A stretch of 20,661 nucleotides of DNA from the IMG/VR virus record IMGVR_UViG_2872152978_000006, positions 1 through 20,661 of that record, one strand, 5' to 3'. The number at the start of each line of letters is the position of its first letter. Position 1 is the stretch's first letter. The position numbers and the translations under genes are program-made. Positions 1-20,661 of this stretch are shown here, piece after piece. The stretch comes from a virus (taxonomy: Duplodnaviria > Heunggongvirae > Uroviricota > Caudoviricetes). The notes under the pieces were generated by a model that saw only the letters and a list, made by a program, of their open reading frames with translations, had not been told where the DNA came from and did no database searches.

Positions 1-1203
1 GTGAAACTCAATGCCCGTCAAATAGACACAGCCAAGCCAAAAGAGAAGGCTTACAAGCTGGCCGATGGTGGCGGTTTGTATCTCTTGGTAAAACCTAATG
101 GAGGTAAATACTGGCGACTTAAATATCGTGTAGCTGGTAAAGAGAAGCTATTGGCACTAGGTGTGTATCCTGAGGTTACTCTAGCCGATGCTCGGGCAAA
201 ACGTGAAGATGCGAAAAGAGGTATCGCTGGTGGTATCGATCCGATGGAAGCGAAACGAGAGGAAAAGATTGCCCGGGAAACGCAGTTAAACAACACCTTC
301 AAAGATATTGCCCTTGAGTGGCACAGCAGCAAATTAAAAAAATGGTCTGCTGGTTATGCTTCAGACATCCTCGAAGCCTTCAACAAAGATGTGTTCCCTT
401 ACATTGGCAAAAAACCAATCGCCGAAATCAAACCACTTGAACTTCTGAATGTGCTGCGGCGCATCGAGGGGCGCGGTGCTACAGAAAAAGCCAAAAAAGT
501 GAGGCAGCGGTGCGGGGAAGTTTTCCGCTATGCAATAGTCACTGGTCGCGCAGAGTATAACCCTGCACCAGACCTTACTAGCGCGATGCAAGGCCATGAA
601 TCTAATCATTACCCTAAAGAATTACCTGATTTTTTCAAGGCATTGTCCAGTTACTCAGGAAGCGCATTGGTTGTTATGGCGGCTCGTCTACTGGTTATCA
701 CCGGCTTGCGGACTGGCGAACTACGTGGCGCATTATGGGATGAAATTGATTTCAACAAGGCTATCTGGGAGATACCCGCTTCACGTATGAAAATGCGGCG
801 GCCTCATATTGTGCCATTGTCTGATCAGGCTCTTTCGCTTATTGGGAAGATTAGAGAAATAACAGGCAATTACCCTCTTATGTTTCCCGGGCGCAATGAT
901 CCAAGGAAAACAATGAGTGAGGCCAGCATAAACCAAGTGTTTAAGCGCATTGGCTACGCTGGACGTGTAACTGGTCATGGGTTCCGGCACACTATGAGCA
1001 CGATTTTGCATGAGCAGGGCTATAACACCGCGTGGATAGAAACGCAGCTCGCTCACGTTGATAAGAACTCAATTCGTGGCACATACAACCATGCGCAATA
1101 TCTGGATGGAAGGCGGGAGATGCTTCAATGGTATGCCGACTATATGGATGCGCTGGAGAAGGAGGAGAACGTTGTTCATGGTTCGTTTGGGAAACGAGCT
1201 TAA
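1..1203 (+). CDS. P4/CP4-57-type tyrosine integrase (site-specific recombinase)
   Basis: 400-aa ORF with GTG start at window position 1; N-terminal motif KPKEKAYKLADGGGLYLLVKPNGGKYWRLKYR and C-terminal HGFRHT...HVDKN...RGTYNHAQY match the P4-type integrase family from memory. Start coincides with window edge, so a few N-terminal codons could lie upstream. Confidence 0.85.
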   Translation: MKLNARQIDTAKPKEKAYKLADGGGLYLLVKPNGGKYWRLKYRVAGKEKLLALGVYPEVTLADARAKREDAKRGIAGGIDPMEAKREEKIARETQLNNTFKDIALEWHSSKLKKWSAGYASDILEAFNKDVFPYIGKKPIAEIKPLELLNVLRRIEGRGATEKAKKVRQRCGEVFRYAIVTGRAEYNPAPDLTSAMQGHESNHYPKELPDFFKALSSYSGSALVVMAARLLVITGLRTGELRGALWDEIDFNKAIWEIPASRMKMRRPHIVPLSDQALSLIGKIREITGNYPLMFPGRNDPRKTMSEASINQVFKRIGYAGRVTGHGFRHTMSTILHEQGYNTAWIETQLAHVDKNSIRGTYNHAQYLDGRREMLQWYADYMDALEKEENVVHGSFGKRA

Positions 1204-1345
1204 CTGTATGAATAGACCGTGTTAAGCAATGGTAGTAGACTTATGTAGACGAACAAAGAATAGGCTATGTCTAGGCTGATCCCCGAAAACCCGTACACCC
1301 CTACGGGCTGGCATAGCCGTCAGAATTAGGGGCGCGGGGTGGCGT

Positions 1346-2227
1346 ATGGTGAGAGCCAAAAAACAAGATTTAGCATGGTTTGATATTAGTAATTATGAAT
1401 TTTTAAATGATTTAACCTTGCCGGACTTGATTCAAGAATTAGAGTGGCGCGATTTTTTATTGCGTCATGCAAAAGATGACACTGCTATATTCAAAGAAGA
1501 GTACGATATAAAATATGAAAGGATTTTTTCGGGCGATCCTAACCTAACCATTCTCAATGAAGAAGAGGAAGAGGTCGAAGAATTTATTCGCAAAGTAAAT
1601 GATGAAGCCCCATCATTAAGAAATGAGTACGATGATCTTCCCTCATTATCTTCAGCTATGGGGGTTAGTCCAGTAACATTTTCAGAGCTGGCCATGTACT
1701 CTTTCTCATCGATAGATCAAGGCTTTTTTAAAAGAGACGAAGAGGATTGCTACCTCAAGGCAAACGCTATGCTTGCGAGTGTTACTGGAAACCTAAGTAA
1801 TTGTTCCCCTAACATCATACTCGTTTCTATAGATTTAGATGACGCCACTGATGACGAAATTATTACCAGCCTGACTCACCTTCTACCTCTATGGCGAAAA
1901 GAGTTAAAAGTACCAGAGAGAGAGCATGTCGCTCAGAAAAGGATTGGATTAAAGACCCTTCAGAAGTTGATATCTAATAGAGTGATACCTATTGTTGATC
2001 TGCTGATTTGGGGTGAGAAGTCAGGTAAGGAAGTGAGCAATCCGATGATTTCTGCCTTGGTTTTTAGTGATGATCCGAAAGATACGCAGGCTATTAAGGA
2101 ATCAATAAAGCCTTTTGCACTTGAATCTATAAGCGAGAGATACACCCGCTTGCTTCAGCTTTATGTAAACAAAGACAGAGAAATGAGCTTGATAAAAATA
2201 TCTGATTTAATGAGTAGAGATTTATAG
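1346..2227 (+). CDS. hypothetical acidic protein, AT-rich cargo gene in the int-alpA slot
   Basis: 293-aa ORF, ATG start, visibly AT-rich relative to flanks, many D/E residues including an EEEEEVEE run; no family recognised. Confidence 0.55.
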   Translation: MVRAKKQDLAWFDISNYEFLNDLTLPDLIQELEWRDFLLRHAKDDTAIFKEEYDIKYERIFSGDPNLTILNEEEEEVEEFIRKVNDEAPSLRNEYDDLPSLSSAMGVSPVTFSELAMYSFSSIDQGFFKRDEEDCYLKANAMLASVTGNLSNCSPNIILVSIDLDDATDDEIITSLTHLLPLWRKELKVPEREHVAQKRIGLKTLQKLISNRVIPIVDLLIWGEKSGKEVSNPMISALVFSDDPKDTQAIKESIKPFALESISERYTRLLQLYVNKDREMSLIKISDLMSRDL

Positions 2228-2271
2228 CAAGCAAAATCCTACGTAAACGTTTTAAGTAAATTTCGCGATTT

Positions 2272-2306
2272 CCGCTTTGAATACGCTACTGTGTATTTCA
2301 AAGCGG
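2272..2306. promoter_or_regulatory. inverted repeat (10-bp arms CCGCTTTGAA / TTCAAAGCGG, 15-nt loop) upstream of alpA
   Basis: Perfect 10-bp arms read directly; lies between the orphan gene stop and alpA; no T-run directly after it, so function (terminator or operator) is uncertain. Confidence 0.3.
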
Positions 2307-2424
2307 ATAATCTTCTCAAAAAAATATTTTATTTTTATCCGCTATCACCCATTCACCGGTTTGTTTAATCTCCTTTCTGTCTACTGATGTCCATTAAAGA
2401 AGATGACAGAATATAGGAGTAAAC

Positions 2425-2622
2425 ATGTCTCAATCATTTATTCGTCTTTCTGAGGTTCAACGCCGTACTGGTTACAGCAAAGCGTGGATTTATCGGCTCA
2501 TCAAAGAACAGCGATTCCCTCAATCTGTAAAGATTGGAAGCCGATCAATTGCGTTTATTGAAAGTGAAATTGAAGAATGGATTAATCAGCGCATCGCTGA
2601 GTCGCGTGGCGAGGTAGCGTAA
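2425..2622 (+). CDS. alpA: AlpA-family phage transcriptional regulator / excisionase-like DNA-binding protein
   Basis: 65-aa ORF with AGGAG RBS; sequence FIRLSEVQRRTGYSKAWIYRLIKEQRFPQSVKIGSRSIAFIESEIEEWI fits the AlpA/Vis helix-turn-helix family. Confidence 0.85.
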   Translation: MSQSFIRLSEVQRRTGYSKAWIYRLIKEQRFPQSVKIGSRSIAFIESEIEEWINQRIAESRGEVA

Positions 2623-2964
2623 TGAATAAGAAAAACCGCCCATTACAGGCGGCTAATTCAGATATTCGCGTATCTGATGTTACGCCCCTTACAAAATCCC
2701 TTCAAGCACCAAAGCGCACACCGAAAAAGCATCGTGCCAGAGTCTATATGCTGCGTACTGGTATAGAGGGATGGACAGAAAATGACATTCTTCGCTACTG
2801 CCGTCTGTCTTCTGGTCGTAACTATGCAACAGAGTTAGAACGCCAGCTTGGAATCACTCTGGAACGTATCGACGAAAAGAATCCTGATGGTATCGGAACA
2901 CACCTTCGCTACCGTTTCTCCTGCCGTGGTGATGTTCTGAAAGTGATCACTCATGGATTTGCCC

Positions 2965-3870
2965 CTATATTTCCAGACATCTGTTATCACTTAACCCATT
3001 ACAAGCCCGCTGCCGCAGATATTCCCGTGGCGAGCGATAACCCAGCGCACTATGCGGATGCCATTCGTTATAATGCTCGAACGCCTCTGCAAGGTTCTTT
3101 GCTGCCGTTAACCCGTCTGGTTTGGGCATGATACTGATGTAGTCACGCTTTATCGTTTTCACGAAGCTCTCTGCTATTCCGTTACTCTCCGGACTCCGCA
3201 CCGCCGTGTTCTTCGGTTCAAGTCCCAACATCCGGGCGAACTGGCGTGTTTCATTAGCCCGGTAGCATGAACCATTATCCGTCAGCCACTCCACTGGAGA
3301 CGACGGAAGATCGTTGCCGAAGCGGCGTTCCACCGCTCCCAGCATGACGTCCTGTACTGTTTCACTGTTGAAGCCGCCGGTAGTCACCGCCCAGTGCAGT
3401 GCCTCACGATCACAGCAGTCCAGCGCGAACGTGACACGCAGTCTCTCTCCGTTATCACAGCAGAACTCGAACCCGTCAGAGCACCATCGCTGATTGCTTT
3501 CTTTCACGGCCACTCTGCCTGTATGTGCCCGTTTCGATGGTGGTACAGCAGGTTTTCGCTCAAGCAACAGCGCATTCTGGCGCATGATCCGGTAAACACG
3601 TTTGGCATTGATCGCAGGCATACCATCAAGTTCTGCCTGTCTGCGAAGCAGCGCCCATACCCGACGATAACCATACGTGGGCAGCTCTCCGATAACATGG
3701 TGTATACGGAGAAGCACATCCGTATCATCAGTGTGACGACTGCGGCGGCCATCCATCCAGTCATCGGTTCGTCTGAGAATGACGTGCAACTGCGCACGCG
3801 ACACCCGGAGACAACGGCTGACTAAGCTTACTCCCCATCCCCGGGCAATAAGGGCGCGTGCGCTATCCAC
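2965..3870 (-). CDS. insD: IS2 transposase OrfB (InsD)
   Basis: 301-aa ORF recognised as IS2 InsD (DDE integrase core, HSDRGSQY-type region). Confidence 0.9.
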
Positions 3871-4193
3871 TTTTTTGCCCGTCCATATTCAACGGCTTCT
3901 TTGAGGAGTTCATTTTCCATCGTTTTCTTGCCGAGCAGGCGCTGGAGTTCTTTAATCTGCTTCATGGCGGCAGCAAGTTCAGAGGCAGGAACAACCTGTT
4001 CTCCGGCGGCCACAGCAGTAAGACTTCCTTCCTGGTATTGCTTACGCCAGAGAAATAACTGGCTGGCTGCTACACCATGTTGCCGGGCAACGAGGGAGAC
4101 CGTCATCCCCGGTTCAAAGCTCTGCTGAACAATTGCGATCTTTTCCTGTGTGGTACGCCGTCTGCGTTTCTCCGGCCCTAAGACATCAATCAT
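3828..4193 (-). CDS. insC: IS2 OrfA (InsC), HTH protein
   Basis: Start placed at the internal Met of the 136-aa ORF ([25 protein letters not shown]...), giving the 121-aa InsC; overlaps insD start as expected for a frameshift-fusion IS3-family element. Confidence 0.85.
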
Positions 4194-4401
4194 CTGTACT
4201 CCAATGACTAGTCTAAAAACTAGTATTAAGACTATCACTTATTTAAGTGATACTGGTTGTCTGGAGATTCAGGGGGCCAGTCTAACTCATATTAACCATC
4301 TTGCGAACATAAATGATCACAACGGACTTTCTCAGCAGGAAATTGCCGACATTCTGAAACTCTACCCGGACGCGTTTAACGCCGCTTAACGGAGACTGAA
4401 A

Positions 4402-5235
4402 ATGAACATCGAAAAAAGCAGATTAATTTCTGAGGCCGCCCCTCATCTGAACGCCTCTCTGAGCACAATTAACGGTAATGAATTTGCCGCAATTGTCCCG
4501 GTTATTCCTGGTCATATCGGTGGGCGTGAAACCAATATTGTTAGCGCAAAAGCGTTACACAAAGCGTTGGGCGTGGGAAAAGACTTCTCTACATGGATCA
4601 CTGATCGCATCTCTGAATATGACTTCACCATTGGGCACGATTACTCAGTCCATAAAACAATTTCCCCAAATTTGGGGAAAAGCCCGAATGGCGCGGCTTA
4701 CAGCAAGATTAAGCAGTCTGGCAGACCCGGCAAAGACTATCTGTTAAGTGTCGGAATGGCGAAAGAACTGGCAATGATCGAACGCAATGATCAGGGTCAC
4801 GCTATCCGCCGTTATTTCATCCAGTGCGAGGAAGAATTACAGCGTAGCGTGCCTGAAATCGCCGCACGCTATCGTCGCCAGCTAAAAGCCCGTATCAGTG
4901 CCGCAAACAACTTTAAGCCAATGTGCGATGCGCTGAATATGGCCCGTGCCGAGATGGGGAAAACGACGCAGCAACACCACTACACAAACGAGAGCAATAT
5001 GATTTCTCGTATCGTTCTTGGTGGGCTAACTGCTAAGCAGTGGGCGCGGATAAATGGCTATTCTGGCGAACCTCGCGACCATATGAACGCAGAACAGCTT
5101 GAGCACCTCTCATATCTCGAAAGCACCAATATCACGTTAATTGATATGGGCATGGAATATGAGCAGCGCAAAGGAGAACTCACCCGCCTGTCGCAACGCT
5201 GGCTCGCCAAGCGTCTGGAGGCGCTCAATGTCTAA
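4402..5235 (+). CDS. phage antirepressor-like protein (AntA/Bro-N-type N-terminal domain)
   Basis: 277-aa ORF; region SAKALHKALGVGKDFSTWITDRISEYDFTIGHDY and GMAKELAMIERNDQGHAIRRYFIQCEEEL resemble AntA/antirepressor domains. Family call from memory. Confidence 0.55.
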   Translation: MNIEKSRLISEAAPHLNASLSTINGNEFAAIVPVIPGHIGGRETNIVSAKALHKALGVGKDFSTWITDRISEYDFTIGHDYSVHKTISPNLGKSPNGAAYSKIKQSGRPGKDYLLSVGMAKELAMIERNDQGHAIRRYFIQCEEELQRSVPEIAARYRRQLKARISAANNFKPMCDALNMARAEMGKTTQQHHYTNESNMISRIVLGGLTAKQWARINGYSGEPRDHMNAEQLEHLSYLESTNITLIDMGMEYEQRKGELTRLSQRWLAKRLEALNV

Positions 5236-5407
5236 GCCAACAGGAACACCACAACCACAAAAACGCTACAAAGATGCCCACGGAGCACTCGTTACTGTCG
5301 AAAGCGTGTCTCACAACCGAGTGACGTTTTATCGCGACGGGTATCAATCGCCATGCGTACAACCGCTGGCGCGTTTCATGAAGGAGTTCGCGGAGGTTAA
5401 CCAATGA
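5228..5407 (+). CDS. small hypothetical protein (59 aa)
   Basis: ATG at 5228 overlaps the upstream stop (AATGTCTAA) and its stop overlaps the next start (ATGA): translational coupling. Confidence 0.4.
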   Translation: MSKPTGTPQPQKRYKDAHGALVTVESVSHNRVTFYRDGYQSPCVQPLARFMKEFAEVNQ

Positions 5408-6065
5408 TACCCGTCCAGAAGAAGACATTTTCACTGGCTGGCATGTCGCCAAAATCCAGAAATATGACGGCAAAGTCAGGCATTAATACAGCAGATACAA
5501 GCAAAGTTTATCATTTGCTGGTGGTCGGAACGGATGCCTTAACCATACCAGAAATCTCGGGCGATGATATTAGCATTGAGAAGGTCAGCGGCTGCGCCAG
5601 AAAATTTCTGGTCGTAGATGATGTCTTCAGCTCGTGTAGTGACTCCACAAAAACATTCGTCCACGCGCGTGACGTTAACGAAATGAGCGCGATGTACTGT
5701 GCTTCTGGTTCTTCCAATAGTGAGTTTTCGGAGTCCATAAAAAAGAGCTTGCCGTTATGCGGCAACACGGTTTATGGTTATAAGGCACCTCATAAAACGG
5801 GTGCCGGGATTGGCGTCCTGGTAAATCGAATGGCGACATATGACGCGCCGAGCGTCTTTTTTTATGTCGTAGGTCTGACTCACCCATTTTTTGGGCGTTG
5901 GTGTATAATCCAGCGCCTTTGTCAATCAATGGTGGCTCAGGCAGGGGCTTCTTCGGAAGCGCCGGTATCCATTCGAGCCGGTTACGCCAACCCTGTCTGG
6001 GCTACCACCAGCGAAATTGGCGTTTCCGGTGGTAGCGTTACATGCTATCGAATGGAGGCTGCCAC
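5404..6065 (+). CDS. hypothetical protein; 3' extent uncertain (the open frame continues to 6471 but overlaps better-supported small genes in other frames)
   Basis: Start is coupled to the upstream gene by ATGA overlap; 355 stop-free codons are unlikely by chance, but the protein has no recognisable features. Confidence 0.25.
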
Positions 6066-6260
6066 ATGCTGGCTACTACCCCTACCCAAAAACCGCAATT
6101 TATCTGGATTATCGCCGCAGTTCGCCGCGATTGCCCGACAATTACCGCCAAAATTCATCATATTGCTGCCGAGTCTGAACGCGATGCTCGCCGTTATCTG
6201 GTGCGCGATCACATCTGCTTTTTTGCTGGTCGTATCCGCATGGAGGTGGCACATGATTAA
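6066..6260 (+). CDS. Icd-like small protein (host cell division inhibitor family of P4-like elements)
   Basis: 64-aa ORF with GGAGG RBS 7 nt upstream; motif QFIWIIAAVRR...AAESERDARRYL...FAGRI resembles Icd-like proteins. From memory. Confidence 0.45.
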   Translation: MLATTPTQKPQFIWIIAAVRRDCPTITAKIHHIAAESERDARRYLVRDHICFFAGRIRMEVAHD

Positions 6261-6471
6261 AACCTACGATGTGCATATGGATCCCCTCGAACGCACAAGC
6301 CAGATCATCACACTGACAGAAGTGATTAACGACATTCTGGTGAGCAACTCTCCCTCACGAGACGAAAGACTGAAGGCGTTACTCGCGATATTGGATCTCG
6401 CCGTTCGTGACGTTCATTTCCTGCTGGAAGGTGGCGAAATGCCAGGAAAAACGGGGGCAACCAATGAATAA
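6253..6471 (+). CDS. small hypothetical protein (72 aa)
   Basis: ATG with GGAGG RBS; start overlaps the Icd-like stop; stop overlaps the next start. Confidence 0.4.
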   Translation: MIKTYDVHMDPLERTSQIITLTEVINDILVSNSPSRDERLKALLAILDLAVRDVHFLLEGGEMPGKTGATNE

Positions 6472-6658
6472 CTCAATTAATACCCCTCGCCTTACGTCCG
6501 CACTTCAATTAATCGAGCAAGCAGCGGCTGTCCTGGTTGCTGTCAGTCTTTCGGCTGAAGAAATGGACGCTACTGATGTCGTGGATGCGATTAAAGCGTG
6601 CTCATCTTTGGTTAACGATGCCCGTGCCGAGCTGGTAATTCTTGGGGGTGAAAAATGA
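6464..6658 (+). CDS. small hypothetical protein (64 aa)
   Basis: ATG at 6464 inside the longer track ORF 6407-6658; overlapping start/stop with neighbours. Confidence 0.4.
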   Translation: MNNSINTPRLTSALQLIEQAAAVLVAVSLSAEEMDATDVVDAIKACSSLVNDARAELVILGGEK

Positions 6659-6918
6659 ATATCAACTTAATTTATCGTCATCCGTGTGAGCTGGAAATTG
6701 AATCATTGCTGGGGCGTGAAGAGCCATATCCAGACACATTCACTCCCGCAGATTGCGCGACTGAACGGCTTACCAGAGCGCGCACAGGTCTGGTTCATGT
6801 GATGAATGAGATTGTTCCCTCGGTGGGAGGGGAACAGGCGACAGTAATCAATAGCTGGCTACAAAAAGTTACCTCCCTGATAGATATCGGTTTAATCGAT
6901 GTGGAGAGTGCGAAATGA
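6655..6918 (+). CDS. small hypothetical protein (87 aa)
   Basis: ATGA overlap with upstream gene; part of the coupled small-gene chain. Confidence 0.45.
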   Translation: MNINLIYRHPCELEIESLLGREEPYPDTFTPADCATERLTRARTGLVHVMNEIVPSVGGEQATVINSWLQKVTSLIDIGLIDVESAK

Positions 6919-7070
6919 CCAACATCCAGCTCATTGAAGCGCAATGTCGCATCGAACAGGTTCAGACTGTTTTAGGGTTCTGGCTTGAAGGGGCCAGCCC
7001 CAGCAACAGAGACAAGTTAATGATTGGCGCGGTTATGTCACTGCTCAATGGCGTACCAGAAGCTATTTAG
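6915..7070 (+). CDS. small hypothetical protein (51 aa)
   Basis: ATGA overlap with upstream stop; below the ORF-track length cutoff; translated by eye as MTNIQLIEAQCRIEQVQTVLGFWLEGASPSNRDKLMIGAVMSLLNGVPEAI. Confidence 0.35.
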   Translation: MTNIQLIEAQCRIEQVQTVLGFWLEGASPSNRDKLMIGAVMSLLNGVPEAI

Positions 7071-7108
7071 GAAGCGGACGAATTGTTGGGCAAATATGAG
7101 TTACAGAA

Positions 7109-8427
<1,319 letters not shown>

Positions 8428-8947
8428 GAACCAGACGTTCGCTCCTACAGCACCAAATCAGGTCTGGGTGGCGGACCTGACGTATGTTGCCACACAGGAG
8501 GGATGGTTGTACCTCGCTGGCATCAAAGATGTTTATACGTGCGAAATTGTCGGCTACGCCATGGGAGAGCGCATGACAAAAGAGCTGACAGGTAAAGCCC
8601 TGTTTATGGCGCTCAGGAGCCAGCGCCCACCTGCCGGGCTAATCCACCACTCTGATCGAGGTTCACAGTACTGCGCATACGATTACCGGGTCATACAGGA
8701 GCAGTCTGGTCTGAAAACATCAATGTCGCGTAAAGGTAACTGTTACGACAACGCTCCGATGGAAAGCTTCTGGGGAACGCTGAAAAATGAGAGCCTGAGC
8801 CACTATCGTTTTAATAACCGGGATGAAGCCATCTCAGTAATACGGGAATACATTGAGATTTTCTACAATCGTCAGCGTCGTCACTCTCGTCTGGGGAATA
8901 TCTCCCCGGCAGCCTTCAGGGAAAAATATCATCAGATGGCTGCTTAA
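8428..8947 (+). pseudogene. C-terminal fragment of a different IS3-family transposase OrfB (IS600-like?)
   Basis: Open frame begins at the IS911 junction with no N-terminal portion; contains DDE-region motifs HSDRGSQY and SRKGNCYDNAPMESFWGTLKNE; precise IS identity not recognised. Confidence 0.75.
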
Positions 8948-8958
8948 AAAAAGAACAA

Positions 8959-9462
8959 ATGGTAGTGTCCGCTATTGCCAGTACACCTCACCGGGTGGCA
9001 TGGATAAACCCGGAAGAGAGTAAATCAAACCGCGCAATTGGCGTTGCGCTGAATGATACTGCATGTCGCGTATTGAAAAAACAAATCGGGAATCATCACC
9101 GTTGGGTATTTGTGTATAAGGAAAGCTGTACCAAACCAGACGGAACGAAAGCGCCAACAGTCAGGAAGATGCGGTATGACGCAAACACAGCCTGGAAAGC
9201 GGCGCTGAGACGAGCAGGTATTGATGATTTCAGATTTCACGACTTGAGACACACCTGGGCAAGTTGGCTGGTTCAAGCCGGAGTCCCGTTATCAGTGTTA
9301 CAGGAAATGGGAGGCTGGGAGTCTATCGAAATGGTTCGTCGATATGCTCACCTCGCACCTAATCACCTTACCGAACACGCACGGCAAATAGACTCGATTC
9401 TGAACCCATCGGTCCCAAATTTGTCCCAGTCAAGAAATAAGGAACGTACTAATGATGTGTAA
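8959..9462 (+). pseudogene. C-terminal fragment (about 155 aa) of a tyrosine integrase
   Basis: Contains the catalytic HxxR box ([11 protein letters not shown]) and Tyr region ([12 protein letters not shown]) but not the N-terminal domains or first catalytic Arg; begins right after the IS3-family remnant. Integrase homology starts near 8990. Confidence 0.7.
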
Positions 9463-9690
9463 CTTATTGATTTAAATGGGATAATAGGAACAATACACAT
9501 AGGCGATAAGCTTTGTTTTTGTTGCCTTTTTTATTGTTCATTTTTTATAGATACCCCCAAAAGTACCCCCATATCTTTTTCCGCCCCTGAAATTTGGTTG
9601 TTATTCATACACCATATCAGGCGGTAACGCTCTCCCTTTAACCCACTTATTGTATGATAGTGCTATCCCACAATAAGGAATCAGCCAGCC

Positions 9691-10050
9691 ATGAGAATGA
9701 CCAGTCGCAAAAAAGAGATACTTAGCTACTTTGAACCGGATAACCTCGAATGGGTGACTGGTGAGATTGGTGCGCCGCCGTTCGATGTGTCGGGTGTGGC
9801 CTACCTGCTTCATGGCATGGTGTCGTTCGATAAGCGTCACCAGCTCGAATCAACCCGGCGCACACTGGAAAGCATGGTTGCTGGTGGACTGCTTGAGCGG
9901 GTGACAGTGTATGAATCGCGCCAGATACGGCGCGGCGGTGATACTAACGCAACGGTCGTGCGCTACGGTTTACCCGGTCAGTGCGCTGTTATGCGCGATA
10001 CTGGCGGCGCTGACAACGCAATATCAGGTGAATACATGCGGGTCAGTTAA
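9691..10050 (+). CDS. hypothetical protein (119 aa)
   Basis: ATG with AAGGA RBS; no family recognised; 3' end overlaps the convergent gene by 8 bp. Confidence 0.45.
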   Translation: MRMTSRKKEILSYFEPDNLEWVTGEIGAPPFDVSGVAYLLHGMVSFDKRHQLESTRRTLESMVAGGLLERVTVYESRQIRRGGDTNATVVRYGLPGQCAVMRDTGGADNAISGEYMRVS

Positions 10051-10585
10051 TAGCCTGCAATCTGTCGTTGATGCGGCTCAGGTCGTAAACCCGGCGTTCA
10101 ATATCCAGCATCAGGAAATTGTGGATCTCGGCCTGCTCAGGATTATCAGACTCTCTGGCCTGTAATAGCAATTCATTGTAACCATGCAAGCCGCCTGAGT
10201 TTTCCGCCGGGGTGGTGCCTTTCCCACGCAGGCAGCTAATGGGCTGATTACTCGTATCGTGTGTTTTCTTCTCCAGCACAATGACGCAATCCCACCAGTC
10301 GCCAAAGTCATACGTGTAAACCAGCTTGTCACCCTCATTCTGGAGCGCCGCCCATAGTGGCGTGATTGCCGCGTTACCCATGCTTTCATCCTCACCCCAT
10401 ACGCGATACTCGCTACCTGGATCACCTTTACGCCCTTTCTCGAACATATACAGGTGTTCGTCATTCCAGCCAAAAGCTAACTGGATCACGGCATGAAGTT
10501 TACTAAAGGGGATTTGCTCTGGAACCAGCACACGCCGCCATATAGGTGGTTTGCTGTCTCGGATGGTTATCTTTAGCTGGTACAT
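10043..10585 (-). CDS. plasmid pRiA4b ORF3-like family protein (function unknown)
   Basis: 180-aa ORF; N-terminal YQLKITIRDSKPPIWRRVLVPEQIPFSKLHAVIQLAFGWNDEHLYMF matches the pRiA4b ORF-3 signature. Confidence 0.75.
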   Translation of the reverse strand: MYQLKITIRDSKPPIWRRVLVPEQIPFSKLHAVIQLAFGWNDEHLYMFEKGRKGDPGSEYRVWGEDESMGNAAITPLWAALQNEGDKLVYTYDFGDWWDCVIVLEKKTHDTSNQPISCLRGKGTTPAENSGGLHGYNELLLQARESDNPEQAEIHNFLMLDIERRVYDLSRINDRLQAIN

Positions 10586-10705
10586 GCAAATCCTGAATAA
10601 ATGCGAATCGGAAGGATAACGATACTGACGTACTCACAATTCTGTAAAGGTGAATAAAGGAAATTTGCTTAATACGCATAAGTTACATGTGGAATAATCC
10701 CATAT

Positions 10706-10891
10706 CTACCTGCGCGGCGCTGGCTTCTTCCACTGGTAGGCAGGTGCTCGCATCATTTCGCGGAACCTGTCGCGCCGGGCTATATCGGCATTAACTGATC
10801 GTTCTATCTCCCGTTGATCTGCCTGTGTAAGCTGGTGGCCTCCGTGCTCAAGTTTGGCGATGGTCAATAAGGCTATTTCGCGTGGTGTCAT
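10706..10891 (-). CDS. small hypothetical protein (61 aa)
   Basis: Good SD (AGAGGA) 8 nt upstream of the ATG on the minus strand; no family recognised. Confidence 0.4.
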   Translation of the reverse strand: MTPREIALLTIAKLEHGGHQLTQADQREIERSVNADIARRDRFREMMRAPAYQWKKPAPRR

Positions 10892-11162
10892 ACGTCATAT
10901 CCTCTGGAAGGATGAAACACGCCCGGATTAAATTTCATTTTTCGCGGGTATAAAAAAACGATGGGGCGGGCAGTCCCGGATAGTCAGGGCTGTAGAGATT
11001 TGACTACCCCCTCCCCACTGTATTCAGGTTACTGCTATTCCGTTAAGCGCTGCTTACGGGGATAGCTGCGTTGTGATTTTGACCATTCAGGTCGCCGCTA
11101 TTTCCTCACCGATTGGGTGCTACGCGCGCGCGTACTTGTCCCGAAATACCAGAAACCGCCAG

Positions 11163-11184
11163 CCAGAGGATGATTTCCCTCTGG
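11163..11184 (-). terminator. hairpin (CCAGAGG - 8 nt - CCTCTGG) just downstream of the minus-strand PerC gene
   Basis: 7-bp perfect stem 5 bp beyond the PerC stop; T-run is weak, so terminator function is tentative. Confidence 0.3.
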
Positions 11185-11188
11185 TGGT

Positions 11189-11470
11189 CTACCTTTGCCT
11201 CTTGCCGCCATTTAACCGGAAGGCGTTACCGTTCGGTTGCGCTATCCCCATGCGGTGTTGCGTTTCGGTAACAGCTTTATGCAGGTCGCCAAATTCCTCA
11301 ACCTTCACGGGCGGGCGCTTCACGTTCTCCAGACACGTTTCACGGCGGCGCTTTATCCATTCCCGATCATCGTCCTCGGAGCATAACAGCATGACTTCCA
11401 TCCATCGTGCGGCAGCTCTCCGGTATAGCCCTTTTGACTCCAGCTCTTCAGCTTTCCTGTCCCTTATCAT
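11189..11470 (-). CDS. PerC-family transcriptional regulator
   Basis: 93-aa ORF with ELESKGLYRRAAARWMEVM, characteristic of PerC/Pch-like prophage regulators; GAGG RBS. Confidence 0.7.
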   Translation of the reverse strand: MIRDRKAEELESKGLYRRAAARWMEVMLLCSEDDDREWIKRRRETCLENVKRPPVKVEEFGDLHKAVTETQHRMGIAQPNGNAFRLNGGKRQR

Positions 11471-11505
11471 TTCTGCCTCTCAGATTATATAGATAAGCAA
11501 AAAGG

Positions 11506-11620
11506 TGTTGGTTCAGTTGGTTTAATTTGTAAAGATCGTTGTTTTTATTATGTTTTTTTCTAAAATATTGAACCAACATCAACTCATTTTGAACCAACAC
11601 AGCCCAGCTCTGAACCAACA
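11506..11620. repeat. iteron array: TGAACCAACA direct repeats at 11569, 11590, 11611 (exact 21-bp phasing) plus one inverted copy at 11506-11515
   Basis: Read directly from sequence; sits in the divergent intergenic region between PerC (minus) and the RHH gene (plus). Confidence 0.7.
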
Positions 11621-11685
11621 ACACAGCGATAGCTTTGTGATTGGTCCGTTATTTTCTGGCTGATATTTGAGCGTATAACAGTGTT

Positions 11686-11704
11686 ATACAGTGGTATACT
11701 GTAT
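11686..11704. promoter_or_regulatory. 7-bp inverted repeat ATACAGT - 5 bp - ACTGTAT (candidate operator) about 30 bp upstream of the RHH gene start
   Basis: Arms at 11686-11692 and 11698-11704 are exact reverse complements. Confidence 0.35.
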
Positions 11705-11733
11705 GGATATTACTCACTGATATGGTCTTTGCA

Positions 11734-12177
11734 ATGAGCAAATCTAATCTGATCGCGTTCCGCATCCCATCTTAATTGCAGGATGAGTTTAATCGGTCTG
11801 TTCTCGCTTCTGGAGGGGATAAAACCTCCTGGCTTGTTGATGCGATTCGCATGAAGCTGGGACAGCCGGAAAAGTCTATTGATTCACGAATGCTTGGGCT
11901 GGTGGAGCGCATGGAAAAAGCCGCTGCGTCGCTTATTGCCGGAAAGCCGAACATCCCACCAAAGCCATATAACGAAACGGCAGTTATAAAGATCATTGCC
12001 GATACCATCCAACAGGGATTTGATAATGGGCGTGTGATAGCTGAACGGATCAATGAAGCAGGCTATCAAACAAAAGCTGGTAAAGCGTGGGATAAAGATA
12101 TTTACAGCGCGTGGAAGCGTCAGGGAAGCAATGCTGAAAATTTAAAAGCGGTGATTGATTGTAAGGTCAGCGTATAA
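11734..12177 (+). pseudogene. ribbon-helix-helix (Arc/MetJ/CopG-like) DNA-binding protein with an in-frame TAA after codon 13
   Basis: ATG 11734 encodes MSKSNLIAFRIPS, then TAA at 11773-11775, then the same frame continues LQDEFNRSVLASGGDKTSWLVDAIRMKLG..., the helix-turn-helix part of an RHH fold. The ORF track places a TTG restart at 11776. Confidence 0.5.
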
Positions 12178-12289
12178 ACATGAGTGCCCATTGGAAAGTA
12201 AGCGTACAGCCTGAACCGTCTGGTCAGAATCTGACGAATTAGACAAAGTGGTGTCCACCAAATAAGTAGTGGGAACCAAAGTGTCAGAT

Positions 12290-12670
12290 ATGCAGAAAAA
12301 TGTGAATCCCGGCAGGCGAAAAGGCTGCCCTAATTATCCTCCCGAATTTAAACAGCAGCTCGTTGCTGCCTCCTGTGAACCCGGGATATCCATCTCAAAA
12401 CTTGCTCTTGAAAATGGCATTAACGCCAATCTGTTGTTCAAATGGCGACAACAATGGCGCGAGGGAAAGCTGCTATTACCTTCTTCAGAGAGCCTCCAGC
12501 TACTTCCTGTGACTCTCGATGCAGCTGCCGAACAGCCAGAATCGCTCGCAGAGGATCCGGAAACCCTCAGTATCAGCTGTGAGGTAACGTTCCGGCACGG
12601 GACGCTCCGCTTCAATGGCAATGTCAGCGAAAAGCTCCTGACTCTGCTGATACAGGAACTGAAGCGATGA
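12290..12670 (+). CDS. IS66-family TnpA (orf1)
   Basis: Family-typical small HTH protein; ATG at 12290 preferred, alternative GTG at 12269 from the ORF track. Confidence 0.75.
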   Translation: MQKNVNPGRRKGCPNYPPEFKQQLVAASCEPGISISKLALENGINANLLFKWRQQWREGKLLLPSSESLQLLPVTLDAAAEQPESLAEDPETLSISCEVTFRHGTLRFNGNVSEKLLTLLIQELKR

Positions 12671-13014
12671 TCCCGTTACCTTCCGGGACCAAAATTTGGC
12701 TGGTTGCCGGTATCACCGATATGAGAAATGGCTTCAACGGCCTGGCGGCAAAGGTGCAGACGACGCTGAAAGACGATCCGATGTCAGGTCACGTTTTTAT
12801 CTTCCGTGGGCGTAATGGCAGTCAGGTAAAGCTCCTCTGGTCTACCGGCGATGGACTGTGTCTGCTGACCAAACGGCTGGAGCGCGGCCGCTTCGCCTGG
12901 CCGTCAGCCCGGGATGGCAAAGTGTTCCTCACACCGGCACAGCTGGCGATGCTCCTTGAAGGTATCGACTGGCGGCAGCCTAAAAGACTGCTTACGTCCC
13001 TGACTATGTTGTAA
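12667..13014 (+). CDS. IS66-family TnpB (orf2)
   Basis: 115-aa ORF coupled to tnpA by ATGA overlap; motif LVAGITDMRNGFNGLAAKV. Confidence 0.85.
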   Translation: MIPLPSGTKIWLVAGITDMRNGFNGLAAKVQTTLKDDPMSGHVFIFRGRNGSQVKLLWSTGDGLCLLTKRLERGRFAWPSARDGKVFLTPAQLAMLLEGIDWRQPKRLLTSLTML

Positions 13015-13062
13015 GCCTCTTTATCCTGGTCGACGCTGAATGAGCCTGGTAATATACCCGGT

Positions 13063-14601
13063 ATGAGCAGCTCACTTCCTGACGATATCAATGCACTGAA
13101 ACGTCTCCTTGCCGAACAGGAGGCGCTGAACCGTGCCCTGCTGGAAAAGCTGAACGAGCGTGAACGCGAAATAGACCATCTGCAGGCACAGCTGGATAAG
13201 CTGCGCCGGATGAACTTCGGCAGCCGCTCCGAAAAAGTCTCCCGTCGTATCGCACAGATGGAAGCTGACCTGAAGGCACTTCAGAAAGAAAGTGATACCC
13301 TTACCGGTCGGGTTGACGACCCGGCCGTGCAGCGCCCGCTGCGTCAAACCCGCACCCGCAAACCGTTCCCCGAATCACTCCCCCGCGATGAAAAACGGCT
13401 GCTGCCGGCAGCGTCATGCTGCCCGGAATGTGGAGGCTCACTGAGCTATCCGGGTGAGGATGCCGCCGAACAGCTGGAGTTGATGCGCAGCGTCTTCCGG
13501 GTTATCCGGACTGTACGTGAAAAGCATGCCTGTACTCAGTGCGATGCCATCGTGCAGGCCCCCGCGCCTTCACGGCCCATCGAGCGGGGTATCGCAGGAC
13601 CGGGGCTGCTGGCCCGCGTGCTGATCTCAAAGTATGCAGAGCACACCCCGCTGTACCGCCAGTCTGAAATGTACGGCCGCCAGGGCGTGGAGCTGAGTCG
13701 TTCACTGCTGTCGGGCTGGGTGGATGCATGCTGCCGGCTACTGTCACCGCTGGAAGAAGCGCTTCAGGACTATGTGCTGACTGACGGTAAGCTCCATGCT
13801 GATGACACGCCTGTCCCGGTGCTGTTGCCAGGCAATAAGAAAACGAAGACCGGGCGGTTATGGACCTACGTTCGTGACGACCGTAACGCCGGGTCAACGC
13901 TGGCGCCGGCGGTGTGGTTCGCTTACAGCCCGGACAGAAAAGGCATCCATCCGCAGACCCATCTTGCGGGGTTCAGTGGTGTACTGCAGGCGGATGCATA
14001 CGCCGGGTTCAACGAGCTGTACCGGGATGGCCGGATAACGGAAGCCGCCTGTTGGGCTCACGCCCGCCGTAAAATCCACGATGTGCACGTTCGCACCCCG
14101 TCAGCCCTGACGGAGGAAGCGCTGAAACGGATCGGCGAACTGTACGCCATCGAGGCAGAGATAAGGGGAATGACGGCGGAGCAGCGCCTTGCCGAACGTC
14201 AGTTGAAAACGAAACCGCTGCTGAAATCCCTGGAAAGCTGGCTGCGTGAAAAGATGAAAACCCTGTCGCGACACTCAGAACTGGCGAAAGCGTTCGCATA
14301 CGCCCTGAACCAGTGGCCGGCGCTGACGTACTATGCAGATGATGGCTGGGCTGAGGCGGACAATAACATCGCTGAAAATGCGTTGCGGATGGTCAGTCTG
14401 GGCCGCAAAAACTACCTGTTCTTCGGTTCGGATCATGGAGGAGAGCGGGGAGCGCTGCTGTACAGCCTGATCGGGACGTGCAAACTGAACGGAGTGGAGC
14501 CAGAAAGCTACCTCCGCTATGTCCTTGACGTCATAGCCGACTGGCCGATAAACCGGGTCGGCGAACTGCTCCCCTGGCGCGTAGCACTGCCGACTGAATA
14601 A
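13063..14601 (+). CDS. IS66-family transposase TnpC (orf3)
   Basis: 512-aa ORF with N-terminal leucine-zipper region, CxxC zinc-finger-like motifs (CCPECGG, CTQCD) and a DDE-type core. Confidence 0.9.
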
Positions 14602-14623
14602 CACATCCCCGTCAATACGGTTC

Positions 14624-15205
14624 TTGCTGCACGCTTACAAAAAAGCGGGTTTTCACCCGTCAGAATCTGGCGGGGATCCGTCAGTAAAATCAAAACATGA
14701 TCCGTCAGATAAAAAACCTTCTCGTCCGGACGCTTCGCAACCGGACACGCAGACGGCTGAACAGGATTTTTTAACTCGCCATCCTGATGCGGTTGTATTC
14801 AGCCCTAAAAAGCGCCAGTGGGGGACGCAGGATGATTTGACCTGCGCACAGTGGCTCTGGAAAAAAATCATCGCCCTGTACGAGCAGGCTGCCGAATGTG
14901 ACGGCGAGGTGGTTCGTCCCAAAGAACCGAACTGGACAGCCTGGGCAAACGAAATTCGCCTGATGTGTGTACAGGATGGCCGTACACACAAACAAATCTG
15001 CGAGATGTACAGCCGCGTCAGCCGCGATCCGTTCTGGTGCCGTAACGTGCTCAGCCCGTCGAAGTTGCGGGAAAAATGGGATGAGCTTTCCCTGCGCTTA
15101 TCGCCGTCCGTCAGCACGCACACAGAAAAACGTGAAGACCCGTACTTCAAAGCCAGTTACGACAACGTGGACTACAGCCAGATCCCGGCAGGATTCAGGG
15201 GGTGA
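14624..15205 (+). CDS. DnaT-like phage replication protein (primosomal DnaT C-terminal domain); 5' end abuts or is interrupted by the IS66 element
   Basis: C-terminus ...SYDNVDYSQIPAGFRG parallels the E. coli DnaT C-terminal end (...SQIPPGFRG, from memory); the ORF-track start is a TTG inside the IS terminal repeat, so the native start is probably lost or upstream of the insertion. Confidence 0.6.
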   Translation: MLHAYKKAGFHPSESGGDPSVKSKHDPSDKKPSRPDASQPDTQTAEQDFLTRHPDAVVFSPKKRQWGTQDDLTCAQWLWKKIIALYEQAAECDGEVVRPKEPNWTAWANEIRLMCVQDGRTHKQICEMYSRVSRDPFWCRNVLSPSKLREKWDELSLRLSPSVSTHTEKREDPYFKASYDNVDYSQIPAGFRG

Positions 15206-15207
15206 GC

Positions 15208-15696
15208 ATGAGTCTTTTGAATGACGTTCAGAAATTCATTGAAGCCCATCCGGGGTGTACTTCCGGAGACATTGCGGATGCTTTTGCAGGTTACTCACGG
15301 CAGCGCGTTCTGCAGTCTGCAAGCAAGTTACGTCAGAGTGGGCGTGTGGCTCACCGTTGTGAAGGAGATACACGCAGACATTTCCCGCGCCTGACTGAGA
15401 GAGCGCAGGAACCGGGACCACAATCAGTTCGAGAAACCAGACCTGTGCGCAATTTCTATGTCGGCACTAACGATCCCCGGGTGATTTTGTGCCTGACCCG
15501 CCAGGCTGAAGAACTGGAGTCCAGGGGCTTATACCGTCGTGCTGCAACGGTGTGGATGGCGGCATTCCGTGAAAGCCACTCCCAGCCAGAACGAAACAAT
15601 TTTCTGGCGCGTCGTGAGCGGTGCTTACGGAAAAGCAGCAAGCGCGCTGTATCGGGTGATGAGTGGTATCTGTCAGGGAATTACGTGGGGGCTTAA
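15208..15696 (+). CDS. PerC-family regulator with N-terminal winged-helix-like extension
   Basis: Contains AEELESRGLYRRAATVWMAAF, paralogous to the motif in 11189-11470; ATG 15208 preferred (GGGGG RBS) over the overlapping GTG at 15202. Confidence 0.65.
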   Translation: MSLLNDVQKFIEAHPGCTSGDIADAFAGYSRQRVLQSASKLRQSGRVAHRCEGDTRRHFPRLTERAQEPGPQSVRETRPVRNFYVGTNDPRVILCLTRQAEELESRGLYRRAATVWMAAFRESHSQPERNNFLARRERCLRKSSKRAVSGDEWYLSGNYVGA

Positions 15697-16349
15697 TGAG
15701 TAATAAATATTGCCAGGCGCTGGTGGAGTTGCGAAACAAACCAGCCCATGAACTGAAGGAAGTGGGCGATCAGTGGCGCACACCGGACAACATTTTCTGG
15801 GGAATTAACACCCTGTTTGGCCCGTTTGTTCTGGAGCTGTTTACTGACGGTGATAACGCCAAATGTGCCGCGTATTACACGGCGGAAGACAACGCGCTGG
15901 CGCATGACTGGTCAGAACGTCTTGCGGAGCTTAAAGGTGCTGCCTTTGGAAATCCTCCATACAGCCGCGCCAGTCAGCATGAGGGGCAATACATCACCGG
16001 CATGCGTTACATCATGAAACATGCCAGTGCCATGCGTGATAAGGGCGGGCGCTATGTTTTCCTGATCAAAGCTGCCACCAGCGAAGTGTGGTGGCCGGAA
16101 GATGCGGATCATATTGCTTTTATTCGCGGGCGTATTGGTTTTGAACTGCCTGCCTGGTTTATCCCGAAAGACGAGAAGCAGGTGCCAACCGGTGCTTTCT
16201 TCGCTGGTGCTATTGCCGTTTTCGACAAGACCTGGAAGGGACCGGCAATCAGCTACATCGGGCGCGATGAACTTGAGGCATGTGGTGAGGCCTTTCTGGC
16301 GCAAGTTCGCCAGCAGGCAGAAAAACTTGTCAGGGAGATGGCGGCATGA
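15696..16349 (+). CDS. phage DNA N6-adenine methyltransferase (Dam-like)
   Basis: ATG overlaps upstream stop (TAATG); catalytic NPPY motif (FGNPPYS) and overall similarity to phage Dam methylases. Confidence 0.75.
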   Translation: MSNKYCQALVELRNKPAHELKEVGDQWRTPDNIFWGINTLFGPFVLELFTDGDNAKCAAYYTAEDNALAHDWSERLAELKGAAFGNPPYSRASQHEGQYITGMRYIMKHASAMRDKGGRYVFLIKAATSEVWWPEDADHIAFIRGRIGFELPAWFIPKDEKQVPTGAFFAGAIAVFDKTWKGPAISYIGRDELEACGEAFLAQVRQQAEKLVREMAA

Positions 16350-16672
16350 CGACGTTAACTCAATGCCAGCAGCAGGTGCTGGATATGCTGATTTCTTACC
16401 AGAAAGAACGTGGCTTCCCGCCAACCAATCAGGAGGTGGCAACCATGCTGGGATACCGTTCAGTGAATGCAGCGGTGGAGCATCTTAGAGCACTGGAGAA
16501 AAAAGGCGTCATCACGATAAAGCGTGGTGTGGCCCGTGGTATCACTCTTCATACCGCGGTGAAGGACGACGACAGCGAGGCGGTCGGGATTATCCGCTCA
16601 CTGCTTGCCGGTGAGGAAAACGCAAGGCTGCGTGCAACTCACTGGTTACATGAGAGAGGCCTGAAAGTATGA
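16346..16672 (+). CDS. LexA-like N-terminal DNA-binding domain protein (no peptidase domain)
   Basis: ATGA coupling; LTQCQQQVLDMLISYQKERGFPPTNQEVATMLGYRSVNAAVEHLRALEKKGVI resembles the LexA winged-helix DNA-binding domain. Confidence 0.65.
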   Translation: MTTLTQCQQQVLDMLISYQKERGFPPTNQEVATMLGYRSVNAAVEHLRALEKKGVITIKRGVARGITLHTAVKDDDSEAVGIIRSLLAGEENARLRATHWLHERGLKV

Positions 16673-17058
16673 AGCTGATCCTGCCTTTCCCGCCCAGCGT
16701 GAACACCTACTGGCGACACCCCAACAAAGGGGCATTTGCTGGTAAGAGCCTGATAAGCGCGGCGGGGCGAAAATTTCAGAGCGCGGCGTGCGCAGCAATA
16801 GTTGAGCAGTTACGTCGTCTGCCAAAACCAACGTCGGCACCTGCTTCAGTGGAGATCGTGTTGTTTCCTCCGGATAACCGGATCCGCGATCTGGACAACT
16901 ATAACAAGGCGCTGTTTGACGCCCTGACCCACGCGGGTGTGTGGGAAGACGACAGACAGGTGAAAAGAATGCTGGTGGAGTGGGGACCGGTTATCCCGAA
17001 AGGGAAGGTCGAGATCACTATCAGTAAGTATGAGAAACCGGCGGGTGCAGCCGCCTGA
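16669..17058 (+). CDS. rusA: RusA-family Holliday junction resolvase
   Basis: 129-aa ORF; LPFPPSVNTYWRH...DLDNYNKALFDALTHAGVWEDD matches RusA endodeoxyribonuclease motifs including the catalytic Asp cluster. Confidence 0.85.
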   Translation: MKLILPFPPSVNTYWRHPNKGAFAGKSLISAAGRKFQSAACAAIVEQLRRLPKPTSAPASVEIVLFPPDNRIRDLDNYNKALFDALTHAGVWEDDRQVKRMLVEWGPVIPKGKVEITISKYEKPAGAAA

Positions 17059-17077
17059 TTAAGAGGAGAAACGAAGT

Positions 17078-17887
17078 ATGAATAATCTGATGGTTATTGA
17101 TGGTATTGAAGTTCGTCGTGATGCTTATGGGCGTTACAGCCTGAACGATCTGCACAGGGCAGCCGGGGGAGAACAAAAAAACCGCCCGAAATACTGGCTC
17201 TCCAATAAGCAAACCTGTGAATTGATTGAACAACTTTTCACCGAGGGTGGAATTCCGCCTCTGGAACAAAATCAACCAGTTAGCGTCATTAATGGCGGAA
17301 ATAACCAGGGGACGTATGTCTGCAAAGAACTGGTGTATGCCTATGCAATGTGGATCAGCCCGTCATTCCATCTGAAGGTGATCCGTACTTTCGATATGGT
17401 AACCAGCGCACCGGAAAAATTATCCGGGCAGGCTGCTGACAAGATGCAGGCTGGAGTGATTCTGCTGGACTTTATGCGCAGGGAGTTAAACCTGTCTAAC
17501 TCTTCAGTGCTTGGTGCCTGTCAGAAACTCCAGGAGGCTGTTGGCTTACCGAATCTGGCACCGCGCTATGCCATTGATGCTCCTGCTGACGCGCCTGATG
17601 GCTCAAGTCGCCCTACGCTGTCGCTGAGTGCACTGCTGAAACAGTATGGTATCCGCCTTACGGCTAATCAGGCATATCACCAGATGGCGAAGCTGGGGAT
17701 CGTTGAACAACGCGAACGATACAGCCGTACCTCGATTAACAACATCAAAAAATTCTGGTCGCTGACAGCGAAAGGCTGCATGTTCGGCAAGAACATCACC
17801 AGTCCCGCAAATCCGCGCGAGACGCAGCCGCATTTCTTCGAATCCCGATTCCCTGAGCTGTTAAAGCTGCTCGATACCGTTCATTGA
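17078..17887 (+). CDS. KilA-N domain protein
   Basis: AGGAG RBS; N-terminal MVIDGIEVRRDAYGRYSLNDLHRAAGGEQKNRPKYWLSNKQT typical of the KilA-N DNA-binding domain. Confidence 0.7.
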   Translation: MNNLMVIDGIEVRRDAYGRYSLNDLHRAAGGEQKNRPKYWLSNKQTCELIEQLFTEGGIPPLEQNQPVSVINGGNNQGTYVCKELVYAYAMWISPSFHLKVIRTFDMVTSAPEKLSGQAADKMQAGVILLDFMRRELNLSNSSVLGACQKLQEAVGLPNLAPRYAIDAPADAPDGSSRPTLSLSALLKQYGIRLTANQAYHQMAKLGIVEQRERYSRTSINNIKKFWSLTAKGCMFGKNITSPANPRETQPHFFESRFPELLKLLDTVH

Positions 17888-17888
17888 G

Positions 17889-20661: not shown

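Follow-up and report, generated by a model that had tools for sequence, protein, structure and literature searches.

A DUF6387 gene behind an int-alpA RNA leader in an exchangeable slot between integrase and alpA of an EcCIMP1-like island

The int-alpA interval, its island and its DUF6387 gene

The stretch of viral DNA analyzed here (IMGVR_UViG_2872152978_000006:1-20661; hereafter the window) is 20,661 nucleotides long, and all positions are counted from its first letter. It begins 12 nt inside the gene of a P4-type tyrosine integrase (int; 1-1203, plus strand), in which the Arm-DNA-bind_3, Phage_int_M and Phage_integrase domains of Pfam were recognized. On the same strand follow the gene under study (1346-2227), an intact ORF with an ATG start that encodes a protein of 293 aa, and alpA (2425-2622), whose product matches the AlpA/HTH_17 excision factor and activator (PF05930, 8.9e-20). 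This ORF and its position between a P4-type integrase and AlpA had been reported in a preliminary description of the sequence and were confirmed, as was the AT-richness of the ORF relative to its flanks: its GC content is 0.380, compared to 0.477 for int, 0.514 for the 142-nt spacer 5′ of the ORF and 0.434 for alpA.

The RefSeq context of the gene is proA - tRNA-Thr - int, and the int genes of relatives lie just 3′ of tRNA-Thr (thrW). Identical copies at thrW after proA consist of int, the DUF6387 gene, alpA, a gene for a 143-aa protein and antA. The same attachment site is used by EcCIMP1 of E. coli MP1, an experimentally validated phage-inducible chromosomal island that excises, is induced by helper phage, is transduced and is mobilized by phage Kapi1 (PMC11773190). 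The window is 97.4% identical to EcCIMP1 over 1-1179, in the integrase region, 88.9% over 2434-2954 and 94% over 4285-7000; from alpA to antA and across C4/isrK the identity is 89-94%. Between these parts, window positions 1180-2433 (1254 bp, with the RNA described below and the DUF6387 gene) are replaced by an unrelated sequence of ~470 bp with a small “UvrB-like” ORF. The co-directional int-alpA-antA order, the location at thrW and the close homology to a validated island identify the island of the window as EcCIMP1-like. Given that EcCIMP1, the closest satellite shown to work and 94-97% identical in its flanks, has neither the RNA nor DUF6387, the DUF6387 gene is, as judged from this comparison, dispensable for the basic satellite cycle and hence accessory rather than essential.

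The island copy in the window is degraded. An IS2 is found at 2955-4284, with more IS elements beyond, and the part of the window that belongs to the island showed no primase ORF, and hence no intact replication module, while intact relatives go on to Ash and a P4-type primase. The IS2, whose InsC/InsD ORFs are on the minus strand, splits the conserved 143-aa gene after alpA and thereby yields a 169-aa fusion ORF at 2622-3131.

The slot gene had been taken for an orphan that matches no recognized family, which does not hold. Its product matches PF19924 (DUF6387) with E = 3.7e-38 and 132 bits over profile positions 6-256 of 258, where the curated cut-off is 28.9 bits, and this score and the nearly full-length match place it in the family. 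All of the 40 diverse relatives also score to PF19924, and RefSeq names the protein a DUF6387 family protein (WP_000251023.1). The window protein is 100% identical to the sequence at the head of a 374-member cluster, and homologues with 43-92% identity, in which the C-terminal motifs are strongly conserved, are found in Salmonella, Yersinia, Pantoea, Klebsiella, Providencia, Morganella and others. An exhaustive profile search identified 513 representatives of 50%-identity clusters, to which a second homologue search with a diverse profile added only 3 further proteins. In the alignment of 40 diverse members, W11, Y17 and R184 are invariant and F12, R35, D169, L180, D218 and T253 are near-invariant. 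The ORF is a real gene under clear constraint, not an orphan.

The strong acidity also noted in the preliminary description stands for the window protein, which has a net charge of −20, a pI of 4.62 and an EEEEEVEE run, but not for the family. The acidic run is not kept across the 40 diverse members, and the pI varies within the family from 4.6 to 9.4; most members are acidic and several are basic (pI 8-9.4). Residues 71-110, a non-conserved linker modeled with low confidence, carry a net charge of −9.

The AF2 model of DUF6387, with the diverse alignment as input, reached a pLDDT of 86.8 and a pTM of 0.77. The predicted fold had no relative among solved structures, a Foldseek search of the model against BFVD gave no match, and neither the single sequence nor the profile matched any PDB sequence. 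The window protein matched nothing in NCBIfam, a single family of unknown function in PHROGs, and no family of PADLOC-DB 2.0 at E up to 10. No helix-turn-helix or any other DNA-binding domain was detected in DUF6387, and no domain fusions were found in its longer members. Of the homology and structure checks that had been proposed, the Pfam search thus returned a family, and the PADLOC and fold searches came back empty.

The structured leader and the spacer before alpA

The spacer between int and the ORF contains the int-alpA RNA of Rfam (RF02996; 1263-1332, plus strand). With cmscan, the match scores 46.7 bits over model positions 1-71 of 71 (window 1264-1331, plus strand), compared to a gathering score of 35.8 bits, and membership is supported both by this covariance-model score and by covarying pairs. 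In 66 distinct leaders, the P1 helix (1263-1271/1310-1318), the P2 helix (1290-1294/1303-1307) and a pseudoknot (1298-1303/1327-1332), all on the plus strand, are 98, 97 and 95% paired, respectively. The pseudoknot joins the P2 loop (CCUCU) to an AGAGG tract, and that of the window differs from the consensus by two compensatory changes. Pairing is found in 93.7% of the cells of the 66 aligned leaders vs. 38-45% with the partners slid, compensatory changes on both sides occur at 12 pairs, and none of 500 shuffles equaled the observed pairing, although the shuffles overstate its significance because the aligned leaders are related sequences, for which the slid controls are fairer. The GGCTATG/CATAGCC repeat (1263-1269/1312-1318) had been correctly placed in a GC-rich spacer; it is not an anonymous inverted repeat, however, but part of the P1 stem of this RNA.

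A Shine-Dalgarno tract (GGGGTGG, consensus GAGGTGG; 1336-1342) begins 4 nt 3′ of the pseudoknot end and together with the ATG occupies 1336-1348 on the plus strand; GAGGTGGCGT(N)ATG is nearly invariant in the 66 leaders. The RNA precedes DUF6387 in five of six species loci, among them that of a Gilliamella homologue (28% identity) to which no integrase is adjacent, while EcCIMP1 has neither RNA nor slot gene. Given that the RNA travels with the ORF and not with int, we interpret it as a 5′ leader belonging to the variable slot ORF, the translation of which it may control. RF02996 is filed by Rfam as an sRNA, whereas the window RNA, which fits the whole model and lies between int and alpA on their strand, would like its counterparts in ~100 loci be a leader 5′ of a variable ORF. 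The leader of the thrW island of E. coli ZF31 (L032, 4027-4108) is 87% identical to that of the window and had no Rfam match at E up to 0.01; with GGGGAGG at the P2/P1 junction in place of the GGGCTGG of the others, this copy may have decayed.

Just 5′ of the leader are three TAGAC boxes (at 1213, 1236 and 1246), which include a candidate weak sigma-70 promoter (1213-1250, plus strand) that consists of TAGACC, a 17-nt spacer and TAGACT. The region is kept across genera in two alignments. A consensus promoter scan made no call at 1213-1250, so the candidate promoter rests on reading of the sequence; it would start a transcript just 5′ of the structured RNA. In addition to the three copies at 1213-1250, the GTAGAC/TAGAC motif is found once, in either orientation, 20-45 nt 5′ of alpA (window 2379-2384; also L054, L101 and L114). 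Given that the motif occurs in islands with differing cassettes, it may be a binding site of a conserved factor such as AlpA.

The spacer between the DUF6387 gene and alpA contains a perfect hairpin with 11-nt arms (2271-2281/2297-2307, plus strand; −24.9 kcal/mol, z = −6.2), which had been described with 10-bp arms at 2272-2306 and which none of 200 shuffles matched in folding. It is overlapped by a second inverted repeat, AGCGGATAA/TTATCCGCT (2302-2310/2335-2343, plus strand). The Salmonella orthologue has hairpin arms CGCTTTGAA/TTCAAAGCG at the same offset, and TTTTTTAT follows them; conservation of the window arms is confined to E. coli and Salmonella, and the other DUF6387 orthologues are without them. 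As the same arms in Salmonella are followed by TTTTTT, the hairpin is most simply explained as a terminator, probably that of the slot gene itself, with an operator role also possible. The two repeats, which had been thought to bracket the ORF, are accordingly not a pair, one being the P1 stem of the RNA and the other most likely a terminator.

Inverted repeats in the spacer 5′ of alpA are cassette-specific and general among the slot families. An 11-bp palindrome, ACCCTNAGGGT, is present in 3-5 copies in one family and a 12-bp palindrome, CCGCAATTGCGG, in 1 or 2 copies in another, both confined to this spacer; neither was found outside it in loci of 7-15 kb. In the spacer of L114 (about 2141-2401), a 33-nt tandem unit, TTACCATCACCCTTAGGGTTAATTTCCTTCCGA, is repeated three times, each time with ACCCTNAGGGT. 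The same unit was also noted for L058, L061 and L122; in none of these four loci is the palindrome found elsewhere, and the arrangement looks like an operator or iteron array. A GTCTAC box and the alpA ribosome-binding region (2379-2424, plus strand) were placed by cassette alignments at the right-hand end of the replaceable segment.

Exchange of the slot gene and its linkage to alpA

The leader sequence is found in 128 of 5426 complete E. coli genomes. The diverged E. coli leaders are followed by unrelated proteins of 265 or 239 aa, for which the hhalign probability of relation to DUF6387 is <1%. Among islands with differing slot genes, DNA homology covers the 3′ end of int, the RNA and the Shine-Dalgarno tract, ends at the start codon and returns only ~20 nt 5′ of the alpA ATG. 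The DUF6387 gene belongs to a self-contained, replaceable unit of conserved promoter-proximal region, int-alpA RNA with its pseudoknot against the ribosome-binding site, exchangeable AT-rich ORF and cassette-specific hairpin- or palindrome-bearing spacer, extending to the ribosome-binding site of alpA.

IMG/VR was then scanned for a sequence pattern based on the core of the RNA and not on the protein, which gave 119 loci; ~15 of these, with HNH-, GIY-YIG- or Dcm-like genes and no nearby int or alpA, were excluded as chance matches. In nearly all RNA-anchored loci an ORF starts 53-84 nt past the CTAGG anchor. A P4-type integrase ends 50-340 nt before the anchor in 62 of the 74 loci with upstream room, and an AlpA homologue is found past the slot in 78 of the 93 loci with downstream room, 62 of them 45-260 nt past it and 16 after an apparent two-gene slot. 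Mostly, the slot holds a single gene for roughly 100-360 aa. The 66 distinct validated slot proteins fell into 16 BLAST clusters, or 14 after merging of clusters related over their full length, and 2 clusters with 7 distinct proteins belong to DUF6387. One conserved RNA is followed in this slot by at least 14 unrelated families of protein, DUF6387 among them. At each of the 76 loci compared, the slot gene has a lower GC content than the neighboring int (mean 39.1 vs. 49.0%). Of the earlier proposal of a cargo slot, what is borne out is that the int-alpA interval is an exchangeable, AT-rich slot, and the comparison of related islands revealed that the DUF6387 gene is not conserved at this position in all of them, since unrelated genes replace it.

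Representatives of eight other large slot families matched no Pfam family and no PADLOC system, and PADLOC searches with 14 slot proteins (that of the window and 13 others) gave nothing beyond sub-threshold coiled-coil noise. Profile comparison linked some slot clusters through N- or C-terminal modules, while DUF6387 stands alone. The slot proteins of L038, L064, L058 and L039 (families C4, C11, C1 and C2) have in common a C-terminal module of ~65 aa (W-S-T-Y-D ... P-T ... Y-L ... G-A-S ... L-R-P), and families C2, C6 and C10 have in common an N-terminal module of ~45 aa. Such shared modules (hhalign 76-99%) in otherwise unrelated proteins indicate domain shuffling among the slot genes. An HTH_17-like start, suspected by eye in several slot families, is unsupported, as the hhalign probabilities against an AlpA profile were <5%.

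The alpA alleles track the slot family and not int. Islands with slot genes of the same family have alpA genes of 94-98% identity, also when their int genes match at only 80-90%; when the slot families differ, the identity of alpA is ~75%, even with 95-100% identity in int plus leader. DUF6387 itself is followed directly by an AlpA gene in a Serratia island, in PICI-like islands that occupy six different tRNA sites and, with an AlpA-type gene, in ROD21-like (EARL) islands. A relative with 25% identity is also directly 5′ of an AlpA gene, with extra genes after int. In ICEKp258.2, the gene next to the excision factor is annotated as DUF6387 (PMC10763509); the EARL excision factor SEN1998 has been studied and the neighboring gene at the DUF6387 position has not (PMC8844411). 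The DUF6387 protein of EARL islands such as ICEKp258.2 resembles that of the window in its full-length HMM match, its similar length and the AlpA-type gene downstream. In contrast to the window, where the gene is replaceable and directly after int, the EARL gene is part of the conserved backbone, and the DUF6387-AlpA pair lies at the other end of the island from int, which it faces across attP only after excision and circularization.

The only context of DUF6387 seen without alpA is that of a member with 23% identity in Erwinia amylovora contigs (L013 and L014, 2146-4875), where on a conjugative-plasmid-like contig it is flanked by an ankyrin-like gene and a D12-class DNA methyltransferase gene.

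Possible roles of the slot protein

In the Vibrio PICMI satellites, int and alpA enclose a gene of unknown function with 13 families (iolg/icg), without which excision is abolished (PMC10803314). The arrangement is that of the window, where int ends at 1203, the ORF occupies 1346-2227 and alpA begins at 2425: a single gene in the interval, with 13 unrelated families there and at least 14 here. The likeness is one of position. iolg is apparently co-expressed with int, which it usually overlaps by 1-13 nt, whereas the window has a 142-nt gap with a structured RNA, and in contrast to PICMI, EcCIMP1, the sister island, excises and functions although it has no comparable gene.

We tentatively favor the reading that DUF6387 is an exchangeable lifecycle or specificity factor linked to AlpA, and not a generic defense gene or a DNA mimic. 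The slot unit would be transcribed on its own, starting just after int; the conserved leader would set the level of translation of whichever protein follows; and the hairpin would shield alpA from read-through. As a partner of the AlpA switch that is specific to its lineage, DUF6387 would influence the timing, or the choice of helper, of alpA-driven excision and activation. Its target could be the expression of alpA, or it could work together with Int and AlpA, as proposed by analogy with iolg. This reading is favored because DUF6387 adjoins AlpA genes in several types of element, alpA alleles follow the slot family, the leader covaries and is tied to the slot ORF, some slot families confine repeated palindromes to the pre-alpA spacer, the 14 slot proteins gave no PADLOC defense match, and deletion of the PICMI int-alpA gene abolishes excision (PMC10803314). 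The support from PICMI is weakened, however, because the requirement of iolg for excision was shown for PICMI115 only and the deletion was complemented only by int and iolg together (PMC10803314). Against a partnership with AlpA are also that EcCIMP1 works without the RNA and DUF6387, that the palindrome after DUF6387 looks like a terminator, that the co-variation of alpA could be plain linkage of adjacent genes, and that AT-richness, a promoter and terminator of its own and replaceability also mark moron-type defense cargo.

The main alternative is that the slot is a hotspot of such cargo. Proteins for anti-phage interference or superinfection exclusion, each encoded by a single gene, would be made by the integrated island from the conserved promoter and leader, with DUF6387 as one unrecognized defense protein. 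We consider this somewhat doubtful. It would account for the many unrelated families in the slot, the AT-richness of the slot gene at every locus compared, the end of homology at the start codon and its return at the alpA ribosome-binding site, the terminator-like hairpin owned by the unit and the dispensability of the slot gene in EcCIMP1. Satellites are known carriers of defense genes (PMC13586616), and EcCIMP1 confers superinfection immunity without a recognizable defense system, its small slot ORF being deemed accessory by the authors (PMC11773190). AT-richness, replaceability and dispensability fit defense cargo and an AlpA partner equally well, however, and other observations point away from cargo. 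Known hotspots are full of recognizable systems, whereas none of the 14 scanned slot proteins matched PADLOC; defense loci vary widely in size, whereas the slots hold mostly single genes in a limited size range; DUF6387 is a conserved backbone gene beside the excision factor in ROD21-like islands; and the right-hand alpA differs between cassettes, unlike the core genes of classical hotspots. A defense or abortive-infection effector, which the preliminary description had suggested, is not supported: neither the window protein nor 10 other slot families matched PADLOC. If the slot proteins are defense genes after all, the slot would be an uncharted hotspot of unknown single-gene systems.

The other suggestion made there, a DNA mimic, is likewise unsupported. 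As an establishment or anti-defense factor, the acidic protein would be made with integrase on entry and would neutralize restriction or another barrier, a role in keeping with its pI and charge, the acidity of most DUF6387 members and the position of the gene right after int. The D12-class methyltransferase/ankyrin-like neighborhood of the 23%-identity Erwinia member resembles plasmid anti-defense regions, and the methyltransferase there is an orphan on a conjugative-plasmid contig, but this is one plasmid context only. The charge of the window protein, moreover, is concentrated in the non-conserved linker, several members are basic, and the invariant residues are W11, Y17 and R184 rather than acidic patches. 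The conserved surface-wide negative charge and the elongated, DNA-like fold of Ocr/ArdA-like mimics were not found in DUF6387, and we regard such a role as quite unlikely. It is very improbable that the slot protein is incidental and that the RNA, as a trans-acting small RNA or a 3′ structure of the int mRNA, is the functional element. Rfam does type RF02996 as an sRNA, and nothing downstream of the RNA comes near it in conservation. Nevertheless, the ORF is intact and constrained, with 513 family representatives and C-terminal motifs kept at 43-92% identity; at nearly all loci an ORF follows the RNA at a fixed short distance with an invariant Shine-Dalgarno tract; and where there is no slot gene, as in EcCIMP1, there is no RNA.

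An extended form of the AlpA-partner reading, in which leader RNA, slot gene and alpA make up an immunity-like switch of Gram-negative phage satellites with slot proteins as helper-specific sensors and the leader as control point and recombination anchor, seems unlikely to us. By analogy, lambdoid immunity regions and the Stl region of SaPIs may be compared, in which a variable block of regulator plus spacer beside the lytic or excision switch gene is swapped as a unit within conserved flanks; the co-variation of alpA with the slot block would be the counterpart in the islands described here. The analogy is limited in that DUF6387 has no detected helix-turn-helix and the genes are co-directional and not divergent; the combination of helix-turn-helix and cognate operators that defines Stl/CI-type master repressors was not found for DUF6387. 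If such a switch exists, the variable slot proteins would decide which phage turns on alpA, and the pseudoknot leader would be both a common translational control point and the anchor for sensor swaps. The PICMI and EcCIMP1 papers both name the mechanism by which helper phages activate alpA in Gram-negative satellites as an open problem (PMC10803314, PMC11773190).

Irrespective of the role of the protein, the locus is a defined, portable three-part unit of structured leader, swappable unannotated gene (at least 14 families) and co-traveling alpA allele. The Rfam int-alpA motif gains a concrete genomic role as the probable leader of a variable ORF, and two kinds of mobile island now connect DUF6387, a family of more than 500 clusters, with AlpA-type excision modules.

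The remainder of the window contains further RNAs and remnants of other elements. Downstream of antA, an isrK Hfq-binding RNA (5785-5862, plus strand, 67.1 bits) lies beside a C4 antisense RNA (5925-6012, plus strand, 79.5 bits), and a mechanically called 355-aa ORF (5404-6471) is doubtful because both RNAs lie inside it. The recurrence of the isrK and C4 pair in Escherichia sp. MOD1-EC7003 (L002), L032 and EcCIMP1 suggests that a P1/P7-type c4-ant immunity circuit may be present in EcCIMP1-like islands. Farther downstream are a second integrase fragment that comprises the C-terminal part only (8959-9462) and a lambdoid-prophage remnant with Dam-like methylase, LexA-like, RusA and Q-type antiterminator genes (14624-19650), set apart by IS3-family, IS66-family and IS1 elements. 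As a whole, the window is a patchwork of mobile elements in decay.

What the first reader, a model, noticed from the sequence alone, without database searches (positions are those of the whole stretch)
5228..7070. Chain of translationally coupled small ORFs with a reading-frame conflict around an Icd-like gene
Six or seven ORFs are linked by overlapping stop/start codons (AATG/ATGA at 5228, 5404, 6253, 6464, 6655, 6915), typical of the early region of P4-like satellites. A 355-codon stop-free frame (5404-6471) overlaps the Icd-like ORF (6066-6260, good RBS) and two further RBS-supported small genes in another frame; both readings cannot be fully right. A perfect TATAAT at 5904-5909 inside the long frame, with no good -35, may mark an internal promoter or P4-style immunity-RNA region ahead of the Icd-like gene.
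Basis: partly seen in the sequence, partly recalled or inferred. Interest (0 to 1): 0.5.

Follow-up and report, generated by a model that had tools for sequence, protein, structure and literature searches.

The report
P4-type RNA immunity switch with read-through ORF
The "frame conflict" is a phage-P4-style genetic switch in which a small antisense RNA and its targets lie inside a long reading frame that seems to be kept open only so that ribosomes can pass through; the kind of system is known, and here it occurs in a variant layout.

Summary

The region is a homologue of the phage P4 immunity region. It holds a conserved promoter (5749-5778), an isrK/seqA-type leader RNA with terminator (5785-5862), a C4/CI-type antisense RNA (5925-6012) and an Icd/Kil-like gene (6066-6260). 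The ribosome-binding site of that gene is covered by a sequence complementary to the C4 loop. Loop and targets co-vary across 24 loci.

The long frame corresponds to P4 eta. In 24 of 24 related loci, one frame stays open across both RNAs. It starts on the stop codon of an upstream gene and ends on the start of the next gene. Its substitutions show no protein-like pattern.

So both readings are probably right, not mutually exclusive.

The new element is the layout. In P4, eta is in frame with kil. Here it crosses the icd-like gene in the +1 frame and nests the next gene (6253-6471). That +1 frame is stop-free in 9/9 loci of this class against 1/12 of the P4 class.

The frame's N-terminal part also contains a fragment of a P22-like small-terminase gene that includes the pac-site region.

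The parts
4402..5235 (+). AntA/AntB antirepressor-family gene, an upstream member of the coupled chain
   Evidence: Pfam AntA 77 bits. Its stop is overlapped by ATG 5228.
5228..5407 (+). DUF4222 gene. Its TGA stop (5405-5407) overlaps the ATG of the long ORF.
   Evidence: Pfam DUF4222 87 bits. Variable sites by codon position are 1/4/8. Protein homologues at 56-74% identity sit upstream of the long ORF in most other genera, with one weaker match in L027 at 39%.
5404..6471 (+). Eta-like pass-through ORF of 355 codons, annotated in RefSeq as 'ash family protein'. It spans the promoter, isrK, C4, the icd-like gene (in the +1 frame) and orf72 (in frame).
   Evidence: The frame is open in 8 of 9 E. 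coli variants and in all 24 loci. It is coupled to a gene at both ends in nearly all of the 24 loci listed. Pfam Phage_ASH matches aa 124-232 = nt 5773-6099.
5552..5658 (-). Fragment of a P22-like small-terminase gene (gene 3, about nt 268-374). The counterpart of the P22 pac site is at 5637-5658.
   Evidence: Identity is 86-91% to terS of P22, IME10 and related phages. Homology ends at the pac-site boundary. The site matches 15/22 positions of P22 pac and 15/17 positions of the P22 pseudo-pac consensus (PMC10996546).
5749..5778 (+). Conserved sigma-70-like promoter (-35 TTGCCG at 5749-5754, -10 TATGGT at 5773-5778). The predicted +1 at 5785 is the first base of the isrK model. It is the counterpart of P4 PLE and Salmonella PisrK.
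   Evidence: Both hexamers are conserved in most of the 23 loci, and P4 has TTGCCT-N18-TATAGT at the same place. The stretch 5728-5777 has one variable site among the E. coli variants. The consensus scan did not report it.
5785..5862 (+). isrK / P4 seqA-type leader RNA with an intrinsic terminator (stem 5842-5856 plus a T-run). The seqA target TCGAATGG is at 5826-5833.
   Evidence: Rfam RF01394, 67.1 bits against a gathering score of 50. Terminator scan. seqA complementarity and co-variation.
5893..5919 (+). Hairpin whose loop is the TATAAT (5904-5909), inside an optional 62-nt spacer module (5863-5924).
   Evidence: RNAalifold on 11 loci gives 5 pairs with compensatory changes. The module is absent from loci with 21-25-nt spacers and from L004/L008.
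5925..6012 (+). C4 / P4 CI-type antisense immunity RNA. The specificity loop (seqB) TCCATTCGA is at 5968-5976.
   Evidence: Rfam RF01695, 79.5 bits against a gathering score of 45. The structure is 98.8% paired over 21 sequences, 17 of 27 pairs show double compensatory changes, and 0/500 shuffles reach this.
6028..6036 (+). GGTGGTAGC, complementary to the 3' strand of the C4 basal helix (6001-6009). This is a conserved alternative pairing.
   Evidence: A perfect 6-9-nt complement sits at the same place in all 20 loci checked, and it co-varies (ACCACC / ATCGCC / ACCGCC / ATCACC).
6048..6057 (+). seqC target TCGAATGGA (6048-6056), overlapping the Shine-Dalgarno GGAGG (6053-6057) of the icd-like gene.
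   Evidence: Perfect 8-11-nt complementarity to the C4 loop in 24/24 loci, always abutting the SD. About 16 different loop sequences change together with seqC.
6066..6260 (+). Icd-like / Kil-like gene (64 aa), read in the frame one base behind the long ORF.
   Evidence: NCBIfam phage_ICD_like 70.3 bits. It is 40% identical to P4 Kil. Variable sites by codon position are 44/39/62 and GC1/2/3 is 0.61/0.47/0.47.
6253..6471 (+). orf72, a real small gene. Its ATG overlaps the icd stop. It is in frame with, and so nested in, the long ORF.
   Evidence: Protein homologues at 39-45% identity lie directly after icd in Pluralibacter, Leclercia and Symbiopectobacterium loci. Variable sites are 2/2/6. GC1/2/3 is 0.58/0.35/0.54.
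6464..6658 (+). orf64. Its start overlaps the stop of the long ORF and orf72.
6655..6918 (+). orf87, ATGA-coupled.
   Evidence: Homologues at 44-54% identity occur in other genera.
6915..7070 (+). orf73, truncated here by a nonsense mutation at 7068. The full gene runs 6915-7136 and overlaps the next ATG at 7129.

Best explanation
The region is a P4-type RNA immunity and anti-termination module in a thrW-type integrative island of E. coli/Shigella.

Silent state (inferred from P4, P1 and Gifsy-1):
- A constitutive promoter at 5749-5778 starts transcription at 5785.
- Most transcripts stop at the isrK terminator (5842-5862).
- Read-through transcripts are processed into a stable C4/CI-like RNA (5925-6012).
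- Its loop (seqB, 5968-5976) pairs with seqA (5826-5833) and with seqC (6048-6056).
- seqC overlaps the ribosome-binding site of the icd/kil-like gene, so that gene is not translated.
- Transcription of the untranslated RNA then terminates, and the coupled downstream genes stay off. These are orf72, orf64, orf87, orf73 and, in intact islands, the primase.

Activated state (inferred):
- Transcripts that start further upstream are translated through the chain of overlapping genes.
- At ATGA 5404, ribosomes pass from the DUF4222 gene into the 355-codon ORF.
- They read straight through the internal promoter, the isrK terminator, the C4 RNA and seqC.
- This prevents terminator and RNA folding, antisense pairing and Rho loading.
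- They finish at 6471, on top of the next start at 6464.

The long ORF is therefore real as a translated track, the counterpart of P4 eta. Its amino-acid sequence is largely irrelevant.

Shown here: the RNAs, the target co-variation, and the conserved openness and coupling of the frame.
Inferred: transcription starts, RNA processing, Rho dependence, and the effect of translation.

Difference from P4: the track crosses icd/kil in the +1 frame and nests orf72 instead.
For: RNA families: Rfam C4 and isrK score above their gathering thresholds in the window, in P4, in four E. coli variants and in the 18 loci from other genera; only L027 lacks an isrK hit. C4 structure co-variation is strong.

Targets: seqA, seqB and seqC change in step in 4 E. 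coli immunity types. seqB and seqC are perfectly complementary and abut the icd Shine-Dalgarno in 24/24 loci.

P4 homology: P4 eta (L003 2240-2839) is ATGA-coupled to the alpA-like ORF88. It contains the isrK and C4 hits and ends with Kil, which is Icd-like. The P4 mechanism is summarised in PMC10111431. The Gifsy-1 paper notes that IsrK is a structural homologue of P4 seqA and that read-through RNA is processed (PMC4825925).

The long frame is maintained:
- It is open over isrK and C4 in all 24 loci, which were retrieved through icd and not through the ORF. The other two frames have much shorter open stretches.
- Its start overlaps the stop of an upstream ORF in nearly all of the 24 loci listed, and its stop overlaps the next gene's start in all but two, one of them P4, where annotation gives the overlap.
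- The segments between its start and isrK fall into at least 10 clusters unrelated by blastn. All are open in the right frame, with shuffle probabilities of 0.0005, 0.012 and <0.0005 for the longer ones.
- Two deletions in L004/L008 (1 + 38 nt) sum to 39 nt and keep the frame.
- The +1 frame through icd is stop-free in 9/9 loci of the window class and 1/12 of the nested class. Fisher p = 3e-5 on all loci and 0.005 on my grouping into about 13 lineages.

The product does not look selected:
- Variable sites are 71/65/70 by codon position in 5785-6063 and 24/14/26 in 5404-5784.
- GC by codon position is atypical.
- N-termini are non-homologous in full-length relatives.
- AlphaFold2 mean pLDDT is 32.8.
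Against: No expression data are available, so translation of the long frame in this island family is inferred.

The key P4 paper (Forti et al. 1999) could not be read directly. Its content comes from a secondary summary and from my own recollection.

The loci share ancestry, so the counts are not independent.

Conserved RNA sequence could by itself keep part of the 5785-6063 stretch free of stops.

No upstream regulated promoter (PLL equivalent) was identified.

In this particular window the upstream chain is cut by IS2 and the downstream replication genes are lost. The switch here is probably a relic whatever its mechanism.

The AlphaFold result rests on only 10 sequences.
Confidence: 0.7

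Rival explanations
1. The 355-codon frame is an untranslated artefact. The real features are only the two RNAs, the icd-like gene and orf72. The frame is open because structured, G+C-rich RNA sequence and the antisense of a terminase fragment happen to lack stops.
For: Substitutions show no codon periodicity. Composition is atypical. AlphaFold confidence is low. Pfam Phage_ASH coincides exactly with two Rfam RNAs. RefSeq itself often replaces the ORF with an 'ash' pseudogene plus the Icd-like gene.
Against: One frame is open in 24/24 loci across at least 10 unrelated upstream segments. Coupling at both ends is near-universal. Paired deletions preserve the frame. The +1 frame through icd is open only where the long frame uses it. 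P4 eta is a precedent.
Confidence: 0.15
2. The long ORF encodes a functional 'Ash'/Bro-network regulatory protein whose sequence matters, and the RNA genes merely overlap it.
For: A Pfam family exists. Full-length ORFs occur down to 48% identity. Mageeney et al. class P4 eta with Bro-network genes.
Against: Conservation within the Ash segment follows RNA base-pairing and not codon positions. N-terminal parts are unrelated mosaics, one of them antisense to a terminase fragment. The part over icd is conserved only because icd is. No confident fold is predicted.
Confidence: 0.1
3. The out-of-frame layout is a recent frameshift (a 1-nt loss between C4 and icd) in a formerly nested eta/kil gene, and so a decaying pseudogene.
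For: The two classes differ by exactly one base in the distance from the C4 end to the icd ATG: 54 or 51 nt against 55, 53 or 52 nt. The window's island is otherwise decayed.
Against: The class occurs in Escherichia, Klebsiella, Pluralibacter, Leclercia and Symbiopectobacterium. Its icd proteins are only 62-95% identical, yet the +1 frame is stop-free in every case. It runs in frame into the following gene, of the orf72 family in win/L011, L020, L021 and L025, in most of these loci, though in L023 it stops just past icd.
Confidence: 0.05

Closest known systems
Phage P4 immunity region of the left operon (PLE - seqA - cI/seqB - seqC - kil nested in eta - epsilon ... alpha)
   Same: The order of elements is the same and they are homologous. 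They are the promoter, the isrK/seqA leader, the C4/CI RNA, seqC on the ribosome-binding site of an Icd/Kil-like gene, a long ORF ATGA-coupled to the upstream gene and ending on the next gene's start, and (in intact islands) a downstream primase.
   Different: The long ORF is out of frame with icd/kil (+1) and nests orf72 instead. It is 355 codons against 199 in P4. It has a 127-codon N-terminal part that carries a P22-like terS/pac fragment. It is coupled to a DUF4222 gene and not directly to the alpA-like gene. The loop specificity differs (TCCATTCGA against TCCTGTGAA). No sid, psu or delta genes are annotated in intact relatives.
Phage P1/P7 immI operon (c4 antisense RNA - icd - ant)
   Same: A C4-family RNA lies directly upstream of an icd-type gene, with loop-target complementarity at the icd ribosome-binding site. 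Downstream genes are translationally coupled. Heteroimmunity arises by co-variation of loop and targets. The P1/P7 side of this comparison is my own knowledge of Citron & Schuster 1990; the tested side is.
   Different: The antirepressor-family gene here lies upstream of the RNA module, not downstream. The long pass-through ORF is a P4 feature that, to my knowledge, has not been described for P1.
Salmonella Gifsy-1 isrK - orf45 - anrP locus
   Same: It has an IsrK-type leader sRNA with a leaky terminator. Read-through RNA is processed into a small stable RNA (STnc1160). Expression of the downstream gene depends on translational coupling (PMC4825925; Rfam isrK hit).
   Different: There IsrK acts as an activator in trans and the output is an antirepressor/antiterminator cascade. 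No long spanning ORF is described.
'Bro zones' of Gram-negative PICIs and helper-embedded PICIs that carry C4 and isrK hits (Mageeney et al. 2023, PMC10111431)
   Same: Those authors already note that C4 and isrK detect CI and seqA relatives inside Bro-network/eta-like genes of enterobacterial satellites.
   Different: They do not report the two frame classes, the selection for openness, or the terS/pac fragment. The island here is a thrW element with a P4-alpha-like primase and P22-type ejection-protein genes.

Membership tests
C4 antisense RNA (Rfam RF01695; includes P4 CI and P1/P7 C4) | Covariance-model score above the gathering threshold | tested here: met
   79.5 bits against 45, full-length model match at 5925-6012.
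C4 antisense RNA (Rfam RF01695; includes P4 CI and P1/P7 C4) | Basal helix plus two hairpins, supported by compensatory changes | tested here: met
   98.8% of cells paired. 17 of 27 pairs have changes on both sides. 0/500 shuffles reach this, and slid controls give 33-52% paired.
C4 antisense RNA (Rfam RF01695; includes P4 CI and P1/P7 C4) | Loop complementary to targets upstream and at the ribosome-binding site of the downstream gene | tested here: met
   seqB 5968-5976 pairs with 5826-5833 and with 6048-6056. seqB/seqC pairing holds in 24/24 loci.
C4 antisense RNA (Rfam RF01695; includes P4 CI and P1/P7 C4) | Stable RNA processed from a longer transcript (RNase P / PNPase) that represses in trans | not testable with these tools
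   Needs Northern blots or RNA-seq and genetics.
isrK / P4 seqA leader RNA (Rfam RF01394) | Model score above the gathering threshold, with a 3' intrinsic terminator and a promoter placed to start at model position 1 | tested here: met
   67.1 bits against 50. Terminator at 5842-5862. Conserved -35/-10 placing +1 at 5785. The transcription start itself was not measured.
Icd-like / P4 Kil (NCBIfam NF033153) | HMM score above the cut-off and a protein-like substitution pattern | tested here: met
   70.3 bits against 25. P4 Kil scores 76.1 bits on the same model. 40% identity to Kil. Codon-position variability 44/39/62.
Icd-like / P4 Kil (NCBIfam NF033153) | Inhibits cell division or kills the cell when expressed | not testable with these tools
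   Experimental.
P4 eta-type pass-through ORF | Start codon overlapping the stop of the upstream gene, and stop overlapping the next gene's start | tested here: met
   ATGA at 5404 and ATGAATAA at 6464-6471. The same holds in nearly all of the 24 loci listed.
P4 eta-type pass-through ORF | Contains the internal constitutive promoter, seqA, the CI/C4 gene and seqC | tested here: met
   Phage_ASH covers isrK and C4 both in P4 Eta and in the window ORF.
P4 eta-type pass-through ORF | In frame with kil (kil nested in eta) | tested here: not met
   The long frame is the icd +1 frame. The gap from the C4 end to the ATG is 54 nt here against 55 nt in P4. orf72 is the nested gene.
P4 eta-type pass-through ORF | Its translation prevents Rho-dependent termination of transcripts from an upstream promoter | not testable with these tools
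   Only indirect support: selection for openness.
Pfam Phage_ASH (PF10554), treated as a protein family | HMM match | tested here: met
   105 bits, aa 124-232.
Pfam Phage_ASH (PF10554), treated as a protein family | Conservation due to selection on the protein | tested here: not met
   Variable sites are 71/65/70 by codon position. Conservation follows RNA pairing.
P4-like satellite in the strict sense (int, alpA, alpha primase, plus sid/psu/delta capsid-hijack genes) | Presence of sid, psu and delta homologues | tested here: not met
   None is annotated in the intact relative. L031 has int, an HTH, AntA/B, the immunity module, a TOPRIM/DUF927 primase and then P22-type ejection proteins. This was checked by annotation only.

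The most novel reading that the evidence does not exclude
The pass-through ORF is a sequence-free 'translation track', so it can take up cargo DNA. In this island family it has captured the pac-site region of a P22-like small-terminase gene (5552-5658). Intact relatives also carry P22-type ejection-protein genes and use the thrW attachment site. Together this would make the island an unrecognised satellite of P22-like podoviruses, one that is packaged through a stolen pac site and is governed by a P4-type RNA immunity switch. The out-of-frame eta/icd layout would then be an adaptation that lets induced transcripts avoid making an Eta-Kil fusion.
Probability: 0.25. Interest if true: 0.7.

Novelty: new variant of a known kind. 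Interest (0 to 1): 0.45.

Why it matters
Three points.

1. It generalises a mechanism shown experimentally only in P4: a reading frame kept open for the act of translation, which overrides RNA-mediated termination. Here it is seen in many enterobacterial islands. There is a clean comparative signature and two alternative frame layouts that can be compared experimentally.

2. It explains a systematic annotation problem. RefSeq calls the same stretch either a 355-aa 'ash family protein' or an Icd-like gene plus an 'ash' pseudogene. The Pfam Ash family is in effect a protein model of two RNA genes.

3. The terS/pac fragment inside the frame points to a possible satellite-helper relationship with P22-like phages. 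That can be tested directly by transduction assays.

Tried and rejected
- The consensus promoter scan found neither the isrK-proximal promoter nor the TATAAT. The promoter call rests on cross-locus conservation instead.
- Codon-position counts for the small ORFs among the E. coli variants had too few variable sites to decide anything: 3-10 per gene. I used cross-genus protein homology instead.
- I tested whether other N-terminal segments of eta-like ORFs also carry phage packaging sequences. L014 and the alternative E. coli type L030 gave no phage match, and E. coli hits were only to the island itself. Pac capture is therefore not general.
- The primary P4 paper (PMC94026) is not held. One search failed on term length.
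- Literature searches for 'ash family protein'/PF10554, and for a thrW/P22 satellite, found nothing relevant.
- AlphaFold2 of the 355-aa product gave no confident fold. I treat this as weak evidence because the alignment had only 10 sequences. No fold search was run on such a model.
- Synonymous-codon resampling of icd gave only moderate per-locus probabilities (0.03-0.68) for an open +1 frame in the window class. The class contrast is the stronger argument.
- I considered and rejected the minus-strand ORFs 5511-5768 and 5675-5929 as genes. They have no family hits. The first is the remnant of the terS reading frame.


Full report
**1. The observation.**
The window between 5228 and 7070 contains a run of plus-strand ORFs whose stops and starts overlap:
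- ATGTCTAA at 5228
- ATGA at 5404
- ATGATTAA at 6253
- ATGAATAA at 6464
- ATGA at 6655
- ATGA at 6915

The frame that opens at 5404 has no stop until 6469-6471 (355 codons). The other five frames of that stretch have 13-19 stops. TATAAT is at 5904-5909.

Two details in the finding need correcting.
- Only the icd-like gene (6066-6260) lies in a different frame. The 6253-6471 gene is in the same frame as the long ORF.
- The last ORF is truncated by a C->T nonsense change at 7068. In relatives it is 73 codons long and overlaps yet another start at 7129.

The island is damaged in this window. IS2 sits at 2956-4284 inside an upstream gene, and similarity to intact islands ends at 7179.

**2. What public annotation says.**
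The stretch occurs in about 480 complete E. coli genomes at 85-100% identity. RefSeq is split.
- Most genomes call 5404-6471 a 355-aa 'ash family protein'.
- Others call an 'ash' pseudogene plus a 64-aa 'host cell division inhibitor Icd-like protein', and sometimes the 72-aa gene as well.

**3. The RNA module.**
Rfam finds an isrK RNA at 5785-5862 (67.1 bits) and a C4 antisense RNA at 5925-6012 (79.5 bits). The Pfam Phage_ASH match of the long ORF covers aa 124-232, which is nt 5773-6099. That is exactly these two RNAs and the spacer between them.

The stretch also matches phage P4 at the ORF that old records call 'ash' or 'cI gene product'. That ORF is where the CI immunity RNA lies.

The C4 fold is strongly supported across 21 sequences. 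98.8% of cells are paired, 17 of 27 pairs carry compensatory double changes, and 0/500 shuffles reach this.

The loop of the second hairpin (TCCATTCGA, 5968-5976) is perfectly complementary to two sites:
- TCGAATGG inside isrK (5826-5833)
- TCGAATGGA at 6048-6056, which overlaps the GGAGG Shine-Dalgarno of the icd-like gene (ATG at 6066)

P4 has the same geometry with a different sequence (TCCTGTGAA / TTCACAGG / TTCACAGGA).

Among the E. coli variants, the stretch 5778-6078 is hypervariable and falls into four immunity types. In each type the loop and both targets change together.

In 24 loci from ten genera, the loop and seqC are perfectly complementary over 8-11 nt. seqC always abuts the Shine-Dalgarno, and there are about 16 different loop sequences.

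This is the classic signature of a P4 CI / P1 C4 immunity system.

**4. Promoters.**
A -35/-10 pair (TTGCCG-N18-TATGGT) is conserved in most loci. It places +1 at the first base of the isrK model. P4 has TTGCCT-N18-TATAGT at the same place. This fits the Salmonella work, where IsrK starts at its own promoter and a fraction reads through its terminator (PMC4825925).

The TATAAT at 5904-5909 lies in a 62-nt spacer module that only about half of the loci have. In E. coli variants L004/L008 a 38-nt deletion removes it. Where the module is present, TATAAT is the loop of a hairpin with compensatory changes. A weak second promoter cannot be excluded, but it is not a conserved part of the system.

**5. 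The long frame.**
In P4, the ORF at L003 2240-2839 (199 aa) has these properties:
- It starts with an ATGA on the stop of the alpA-like ORF88.
- It contains the isrK and C4 hits.
- It ends with a 65-aa Icd-like segment, which is Kil.
- It stops on top of the epsilon start.

This ORF is eta. According to Forti et al. 1999, as summarised by Mageeney et al. (PMC10111431), eta is translated only from the upstream late promoter. Its translation prevents termination, so transcription reads through into the replication genes. Kil is the nested short form.

I tested whether the window's long frame behaves the same way. The loci were retrieved through the icd protein, so they were not selected for having the ORF.
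- In all 24 loci one frame is open across isrK and C4 (189-656 codons). The other two frames have much shorter open stretches.
- In nearly all of the 24 loci listed, its start overlaps the stop of an upstream ORF. Its stop overlaps the next gene's ATG in all but two of them, one being P4, where the annotation shows the overlap with epsilon.
- The segments between that start and isrK fall into at least 10 clusters unrelated by blastn, 25-283 codons long. All are open in the right frame. The shuffle probability is 0.0005 for the window type, 0.012 for the L012 type and <0.0005 for L027.
- In L004/L008, a 1-nt and a 38-nt deletion add up to 39 nt and keep the frame.

The product does not look selected.
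- Variable sites are spread 71/65/70 over codon positions in 5785-6063 and 24/14/26 in 5404-5784.
- GC by codon position is atypical, unlike icd and orf72.
- Full-length relatives down to 48% identity share only the RNA/promoter segment, the part overlapping icd and the nested C-terminal gene. Their N-termini are unrelated.
- AlphaFold2 gives a mean pLDDT of 33, though from a shallow alignment.

My conclusion is that the frame is maintained for being translated, not for what it encodes.

**6. The variant layout.**
The loci fall into two classes that differ by one base between the C4 end and the icd ATG.
- With 55 nt (or 53/52 nt), the long frame is the icd frame. This is the nested layout found in P4.
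- With 54 nt (or 51 nt), as in the window, it is the icd +1 frame. In most such loci it runs on past the icd stop into the next gene, whose ATG overlaps that stop; in L023 it ends just after the icd stop.

The +1 frame through icd is free of stops in 9/9 loci of the window class and in only 1/12 of the nested class. Fisher p = 3e-5. After collapsing to about 13 lineages by my own grouping, p = 0.005.

Within the overlap, the icd frame carries the protein-like signal: variability 44/39/62 and GC1>GC2.

orf72 (6253-6471) is a real gene. It has homologues at 39-45% identity directly after icd in other loci of this class.

So the window holds a genuine out-of-frame gene overlap (eta-like over icd-like) plus a nested pair (eta-like and orf72). 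I found no description of this layout.

**7. Mechanism.**
The best-supported model is the P4 model. Constitutive transcription from 5749-5778 yields the isrK-type leader and, by read-through and processing, the C4-like RNA. The RNA masks seqA and seqC and blocks icd translation. Transcription of the coupled downstream genes then terminates.

Transcripts from further upstream carry ribosomes from the DUF4222 gene into the long frame. The ribosomes pass through the terminator hairpin, the C4 sequence and seqC, and override the block.

- Shown here: the RNAs, the target co-variation, the promoter conservation, and the openness and coupling of the frame.
- Inferred from P4, P1 and Gifsy-1: transcription starts, RNA processing, Rho dependence and the antitermination effect.

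I put 0.7 on this model. The rivals get 0.15 (the frame is an artefact), 0.10 (a sequence-specific Ash protein) and 0.05 (a recent frameshift pseudogene).

**8. An unexpected insert.**
Nucleotides 5552-5658 are, on the minus strand, 86-91% identical to nt ~268-374 of the small-terminase gene of P22-like phages. RefSeq annotates the same stretch in strain NCTC9040 as a DNA-packaging pseudogene fragment.

The similarity ends exactly at the annotated P22 pac site. The window's counterpart (5637-5658) matches 15/22 positions of pac and 15/17 positions of the published pseudo-pac consensus. One island variant (L004) matches 16/17.

Intact relatives carry full-length P22-type ejection-protein genes after the primase, and they sit at thrW. 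To my knowledge thrW is also the P22 attachment site.

This suggests a satellite relationship with P22-like phages, but it is unproven. Two other N-terminal types showed no phage match.

**9. Verdict.**

The system is a known kind (the P4 CI/eta/kil and P1 c4/icd immunity systems, already noticed in PICIs). It appears here in a new layout, with comparative evidence for a translation-only ORF. Interest is moderate at 0.45. It would be higher if the pac lead holds.

Noticed in passing
window 5552-5658 (minus strand); pac-like site at 5637-5658: A fragment of a P22-like small-terminase gene that ends exactly at the P22 pac site, embedded in the N-terminal part of the long ORF. It is conserved in all E. 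coli variants of the island. It may be a captured helper packaging site.
   Followed up: partly
L031 9589-13338 (E. coli M10, an intact relative of the island): After the TOPRIM/DUF927 primase, the island carries full-length homologues of P22-type ejection proteins (PHROG 917 'released from the phage upon host infection'; PHROG 770 'DNA transfer protein'). The island sits at thrW, next to proA. No sid/psu/delta genes are annotated.
   Followed up: partly
window 6001-6009 with 6028-6036: The 3' strand of the C4 basal helix has a perfect 9-nt complement 19 nt downstream. The pairing is present and co-varies in all 20 loci checked, P4 included. It excludes the C4 fold, so it may be a precursor or anti-C4 structure.
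   Followed up: partly
window 5863-5924: An optional 62-nt spacer module between isrK and C4, present in about half of the loci. It contains a T-run and a co-varying hairpin with a TATAAT loop. Other loci have only 21-25 nt here, and P4 has 107 nt.
   Followed up: partly
window 5749-5765 (minus strand): A terminator-like hairpin with a T-run on the minus strand. It coincides with the -35 region of the isrK-proximal promoter (TTGCCG...CGGCAA inverted repeat). Its role is unknown.
   Followed up: no
window 2956-4284, 7068 and 7179: Decay of this copy of the island. IS2 is inserted in the 143-aa gene upstream of AntA. A nonsense mutation truncates orf73. An IS-associated break at 7179 removes the rest, including the primase.
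   Followed up: yes
window 1264-1331: An Rfam int-alpA RNA hit (46.7 bits) just after the integrase gene.
   Followed up: no
L004 2712-2975, L009 2752-2976; proteins P0105/P0106: Odd database names. The orf87 homologue is called 'nicotinic acetylcholine receptor subunit beta'. Some long 'ash' ORFs in Klebsiella are called 'HAD family hydrolase'. In nested-class E. coli islands the whole long ORF is named 'Icd-like protein'.
   Followed up: no

Follow-up and report, generated by a model that had tools for sequence, protein, structure and literature searches.

Background

The closest described counterpart of the locus studied here is the int'-IS600 structure that lies downstream of thrW/proA in Shigella flexneri, at the integration site of the serotype-converting phages SfI, SfII, SfIV, SfV and SfX. 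Phages of the SfIV/SfII/SfI/SfV type integrate at thrW, beside proA (PMC3306764). In a map of the S. flexneri proA-yaiC region, the host genes marked as conserved include a putative int and IS600 (PMC3306764, Fig. 2 legend), and by this legend the association of int with IS600 at the thrW site is already in the literature. A second counterpart is found in the tandem thrW islands of Escherichia coli (strains SWHEFF_68 and CP131_Sichuan), in which a P4-type satellite is followed by an Sf/P22-type integrase or prophage.

We analyzed a stretch of 20,661 nucleotides, called the window below, of which positions 1-17840 are 100 % identical to a locus (L015) in CP026840.1. The corresponding assembly, GCA_002950155.1, is listed as a Shigella dysenteriae ATCC strain (PMC12679885, Table 6). 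The window shares with the S. flexneri structure the integrase family, the thrW att site and an IS600 placed beside a putative int in the host backbone (PMC3306764). It differs in that IS911 interrupts IS600 at nt 701/702, the block is in inverted orientation, a P4-type island lies between thrW and the integrase fragment (int'), and the host is S. dysenteriae. With the E. coli tandem islands it shares island sequences (about 99 % identical) and the same att core, located where the island end meets the 3' end of int; however, the arrangement is co-linear and IS-free in E. coli, whereas in the window it is broken by IS911 and IS600 and partly inverted. The locus is an instance of known biology, as it illustrates how IS600, IS911 and an IS66-family element scramble the thrW hotspot into which serotype-converting phages insert in Shigella.

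Results and discussion

Composition of the scar

Three abutting pieces were observed at positions 8428-9462 and their left border: IS911, a remnant of a second IS3-family element and a C-terminal integrase fragment. The initial annotation, made from the sequence alone, had proposed this arrangement, and the alignments bear it out with base-exact coordinates (Table 1). The pieces are genuine and are not chance resemblances. The segment 8428-9462 is an ordinary nested IS scar and is dead. An RNA-gene search found no RNA gene within it.

Table 1 Features of the scar and its surroundings (window positions)
Feature	Position	Strand	Description
P4-type island, proximal part	1-7179	+	integrase, DUF6387, AlpA, AntA, ash region with C4/isrK RNAs
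IS911 copy	7180-8427	-	1248 bp; assigned by inverted repeats and identity to annotated copies
IS911 orfA	8053-8355		within the minus-strand element
IS600 remnant	8428-8990	+	nt 702-1264 of 1264 (563 nt)
Chimeric ORF, 167 aa	8959-9462	+	start in IS600 right inverted repeat, then integrase residues 217-372
int' fragment	8991-9462	+	thrW-specific tyrosine integrase gene, last 472 nt (nt 648-1119)
Decayed att core	9476-9488	-	TGGGATAATAGGA, copy of thrW 3' end
P4-type island, distal (att-side) end	9489-12198		119-aa ORF, pRiA4b ORF-3 family protein, PerC
IS66-family element	12199-14637	+	three ORFs: 133, 115 and 512 aa
Lambdoid nin/Q module	from 14638		directly beyond the IS66-family element

IS600 remnant

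The second IS3-family member was identified as IS600 (1264 bp). Positions 8428-8990 share 99.8 % nucleotide identity with a complete IS600 (locus L001, 2501-3063) and 99.6-99.8 % over 563 bp with copies annotated as IS600. With the intact 1264-bp IS600 of locus L008 as the numbering reference, nt 702 of IS600 was found to be the first base after 8427; the truncated transposase thus begins exactly at the IS911 end, as had been claimed. The right end, sought within 8948-8990, is at 8990 (...GGTAGTGTCCGCTATTGCCAGTACACCTCA), where an authentic right inverted repeat ends in ...CCTCA. The ORF covering the remnant gave Pfam matches to rve, rve_3 and rve_2 (E = 4e-26 to 5e-14), and these matches together with the IS600 identity identify 8428-8947 as transposase sequence.

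The remnant retains OrfB codons 101-272, which hold the DDE/rve core, and the right inverted repeat. The left inverted repeat (TGAGGTAGCC), orfA, the frameshift region and OrfB residues 1-100 are missing. A complete IS600 has both inverted repeats and orfA/orfB with a programmed frameshift, and the window holds a remnant only. Because it has a single end, with neither the left inverted repeat nor orfA, the remnant is unable to transpose, and ORF 8402-8947 is better annotated as a truncated IS600 OrfB. No 3-bp target-site duplication was found for IS600 in the window or in loci L008-L011, where the left partner, the 5' half of int, is absent.

Integrase fragment and chimeric ORF

Integrase homology begins at 8991, right after the IS600 end. 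The Pfam Phage_integrase profile (PF00589) was matched with an E-value of 5.6e-32 at profile positions 52-171 of 172, positions 1-51 being missing. When the fragment was aligned to full-length relatives of 372 aa, residues 217-372 were found to be retained, with the breakpoint between int nt 647 and 648. These 156 integrase-derived residues align gap-free with only 1-2 substitutions. The full-length relatives are 97.6-99.2 % identical in amino acid sequence to the 372-aa integrase (Int) of SfIV/SfII/SfI/SfV and about 89 % identical to Int of P22-like Salmonella phages; int' is the remnant of a lambdoid thrW integrase of this Sf/P22 type.

The fragment had been described as keeping only the HxxR and catalytic Tyr regions. 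Both are present (H299-x-x-R302 and Y334), but the beta-hairpin lysine K227 and W325 are retained as well. Residues 1-216 are gone, and with them Arg I (R200, in ATGLRRS) and the N-terminal DNA-binding half. The full catalytic set R-K-H-R-(H/W)-Y together with the N-terminal DNA-binding domains is not found in int', which is unable to bind or cleave DNA because it lacks Arg I and the N-terminal domains.

The chimeric ORF starts inside the IS600 inverted repeat. The IS supplies its ATG, its first 10 codons and two bases of codon 11, and the repeat is joined in frame to the integrase residues. A match of the whole product to a short non-integrase protein would have spoken against an integrase origin; an integrase match preceded by IS600-derived first codons was observed instead. 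The identical 167-aa chimera recurs in Shigella-type genomes, in at least 24 contigs. The lookup finds identical sequences only and this count has no bearing on selection; recent common descent would give such exact conservation. No sigma-70-like promoter was found in 8800-9700, none precedes the chimera, and the scan of this interval gave no sign of chimera expression. A terminator-like hairpin is present at 9501-9527. Judged from sequence, nothing in 8428-9462 is likely to be functional and no function is expected. ORF 8959-9462 is better annotated as an IS600/int chimera pseudogene than as an integrase, and the scar matters little beyond annotation.

IS911 and its flanks

The IS911 copy is full length, carries both inverted repeats (left, 7180-7206, TGAAGTGGTCAAC...; right, 8401-8427) and is 99.6 % identical over its length to E. 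coli copies annotated as 'IS3-like element IS911 family transposase'. It differs from other IS911 copies by a 1-nt deletion near 7245, close to the 3' end of orfB, which shifts the frame of that end. The frameshifted orfB runs through the left inverted repeat into island DNA as far as 7109, giving a 243-aa protein that was found in one genome only, CP026840.1.

IS911 interrupts IS600 between nt 701 and 702 and is flanked by unrelated DNA, the P4-type island on one side and IS600 on the other. No 3-bp target-site duplication was found around it; AAC stands on its left and GAA on its right. Because of these unlike flanks and the missing duplication, the junction between the island and IS911 is regarded as a later rearrangement and not as a simple insertion.

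The att core and the orientation of the block

The 3' end of the int gene adjoins an att core derived from thrW, which is located 14 nt past the stop codon. The core is decayed in the window; the E. coli relatives read TGGTGCGATAATAGGA, and the reverse complement of the tRNA is TGGTGCCGATAATAGGAG. It is intact in loci L003 and L008, beside tRNA-Thr. In E. coli VREC0761 and the Shigella loci L007-L011, a distance of 15-25 bp separates the 3' end of int from tRNA-Thr and proA.

In the source genome thrW is on the plus strand just left of window position 1, and the att core is on the opposite strand. Positions 1-7179 are 99.3 % identical to the thrW-proximal part of the P4-type island of E. coli SWHEFF_68, and positions 9489-12198 are 99.2 % identical to the far end of the same island. 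When compared with this one island (about 99.2-99.3 % identity), 1-7179 and 9463-12198 match on opposite strands relative to the window. The order in SWHEFF_68 and CP131_Sichuan is thrW, island proximal part, island distal part, att core and int in reverse. The block containing the scar is inverted, since the att core and the distal island end are inverted relative to thrW and to window 1-7179.

This orientation bears on the history first proposed for the locus, in which IS911 inserted into the IS3-family element (here IS600) and a co-linear adjacent deletion then fused the P4-type island to the lambdoid prophage. Such a deletion would account both for the absence of an IS911 target duplication and for the truncation of IS600 exactly at the IS911 end. 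However, a co-linear deletion keeps orientation and cannot yield an inverted att core and island end. In the reference order, moreover, both would fall between the deletion endpoints and would have been lost. The place of the fusion does not fit either, as both sides of the IS block belong to the same island and lambdoid DNA starts only at 14638. We consider this history highly unlikely, and neither the adjacent deletion nor the reading of the scar as the fusion point could be upheld.

Comparison with other Shigella loci and order of insertions

Five Shigella loci (L007-L011) encode the identical chimeric IS600/int protein beside a full-size IS600, near thrW-proA, and an intact 1264-bp IS600 was confirmed in L008-L011. 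Because the same chimera adjoins intact IS600 in these loci, the IS600/int junction predates the IS911 insertion. The proposed sequence of events, an IS into a second integrase and IS911 then into that IS, agrees with the intact IS600 at the same int position in L008-L011, and the order of IS600 before IS911 follows from the data. The junctions of the scar were not found in any complete E. coli genome. The IS600/int junction was not found in species-representative genomes either, a collection that perhaps holds no Shigella genome.

The right end of IS911 is joined to IS600 nt 702 in loci L005, L006 and L012 as well as in the window. The outer left flank of IS911 differs: L005 has an IS66-family element there, L006 and L012 a flipped piece of the island, and the window island position 7179. 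Only one genome, CP026840.1, showed 7179 joined to the left end of IS911. The inner junctions are thus older than the island/IS911 junction, because these loci share IS911 next to the IS600 remnant but have three kinds of outer flank. Such shared inner junctions could be used as lineage markers.

Two other readings of the island junction were weighed against these comparisons. In the first, an IS911 already present in the P4-type island at 7179 transposed intramolecularly into IS600, and the junction and the inversion were made together in one step. The end structure would be the same as that given by recombination between IS911 copies, and an IS911 without target duplication would be obtained. 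A one-step origin is nevertheless unlikely, since the IS600-side junction is old and shared by L005, L006, L012 and the window while the left flank differs per group, which makes the island side new; the occurrence of the 7179 junction in a single genome points the same way. In the second, the order or orientation was mis-joined around repeats of 1.2-2.4 kb in the deposited genome. The 7179 junction is indeed seen in a single assembly, and L006 and L012 show the neighbouring island segment in the opposite orientation. An assembly artefact is almost certainly not the explanation, however, as the string of IS911, IS600 remnant, int', att core and island end occurs at about 99 % identity in the independent complete assemblies L005, L006 and L012, and the IS600/int junction in at least 24 contigs.

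Lambdoid segment and IS66-family element

The lambdoid genes begin 5 kb right of the IS block, behind the IS66-family element. No 8-bp target duplication was found for this element, which links the end of the island with a lambdoid replication-protein (HTH) gene that has lost its 5' part. Because of the missing duplication and the truncated gene, it is taken as a second rearrangement or deletion junction. The replication-protein gene is followed by PerC, Dam, LexA-like, RusA, KilA-N, DUF968 and Q genes.

In L008-L011 the DNA immediately left of IS600-int' holds the N-terminal part of this replication-protein gene. It had been suggested that the integrase fragment is a relic of the lambdoid element's own integrase. 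That it is a relic of a lambdoid-type integrase (Sf/P22) holds, and it is plausible that int' belonged to the resident prophage that owned the lambdoid nin/Q genes.

What borders IS600 on the left in L008-L011 (6000-8768) is not the 5' half of int but 2.8 kb of inverted prophage DNA from the immunity and replication region (ymfK, ymfT, ymfL and the HTH gene). This inverted flank points to an earlier, IS600-bounded inversion within the prophage.

An IS1 copy was also observed at 19788-20557, just past Q, the antiterminator gene of the lambdoid segment. Its identity is 99.6 % with the L007 copy of IS1 and about 91 % with the copies in L005 and L008-L011.

Proposed history of the locus

We think it probable that the scar was built stepwise in S. 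dysenteriae by IS600, island, IS911, inversion and IS66-family events. The ancestral order is drawn from the E. coli comparators and not from a Shigella genome with both elements intact. An Sf/P22-type lambdoid prophage would first have occupied thrW, with the 3' end of its integrase gene against the att site. IS600 would then have inserted into int between nt 647 and 648, giving the junction common to many Shigella genomes. A P4-type satellite island presumably integrated into thrW between the tRNA and int', leaving a duplicated att core beside int'; this may have happened between the IS600 and IS911 insertions, or else before or after them. IS911 would next have entered IS600 between nt 701 and 702.

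A rearrangement via IS911 would then have inverted the block made up of IS600 nt 702-1264, int', the att core and the island end and linked it to position 7179 of the island. Homologous recombination with a second, inverted IS911 located in the P4-type island at 7179 would be the likeliest mechanism; intramolecular transposition of IS911 would give the same product. The predicted reciprocal junctions would link IS600 nt 1-704 to the left end of IS911 and the rest of the island to its right end; they were not recovered and may have been deleted. The junction of the N-terminal half of int is likewise predicted to have been lost in this lineage. Finally, the IS66-family element may mark a further deletion or rearrangement that brought the lambdoid replication/nin/Q genes beside the island end, a step that we place here wholly by inference.

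Pattern of IS911 flanks in related loci

The IS911 flanks show a further pattern across strains. The island flank at or before 7179 (ending ...GACGGCGTAAAC) adjoins the left end of IS911 in the window and the right end in L006 and L012 (2769-9469 in both); the island sequence just past 7179 is AACATCATGTACC. In L006 and L012 the island segment 4291-7179 is flipped between two directly oriented IS911 copies. At the island site around 4291-4293 both sides are joined to IS911 left ends in different strains (L005, 8195-8221; L006 and L012), and the IS2 of the window sits 5 bp from this site.

Simple IS911 recombination fails to explain L006 and L012, a point against the proposed history, because recombination inside IS911 cannot swap the end that is joined to a flank. 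Single inversions, tandem-dimer events and replicative intramolecular transposition were also considered as routes from the window to the L006/L012 arrangement, and none of these reproduces the join between the IS911 right end and 7179. The swapped flanks could result from independent insertions at the same site, that is, a local IS hotspot, or from a flipping event exact to the IS ends. The latter may involve an end-exact event mediated by transposase or by terminal microhomology. The broader idea that IS911 anchored in IS600 recurrently generates rearrangements, flipping and re-joining DNA exactly at the IS ends, is most doubtful.

Other features of the P4-type island

The IS2-like element mentioned above is 1331 bp in length and occupies 2955-4285 in the P4-type island. 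It has a clean 5-bp target duplication, ACTCA (2950-2954 and 4286-4290), and is the only IS in the window that resembles a simple insertion. Rfam matches were obtained in the same island for int-alpA RNA (1264-1331), isrK (5785-5862) and C4 antisense RNA (5925-6012). A 355-aa ORF of the 'ash family' (5404-6471) overlaps the isrK and C4 RNAs, and its overlapping part may be an over-call.

Follow-up and report, generated by a model that had tools for sequence, protein, structure and literature searches.

Two ORFs with a common motif lie on opposite strands of a 20,661-nucleotide tailed-phage record (the window), and the question they raise is whether they form a regulatory pair within one prophage remnant or arrived with separate elements. 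The initial annotation favored the former, describing PerC-family paralogues that flank a replication module and may regulate host virulence loci. We assign a probability of roughly 0.8 to a different reading, in which the locus is a scrambled thrW integration hotspot where two independent mobile elements meet, each with its own PerC-family gene. The features on which this reading is based are collected in Table 1.

Both products belong to the PerC family, as had been proposed. Copy 1 (93 aa) matched the Pfam PerC profile (PF06069) with an E value of 1.2e-30 and 106 bits (residues 1 to 85 on profile positions 1 to 85 of 90), and copy 2, whose ORF begins at 15202 or 15208 (164 or 162 aa), matched it with an E value of 1.9e-9 and 38 bits (residues 100 to 153 on profile positions 5 to 58 of 90), both above the gathering score of 22.6. 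When the 405 stop-to-stop segments from all six frames were scanned with a PerC HMM, exactly two ORFs matched (E values of 6e-46 and 5e-32), while the third-best segment in the window reached only 0.006. The string common to both copies, AEELES[KR]GLYRRAA..WM, is indeed a PerC-family signature, as the core A..LE..G.YRRAA..W...R...R..C was invariant in both when aligned with EPEC PerC and EHEC PchA. None of the solved structures searched resembled the PerC core.

Table 1. Features of the window that bear on the origin of the two PerC-family genes.
Feature	Position	Strand	Basis or remark
Proximal PICI part	1-7179	+	blastn to O111:H8, MP1 and H10407; Pfam and NCBIfam
PICI integrase	1-1203		in proximal part
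Inserted IS3-family element	about 2955-4285		in proximal part
IS3-family fragments	7109-8947		after proximal part
3' fragment of lambdoid-type tyrosine integrase, ending in hybrid thrW att core	8991-9489	+	NCBIfam tyrosine-recombinase matches
Distal (att-side) accessory block of EcCIMP1-like PICI	9459-12197		blastn
Hypothetical ORF	9691-10050	+	distal block
pRiA4b ORF-3 family	10043-10585	-	distal block; Pfam PRiA4_ORF3
61-aa ORF	10706-10891	-	distal block
Copy 1, 93-aa PerC-family protein	11189-11470	-	Pfam PerC; EcCIMP1_025 orthologue, WP_000617443.1 with S31T
Iteron-type repeat array	11507-11619		just upstream of copy 1
Hypothetical ORF	11776-12177	+	distal block, between copy 1 and IS66 element
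Complete IS66-family element (ISEc22/ISEc8 type)	12198-14638	+	junction of the two mobile elements
tnpA	12269-12670	+	in IS66 element
tnpB	12667-13014	+	in IS66 element
tnpC	13063-14601	+	in IS66 element
5'-truncated O-like replication initiator gene (yfdO-like)	14639-15205	+	PHROG 391; LD22-1 homology
Copy 2, YfdN orthologue, 164 aa	15202-15696	+	Pfam PerC residues 100-153; PHROG 1324; AlphaFold2 and Foldseek
Rest of SfV-type early-right operon	15696-19650	+	Pfam; gene order

Gene identities, domain content, element boundaries and synteny were observed directly, and they place the two genes in different elements. The surroundings of copy 1 belong to a phage-inducible chromosomal island (PICI): window positions 9459-12198 were 99.0% identical to ETEC H10407 (L001 12857-15598), and positions 9477-11599 were 98.4% identical to E. 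coli MP1 (L004 8706-10836). The published architecture of the MP1 island EcCIMP1, which sits at tRNA-Thr gene thrW (thrW, int, antirepressor, Ash, primase, PerC; PMC11773190) fits window positions 1-7179 plus 9459-12198, the former including DUF6387, AntA antirepressor and Ash-family genes. The window's island lacks a primase/rep gene, is cut by several IS elements and has its distal block inverted relative to its integrase. A similar inversion of the island end, without a prophage, was found in O111:H8 strains; the nearest island arrangement is that of LEE-positive O111:H8 strains. Copy 2 lies in prophage DNA, since positions 14638-18865 were 97.6% identical to the thrW prophage of E. coli LD22-1 (SfV-type lambdoid early operon). 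The operon beyond copy 2 encodes a dam methylase, a protein with a LexA DNA-binding domain, RusA, KilA-N, DUF968 and a Q-like antiterminator, and the order O-yfdN-dam-lexA-like-rusA-Q is common to the LD22-1 prophage and phages SfV and ST64B.

The interval between the genes contains one small ORF, a complete ISEc22 and a 5'-truncated O gene. The latter retains only the last ~189 of 313 codons (positions 119 to 298 of 298 in PHROG 391, "replication initiation O-like"); its frame remains open into the IS end (TTG at 14624), and homology to the LD22-1 O gene (L002 8619-9560) begins at L002 8993. The copies thus do not flank a replication module. The IS66 element was 99.5 to 99.7% identical to annotated ISEc22 copies, with 22-nt terminal inverted repeats (GTAAGCG...; 12198-12219 and 14617-14638), and homology breaks exactly at its ends. 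As the flanking 8-mers, ATTGGAAA and AAAAAAGC, differ, there is no target duplication. The integrase fragment upstream of the distal block and its counterpart next to thrW in the LD22-1 prophage (L002 3209-2707) were 97.4% identical, and within the hybrid att core (about 9459-9489) the alignment switches from prophage to PICI at AATGG..GATAATAGGA. This hybrid core indicates tandem integration of island and prophage at thrW, with inversion and deletion following later. In our reconstruction of the order of events, inversion and deletion associated with IS elements, ISEc22 being at the junction, would have stripped the prophage of its immunity region, of pR and of the 5' part of O, and would have brought the genes to their present spacing of 3.7 kb, on opposite strands.

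The view that both genes are diverged paralogues of a single prophage remnant, bracketing its replication module and activating LEE or other PerC-responsive virulence loci in the host, is therefore very improbable. It draws on the core motif shared with the LEE activators PerC and PchA, on the ability of PerC/Pch proteins from mobile elements to activate LEE1 (PMC4764244, PMC5931665) and on the likeness of the island to those of LEE-positive O111:H8 strains. However, the two flanking regions come from different elements, with both ISEc22, which has no target duplication, and the thrW att core lying between them, and the copies are only 43% identical over 56 residues (24/56; BLASTP E value of 4e-11), with different architectures. 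The junction analysis thus largely refutes it. Nor is it unusual to carry several PerC-family genes: each of the two is common in E. coli, as 672 of 5426 complete genomes have the flanking region of copy 1 and 3322 have that of copy 2, and O157 Sakai carries five pch genes (PMC5931665). As both genes were already described and come from two mobile elements pushed together by IS, the locus is an ordinary scrambled integration hotspot rather than a special regulatory pair.

Nor is LEE activation the activity to be expected. Copy 1 is identical at 92 of 93 residues to EcCIMP1_025, the sole PerC-family coding sequence of EcCIMP1, which was reported in 2025 to silence LEE1-lux, i.e., to lower LEE1 promoter activity (ISME J; PMC11773190), in an overexpression experiment in a heterologous host with a protein one residue different from copy 1. 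Furthermore, the same source, citing Porter 2005, describes the PerC-like genes of PICIs EcCIEDL933 and EcCICFT073 as having no effect on LEE1 fusions, and ler is driven only by group 1 Pch proteins (PchA-C), not by PchD/E (PMC5931665/PMC6265319). As for YfdN, it is the PerC homologue found in K-12, which has no LEE. The C-terminal third of the PerC profile is missing from it, and its gene is packed into an early operon instead of being a moron.

On the hotspot reading, copy 1 is the accessory regulator of a degraded EcCIMP1-like PICI integrated at thrW, and its gene is located at the att-distal end. Its identity to EPEC PerC and PchA was 39% and 37%, respectively, and its AlphaFold2 model was all-helical (pLDDT of 82.7), with the first three helices forming the PerC/ANR core. 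On the NCBIfam ANR model copy 1 scored 31.1 bits against a cutoff of 32 and EPEC PerC scored 18.2 bits, while 31 of 39 members of copy 1's subfamily matched the model, and a Klebsiella protein 78% identical to copy 1 (P0137), named ANR by NCBI, scored 32.5 bits. Members of the ANR family consist of three helices and bind AraC-family regulators (PMC4983702); they are reported to modulate H-NS as well (PMC11773190), and Pch proteins act by relieving H-NS silencing (PMC4764244). By analogy, we infer that copy 1, rather than being a classical activator that binds DNA, would work through protein or nucleoprotein contacts, with H-NS-type silencing complexes or, as ANR proteins do, with AraC-type activators. 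The neighboring ORFs that were examined included no AraC-family partner gene.

Copy 1 has also kept its own upstream region, including an iteron array of the PICI ori type. On the plus strand, GTTGGTTCA occurs twice in tandem with 9-bp spacing (one mismatch in the second copy), followed by an AT-rich core and three copies on the minus strand at an exact 21-bp spacing, a layout that fits the PICI ori (PMC6092414). A TATAAT hexamer (11489-11484, minus strand) and a Shine-Dalgarno sequence (GAGAGG; 11481-11476) precede the gene. Conceivably, copy 1 serves the life cycle of the island rather than host virulence control: its promoter would lie within the array, Rep protein or replication would set its level, and the protein would feed back on island or helper-phage expression. 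Indeed, the array abuts the -35 position, its 10-mers do not vary among H10407, MP1 and O111, in contrast to the diverging spacers, and EcCIMP1, with 12 exact sites in 30 kb (0.34 expected), has a second array of the same design directly 3' of the primase gene, the usual PICI origin site. However, the Rep of H10407 differs in its C-terminal half and has iterons of its own (TGGTAYAGGT), although the GTTGGTTCA array is still found next to the perC-like gene; the array can thus occur without its cognate Rep. In addition, a satellite copy would find no PerC-family gene to mimic in Kapi1, the known helper phage. We consider such a role unlikely.

Copy 2 was 96% identical to K-12 YfdN (b2357; 158/164 residues), and yfdN is a fixed gene of the early-right operon (O-yfdN-dam-rusA-Q) of SfV/ST64B/mEp460-type phages. 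Its start overlaps the O stop codon (GTGA) and its stop codon the dam start (TAATG). The N-terminal winged-helix-like extension noted initially was also recovered. The protein is predicted to join a winged helix (residues ~2 to 62) through a disordered linker (65 to 86) to a three-helix PerC core (92 to 151), followed by the conserved tail W-Y-L-S-G-N-Y-V-G. AlphaFold2 modeled residues 2 to 62 as H-(short strand)-H-H-beta-hairpin (pLDDT of 81 to 89), and the best Foldseek matches in the PDB were ArsR/SmtB, MarR, PadR and Z-alpha winged helices (~60 residues, rmsd of 1.6 to 3 Å), with E values of 0.003 to 0.2, which are not significant; the N terminus also matched weakly a PHROG annotated as MarR family. 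The two-domain form is retained in about 25 divergent clusters, and natural variants have Pfam-recognizable MarR/HTH_36-type domains before the PerC core. A dN/dS of ~0.2 in both domains relative to ST64B points to purifying selection. Copy 2 may thus be made early in lytic growth and modulate transcription or nucleoid structure while tethered to DNA. The papers found that name yfdN call it only "the K-12 PerC homologue," with no published function for the group; our literature search found no paper in which its activity was tested, and the gene was deleted from an MG1655 ler::lacZ reporter strain merely to clear background (PMC5931665).

Expression of either gene in this host, like the molecular mechanism of its product, is something we can only infer. 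Both could be silent relics, their ORFs intact but no longer expressed or functional within two decayed elements; this possibility, which we consider rather unlikely, is compatible with the origin proposed for the hotspot. The island has lost its primase and is interrupted by several IS elements, and missing from the prophage are int, xis, cI, cro, pR and the 5' part of O. In addition, a simple scan detected no sigma-70 consensus promoter for either copy, and K-12 has an equally decayed yfdO-yfdN-yfdM remnant. However, both ORFs are full length, and copy 1 with its whole upstream region is kept at 99% identity, invariant repeats included. As copy 2 has lost its native promoter, it would be transcribed only by read-through from the IS66 tnp genes; such read-through is possible, since tnpC is oriented toward O'-yfdN and its stop codon lies just 37 bp from the IS end.

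Among known systems, EcCIMP1 is closest to the island in the window: both are thrW islands of one type, equipped with integrase, antirepressor and Ash, and EcCIMP1_025 differs from copy 1 only by S31T and has the same upstream repeat array and the same neighbors (61-aa ORF and pRiA4b ORF-3 protein). Unlike EcCIMP1, the island here has lost the primase and DNA-ejection genes, its inverted block abuts ISEc22 instead of the island's HTH gene, and the sequence beyond 11599 follows the H10407 variant. Copy 2 is equal in length to YfdN of the K-12 cryptic prophage CPS-53, and its phage orthologues, SfV orf40 and ST64B sb43, likewise lie between an O-like gene and dam. The neighboring O gene is truncated in K-12 too (yfdO), in the window by ISEc22, and CPS-53 is located at argW, whereas the prophage here is at thrW. 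PerC (BfpW) of EPEC plasmid pMAR2 and PchA of O157 Sakai prophage Sp4 are of the same Pfam family and share the invariant core, and copy 1 is of their length class, with a C-terminal MG...FR helix. However, identity is low (for copy 2, 32 to 40% over 50 to 56 residues), perC occupies third place in the per operon of the plasmid, pchA is a moron located between Q and the lysis genes on the reverse strand, and copy 1's orthologue has a published activity opposite to PerC's (PMC11773190). EcCIMP1_025 instead resembles ANR proteins such as Aar of EAEC (NCBIfam NF033650) in lowering virulence gene expression (PMC11773190). Like the PerC core, these are small three-helix proteins, and in both copies their profile covers the same core of 46 residues (positions 5/7 to 51/52 of 54). 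The curated cutoff lies above copy 1 and also above copy 2 (23.4 bits), and relative to ANR proteins, two helices are added in copy 1 and a winged helix in copy 2.

Two open reading frames (ORFs) of the PerC family are present in the window, one of 93 amino acids (copy 1) and one of 164 amino acids (copy 2); for the latter, the initial annotation had chosen an alternative ATG start at 15208. Both exceeded the gathering threshold (22.6 bits) of the Pfam PerC profile PF06069. Copy 1 scored 106.1 bits and covered nearly the whole profile (positions 1 to 85 of 90), and copy 2 scored 38.1 bits, with residues 100 to 153 matching profile positions 5 to 58 of 90. The two products were identical at 24 of 56 aligned residues (BLASTP, E=4e-11) and have in common the string AEELES[KR]GLYRRAA..WM, which contains the family signature. 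When both were aligned with EPEC PerC (pMAR2) and EHEC PchA (Sakai Sp4), PchB to PchE being left out, the pattern A..LE..G.YRRAA..W...R...R..C was invariant (A7, L10, E11, G14, Y16, R17, R18, A19, A20, W23, R36, R43, and C46 in copy 1 numbering). The PchA sequence was taken from the Sakai record, and a homologue search seeded with EPEC PerC yielded three clusters only. A scan of all six frames of the window with the PerC HMM matched no ORFs other than these two. The profile scores, the motif alignment, and the six-frame scan therefore confirm the earlier observation of two PerC-family ORFs, and the likeness between them reflects homology and not chance. The interpretation built on that observation was supported only in part.

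Copy 1 fits the single-domain PerC layout (about 90 to 105 amino acids, whole profile). In contrast, copy 2 joins its shorter profile match to a 95-residue N-terminal winged helix plus linker, and the C-terminal third of the PerC profile is missing from this YfdN-type protein. A TPR-like reading of the core motif was considered and rejected, as the sole repeat-protein match (P0301, six stretches) was an unrelated repetitive secreted protein.

Features of the window, of the copy 2 model, and of related islands
Feature	Position	Strand	Basis or remark
Island integrase	1-1203	+	blast to thrW islands
IS3-family element	2955-4285		
AntA antirepressor	4402-5235		
Ash gene	5404-6471		
Two IS3-family fragments	7109-8947		
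Lambdoid-type integrase, 3' part	8991-9489		
Hybrid thrW att core	about 9459-9489		4-bp deletion
pRiA4b ORF-3 gene and two small ORFs	9691-10891		
Copy 1 (perC-like)	11189-11470	-	
Iteron-type array	11507-11619		directly upstream of copy 1; repeat analysis
ISEc22	12198-14638		complete IS66-family element
O' (5'-truncated O-like gene)	14639-15205	+	
Copy 2 (yfdN)	15202-15696	+	
IS1 (InsA/InsB)	19804-20501		
Copy 2, predicted winged helix	residues 2-62		AlphaFold2, pLDDT 81-89
Copy 2, disordered linker	residues 65-86		AlphaFold2
Copy 2, three helices (PerC core)	residues 92-151		AlphaFold2, pLDDT about 90
E. coli MP1 arrays	10736-10856 and 19276-19396 of L004		
ETEC H10407 TGGTAYAGGT arrays	21984-22090 and 20874-20977 of L001		

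The two genes had been described as two copies in one remnant, but they belong to separate elements, an island like EcCIMP1 (the phage-inducible chromosomal island [PICI] at thrW in E. coli MP1) and a lambdoid prophage, with a hybrid att core lying between them. Positions 9459 to 12198 are 99% identical to a block of ETEC H10407 that is also found in O111:H8 and MP1. This left block forms the att-distal end of an island integrated at thrW, the other half of which occupies positions 1 to 7179. In that half, which also holds DUF6387 and is split by an IS3-family element, the integrase, AntA, and Ash genes follow the island order and are 97 to 99% identical to the thrW islands of O111:H8, MP1, and H10407. 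The published architecture of EcCIMP1, sited between proA/thrW and yagU, is the same (PMC11773190). Island homology stops at 7179, where the IS3 fragments begin, and no primase gene was found in the window. As the primase gene is missing and the surviving ori-type array adjoins the perC-like gene, the island is a degraded remnant.

The lambdoid-type integrase fragment is distinct from the island integrase and is 97.4% identical to the thrW-adjacent integrase of E. coli LD22-1. It ends in the att core of thrW, at which point the sequence switches to the distal end of the island. This hybrid core is the fossil of a tandem integration of satellite island and lambdoid prophage at thrW. The segment from 8991 to 12198 is inverted relative to the island integrase and to O'-yfdN, and it is bounded by IS3-family fragments on one side and by ISEc22 on the other. 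Therefore, the 3.7-kb spacing of the PerC genes is attributed to IS-associated inversion and deletion.

Within the inverted segment, the gene for a pRiA4b ORF-3 protein (PF07929, 180 amino acids) overlaps an opposite-strand ORF of 119 amino acids, with a 61-amino-acid ORF nearby; in H10407, O111, and MP1, all three likewise accompany the perC-like gene. A role of the accessory block in antiphage defense was considered and discarded, since PADLOC gave no significant match for copy 1, the pRiA4b protein, or the neighboring small ORFs; the only match at E<=0.01, that of copy 2 to GajB (E=0.0076, 13 bits), is negligible. Likewise, mimicry of a helper-phage YfdN by the satellite copy was rejected, as no frame of Kapi1, the known helper of EcCIMP1, contains a PerC-family ORF. 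The 20.7 kb hold at least five copies or fragments of IS elements. This density suggests an IS-rich host, either Shigella-like or of an IS-expanded E. coli lineage.

The right flank is derived from the prophage. A megablast search of 5,426 complete E. coli genomes divided the region into a central insertion sequence and two flanks. On the right, positions 14638 to 18865 were 97.6% identical to the lambdoid prophage of LD22-1, the homology starting 374 nucleotides inside an O-like gene of 313 codons. From O' to Q (14639 to 19650), the gene order is identical to that of SfV and ST64B (cI - cro - ... - replication protein - yfdN-like - dam - LexA-like - rusA - ... - Q); of that operon, cI, cro, pR, and the 5'-terminal ~125 codons of O are missing. 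O' matched only positions 119 to 298 of PHROG 391 ("replication initiation O-like"). As the gene is cut at 374 nucleotides and its profile match is partial, there is no full replication module between the PerC genes, and the "replication module" of the initial annotation is reduced to half of one O gene and an insertion sequence.

That insertion sequence is 99.5 to 99.7% identical to annotated ISEc22, encodes TnpA, TnpB, and TnpC of 133, 115, and 512 amino acids, and has 22-nucleotide terminal inverted repeats starting with GTAAGCG. A simple IS66 insertion is expected to leave an 8-bp target-site duplication; however, the flanking 8-mers, ATTGGAAA and AAAAAAGC, differ. The absent duplication is compatible with a deletion or an inversion associated with the IS, or with two IS copies having recombined. 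No genome among the 5,426 of the complete E. coli set covers the region or its junction of the IS66 element and O', and the exact junction 36-mer was absent from species-representative genomes. Between 14601 and 15205, the O reading frame is open into the right end of ISEc22, with a TTG at 14624 inside the inverted repeat. The tnpC gene, which runs in the same direction as O', stops 37 bp short of the IS end.

Copy 1 is identical at 92 of 93 residues (S31T) to WP_000617443.1 (EcCIMP1_025), the sole PerC-family protein encoded by EcCIMP1, and shares 39% identity with EPEC PerC and 37% with PchA. When expressed in Citrobacter rodentium, EcCIMP1_025 silenced LEE1-lux in a dose-dependent manner, in contrast to EPEC perC, which activated it, and its authors suggested an ANR-type repressor (PMC11773190). 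LEE activation, the function for which the PerC family was named, is not the activity expected here; copy 1 is 99% identical to that silencer (PMC11773190). On the ANR model NF033650 (NCBIfam; curated cutoff, 32 bits), copy 1 scored 31.1 bits and copy 2 scored 23.4 bits, both under the cutoff, and EPEC PerC scored 18.2 bits; 31 of 39 relatives of copy 1 matched the model at E<=0.001. These profile scores agree with the EcCIMP1 study in placing copy 1 on the PerC/ANR border. A relative from Klebsiella variicola (P0137, 78% identical to copy 1) reached 32.5 bits and is named "ANR family transcriptional regulator" by NCBI; nearly identical proteins are named "PerC family," and subfamily naming flips on 1 to 2 bits around the ANR cutoff.

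The AlphaFold2 model of copy 1 is all-helical (pLDDT, 82.7), with core helices at residues 5 to 13, 16 to 29, and 33 to 51. The ANR family is defined by a size of <10 kDa and three predicted helices; a three-helix core is predicted in both copies, with two extra helices in the 93 residues of copy 1 and a total length of 164 residues in copy 2. Sequence searches found no homologue of solved structure, and Foldseek against the PDB revealed no similar fold for copy 1 (best match, E=1.1, to MIT and TPR helices). ANR proteins consist of three helices and bind AraC-family activators (PMC4983702), and they also modulate H-NS (PMC11773190). Pch relieves H-NS/StpA/Hha silencing at LEE1 (PMC4764244). 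Copy 1 would accordingly be envisaged as acting on an AraC-type regulator or on H-NS-type nucleoid complexes, which by analogy with these proteins are its most likely targets. A Pfam scan of the neighboring ORFs (9691 to 12177) gave no AraC-family match.

Copy 2 is identical at 158 of 164 residues to YfdN of E. coli K-12 (b2357), where yfdN likewise has a truncated O gene (yfdO) on one side and a fragment of dam (yfdM) on the other. YfdN-type matches were found by tblastn in 57 phage records, including SfV, SfII, SfIV, ST64B, mEp460, and Stx2c phages. The winged-helix-like N-terminal extension noted previously held up under structure prediction (overall pLDDT, 75.9): the best Foldseek matches in the PDB were all winged-helix DNA-binding domains, with nonsignificant E values, and a MarR-family PHROG was weakly matched. 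Among the relatives, P0107 carries an HTH_36/GntR-type domain and P0292 carries MarR_2 plus HTH_24 before the same PerC core. Such exchange of the N-terminal winged helix in natural YfdN-type variants points to modular domain shuffling; the relatives listed for tail or domain variants were P0107, P0292, P0232, P0250, P0264, and P0280. The two-domain layout is kept in about 25 divergent clusters (clustered at 50% identity; 25 to 47% identical), and the C-terminal tail W-x-L-[SA]-G-x-[YF]-x-G is conserved even at that distance. Between copy 2 and ST64B, dN/dS was 0.19 overall and 0.12 to 0.23 in each domain.

Previously, yfdN was deleted as "the K12 unique PerC homologue" merely to clean the background of a ler reporter (PMC5931665), and our literature search found no published functional test of YfdN. 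It is probably a regulator whose PerC core is tethered to DNA and which is produced during early lytic growth. The native yfdN promoter is absent from the window, and a simple promoter scan found a consensus sigma-70 site for neither copy. Expression of yfdN here could come about only by read-through from the co-oriented tnpC, which could also yield a truncated C-terminal domain of O and drive dam.

In the array upstream of copy 1, two tandem copies of GTTGGTTCA at a spacing of 9 bp, the second of which carries one mismatch, are followed by an AT-rich core and then by three copies in inverted orientation, spaced at exactly 21 bp. Across H10407, MP1, and O111, the GTTGGTTCA 10-mers are unchanged but the intervening spacers have diverged. 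EcCIMP1 has a second array of the same design, in inverted orientation and directly 3' of the primase gene, and 12 exact GTTGGTTCA sites occur there in 30 kb (0.34 expected). PICI origins comprise two iteron sets around an AT-rich core (PMC6092414); the layout matches this published ori, and the second array of EcCIMP1 lies where PICI origins are located. The H10407 Rep is 85% identical to that of MP1 over the first ~350 residues and unrelated afterwards. The iterons of H10407 differ as well (TGGTAYAGGT) and again form two arrays apart from each other, yet the GTTGGTTCA array persists beside its perC-like gene. Rep/iteron specificity thus seems to have been swapped, and the presence of two arrays per island seems to recur. 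Possible roles of the GTTGGTTCA array are those of an orphan or secondary ori, of a copy-control site, or of an operator. A speculative and rather unlikely extension is that the PerC/ANR three-helix core is a portable effector module used in two ways, as a winged-helix-tethered early protein in phages and as a bare core produced from an iteron-embedded promoter in satellites. SfV-type phages would then tether the core to DNA and make it early, alongside replication proteins, and the Rep or replication state of the island would set the dose of an antivirulence regulator directed at H-NS or AraC-type proteins. The literature examined mentioned neither the duplication of the iteron array nor the two-domain makeup of YfdN.

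The presence of two PerC-family genes had been considered unusual, yet two per strain is ordinary: of the 5,426 complete E. coli genomes, 672 contain the flank of copy 1 and 3,322 that of yfdN, and five pch genes are present in O157 (PMC5931665). PerC-family genes are also found on 239 plasmid records. PerC variants are frequent PICI cargo, only some of which activate LEE (PMC6092414; PMC11773190). The functional label "PerC family transcriptional activator" is unsafe, as the effect of members of this subfamily on LEE1 can be activation, repression, or none. The closeness of the two genes is a rearrangement artifact involving ISEc22 at the thrW hotspot, and adjacent PerC-annotated genes do not indicate a virulence-regulatory cassette. 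The main value of the analysis is this correction; the ori-type iterons preceding the perC-like gene of the island and the joining of a winged helix to a PerC core in YfdN are possibly useful to researchers of phage satellites. Overall, both genes are already known, one as the orthologue of EcCIMP1_025 and the other as yfdN. The start codon of yfdN shares bases with the stop codon of O (GTGA), and its stop codon shares bases with the start codon of dam (TAATG); together with the gene order conserved in SfV and ST64B, these overlaps identify yfdN as a packed early-operon gene, unlike pchA, a reverse-strand moron situated between Q and the lysis genes.

Follow-up and report, generated by a model that had tools for sequence, protein, structure and literature searches.

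The locus studied here raises the question of what a strictly phased set of short repeats is doing in the divergent intergenic region between a perC-family gene and the gene of a conserved 147-aa protein. The DNA that was analysed, hereafter the window, is a stretch of 20,661 nucleotides from a Caudoviricetes record (IMGVR_UViG_2872152978_000006), and a preliminary description of it had offered two answers, i.e. a replication origin or a cooperative operator array for the adjacent protein, which was taken to be of the RHH type. As both answers depend on what exactly is present, the elements of the array are given here one by one:

11486-11505, no strand assigned: conserved flank TATATAGATAAGCAAAAAGG, adjoining the inverted iteron set, defined from alignments of relatives
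11506-11524, minus strand: left iteron set, opposite in orientation to the right set, with one exact copy (TGTTGGTTCA, the inverse of TGAACCAACA, at 11506-11515) and one degenerate copy (GTTGGTTTA, at 11516-11524)
11525-11568, no strand assigned: AT-rich core and presumed melting site, 44 bp, 84% A+T, containing the conserved ATTTGTAAAGA..TTGTTTT
11569-11620, plus strand: right iteron set, three exact copies of TGAACCAACA (11569-11578, 11590-11599 and 11611-11620) at a strict 21-bp spacing, with variable spacers between them

The repeats proper were found as they had been described, namely three exact 10-mers in 21-bp steps with one inverted copy upstream. The intergenic region measures about 263 bp, from the perC start at 11470 on the minus strand to the ATG at 11734, in agreement with the roughly 260 bp given earlier. 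Two elements had been missed. The degenerate second inverted copy stands in 9-bp tandem with the first and carries a single mismatch, a C-to-T change, and the AT-rich core separates the two opposed iteron sets, with a local G+C content down to 20% in a window of 50.5% G+C. The array at 11506-11620 exists, is conserved and could hardly have arisen by chance. When the 263-bp intergenic region was shuffled 20,000 times, an equally spaced triple of any 10-mer never appeared, and TGAACCAACA is the sole 10-mer that forms such an equally spaced cluster in the window. A further degenerate iteron at 11641-11649 was considered and dropped, as 6 of 9 matching positions are too weak to count.

The array belongs to an island that has been rearranged, and the parts of the window that matter for its interpretation are as follows:

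1-7179: left part of a phage-inducible chromosomal island (PICI) with a P4-type integrase, DUF6387, AntA and Ash, interrupted by an IS3-family element
1-1203: int, within this left part
7109-9462: IS elements and an integrase fragment, the latter at 8959-9462
9459-12198: right end of an island of this kind, in inverted orientation with respect to the left part, with a hypothetical gene, a pRiA4b-ORF3 gene, perC, the array and the 147-aa gene
11189-11470, minus strand: perC-family gene (Pfam PF06069, E = 1.2e-30), divergent neighbour of the array and accessory island cargo
11734-12177, plus strand: pseudogene of a conserved 147-aa protein (WP_001344215.1 family), with an in-frame TAA at 11773-11775
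12198-14620 (ends approximate), plus strand: IS66-family element, with multi-copy matches starting at 12195-12198 and HTH_Tnp_1, TnpB_IS66 and DDE_Tnp_IS66 ORFs at 12269-14601
14624-15205: C-terminal fragment of an O-like replication protein (phrog_391, E = 9e-84)
beyond the IS66-family element: lambdoid prophage remnant with this O-like fragment, a PerC-domain activator, Dam, LexA-like, RusA, KilA-N, DUF968, Q and IS1

The closest intact relative is the SEC470 island (L097; loci of our collection are designated by L and a number), which is 97-99% identical and whose middle 9.4 kb, including the primase-helicase gene, are missing from the window. Profile searches of the ORFs detected no primase or helicase gene in the window, and the proximal origin unit that intact relatives carry is not present. 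What is left of the PICI organisation are rearranged fragments, i.e. int, AntA, Ash, the integrase fragment and the inverted perC end, with no pri-rep gene. The two island parts lie in opposite relative orientation, IS3-family elements and the integrase fragment mark the junctions, and an IS-mediated inversion and deletion of the island is likely. A partition site was discarded as an explanation of the repeats, since no ParA/ParB-type gene occurs among the ORFs examined.

The same context removes the initiator that had been proposed. The gene formerly called 'DnaT-like' (14624-15205) encodes the C-terminal portion of an O-like protein of lambdoid type and belongs to another prophage remnant beyond the IS66-family element. 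It matches positions 119-298 of the 298 positions of phrog_391, the C-terminal two-thirds, and the N-terminal part is missing from the ORF. The origin of phage lambda is situated within its O gene. Likewise, the gene order of an RHH gene followed by a DnaT-like gene dissolves, because an IS66-family element from about 12198 onwards separates the two and joins unrelated remnants, that of the island and that of the lambdoid phage with its O-like fragment. The window holds two perC-type genes of different origin, the second of which lies in the lambdoid remnant and encodes a PerC-domain protein of 164 aa (15202-15696; PF06069 over residues 100-153; phrog_1324, 'transcriptional activator'). The downstream 'RHH gene' cannot be counted as an intact gene. 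Its codon at 11773-11775 is TAA in the window versus GAA in the relatives L001, L046, L096 and L050, and the 147-aa gene is therefore a pseudogene here; L046 shows the same IS66-joined arrangement with the codon intact.

When the array is followed through its relatives, a defined unit emerges that occurs in many enterobacterial islands: a 9-bp tandem inverted set, an AT-rich core of about 43 bp, and direct copies at 21-bp spacing. The genes adjoining this unit vary from island to island, and in L003, L004 and L005 the array has other neighbours. In most relatives the left set consists of three exact 9-bp tandem copies (GTTGGTTCA three times in L046, L096, L003 and others), and most full-length matches in E. 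coli are 359 bp long versus 351 bp for the query taken from the window, which fits the loss of one 9-bp copy in the window. Of 211 extracted units, 132 have a gap of 43 bp between the opposed sets. An alignment of these units shows at least 90% conservation of the iterons, the left tandem set and part of the AT-rich core as against 30-60% for the spacers of the right set; many loci were collected with the three-copy pattern, which makes the conservation of those three copies partly circular, whereas the flanking features lie outside the pattern. The core motif ATTTGTAAAGA..TTGTTTT, which the search pattern did not include, shows about 90% conservation; in aligned loci of E. coli, Erwinia, Pantoea and Klebsiella, TATATA..AAGCAAAAA is again found next to the 9-bp tandem set, and the flank TATATAGATAAGCAAAAAGG accompanies the unit even in loci that have no perC. 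Loci found by BLAST rather than by the pattern (L003-L006) keep the same right-set copies. Within E. coli, the region that contains the window's array is matched in 563 genomes, with a median of 2 and up to 6 matching places per genome. Missing or unphased repeats in homologues would have spoken against the original observation; instead, conservation of the repeats and of their phasing extends across genera, which favours it.

The three-copy pattern also matched long same-strand tandem arrays with 21-bp periodicity in Nostoc, Fischerella, Thaumarchaeota and other distant taxa (L054, L057, L064, L066-L068, L073-L077, L081, L084, L087, L088, L090 and others). These cyanobacterial, archaeal and other matches were set aside, as both an inverted set and a Rep gene are lacking; they are presumably unrelated tandem repeats.

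Which protein might act on the unit is indicated by its position. From the pattern scan of viral and genome collections, combined with the BLAST hits, we obtained 74 clusters of TGAACCAAC in mixed orientation. Of these, 41 are found no more than 100 bp from the 3' end of a gene for a TOPRIM+DUF927 primase-helicase (SaPI Rep-like), and the Rep homologues at these clusters share 55-100% identity over the C-terminal ~570 residues. Six more clusters are distal copies with a DUF927 Rep gene 0.3-10 kb away on the same locus; for the remaining 27 there is no such gene in the stretch examined, several of them ending at contig ends. The DUF927 part matches PDB entry 8tch, a 'Pathogenicity island protein' (E = 1.9e-11), and the SCCmec-type helicase 5dgk.

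The SEC470 island bears on the specificity of this association. Its Rep has an N-terminal primase domain that is 85% identical over residues 1-350, with a C-terminus of the DUF5906 type instead, and directly 3' of its gene lie different iterons, CCTRTACC (L097 10575-10677), in the same architecture. A second CCTRTACC cluster follows 1.1 kb further on (L097 11685-11780); these iterons read CCTGTACC / CCTATACC. Since the same primase domain is here combined with another C-terminus and other iterons, the iteron type follows, as far as these sequences tell, the helicase/origin-binding part of Rep, as is expected of a cognate pair of initiator and origin. The pairing of iterons and Rep is proposed from co-location and by analogy with SaPI Rep. 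As the SEC470 Rep uses CCTRTACC, the TGAACCAAC unit that stands beside perC in that island, and by descent in the window, would not be cognate to that Rep.

Intact E. coli islands carry the unit twice: one unit lies 3' of Rep and a mirror-image unit 2-10 kb away, beside perC and the 147-aa gene. L096, for example, has units at 2749-2869 and 9107-9226, 6.3 kb apart and in mirror orientation; the proximal one is 26 bp from the Rep stop (Rep ends at 9252) and the distal one sits between perC and the 147-aa gene. The distance is 1.9 kb in L099 and 7.5-10 kb in L031, L044 and L049; SEC470, with its two clusters of CCTRTACC iterons, provides another case of a split origin, one that differs in specificity. 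A query composed of Rep and the proximal unit was found for the most part in about 364 of 5,426 complete E. coli genomes, with two matching places in nearly all genomes among the matches listed. In the Klebsiella capsid-forming islands (L100, L006), two mirror-image units lie side by side next to rep. The genes between the units or next to the distal one differ, comprising P22-like ejection/injection proteins, HTH proteins and hypotheticals (L096 2984-9009; L004 6648-12168; L003 6190-8300), and the interval that separates the units is possibly a hotspot for cargo.

L099 (NZ_CP148430.1), a 12,152-bp circular record with a DUF927 Rep and TGAACCAAC iterons, is evidently an excised E. coli PICI. 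L100 (NZ_CP069874.1) is a 15,995-bp circular Klebsiella record with int, AlpA, DUF927 Rep, capsid, portal, terminase and TGAACCAAC iterons. Both had been deposited as small circular 'plasmids'; each represents an entire satellite island, L099 a PICI of E. coli and L100 a capsid-forming island of Klebsiella. With the Rep and the origins that they carry, they suggest that the sequenced cultures contained episomal forms. L006, the 106-kb record of Klebsiella phage P12620-1 (PQ569648.1), ends in a rep-ori-capsid module (~94.9-106.5 kb) like that of the 16-kb Klebsiella island. This end module may be a co-assembled or co-packaged satellite rather than a part of the phage.

Among known systems the PICI/SaPI origins (SaPIs; EcCICFT073) come closest. 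According to the parts of PMC9371898 that were available, SaPI Reps bind iterons immediately downstream of rep, half of them on each side of an AT-rich region and in opposite directions; the iterons are recognised by the C-terminal winged-helix domain of a self-loading helicase, and at least two iterons per side are conserved. The window resembles this design in that opposed iteron sets flank an AT-rich region, the left set being one exact copy plus one single-mismatch copy. In intact relatives the likeness extends to a unit immediately 3' of pri-rep and to an initiator related to self-loading helicases, as indicated by the 8tch match. It also includes int, an AlpA-type regulator, pri-rep, perC cargo and the yicC-dinD site: L096, L097 and L099 show PICI organisation (int, AlpA-type regulator, pri-rep, specific att site), and L096 lies at yicC-dinD. 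In the accessible text of PMC6092414, some E. coli PICIs carry perC and yicC-dinD is a listed PICI attachment site. The differences are that in the window the unit does not follow the 3' end of a rep gene but lies as a distal unit between perC and the 147-aa pseudogene, and that the iterons here have 9-10 bp versus the 5-6 bp stated for SaPIs in the portion of the literature at hand.

A second comparison concerns phage P4. In its record (NC_001609) crr (4291-4590) is located directly 3' of alpha, and ori (9086-9809) lies 4.7 kb away in the control region of the divergent ORF88 and sid; both carry TGTTCACC repeats in both orientations. Two separated regions with the same iterons, one of them 3' of the primase-helicase gene, likewise occur in L096, L099, L031, L044 and L049, and the window keeps one of the two. 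The N-terminal Zn-ribbon/Toprim primase domain is homologous, with 34% identity over about 350 aa, and is the only domain shared. In contrast, the iteron is TGTTCACC in P4 and TGAACCAAC(A) here, the helicase/origin-binding part of alpha is of the D5_N/DUF5906/Pox_D5 kind whereas Rep has DUF927, and sid, psu and delta are absent. The resemblance to theta plasmids (pSC101, R6K, RK2) and to the lambda ori is more general, with phased direct repeats beside an AT-rich unwinding element and a replicon-specific initiator. There, small Rep or O initiators recruit the host DnaB, whereas the presumed initiator here is itself a helicase; moreover, their iterons of about 17-22 bp usually lie on one side of the AT-rich element, whereas opposed sets flank it here. 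A literature search for the iteron sequence returned irrelevant matches only.

Taken as a whole, the array at 11506-11620 is in our judgement quite probably one PICI-type origin unit, of the distal kind, which has been stranded without Rep in a decayed, IS-rearranged island and is most likely a relic, the palindrome region being a separate matter. The cognate initiator would be the C-terminal part of the DUF927 (SaPI Rep/MCM-like) primase-helicase. By analogy with SaPI Rep, this protein would attach to the iterons of both sets, open the AT-rich core and serve as the self-loaded replicative helicase; it is on this analogy that binding, melting and origin firing are ascribed to the unit. Autonomous replication driven by a cognate Rep has indirect support from the co-location, from the iteron type that goes with the Rep C-terminus, and from the circular records L099 and L100. 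The window unit would be the distal, ori-like one and would act only if the cognate Rep were supplied in trans, as the island appears to have been rearranged by IS elements, with loss of the Rep gene and the proximal unit and with a weakened left iteron set. In general, the distal unit may be an origin, a crr-like enhancer or a redundant copy. The origin that had been suggested was thus right in kind, given the PICI/SaPI design and the 41 related loci 3' of a DUF927 gene, but the wrong initiator had been assigned to it and the palindrome had wrongly been merged with it. Two observations speak against an origin. In SEC470 the unit persists beside a non-cognate DUF5906 Rep, and a unit kept without its presumed initiator could have another role. 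Furthermore, the unit adjoins the 147-aa gene in 12 loci across genera (E. coli, Erwinia, Pantoea), a recurrent synteny that is compatible with a regulatory link.

A more far-reaching version of the origin reading is that enterobacterial PICIs with a DUF927 Rep use a P4-like origin in two parts, both of which are needed in cis, as ori and crr reportedly are in P4, and that orphan distal units could still capture the Rep of related islands. We hold this to be possible but doubtful. The two units, adjacent in Klebsiella, would have been pushed 2-10 kb apart in E. coli, the interval having received variable cargo such as ejection-protein genes and the 147-aa gene, with perC situated just outside it on the side of the distal unit, and this interval would be a hotspot for the insertion of cargo. 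In the literature to the extent that it was available, PICI origins are described only as a single site 3' of rep, and the P4-like split into two distant units in E. coli PICIs may be the one aspect that exceeds published descriptions.

Instead of a relic, the array might be a live regulatory or competition site, which titrates or 'handcuffs' the Rep of islands of the same replicon type that enter or share the cell (incompatibility), or which is replicated in trans upon induction of a related island and thereby amplifies perC and its neighbours. Iteron-mediated handcuffing is established for iteron plasmids. Several matching places per E. coli genome are common, and SEC470-type islands, the Rep of which uses other iterons, retain the unit at 97-99% identity; such high identity, however, may just reflect recent common ancestry. 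In the window, the loss of one copy from the left set and the mutation of another suggest decay; the array there adjoins a pseudogene, and IS elements have fragmented the island. We regard a live site of this sort as improbable.

The operator reading, in turn, stands and falls with the 147-aa gene, and its upstream region holds two further features:

11673-11704, plus strand: putative promoter/operator of the 147-aa gene, with the 10-bp repeats GTATAACAGT / GTTATACAGT / GGTATACTGT
11692-11700: candidate extended -10 element TGGTATACT, proposed from cross-species conservation only

The palindrome at 11686-11704 (ATACAGT-GGTAT-ACTGTAT) is present with its 7-bp arms as reported, and it is overlapped by a stronger palindrome with 8-bp arms, GTATAACA-g-TGTTATAC, at 11673-11689. 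Both fall within three 10-bp direct repeats at 11673-11702, and these repeats travel with the 147-aa gene. In Erwinia, Pantoea and L016, too, the 147-aa homologue has equivalent repeats and a TGn-TAnAAT-like element upstream, the extended -10-like element being TGGTATAAT in L016 and TGATAAAAT and TGCTAAAGT in Erwinia and Pantoea. L099 has two of the 10-bp repeats rather than three and keeps TGTTATACT. The repeats are of the GTATAAC/GTTATAC type with the E. coli version of the gene versus GTCTTAC in Erwinia and Pantoea, while the iterons are unchanged, and L016 has the gene and its upstream 10-bp repeats with no iterons upstream. Most simply, 11673-11704 would be the gene's own promoter and autoregulatory operator, separate from the iterons. 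The palindrome, which had been counted as part of the iteron device, goes with the 147-aa gene instead. A consensus scan of 11350-11850 gave no two-hexamer promoter and no terminator, and a scan of 10900-12300 gave no Rfam match at E up to 1. A LexA box was considered for the palindrome and rejected by eye, as CTGT-N8-ACAG is absent.

The protein itself belongs to a family that is widespread in Enterobacterales and has no Pfam match. No RHH family was matched in Pfam, PHROGs, NCBIfam or a PDB sequence search (phmmer), and Foldseek comparison of the AlphaFold2 model with the PDB gave no match with E below 1. Over residues 1-80 the pLDDT of the model stays below 55; an unstructured N-terminus is followed by helices at 17-29 and 36-46, and at this low confidence the model is at most compatible with an RHH fold, which would have two helices at these places; one source calls a 147-aa homologue an 'Arc-like DNA binding domain protein'. 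For residues ~80-147, the C-terminal half, the model shows a small helical domain at a pLDDT of about 90, for which there was no Pfam family and no Foldseek match. It contains a near-invariant motif, DNGRxIAERLNEAGYQTKxGKxWDKDIYSAWKRQ, which presumably resembles the helix-turn-helix part of the 'recombinase' domains of serine recombinases.

Could the 10-mers then be a cooperative operator array through which this putative RHH protein controls the divergent promoters of perC and its own gene? The divergent intergenic position and the 21-bp phasing would suit cooperative binding, the array lies within 200 bp of the start of the 147-aa gene in the 12 loci from several genera, and the N-terminus with its strand-helix-helix pattern, along with the Arc-like name of the homologue, points in the same direction. 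But the 147-aa gene adjoins none of the 41 Rep-adjacent arrays, other genes neighbour the array in L003, L004 and L005, and L016 has the gene with its 10-bp repeats but no iterons. Because iterons and 147-aa gene occur independently of each other in relatives, the iterons are unlikely to be operators of the neighbouring gene. In addition, the gene has repeats of its own, which differ between E. coli and Erwinia/Pantoea where the iterons are constant, and the RHH assignment itself gained no support from the profile and PDB searches, the N-terminal part of the model being of low confidence. An operator function of the array, as offered in the preliminary description, is accordingly hardly probable.

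Arm-type sites of the island's tyrosine integrase, or sites of a recombination directionality factor, are very improbable: arm sites are short direct and inverted repeats, the L005 cluster lies ~400 bp from the integrase gene and the attP arm repeats of P4 are close to crr, but the L096 clusters lie more than 2 kb from the island end and mid-island next to Rep, 8 kb from int, the clusters of the circular L099 and L100 abut the Rep gene and not int, and the iteron type tracks the Rep C-terminus and not the integrase; integrase arm sites were rejected on cluster position.

Returning to the stranded origin unit, this reading explains a repeat array that stands beside genes for perC-family virulence regulators in several hundred E. 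coli genomes as origin DNA of phage satellites and not as a means of transcriptional control. It guards against annotating the array as an operator or tying it to the neighbouring fragment of a lambdoid replication gene. The window itself would represent a well-understood kind of element in the remnant of a decayed island, not a new control system. The reading also provides a pairing that can be tested, iteron TGAACCAAC with the DUF927-type Rep, for which CCTRTACC with the DUF5906 type is usable as a specificity control. Finally, if the split ori/crr-like layout is functional, the replication strategies of PICIs and P4 would be closer to each other than current descriptions state.

Follow-up and report, generated by a model that had tools for sequence, protein, structure and literature searches.

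The closest characterised analogue of the gene described here is Mnt of phage P22, a regulator of the Arc/Mnt branch. As in Mnt, an N-terminal RHH domain is followed by a helical C-terminal extension, and a two-half-site operator, predicted here from sequence, lies in the gene's own promoter region. On the other hand, the C-terminus of our family is an HTH-like globular domain whereas that of Mnt is a short coiled coil, no curated Arc or RHH model reaches threshold for the family, and the family gene, which occurs in no sequenced phage searched, resides on an island rather than in an immI region. A further comparison is offered by the Omega repressor of pSM19035 and other RHH regulators that read short direct or inverted repeats. 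In the Omega type, these repeats are contiguous heptads; the units of the present family, in contrast, lie 10 bp apart from centre to centre with a free 3-nt spacer, and no partition or copy-control partner genes adjoin the family gene.

The damage that the gene has suffered also has precedents, as lineage-fixed nonsense pseudogenes are a well-documented feature of Shigella (PMC7373316). Like these, the present case is a nonsense mutation in an accessory gene beside IS insertions, in the most reduced Shigella species, and it does not differ from them in kind; what the gene lacked was any earlier functional annotation.

We read and translated the frame in the window, i.e., the whole 20,661-nt stretch of DNA analysed (IMG/VR virus record IMGVR_UViG_2872152978_000006). 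From ATG 11734, 13 sense codons (MSKSNLIAFRIPS) lead to TAA at 11773–11775, beyond which the same frame is open from TTG 11776 for 133 codons to TAA at 12175–12177; the TTG-start frame, 11776–12177, appears in the window's list of ORFs. The initial annotation had described exactly this, an RHH strand frame from ATG 11734 that is broken by the TAA and then resumes, but it counted about 115 residues past the 28-residue stretch that it quoted after the stop, where there are 105. A second in-frame ATG lies upstream at 11722 (MVFA-MSKS) and has been chosen by some annotators (P0003, P0005). The family consensus N-terminus is MSKS, i.e., a start at ATG 11734 rather than 11722. The features of the gene and its control region are as follows:

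11673–11689, no strand: predicted operator, the perfect inverted repeat GTATAAC-AGT-GTTATAC, intact in the window and conserved across loci
11692–11700, plus strand: putative extended −10 element TGgTATACT, from cross-species conservation, 5 nt downstream of the operator
11734–11772, plus strand: remnant 13-codon N-terminal ORF, encoding the predicted DNA-reading beta-strand of the RHH domain
11773–11775, plus strand: ochre nonsense codon TAA, created by G11773T from the GAA of Glu14, a residue in the first turn of helix A; a T follows the codon
11776–12177, plus strand: rest of the gene, with RHH helices A and B, a long central helix and a C-terminal three- or four-helix HTH-like domain

The frame 11734–12177 reads as more than a chance ORF because its upstream 13 codons form the best-conserved N-terminus of a 147-aa family and because its DNA is one base off an intact E. 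coli gene. A sequence search placed the locus region in about 340 complete E. coli genomes, and the CDS annotated in two E. coli genomes is 444 nt long, spanning exactly 11734–12177. The E. coli orthologues (L001 and L002) are uninterrupted over 147 residues and carry Glu at position 14. In a three-way DNA alignment, the sole in-gene difference between the window and E. coli SWHEFF_68 was a G-to-T change at 11773, which makes TAA of GAA. The initial annotation had anticipated a single change from GAA or CAA and had suggested aligning homologues at the stop position; the alignment gives GAA in the E. coli orthologues, and 40 of 43 species loci have Glu there (two have Asp and one Lys).

Could the stop be an artefact of one assembly? 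The TAA codon is identical in nine loci (L003–L011) from independent Shigella dysenteriae assemblies, among which are three near-complete chromosomes, the CDC 74-1112 draft of 2011, more recent drafts and the Logan assembly of SRR8186603. A 61-nt probe centred on the stop matched none of 359 E. coli records exactly, each being at least one base off. Furthermore, the IS66 junction is identical in all nine S. dysenteriae loci whose contig extends far enough, and the wider arrangements around the locus vary among the S. dysenteriae assemblies. Because the TAA and the IS66 junction are common to assemblies of differing arrangement, the stop is real, fixed in one S. dysenteriae lineage and older than the later rearrangements. 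Thirty-three blocks of the searched collection contain the exact 133-aa product; with its TTG start, it is deposited as 'hypothetical protein [Shigella dysenteriae]', and exact look-up finds a UniRef entry for Shigella. The 108-aa product starting at ATG 11851 is also deposited, once as 'integrase'.

A second, independent early nonsense allele is found in E. coli (L018, about 2931–2933; SRR18966448), where GAG at codon 18 has become TAG. This is again a G-to-T change, four codons past the Shigella stop, and the downstream 108-aa product of this amber allele is deposited as 'integrase' (cluster P0110, 26 member sequences). Frameshifts account for two further clusters, P0074 and P0082, and an in-frame deletion for P0019. 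The nonsense, frameshift and deletion alleles look like sporadic decay rather than selection, since the Glu18 amber allele, too, is missing from the roughly 360 E. coli records.

With the stop restored to sense, the protein has 365 relatives across Enterobacterales, mostly of 141–147 aa, which carry no Pfam domains or useful names except that one source calls a member an 'Arc-like DNA binding domain protein'. Few parts of the family are as well conserved as the N-terminus, MSKSNLVAFRVPA[E/D]L, in which F9, R10 and P12 are invariant. It opens a domain of ~45 residues, an N-terminal strand and then two helices with a tight turn between them, which is the arrangement that defines the RHH superfamily. 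In hhalign comparisons, the family's VAFRvPaEL falls in register on FNFRMPMEV of Mnt and FNLRWPREV of Arc (templates confirmed as PDB 1mnt and 1arq), with P = 5e-4 for Mnt and 1e-3 for Arc, at an HH probability of only 21–30%. Against shuffled templates, the scores correspond to z = 5.0 (Mnt) and 5.5 (Arc), and none of 60 shuffles reached the observed score; for the CopG template, the score was not significant against shuffles. The Mnt profile alignment spans 40 columns (FRxPxE...G..[ST]) and sets Glu14 on the Glu of both Mnt and Arc.

Library searches recovered little of this. Neither the whole protein nor the profiles of the family and of the N-domain found a significant RHH match in Pfam, NCBIfam, PHROGs or PDB sequences; among curated RHH models (Pfam RHH_1, Arc and similar; NCBIfam), nothing was reported even at E ≤ 10, and a PDB profile search returned no RHH protein. 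The sole library matches were weak (YlcI/YnfO_N, E = 0.025; phrog_30270, E = 8e-4), and the N-domain profile, searched by itself, recovered nothing but fragments truncated at the C-terminus, none of which had a Pfam label. The C-terminal domain has weak recombinase-like similarity, which for the recombinase-like HTH of Pfam (HTH_62/Recombinase domain) stays below the gathering threshold. Structure models, which are monomers of moderate confidence (pLDDT 71 and 78), present the C-terminal domain as an independently folded, confident unit and leave the strand unpaired or disordered in both, as expected of an RHH monomer. Three independent lines of support, among them the profile similarity and the covariation of strand and operator described below, show the predicted fold of the N-domain to be RHH. 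Taken as a whole, the intact gene would be a 147-codon gene for a two-domain DNA-binding protein, with an Arc/Mnt-like RHH domain, a long central helix and a recombinase-like C-terminal HTH.

What would such a protein bind? All 24 subfamily-A loci, the window included, have an inverted repeat at −58 to −62 relative to the start codon, with fixed half-sites and a variable 3-nt spacer, and the same operator arrangement is found in Salmonella, Serratia and 21 further species; the repeat is present once per element. In all 24 of these loci, the strand S-N-L-[VI]-A-F-R goes with GTATAAC-N3-GTTATAC. Subfamily B, on the other hand, pairs the strand S-L-S-V-T-F-R with a direct repeat in the same place, GTCTTAC-N3-GTCTTAC, in 22 of 22 loci. 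Strand residues 5, 6 and 8 (NL.A versus LS.T) thus change together with the operator half-sites across the 24 and 22 loci. The columns separating the subfamilies are 5, 6, 8, 16, 17, 20 and 40, none of them in the C-terminal 100 residues, and positions 6, 8 and 10 correspond to the DNA-contacting positions in the Arc/Mnt register. This covariation, which amounts to essentially one switch between two clades, points to the strand side chains as setting operator specificity, as they do in RHH proteins. One subfamily-B locus (L026) has three copies of GTCTTAC, and another locus (L030) has a second operator copy together with three iteron clusters, suggesting a tandem duplication of the module.

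A −10-like hexamer (TATACT, TATAAT, TAAAAT or TACACT) stands at the same offset in 46 loci. We infer the promoter from this cross-species conservation alone, since a consensus promoter and terminator scan of 11400–12300 called nothing; no −35 element is present. The best reading of these data is an Arc/Mnt-like autorepressor whose strand would read an operator made of two half-sites that overlaps the gene's promoter. The intact protein, probably in the form of a dimer of dimers, most likely binds the 17-bp repeat immediately ahead of the gene's −10 box and would thereby repress its own promoter.

The genetic setting of the intact gene is best seen in E. coli SWHEFF_68 (L019, about 1600–21500), where it lies near the far end of a ~20-kb island at tRNA-Thr (thrW). 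The island begins with an integrase, DUF6387, HTH, AntA/B, Ash, a TOPRIM/DUF927 primase and DUF2824, continues with three P22-like ejection/injection proteins (gp7, gp20 and gp16 types), two small genes and the present gene, and ends with PerC, PRiA4_ORF3 and an integrase fragment, after which yagU follows. Capsid, tail and terminase genes are absent from it. The gene is again outermost or near-outermost in the islands of Salmonella and Serratia. The SWHEFF_68 island may be satellite-like and bring its own ejection proteins; we found no description of it. We had considered the gene as the Mnt of a P22-like immI region and dropped this assignment, as a tblastn search of 50,697 phage records found nothing matching the gene and the 'ejection protein' neighbours sit on a ~20-kb island without capsid or tail genes.

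In the window, positions 1–12177 are a scrambled counterpart of the SWHEFF_68 island, with these parts up to the adjoining IS66-family element:

1–1203: integrase, followed by DUF6387
2965–4238: IS3-family element, followed by AntA and Ash
7109–8391: second IS3-family element
8402–8947: rve fragment
8959–9462: truncated integrase gene fragment, followed by PRiA4_ORF3, PerC and the RHH gene
11189–11470, minus strand: intact PerC-family gene, 93 aa, divergent to the RHH gene
12198–14638, plus strand: IS66-family element with three ORFs, 20 nt past the gene's stop codon

The primase and ejection genes are missing from the window. Two IS3-family elements, the rve fragment and the truncated integrase are packed within 7 kb, and compared with E. 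coli, the integrase–Ash block is inverted relative to the PerC/RHH block. The IS66 element, whose terminal repeats are GTAAGCG.../...CGCTTAC, lacks a target-site duplication and abuts a lambdoid prophage remnant with PerC, Dam, RusA, KilA-N, DUF968 and Q. Since the E. coli sequence native to the 3' side of the gene is gone from the entire window and the IS abuts the lambdoid remnant, an IS-associated deletion or rearrangement can be placed here. Rfam and tRNA scans of the gene's neighbourhood were empty. Two PerC-family genes are present in the 20-kb window, that on the island and another at 15202–15696 (plus strand) on the lambdoid remnant.

What, then, is the consequence of the stop? It is premature relative to intact, conserved orthologues and reproducible across assemblies, and we regard the locus as very probably a pseudogene that lost its function through the Glu14 ochre codon. 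In one S. dysenteriae lineage, a single G-to-T transversion would end translation after 13 residues, just past the operator-reading strand, and the still-intact promoter would no longer be repressed, a derepression that is predicted because the cis elements are intact in the window. Autorepression, loss of function and derepression of the promoter are all steps that we infer. The event fits the general decay of the host island, which is IS-broken and has lost its replication and ejection genes; the initial annotation had likewise proposed an inactivated regulator in a decaying prophage, and the intact orthologues, the lineage-fixed TAA and the broken island support it. The stop is the only damage to the ORF, which otherwise matches a functional-looking E. 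coli allele base for base, so that decay subsequent to the mutation cannot be read from it.

Two ways of explaining the stop away can be given almost no weight. A sequencing or assembly error over a true GAA would agree with the single base that separates the window from the E. coli orthologues, but the same TAA in at least nine independent assemblies, one of them assembled from public reads, and the 133-aa product in 33 collection blocks effectively refute this explanation, and with it the concern raised in the initial annotation. Just as improbable is programmed recoding, in which readthrough of the TAA would yield the full-length protein at a regulated level: the frame is open on both sides of the stop, and nothing further speaks for it, while the stop is missing from all other family members and no RNA family or structure signal lies at the site. 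In E. coli, a UAA with U after it counts as a very efficient terminator of translation, and the context here is TAA-T.

A restart at TTG 11776, ATG 11851 or ATG 11911 deserves more attention, although we consider it unlikely. The outcome would be an N-truncated protein of central helix and HTH with a function, kept or newly gained, that is independent of the operator. Termination–reinitiation at nearby starts is established in E. coli, e.g., in the lacI restarts, and the present gene resembles lacI in having an early stop and then an in-frame alternative start, here directly adjacent. Moreover, gene callers annotate the 133-aa and 108-aa products, the C-terminal domain folds independently in the model, and the Glu18 amber and frameshift alleles of E. 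coli all keep the C-terminal part open. Unlike in lacI, however, the restart product is hypothetical, and TTG 11776 is a weak start codon without an SD-like sequence. As the 22 nt preceding it are pyrimidine-rich and have no anti-SD complementarity, de novo initiation there is unlikely and the codon would be usable only by termination–reinitiation. ATG 11851 has almost no SD complementarity; of the three, only ATG 11911 has an SD-like sequence, GGUGGAG, upstream (GGTGGAG at 11901–11907; −5.6 kcal/mol to the anti-SD). Any downstream product would be without residues 1–14, and with them the strand core (I7, F9 and I11) and the specificity residues, so it could not read the operator and its truncated RHH domain would be unlikely to fold. 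Furthermore, no homologue is naturally built as the N-truncated form: homologues starting at the equivalent of Leu15, which the initial annotation had named as evidence against an interrupted gene, do not occur among the intact ones. Both nonsense alleles are rare, with none in about 360 E. coli records, and there is no sign of selection.

A bolder form of the argument is that the early nonsense alleles (Glu14 ochre and Glu18 amber) are not simple nulls and that the gene family is a dedicated, autoregulated control protein of an undescribed class of ~20-kb integrative, satellite-like islands, which would combine a P4-alpha-like primase and paired iteron sites with P22-like ejection-protein genes while having no capsid or tail genes. 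An internally initiated, HTH-only product, together with a derepressed promoter reading into the adjacent IS66, might then alter the behaviour of the island or the IS. We hold this to be more improbable still than the restart itself, and the pseudogene remains our preferred reading. The start at ATG 11911 could give an 88-aa product with part of the central helix and the C-terminal HTH in intact alleles as well.

The mutation itself is of little weight, as it adds one more lineage-fixed pseudogene to a decay-prone species, and the database artefacts that it has left (the 133-aa entry and the 108-aa entry mislabelled 'integrase') should carry a pseudogene flag. The event is ordinary, and the modest novelty is that the gene family and its operator have now been described. 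An unannotated family spread through Enterobacterales now has a description as an Arc/Mnt-like RHH domain fused to an HTH domain, its predicted operator is precisely placed, and its natural specificity switch, in which three strand residues and the half-site change together, offers a compact, testable system of RHH–DNA recognition. The family also offers a way into how a type of island with little description so far is regulated.

Between the PerC gene and the operator lies one further element:

11506–11623, no strand: TGAACCAAC repeat cluster, with two inverted copies 9 bp apart, an AT-rich gap of ~40 bp and three direct copies 21 bp apart

Clusters of this '---+++' form (e.g., 11243–11345 in L019 and 16388–16490 in L012), with two to three inverted copies per cluster, occur in pairs in L019, L012 and several other loci, one upstream of the RHH gene and one immediately 3' of the TOPRIM/DUF927 primase gene. 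We considered the repeats as the RHH operator and rejected them, because both strand subfamilies share them unchanged, many family members have none nearby and they recur by the primase gene. The paired clusters in one element with a primase gene recall the ori/crr pair of P4, and the cluster in the window probably represents a replication site of ori/crr type for the island. A single TGAACCAAC cluster remains in the window, and it is one inverted copy short of those in the E. coli relatives.

Follow-up and report, generated by a model that had tools for sequence, protein, structure and literature searches.

The 20,661-nucleotide stretch of viral DNA analysed here (IMG/VR record IMGVR_UViG_2872152978_000006), referred to below as the window, carries an intact 2,441 bp copy of ISEc22, an insertion sequence of the IS66 family, at positions 12198 to 14638. 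It lies between an RHH-like gene (11734 to 12177) and the remnant of a phage replication initiator gene (14639 to 15205), and all features described are on the plus strand unless stated otherwise. An inverted-repeat search located the imperfect terminal inverted repeats of the element, IRL (12198 to 12219) and IRR (14617 to 14638), as arms of 22 nt that are 86% complementary (GTAAGCGTACAGCCTGAACCGT / ACGGTTCTTGCTGCACGCTTAC). Between them are three consecutive genes: tnpA (12290 to 12670), encoding 126 aa counted from the ATG with an HTH_Tnp_1 domain; tnpB (12667 to 13014), encoding a 115 aa Orf2-like protein with a TnpB_IS66 domain; and tnpC (13063 to 14601), encoding a 512 aa DDE transposase with a leucine zipper (LZ_Tnp_IS66), a zinc finger (zf-IS66) and the DDE_Tnp_IS66 and DDE_Tnp_IS66_C domains. 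The Pfam matches of the three products were all above the cut-offs (PF01527, PF05717, PF13007, PF13005, PF03050 and PF13817), and TnpC scored 465 bits against NF033517 (cut-off 180).

Elements of the IS66 family have imperfect terminal inverted repeats of about 20–30 bp that start with GTAAGCG. The window ISEc22 has GTAAGCG-type repeats and the same three-ORF domain content as the tnpA-tnpB-tnpC elements IS66, IS679 and ISEc8, and it shares 99.8% identity over positions 1 to 2441 with numerous copies from E. coli to which PGAP gives the name ISEc22. The ends, the ISEc22 identity and the domains of the three proteins thus bear out the family assignment made in the preliminary description of this DNA, and the limits of 12178 to 14660 given there for the element are corrected to 12198 and 14638. 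A simple scan of the right end of the IS found no outward promoter.

Judged from the sequences of two other ISEc22 copies, these ends can be taken as secure. In E. coli 503025, a copy with identical ends has AATCAACC duplicated on both sides, and a copy in the replication gene of two sister genomes (L007 and L011), also with identical ends, has AAAAAAGC on both sides, consistent with an 8-bp target duplication. Whereas simple insertions of ISEc22 carry such a duplication, the window copy has none under any plausible end mapping. The 8-mers that border it are ATTGGAAA on the left (12190 to 12197, site a) and AAAAAAGC on the right (14639 to 14646, site b). The left 8-mer ends a 20 bp spacer (12178 to 12197) that separates the stop codon of the RHH-like gene (TAA at 12175 to 12177) from the IS and includes an ATG at 12180. 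The length of this spacer and the difference between the flanking 8-mers had been noted before, and exact end mapping upheld both. A 14-mer near the left end of the IS (GTCAGAATCTGACG) resembles GTCAGAATCTGGCG just right of the element and was considered as a sign of end-like target choice; as 23 of 300 flank shuffles match equally well, the resemblance was treated as chance.

In E. coli relatives without the IS (L001), the counterpart of the left flank is the right end of an island linked to thrW, and the match stops at 12197/12198. The island there includes genes for PerC, pRiA4b-ORF3 and hypothetical proteins, in that order, and continues past the IS site from CATTGGAAAG into CTGTTTGGGCC. 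The RHH-like gene at its right end encodes 147 aa in E. coli. In the window copy it is broken by a GAA to TAA nonsense change at codon 14 (11773 to 11775), and gene callers report a 133 aa ORF with a TTG start (11776 to 12177) in its place. No match to the product was found in Pfam, PHROG or NCBIfam. The counterpart of the ATG at 12180 opens an unannotated 26 aa ORF in L001, where the island is unrelated to the prophage or to the replication gene.

The match of the right flank to a 313 aa gene of a lambdoid prophage (L002, CDS 8626–9567) starts with the first base of codon 126. In IS-free relatives, L002 and the Dam-carrying version of the same prophage in L035, a further 125 codons (MSTKLTGYVWDG...SKSG/KKAGFHPSE) precede the sequence found right of the IS, and the L035 product reads FDASKSG/KKAGFHPSESGG across this point. 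The full-length relative has an HTH_36 domain (Pfam) at residues 23–70, followed by a repetitive linker with a 15-nt tandem array of 4.3 copies and then by a C-terminal domain, and it matches positions 1–298 of phrog_391, "replication initiation O-like". The origin iterons of phage lambda lie within the O gene. The relative is like lambda O-type initiators in its N-terminal HTH, repetitive linker and C-terminal domain, the origin role of its repeats being putative, whereas the window retains only the C-terminal 188 codons, namely codons 126–313 and the stop.

The window ORF has no HTH_36 match, lacks the 15-nt repeat array and aligns with phrog_391 over positions 119–298 of 298 only, so that it is a gene fragment and not a complete member of that family. 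As the right flank begins inside the 313 aa gene and the profile match is confined to positions 119–298, the ORF downstream of the IS is a remnant that has lost its 5' part. At E ≤ 0.01 this 188 aa remnant matched nothing in Pfam or NCBIfam. The label "DnaT-like" previously attached to it finds no support: neither Pfam nor NCBIfam detected a DnaT domain, which was absent from the full-length relative as well, and PHROGs assigns the protein to phrog_391. The longest ORF (14624 to 15205) does overlap the element, as had been described. It starts at a TTG within IRR and encodes a chimeric product of 193 aa, identical on 22 contigs of NCBI assemblies and named "Replication protein O / Phage O protein family" in public records from Shigella dysenteriae or S. 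boydii. This product is a chimeric remnant, probably devoid of function, and the ORF is best annotated as a pseudogene; beyond correct annotation the importance of the finding is slight.

The two flanks therefore map to different elements in IS-free E. coli relatives, in agreement with the earlier view that the window copy is not a simple insertion. When the joined flanks were searched against 5,426 complete E. coli genomes, each half gave thousands of matches and no match included both; neither window junction, RHH-IS or IS-repC, occurred in any of these genomes (0/5,426).

Further genomes provided the two junctions in other combinations, the comparisons being limited to some 20 kb around the locus in each. 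CP026840.1 matches the window with 100% identity. The RHH-IS-repC pair of junctions recurs in at least six independent assemblies, on megabase-scale contigs with differing surroundings, and these include CP026807, CP026832, CP026825, PSST01000003 and UYIT01000003. Two other genomes, PSSQ01000001 (L007/L015/L025) and CP026828 (L011/L026), carry the arrangement repN-AAAAAAGC-ISEc22-AAAAAAGC-repC as a conventional insertion whose 8-bp duplication is perfect; repN there consists of 125 codons followed by KKA and a stop codon. Thus the AAAAAAGC right of the window IS appears to be the remaining right-hand half of the duplication made by the original insertion in the replication gene. PSSQ01000001 (L015) includes in addition a second ISEc22 copy, in the arrangement RHH-ATTGGAAA-ISEc22-CGATATCC, of which the left junction is that of the window. 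The CGATATCC flank sits in a yfdR-like HD-hydrolase gene of the prophage, is colinear with the native prophage in L035, and lies there 3.9 kb upstream of the site of the IS in the replication gene.

Among contigs longer than 1 Mb, just two are recorded with the exact repN protein, and CP026840 is not one of them; as an index look-up this is not proof of absence, and it is consistent with a net loss. Short contigs that end at the AAAAAAGC site were considered as further IS insertions and rejected, as the native sequence continues there; they are uninformative because a look-up by exact product selects such contigs.

An IS911 copy on the minus strand (7179 to 8427), located at another rearrangement junction with AAC and GAA as flanks and no 3-bp duplication, provides the necessary link between the window and L015. 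A C-terminal fragment of the lambdoid prophage integrase (Phage_integrase; compare L002) followed by a partial thrW att core occupies 8959 to 9462, from which it follows that the block 8959–12197 is inverted relative to the replication gene. IS1, IS2, IS911 and an IS600 fragment are all found within the same 20 kb.

Block mapping showed that L015 and the window are composed of identical pieces in a changed order. The two IS911 copies of L015 are inverted with respect to each other. The halves of a 3-bp duplication (GGT) are divided between them, and both trace back to one native site, 6 bp upstream of the ATG of the replication gene. The split duplication indicates, therefore, that the ancestor had a simple IS911 insertion and that an inversion between IS911 copies followed in L015. 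Undoing this inversion in silico placed the two ISEc22 copies in direct orientation, and deletion between them removed 7,575 bp. These comprised 3,495 bp of the early region with cI and cro, the 1,249 bp IS911, a 390 bp stretch of repN plus leader, and one IS length of 2,441 bp. The simulated product aligned with window positions 4385–17160 as a single block of 12,778 bp with 99.66% identity. Hence L015 contains both parental junctions, on separate ISEc22 copies; the flanks are those of the two parents, and their recombination product is colinear with the window.

Taken together, these observations make it probable that the window ISEc22 is a recombinant hybrid that marks the scar of a prophage deletion and arose by homologous recombination between two ISEc22 copies. 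In the history proposed, one ISEc22 would have inserted conventionally in a Shigella ancestor at codon 125/126 of the lambdoid O-like initiator gene, duplicating AAAAAAGC. About 3.5 kb upstream of it would have lain a second copy, oriented alike, with its left end 20 bp past the RHH-like gene at ATTGGAAA and its right end in the yfdR-like HD-hydrolase gene at CGATATCC. Homologous recombination between these direct repeats, presumably dependent on RecA, would then have excised the 7,575 bp, that is, what remained of the early-left region, cI, cro, ymfL, a gene for a 112 aa product, IS911, the 125 codons of repN and one length of the IS. A single hybrid IS would be left, with its left junction derived from the copy at site a and its right junction from the copy in the replication gene. 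Such a copy lacks a target duplication because each of its ends stems from a different insertion site. The direct-repeat intermediate was found in none of the genomes examined; it is reconstructed, and both this intermediate and the part played by host recombination are inferred from the comparison. The copies differ at too few positions for any SNP in the window IS to mark the crossover. Position 1573 of the IS is C in the window and T in the copies of the replication gene, which is suggestive only and would place the crossover to the right of 1573 or point to gene conversion.

An event of the same type is on record for plasmid pAt15955 of Agrobacterium tumefaciens, where homologous recombination between IS66 copies deleted 270 kb and left one copy (PMC6778807). 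Likewise, in both cases direct IS66-family copies recombine, the interval is lost and the surviving copy has distinct flanking duplications. The pAt15955 deletion was observed experimentally and spans 270 kb, whereas the one proposed here concerns a Shigella prophage remnant, from which it would have removed 7.6 kb, is deduced from comparative genomics and is apparently recurrent.

The same end state could be attained in another order, with an inversion between ISEc22 copies first and a deletion between IS911 copies later. Starting from the inverted ISEc22 copies of an L015-like genome, the segment from RHH to repN would be inverted to give RHH-IS-repC together with the reciprocal junction, and the subsequent IS911 deletion would drop this junction along with cI, cro and repN. 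This path begins with an arrangement that is actually observed and, from the block map, yields algebraically the same product, but its starting point is itself derived by IS911 inversion, as the split GGT duplication attests, so that three events would be required from the common ancestor instead of one; moreover, the intermediate was seen in none of the genomes. For these reasons it is considered unlikely.

Intramolecular transposition is a known route by which an IS comes to lie between non-matching flanks. As tnpABC is intact in the window copy, the transposase of the copy next to the RHH-like gene might have attacked the replication gene in a replicative or one-ended event, producing an adjacent deletion without duplication. 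This event, however, would have had to strike the same nucleotide in the same orientation as the insertion that is duplicated at AAAAAAGC in the sister genomes, and those genomes share with the window the degraded locus and the IS1-gcl junction. The flank SNPs suggest, in addition, that the window lineage descends from a state with AAAAAAGC on both sides of the IS, and the transposase route is thus very unlikely.

Repeats of 2.4 kb can mislead assemblers, and two ISEc22 copies might have been collapsed with the joining of unrelated flanks; such an artefact is scarcely credible, given that the junction pair recurs in at least six separate assemblies, each time on contigs of megabase scale and in differing surroundings.

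The preliminary description had also raised the possibility that the gene after the IS natively starts at the ATG at 12180, in which case its product would read MSAHWK and continue with KKAGFHPSE after an IS that splits it at codon 6. A simple insertion of this kind, with its duplication lost or mis-mapped, can be practically dismissed: the ATG is indeed in frame with the sequence after the IS, but each side is joined to unrelated sequence in IS-free relatives, the flanks are adjacent in none of the 5,426 genomes, two other ISEc22 copies, both with duplications, confirm the mapped ends, and the PHROG profile match of the downstream ORF starts no earlier than position 119 of 298. As an observation that would tell against this start, unrelated sequence ahead of the gene in homologues had been named beforehand, and the IS-free relatives contain just that. 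With a chance of one in three that the ATG falls in frame, the in-frame MSAHWK is, on the sequences compared, a coincidence.

Returning to the deletion by recombination between direct ISEc22 copies, SNPs in the flanks suggest that it took place more than once. They define a clade in which all members are deleted (L005, L006, L010 and L012) and a mixed clade, with the deletion present in the window (L009) and L008 and absent from L007 and L011. Derived flank sites are common to L007 and L008. At position 1573 of the IS, L008 has T, like the copies in the replication gene, whereas the window and the all-deleted clade have C. Because a deletion is irreversible, the mixed pattern may tentatively be explained by at least two to three independent deletions with different crossover points, a count that relies on few informative sites.

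With its immunity region and the DNA-binding half of its initiator lost, the prophage is incapable of autonomous replication. It is most improbable that the recurrence reflects selection and not neutral decay, whether for loss of the immunity/replication module or for decoy expression of the O-like C-terminus. In the latter case, the orphan O-like domain, expressed from the end of the IS, would interfere with the replication of incoming related lambdoid phages.

The IS, the mechanism and the behaviour of the lineage are all known, and the kind of event is ordinary. IS-driven genome degradation in Shigella, with structural variation between strains and gene loss, was described by Hawkey et al. 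2020 (PMC7373316). The region of the window is likewise dense in IS, structurally variable between strains and affected by gene loss, although that study stresses five expanded IS types and ISEc22 is not among them. No description of this ISEc22/prophage locus was found in the literature searched. The locus represents a clean, reconstructable example of the stepwise and apparently recurrent IS-driven rearrangement of a prophage remnant in Shigella, and it could act as a structural marker for lineages.

On the left flank of ISEc22, an IS66-family element, the ATG at window 12180 (flank segment 12180-12197), which the preliminary description had considered as a possible native start of the DnaT-like gene, corresponds to the start of a putative, unannotated 26-aa ORF that is found in IS-free islands (MSAHWKAVWANTFIHQQVVTMGEDQA, at 9483-9563 in the E. 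coli thrW island L001). In L001, the stop codon of this ORF overlaps the start of the next gene (ATGA), and in the window the ORF is interrupted by ISEc22 after codon 6. The gene upstream, labelled RHH (11734-12177), carries a nonsense codon at 11773-11775, where codon 14 is changed from GAA to TAA with respect to the 147-aa E. coli version, such that an N-terminal segment resembling a beta-strand, SNLIAFRIPS, is severed from the 133-aa ORF reported by gene callers. This stop is common to the window, L007 (PSSQ01000001) and L008 (PSST01000003), and is absent from genomes of the L005 type, which belong to the clade whose members are all deleted. No family match to the product was found in Pfam, PHROG or NCBIfam.

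The intact replication gene of the IS-free E. coli lambdoid prophage L002 contains a tandem array of 4.3 copies of a 15-nt unit (8935-8998) that encodes SDxSK repeats, with remnants at window 14655-14720. The array is succeeded on the 3’ side by an A6 tract and by a small hairpin (CGGGTTTTCACCCG), and the insertion point of ISEc22 is 2 nt beyond the end of the array. The array looks like a set of candidate origin iterons within the initiator gene, a layout resembling that of lambda O, where the origin iterons are likewise inside the initiator gene. A subterminal 14-mer of ISEc22 (GTCAGAATCTGACG, window 12223-12236) is a near match to the repeat unit directly to the right of the IS (14659-14672); this likeness is probably due to chance, as an equally good match was obtained in 23 of 300 shuffles of the flank.

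The window holds further IS copies. IS911 (window 7179-8427) connects the left part of the island with an IS600 fragment (8428-8958) and a truncated lambdoid integrase, and its flanks (AAC and GAA) do not match, which makes it a second rearrangement junction. An inversion is indicated in L015, from the undeleted sister PSSQ01000001, where each of two IS911 copies holds half of a GGT duplication. IS2 (2954-4284), which disrupts a small island gene, is flanked by a 5-bp duplication (ACTCA), as a simple insertion that the otherwise colinear L016 lacks. Directly 3’ of the Q-antiterminator gene, an IS1 copy (19789-20556) links the prophage remnant to gcl-allR-allA-allS, in a region that extends past the window (L009, CP026840, 15181-20582). 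This junction was present in all sister assemblies. The late region of the prophage, together with a long chromosomal stretch between thrW and gcl, appears to be missing or to have moved.

About 90 of the approximately 100 differences between the window and the sister genomes are concentrated within roughly 1.5 kb (about 16640-18140) surrounding the KilA-N gene (269 aa versus 265 aa), a distribution suggesting a local recombinational replacement. In L012 (CP026825, 8441-9978), this ISEc22 copy measures 2,440 bp and its tnpC is broken into ORFs of 186 and 310 aa, through a frameshift or else an error in sequencing. By flank SNPs, L008 and L007 are each other's closest relatives, yet the former is deleted and the latter undeleted. 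L008 also carries, at ISEc22 position 1573, the allele of the copy in the replication gene. The comparison suggests that the ISEc22-linked deletion recurred independently.

Follow-up and report, generated by a model that had tools for sequence, protein, structure and literature searches.

In this study, we show that positions 14639-15205 of the window (the whole stretch of DNA analysed, 20,661 nucleotides of a Caudoviricetes record from IMG/VR) carry the 3′ 60% of a gene for a lambda-O-family replication initiator of the SfII gp41 / CPS-53 yfdO type, which was truncated by an IS66-family element and fused to an unrelated island. For the fuller reading, in which identity and mechanism are taken together and an IS-truncated lambda-O-type initiator would in its intact form dock DnaC through a C-terminal tail ending in GFRG, we estimate a probability of about 55%. 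The window copy itself is a dead pseudogene in a decayed, IS-riddled prophage and, as a dead copy of a gene common to thousands of E. coli and Shigella prophages, its sequence carries little weight in itself. The weight lies with the SfII-type family, in which a lambda-O-type initiator works without a phage loader in functional phages and bears the terminal peptide of DnaT.

An initiator gene truncated by an insertion sequence

The open reading frame at 14624-15205 (plus strand) encodes 193 amino acids from a TTG start and ends in ...DNVDYSQIPAGFRG (in a longer readout, ...KASYDNVDYSQIPAGFRG), with YSQIPAGFRG as its final residues. Directly upstream, at 12198-14638 on the plus strand, lies the ISEc22-like insertion sequence that truncates the initiator gene. 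Its terminal inverted repeats at 12198-12219 and 14617-14638 (GTAAGCG.../...CGCTTAC; 22 nt, 86% complementary), together with three plus-strand reading frames, tnpA (12269-12670), tnpB (12667-13014) and tnpC (13063-14601), place it in the IS66 family. These frames match the Pfam models HTH_Tnp_1, TnpB_IS66 (1.6e-38) and DDE_Tnp_IS66 (7e-107), and the right end of the element matches ISEc22-family copies at 98-99%. Because this element is directly upstream and its right repeat spans 14617-14638, the TTG and the first five codons fall inside that repeat; the 5′ extension at 14624-14638 (plus strand; TTG plus four codons) is spurious and is not phage DNA. The earlier note had described 14624-15205 as a phage gene, which does not hold within those limits: the beginning is the IS right inverted repeat and the rest is codons 126-313 of a 942-bp gene.

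No 8-bp target duplication accompanies the element (left flank ATTGGAAA, right flank AAAAAAGC). On the left, the flanking stretch 9459-12198 shows 99% identity to an island adjoining paoBCD in ETEC H10407, and the right-hand junction was found in no complete E. coli genome. The absence of a target duplication and the different origin of the two flanks rule out a simple IS insertion. Since the flanks derive from two different loci and the 8-bp flanks are unequal, the insertion was followed by a deletion, fusion or recombination, mediated by the IS.

Homology to the intact gene begins at 14638/14639, window position 14638 corresponding to position 6000 of L002. The intact homologue is a 942-bp gene for a protein of 313 amino acids, of which the window retains the 3′ 567 bp (14639-15205, plus strand; codons 126-313 and the stop). 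Over this length the pseudogene shares 98.6-98.8% nucleotide identity with the genes of SfII, SfIV, Kati and SKA5, and 99.8% with a 942-bp prophage gene of E. coli L3452210II. A match to the gene is present in 3,314 of the 5,426 complete E. coli genomes, mostly adjoining yfdN (the CPS-53/KpLE1 yfdO locus), and 2,050 E. coli genomes, as well as phages, contain intact 942-bp genes with 98-99.8% identity. The 5′ 375 bp (the N-terminal 125 codons, including the HTH_36 domain) are absent from the whole window. It is the loss of the winged-helix DNA-binding domain and of most origin iterons that makes this copy a pseudogene. The prophage replication module that the earlier note envisaged cannot work in this window, with the DNA-binding domain gone from the initiator and the iteron array cut. 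The gene is already annotated in the SfII, SfIV, Kati and SKA5 genomes, as 'replication protein O', 'O protein family' or 'primosomal protein'.

The window copy and SfII gp41, its SfIV counterpart and CPS-53 (KpLE1) yfdO are thus the same gene, at 98-99.8% nucleotide identity over the 567 bp kept, and the downstream yfdN-like, LexA-like, RusA, KilA-N, DUF968 and Q genes are common to the window and the SfII / yfdO locus. In contrast to that locus, neither codons 1-125 nor the cI-cro-cII region upstream of them is present in the window, a loss due to the IS66-family junction. A Dam methylase gene is present in the window and in SfII, and not in the closest E. coli prophage.

A lambda-O-family protein with repeats inside its gene

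The fragment matches PHROG 391, 'replication initiation O-like', at E 1.5e-83, and a tblastn comparison with phage genomes aligned its residues 1-110 with lambda O at about residues 173-270 (39% identity, E 5e-19). As its core and the C-terminal region of lambda O are homologous, the initiator is a member of the lambda-O family rather than an alternative to lambda O, and the window copy is a pseudogene member because codons 1-125 and most of the repeats are missing. The COOH-terminal region of lambda O is its P-binding part, and its last five residues are essential (PMC6022878). Relatives of the core number 2,694 at E<=1e-3 among 1.84 billion representatives. Among 121 representatives scanned, the core is joined to N-terminal domains of several kinds (HTH_36 in 20, Phage_rep_O in 13, DUF1376 in 12 and DnaD_N in 8). 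No Pfam or NCBIfam model matches the C-terminal core, in either the fragment or the intact homologue.

The intact protein resembles lambda O in its overall plan. Both genes occupy the same early-right operon position after cII and contain origin iterons, and both proteins consist of an N-terminal DNA-binding domain, a low-complexity linker, the homologous C-terminal region and a short C-terminal tail after the core. They differ in the N-terminal domain, which is an HTH_36 winged helix (PF13730) at residues 23-70 of the intact SfII-type protein (E 4e-11) and Phage_rep_O (PF04492) in lambda O; in the tail, which reads ...IPAGFRG in the former and ...NTDWIYGVDL in the latter; and in the genes that follow, there being no P gene after the SfII-type initiator. 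The window copy differs further in being truncated.

Residues ~100-165 of the intact protein form a linker rich in Ser, Asp, Lys and Pro that is encoded by the iteron array. In the intact gene, this linker DNA contains five or six 15-bp direct repeats (TCAAAATCTGACCCG-like) and three CCGTCAG repeats (array at L002 5914-6075, 15-bp spacing), which are origin iterons placed inside the gene as in lambda. All of the five or six upstream 15-bp repeats have been deleted from the window and the last three repeats are kept, as an unstranded remnant at 14653-14713 with three CCGTCAG(A/T)A-type repeats (14659-14672, 14675-14689 and 14699-14713).

Beyond the linker lies a globular helical core, residues ~168-280 of the intact protein and 14765-15097 (plus strand) in the window, homologous to the P-binding C-terminal region of lambda O. 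In an AF2 model of the window fragment, residues 21-110 are all-helical with pLDDT of 85-94. The remaining ~35 residues (fragment 112-146; 15098-15202, plus strand; LSPSVSTHTEKREDPYFKASYDNVDYSQIPAGFRG) are predicted to be disordered (pLDDT 44-56), and the last 10 of them (15173-15202) are the DnaT-type motif. A phmmer search of PDB sequences returned only MarR-type matches, to the winged helix, and did not find DnaT.

Resemblance to DnaT is confined to the tail

That the C-terminus parallels the end of DnaT was the central observation of the earlier note, and it is partly confirmed. When the fragment was compared by BLASTP with E. coli K-12 DnaT (sequence checked against NC_000913), only SQIPAGFRG and SQIPPGFRG were aligned, with 8 of 9 residues identical and a pairwise E of 0.009. 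Taken alone this match is borderline; given the conservation of the C-terminus, the longer matches of relatives and the hits of a pattern scan described below, it is not a product of chance. In homologues that have otherwise diverged, the motif still forms the very C-terminus. In a profile comparison with hhalign, the family profile matched the DnaT profile significantly in the tail only (E 4.3e-5 over 33 columns), the DnaT profile being a shallow one (Neff 1.9) because its search gave the best 120 homologues only, all >70% identical.

In relatives of the window protein the likeness extends further. The tail QRCVNHISEPDTEIPPGFRG is identical to DnaT 160-179 at 14 of 20 positions (E about 1e-7); this tail and GQRDVNAISEPDNTIPEGFRG align with DnaT at 61-70% identity over 20-28 columns (E 5.6e-8 to 2.7e-7), and the P0245 protein does so over 43 columns (E 1e-8). 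An HMM of the DnaT C-terminal domain matched the family only at HMM positions 68-96 (DnaT 151-179), and close relatives of the window protein only at its last 10 positions.

The folded part of DnaT is another matter. PF17948, which describes its three-helix ssDNA-binding domain, matched neither the fragment nor the intact homologue even at permissive thresholds, and none of the 121 family representatives (0/121); DnaT itself, as a positive control, matched at 3.7e-21. Foldseek returned no structural neighbours at E <= 0.001, and BLASTP of DnaT 1-88 revealed no similarity between the DnaT N-terminal domain and the initiator. The likeness to DnaT is, on the evidence of these sequence comparisons, limited to a disordered tail of ~10 residues in the window copy and up to ~30 in relatives. 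The 'DnaT-like C-terminal domain' of the earlier note has accordingly to be given up, PF17948 having no match and the DnaT HMM matching the tail only. The earlier note had staked its claim on an alignment reaching past the terminal residues, and for the window sequence none is significant.

DnaT (primosomal protein i; PDB 4OU6, 2RU8, 9ZBT) and the phage initiator share the C-terminus SQIP[AP]GFRG, and the tail is flexible or disordered in DnaT (PMC5778457) as it is predicted to be in the initiator. They also share a gene order: a dnaC homologue comes after the tailed gene in Rac and in related phages, just as dnaC comes after dnaT. Unlike DnaT, the initiator has no PF17948 three-helix domain, and it carries a winged helix in place of the N-terminal oligomerisation and PriB-binding domain and acidic linker; it would act at a sequence-specific origin (iterons), whereas DnaT acts at forks. 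A further comparison is offered by DopC/DopE (Brezellec et al. 2017, PMC5509034), where an O-like HTH_36 N-terminal domain is again combined with a DnaT-derived C-terminal element. DopC, however, is reported to have the DnaT C-terminal domain (HHpred to 2RU8) and no lambda O C-terminal domain, the reverse of the present initiator with its DnaT tail only, and it is paired with the P-like DopE (PMC5509034). The name 'primosomal protein (I)' assigned by annotation pipelines indicates that the DnaT resemblance has been registered automatically.

A portable C-terminal peptide

Among close homologues of the initiator, the linker before the tail varies and the end is kept, with variants such as ...YSQIP[ATS]GFRG, ...CDTRIPEGFRG and ...LPENSGFR[ST]; some Pantoea members have a wholly different tail. 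A scan of viral contigs with a degenerate DNA pattern for IPxGFRG followed by TGA, which covers enders with that stop codon, gave at least 115 matches, of which ~100 end open reading frames of 260-410 aa. Phage initiators from at least 12 clusters with different cores, among them the lambda-O core, DUF1376-type initiators and two further types, terminate in the peptide [IV]PxGFRG-COOH; one such tail peptide is NVDYSQIPAGFRG.

In one of these clusters, represented by Stx2a_1447 and 1720a-02, an unrelated core of the FFGPDRxFE type is followed by a C-terminus whose last 33 residues are 81.8% identical to those of the window protein, and the last 76 nt of the window gene are 98.7% identical to these phages. 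A single phage protein, L158, has an authentic DnaT C-terminal domain along with a GFRG tail. Rac YdaU of E. coli K-12 ends in the GFRG-type sequence ...QVNTVSLPDSAIPPGFRG, and IPxGFRG is kept in 107 of 107 DnaT orthologues examined. The tail is thus a real, portable module that is common to initiators, Rac YdaU and DnaT.

The resemblance among tails is also clear in Rac YdaU-YdaV, the Gifsy-2 gpO-homologue with its DnaC-like partner, and gp15-gp16 of 75/02 Stx, all with the form ...[VI]N.[VI]S.PD..IP.GFRG. Their cores are of the DUF1376 or FFGPxxxFE type, unlike that of the window protein. They also differ from SfII and yfdO in what lies immediately downstream, which is a DnaC orthologue of their own (47-51% to E. 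coli DnaC) in these elements and no such gene in SfII/yfdO.

Tail type and helicase loader

In the window, the position of lambda P is occupied by a yfdN-like PerC-family gene at 15202-15696 (plus strand; Pfam PerC E 1.9e-9; annotated yfdN in E. coli), whose start overlaps the end of the initiator gene and which is not a helicase loader. With DnaC and lambda P as tblastn queries, neither the whole window nor the whole SfII genome gave a match at E<=1. The complete SfII genome, which has an integrase and cI/cro/cII-like genes, lacks helicase, loader and primase alike. We also considered the PerC-like YfdN as a hidden loader and rejected it, as it is absent from most GFRG lineages.

Initiators of the lambda-O family fall into several recurrent tail classes. 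Tails of the form NTDW[IA]xG[VL] are followed by a lambda-P-type loader in all six cases (lambda, Mulock, EhrS_59, GF-2, SEN34 and mEp237), as are two other tails, those of Pm34 and phiARM81mr. A different tail, KDYGQT[ED][MI]P[SA]WA (KDYGQTEMPSWAQE), precedes a distant DnaC/IstB-like loader (31-35%, with a different N-terminus) in N7, mEpX1 and yong1. A P gene comes after the initiator in 0 of 18 lineages with GFRG tails and in 8 of 14 with other tails (Fisher p = 3e-4), in a sample that is small, non-random and partly chosen by DnaC similarity, and whose lineages are not phylogenetically independent.

The GFRG lineages are of two kinds. No loader was found, in the whole genome for SfII and in 3-4 kb downstream for the others, in SfII, the E. 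coli prophage, HannyBb, Stx2a_1447/1720a-02, P0080, P0256, P0267, P0280 and P0298. Elsewhere the tailed gene is followed by a full-length DnaC orthologue, with a DnaC-type N-terminus and 47-53% identity to E. coli DnaC; these cases are the P0245 contig, L109, L127, L175 and L208, 75/02 Stx, Gifsy-2 and Klebsiella phi18.2, and Rac YdaU-YdaV. The host dnaT and dnaC genes are themselves adjacent.

When the pairing was approached from the loader, 75 of 80 viral DnaC-like loci had an upstream reading frame ending in IPPGFRG, these loci being closely related among themselves (83-100% identity to the query, a phage DnaC orthologue from L175 and the first sequence of alignment A4). When loci were sought with a diverse alignment, every copy recovered was at least 98% identical, which made the set unusable for neighbourhood statistics. 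One exception to the pairing is Vibrio 2.095.A, in which a DnaC-like ATPase follows a non-GFRG tail (...PPEGWNQ). Mosaic recombination could move tail and downstream genes together.

A proposed loader-docking tail and its alternatives

The correlation of this tail with DnaC-type loaders across phages, in Rac and at the host dnaT-dnaC locus is what leads us to read it as a loader-docking tag, which may address DnaC, whether encoded by the phage or by the host. That lambda O cannot do without its last five residues (PMC6022878) is consistent with such a reading. In the intact initiator, the N-terminal winged helix would bind the 15-bp iterons of the gene that encodes it, the complex would be organised by the helical domain that has its homologue in the C-terminal region of lambda O, and the flexible tail ending in [IV]PxGFRG-COOH, the same peptide as in DnaT and Rac YdaU, would dock a DnaC-type loader (as DnaB6-DnaC6). 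Because phages such as SfII encode no loader, their tail would bring the host's DnaC-DnaB straight to the origin, in place of the lambda O tail and lambda P. The DnaT resemblance would then reflect a shared docking peptide and not a shared domain.

This bears on the interpretation in the earlier note, which is partly supported. It had proposed that the phage recruits or mimics host restart-primosome components in place of a lambda O/P pair. As the tail is that of DnaT and the lineage has no lambda-P-type partner gene, in the window or in the SfII genome, mimicry is a reasonable idea; the protein, however, is itself of the lambda-O family, and only P is missing. As for the host restart primosome as the target, the tail really is a DnaT tail, but the comparative data suggest the DnaC loader as the partner rather than PriB or PriC.

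A reading closer to that note has the tail mimic DnaT and dock PriA (or PriB); the phage origin would then be handled like an abandoned fork, with DnaB loaded by the PriA-PriB-DnaT machinery. In DnaT the C-terminal domain contacts PriA HD2/CTD via a conserved hydrophobic interface and the linker binds PriB (PMC13377028), the phage tail has a hydrophobic IPxGF core, and phages without a loader need some host entry point. Yet the contact described is made by the folded three-helix domain that the phage protein lacks; no phage has PriA or PriB adjoining these genes, while many have a DnaC orthologue right after the GFRG-tailed gene, and the type of tail tracks the type of loader and not the core. 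We regard PriA docking as unlikely. Slightly less likely again, in our judgement, is a tail that serves as a nucleic-acid or self-association element, promoting cooperative ssDNA binding or oligomerisation without addressing any particular protein. Removal of residues 154-179 weakens ssDNA binding by DnaT ~2.7-fold (for dT30, Kd 27 µM for DnaT 84-153 versus 9.9 µM for DnaT 84-179, with lower cooperativity; PMC4132743), so the tail could act on DNA, and DnaT 1-161 forms a dimer, for which the model has the third subunit of the trimer join via C-terminal-domain contacts (PMC5778457). Such a role would leave unexplained both the pairing of tail and loader (never P-type, with close DnaC orthologues instead) and the grafting of the tail onto at least four unrelated cores, and a short motif with a single Arg and acidic residues before it would be unusual for a DNA-binding tail.

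Two further explanations concern the origin of the likeness. The whole C-terminal half might be a very divergent DnaT C-terminal domain, the lambda O region and the DnaT three-helix bundle being distant homologues. A greedy hhalign run does give a topologically sensible alignment of fragment 53-146 and DnaT 88-179 (E 0.0095), the P0245 alignment begins as early as DnaT helix 3 (KWDDLILRL in P0245), and in DopC a DnaT_C domain joined to HTH_36 was detected by HHpred (PMC5509034). The hhalign probability, however, is only 4.3%, and the PF17948 result for the family representatives and the restriction of the DnaT C-terminal-domain HMM to tails make common descent of the domain improbable. Alternatively, the likeness might have no functional meaning, the last 76-100 nt belonging to a downstream yfdN/nin mosaic module and the reading frame being a pseudogene fragment, as annotated. 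The near-identity of these last 76 nt in Stx2 phages with otherwise different O genes and the same downstream genes fits such hitch-hiking, and the window copy is certainly non-functional. We nonetheless consider it very improbable, since the motif is kept at the protein level only, across several genera and lineages that differ in their downstream genes, is retained in chromosomal DnaT, and has its pattern matches concentrated at the ends of replication-initiator reading frames.

Returning to the loader-docking reading, the tail classes described above could amount to an 'address code' in which NTDW directs the initiator to lambda P, KDYGQTEMPSWAQE to the distant DnaC/IstB-like loader and [IV]PxGFRG to true DnaC. 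We advance this tentatively, as somewhat more doubtful than not. The flexible 20-residue tail of DnaT, to which no role is otherwise assigned, would, under such a code, be the missing contact by which PriA-PriB-DnaT recruits DnaB6-DnaC6, and dnaT-dnaC would be a domesticated phage pair like Rac ydaU-ydaV. A 2026 cryo-EM study of the preprimosome proposed the DnaT N-terminal domain, and not the tail, as a possible DnaB/DnaC recruiter (PMC13377028), and according to a 2024 paper contacts of DnaC with PriA, PriB or DnaT had yet to be demonstrated (PMC11087952). The papers searched included none linking the YfdO, YdaU or SfII gp41 tails with DnaT or DnaC, and neither a functional lambda-O-type initiator variant without P nor a tail-loader code appears to have been described before. 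For the hand-over from the restart preprimosome to DnaB-DnaC, the pairing with DnaC-type loaders makes the GFRG peptide, at 10-20 residues, a defined candidate.

Prophage and phage counterparts of the dnaT–dnaC pair

The C-terminal peptide of host DnaT (the GFRG tail) is shared by phage initiators and Rac YdaU. In the Rac prophage of E. coli K-12 (ydaU–ydaV, L311 1620-3230), YdaU, a DUF1376 protein, ends in QVNTVSLPDSAIPPGFRG; over its final 17 residues (VNTVSLPDSAIPPGFRG) it is identical to the C-terminus of DnaT at 15 positions. The next gene encodes YdaV, which shares 50% identity with DnaC across its full length; ydaU–ydaV is a prophage copy of the dnaT–dnaC arrangement. In a phage protein from IMG/VR UViG_2597490225_000006 (L158 1888-2716), an authentic DnaT C-terminal domain and tail are joined to another N-terminus, which resembles DUF1376; a RuvC-like gene comes next. 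Recurrent tails of at least three further kinds (DLDFDNTDW..G.., HWNS.EAWEN.. and KDYGQTEMPSWAQE) also occur on the same lambda-O-like core, as seen in rows P0064, P0075 and P0077 (Pantoea) of the family protein alignment A1 together with family representatives; the tail of lambda O itself is of the NTDW type.

In loader-bearing lineages, a DnaC orthologue precedes the DUF1627 gene; in loader-less lineages, the GFRG-tailed initiator is followed by the DUF1627 gene directly or past one small ORF. This pattern, found at L097 5733-6449, L300 2267-3037, L098 4453-5109, L099 4491-5156 and L100 1474-2217, makes it look as though the phage dnaC gene was lost in the loader-less lineages.

Mosaicism and decay of the window

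The IS66-family element (12198-14638) joins two unrelated loci, because its left flank is a pao-adjacent island with 99% identity to ETEC H10407 and its right flank is the prophage O-like gene. No 8-bp target duplication was found flanking the element when window positions 12190-12197 and 14639-14646 were compared, and its right-hand junction occurs in 0 of 5,426 complete E. coli genomes. A 147-codon ORF (11734-12177, plus strand), intact in ETEC H10407, is interrupted at codon 14 by a nonsense change (GAA to TAA, position 11773), a further sign of decay of the region.

Positions 1-9460 and 19804-20307 are a mosaic of mobile-element debris, including a P4-type integrase (1-1203), DUF6387, AntA and Ash-family genes, IS3-family transposase fragments (7109-8026, minus strand; 8402-8947, plus strand), a truncated integrase (8959-9462) and an IS1 transposase (19804-20307, minus strand). 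The presence or absence of the Dam-type methyltransferase gene (15663-16349) marks a mosaic indel. The gene is common to the window and phages SfII and Stx2a_1447; L002, otherwise the closest E. coli prophage, lacks it, and there yfdN directly adjoins the LexA-like gene.

Three copies of GAACCAAC with 21-bp spacing (11570, 11591 and 11612) lie in the A+T-rich intergenic region between the ORF with the nonsense change and a divergent PerC-family gene (11189-11470, minus strand). Unrelated to the O-gene iterons, these repeats may be operator sites, or the 'iterons' meant in the earlier note.
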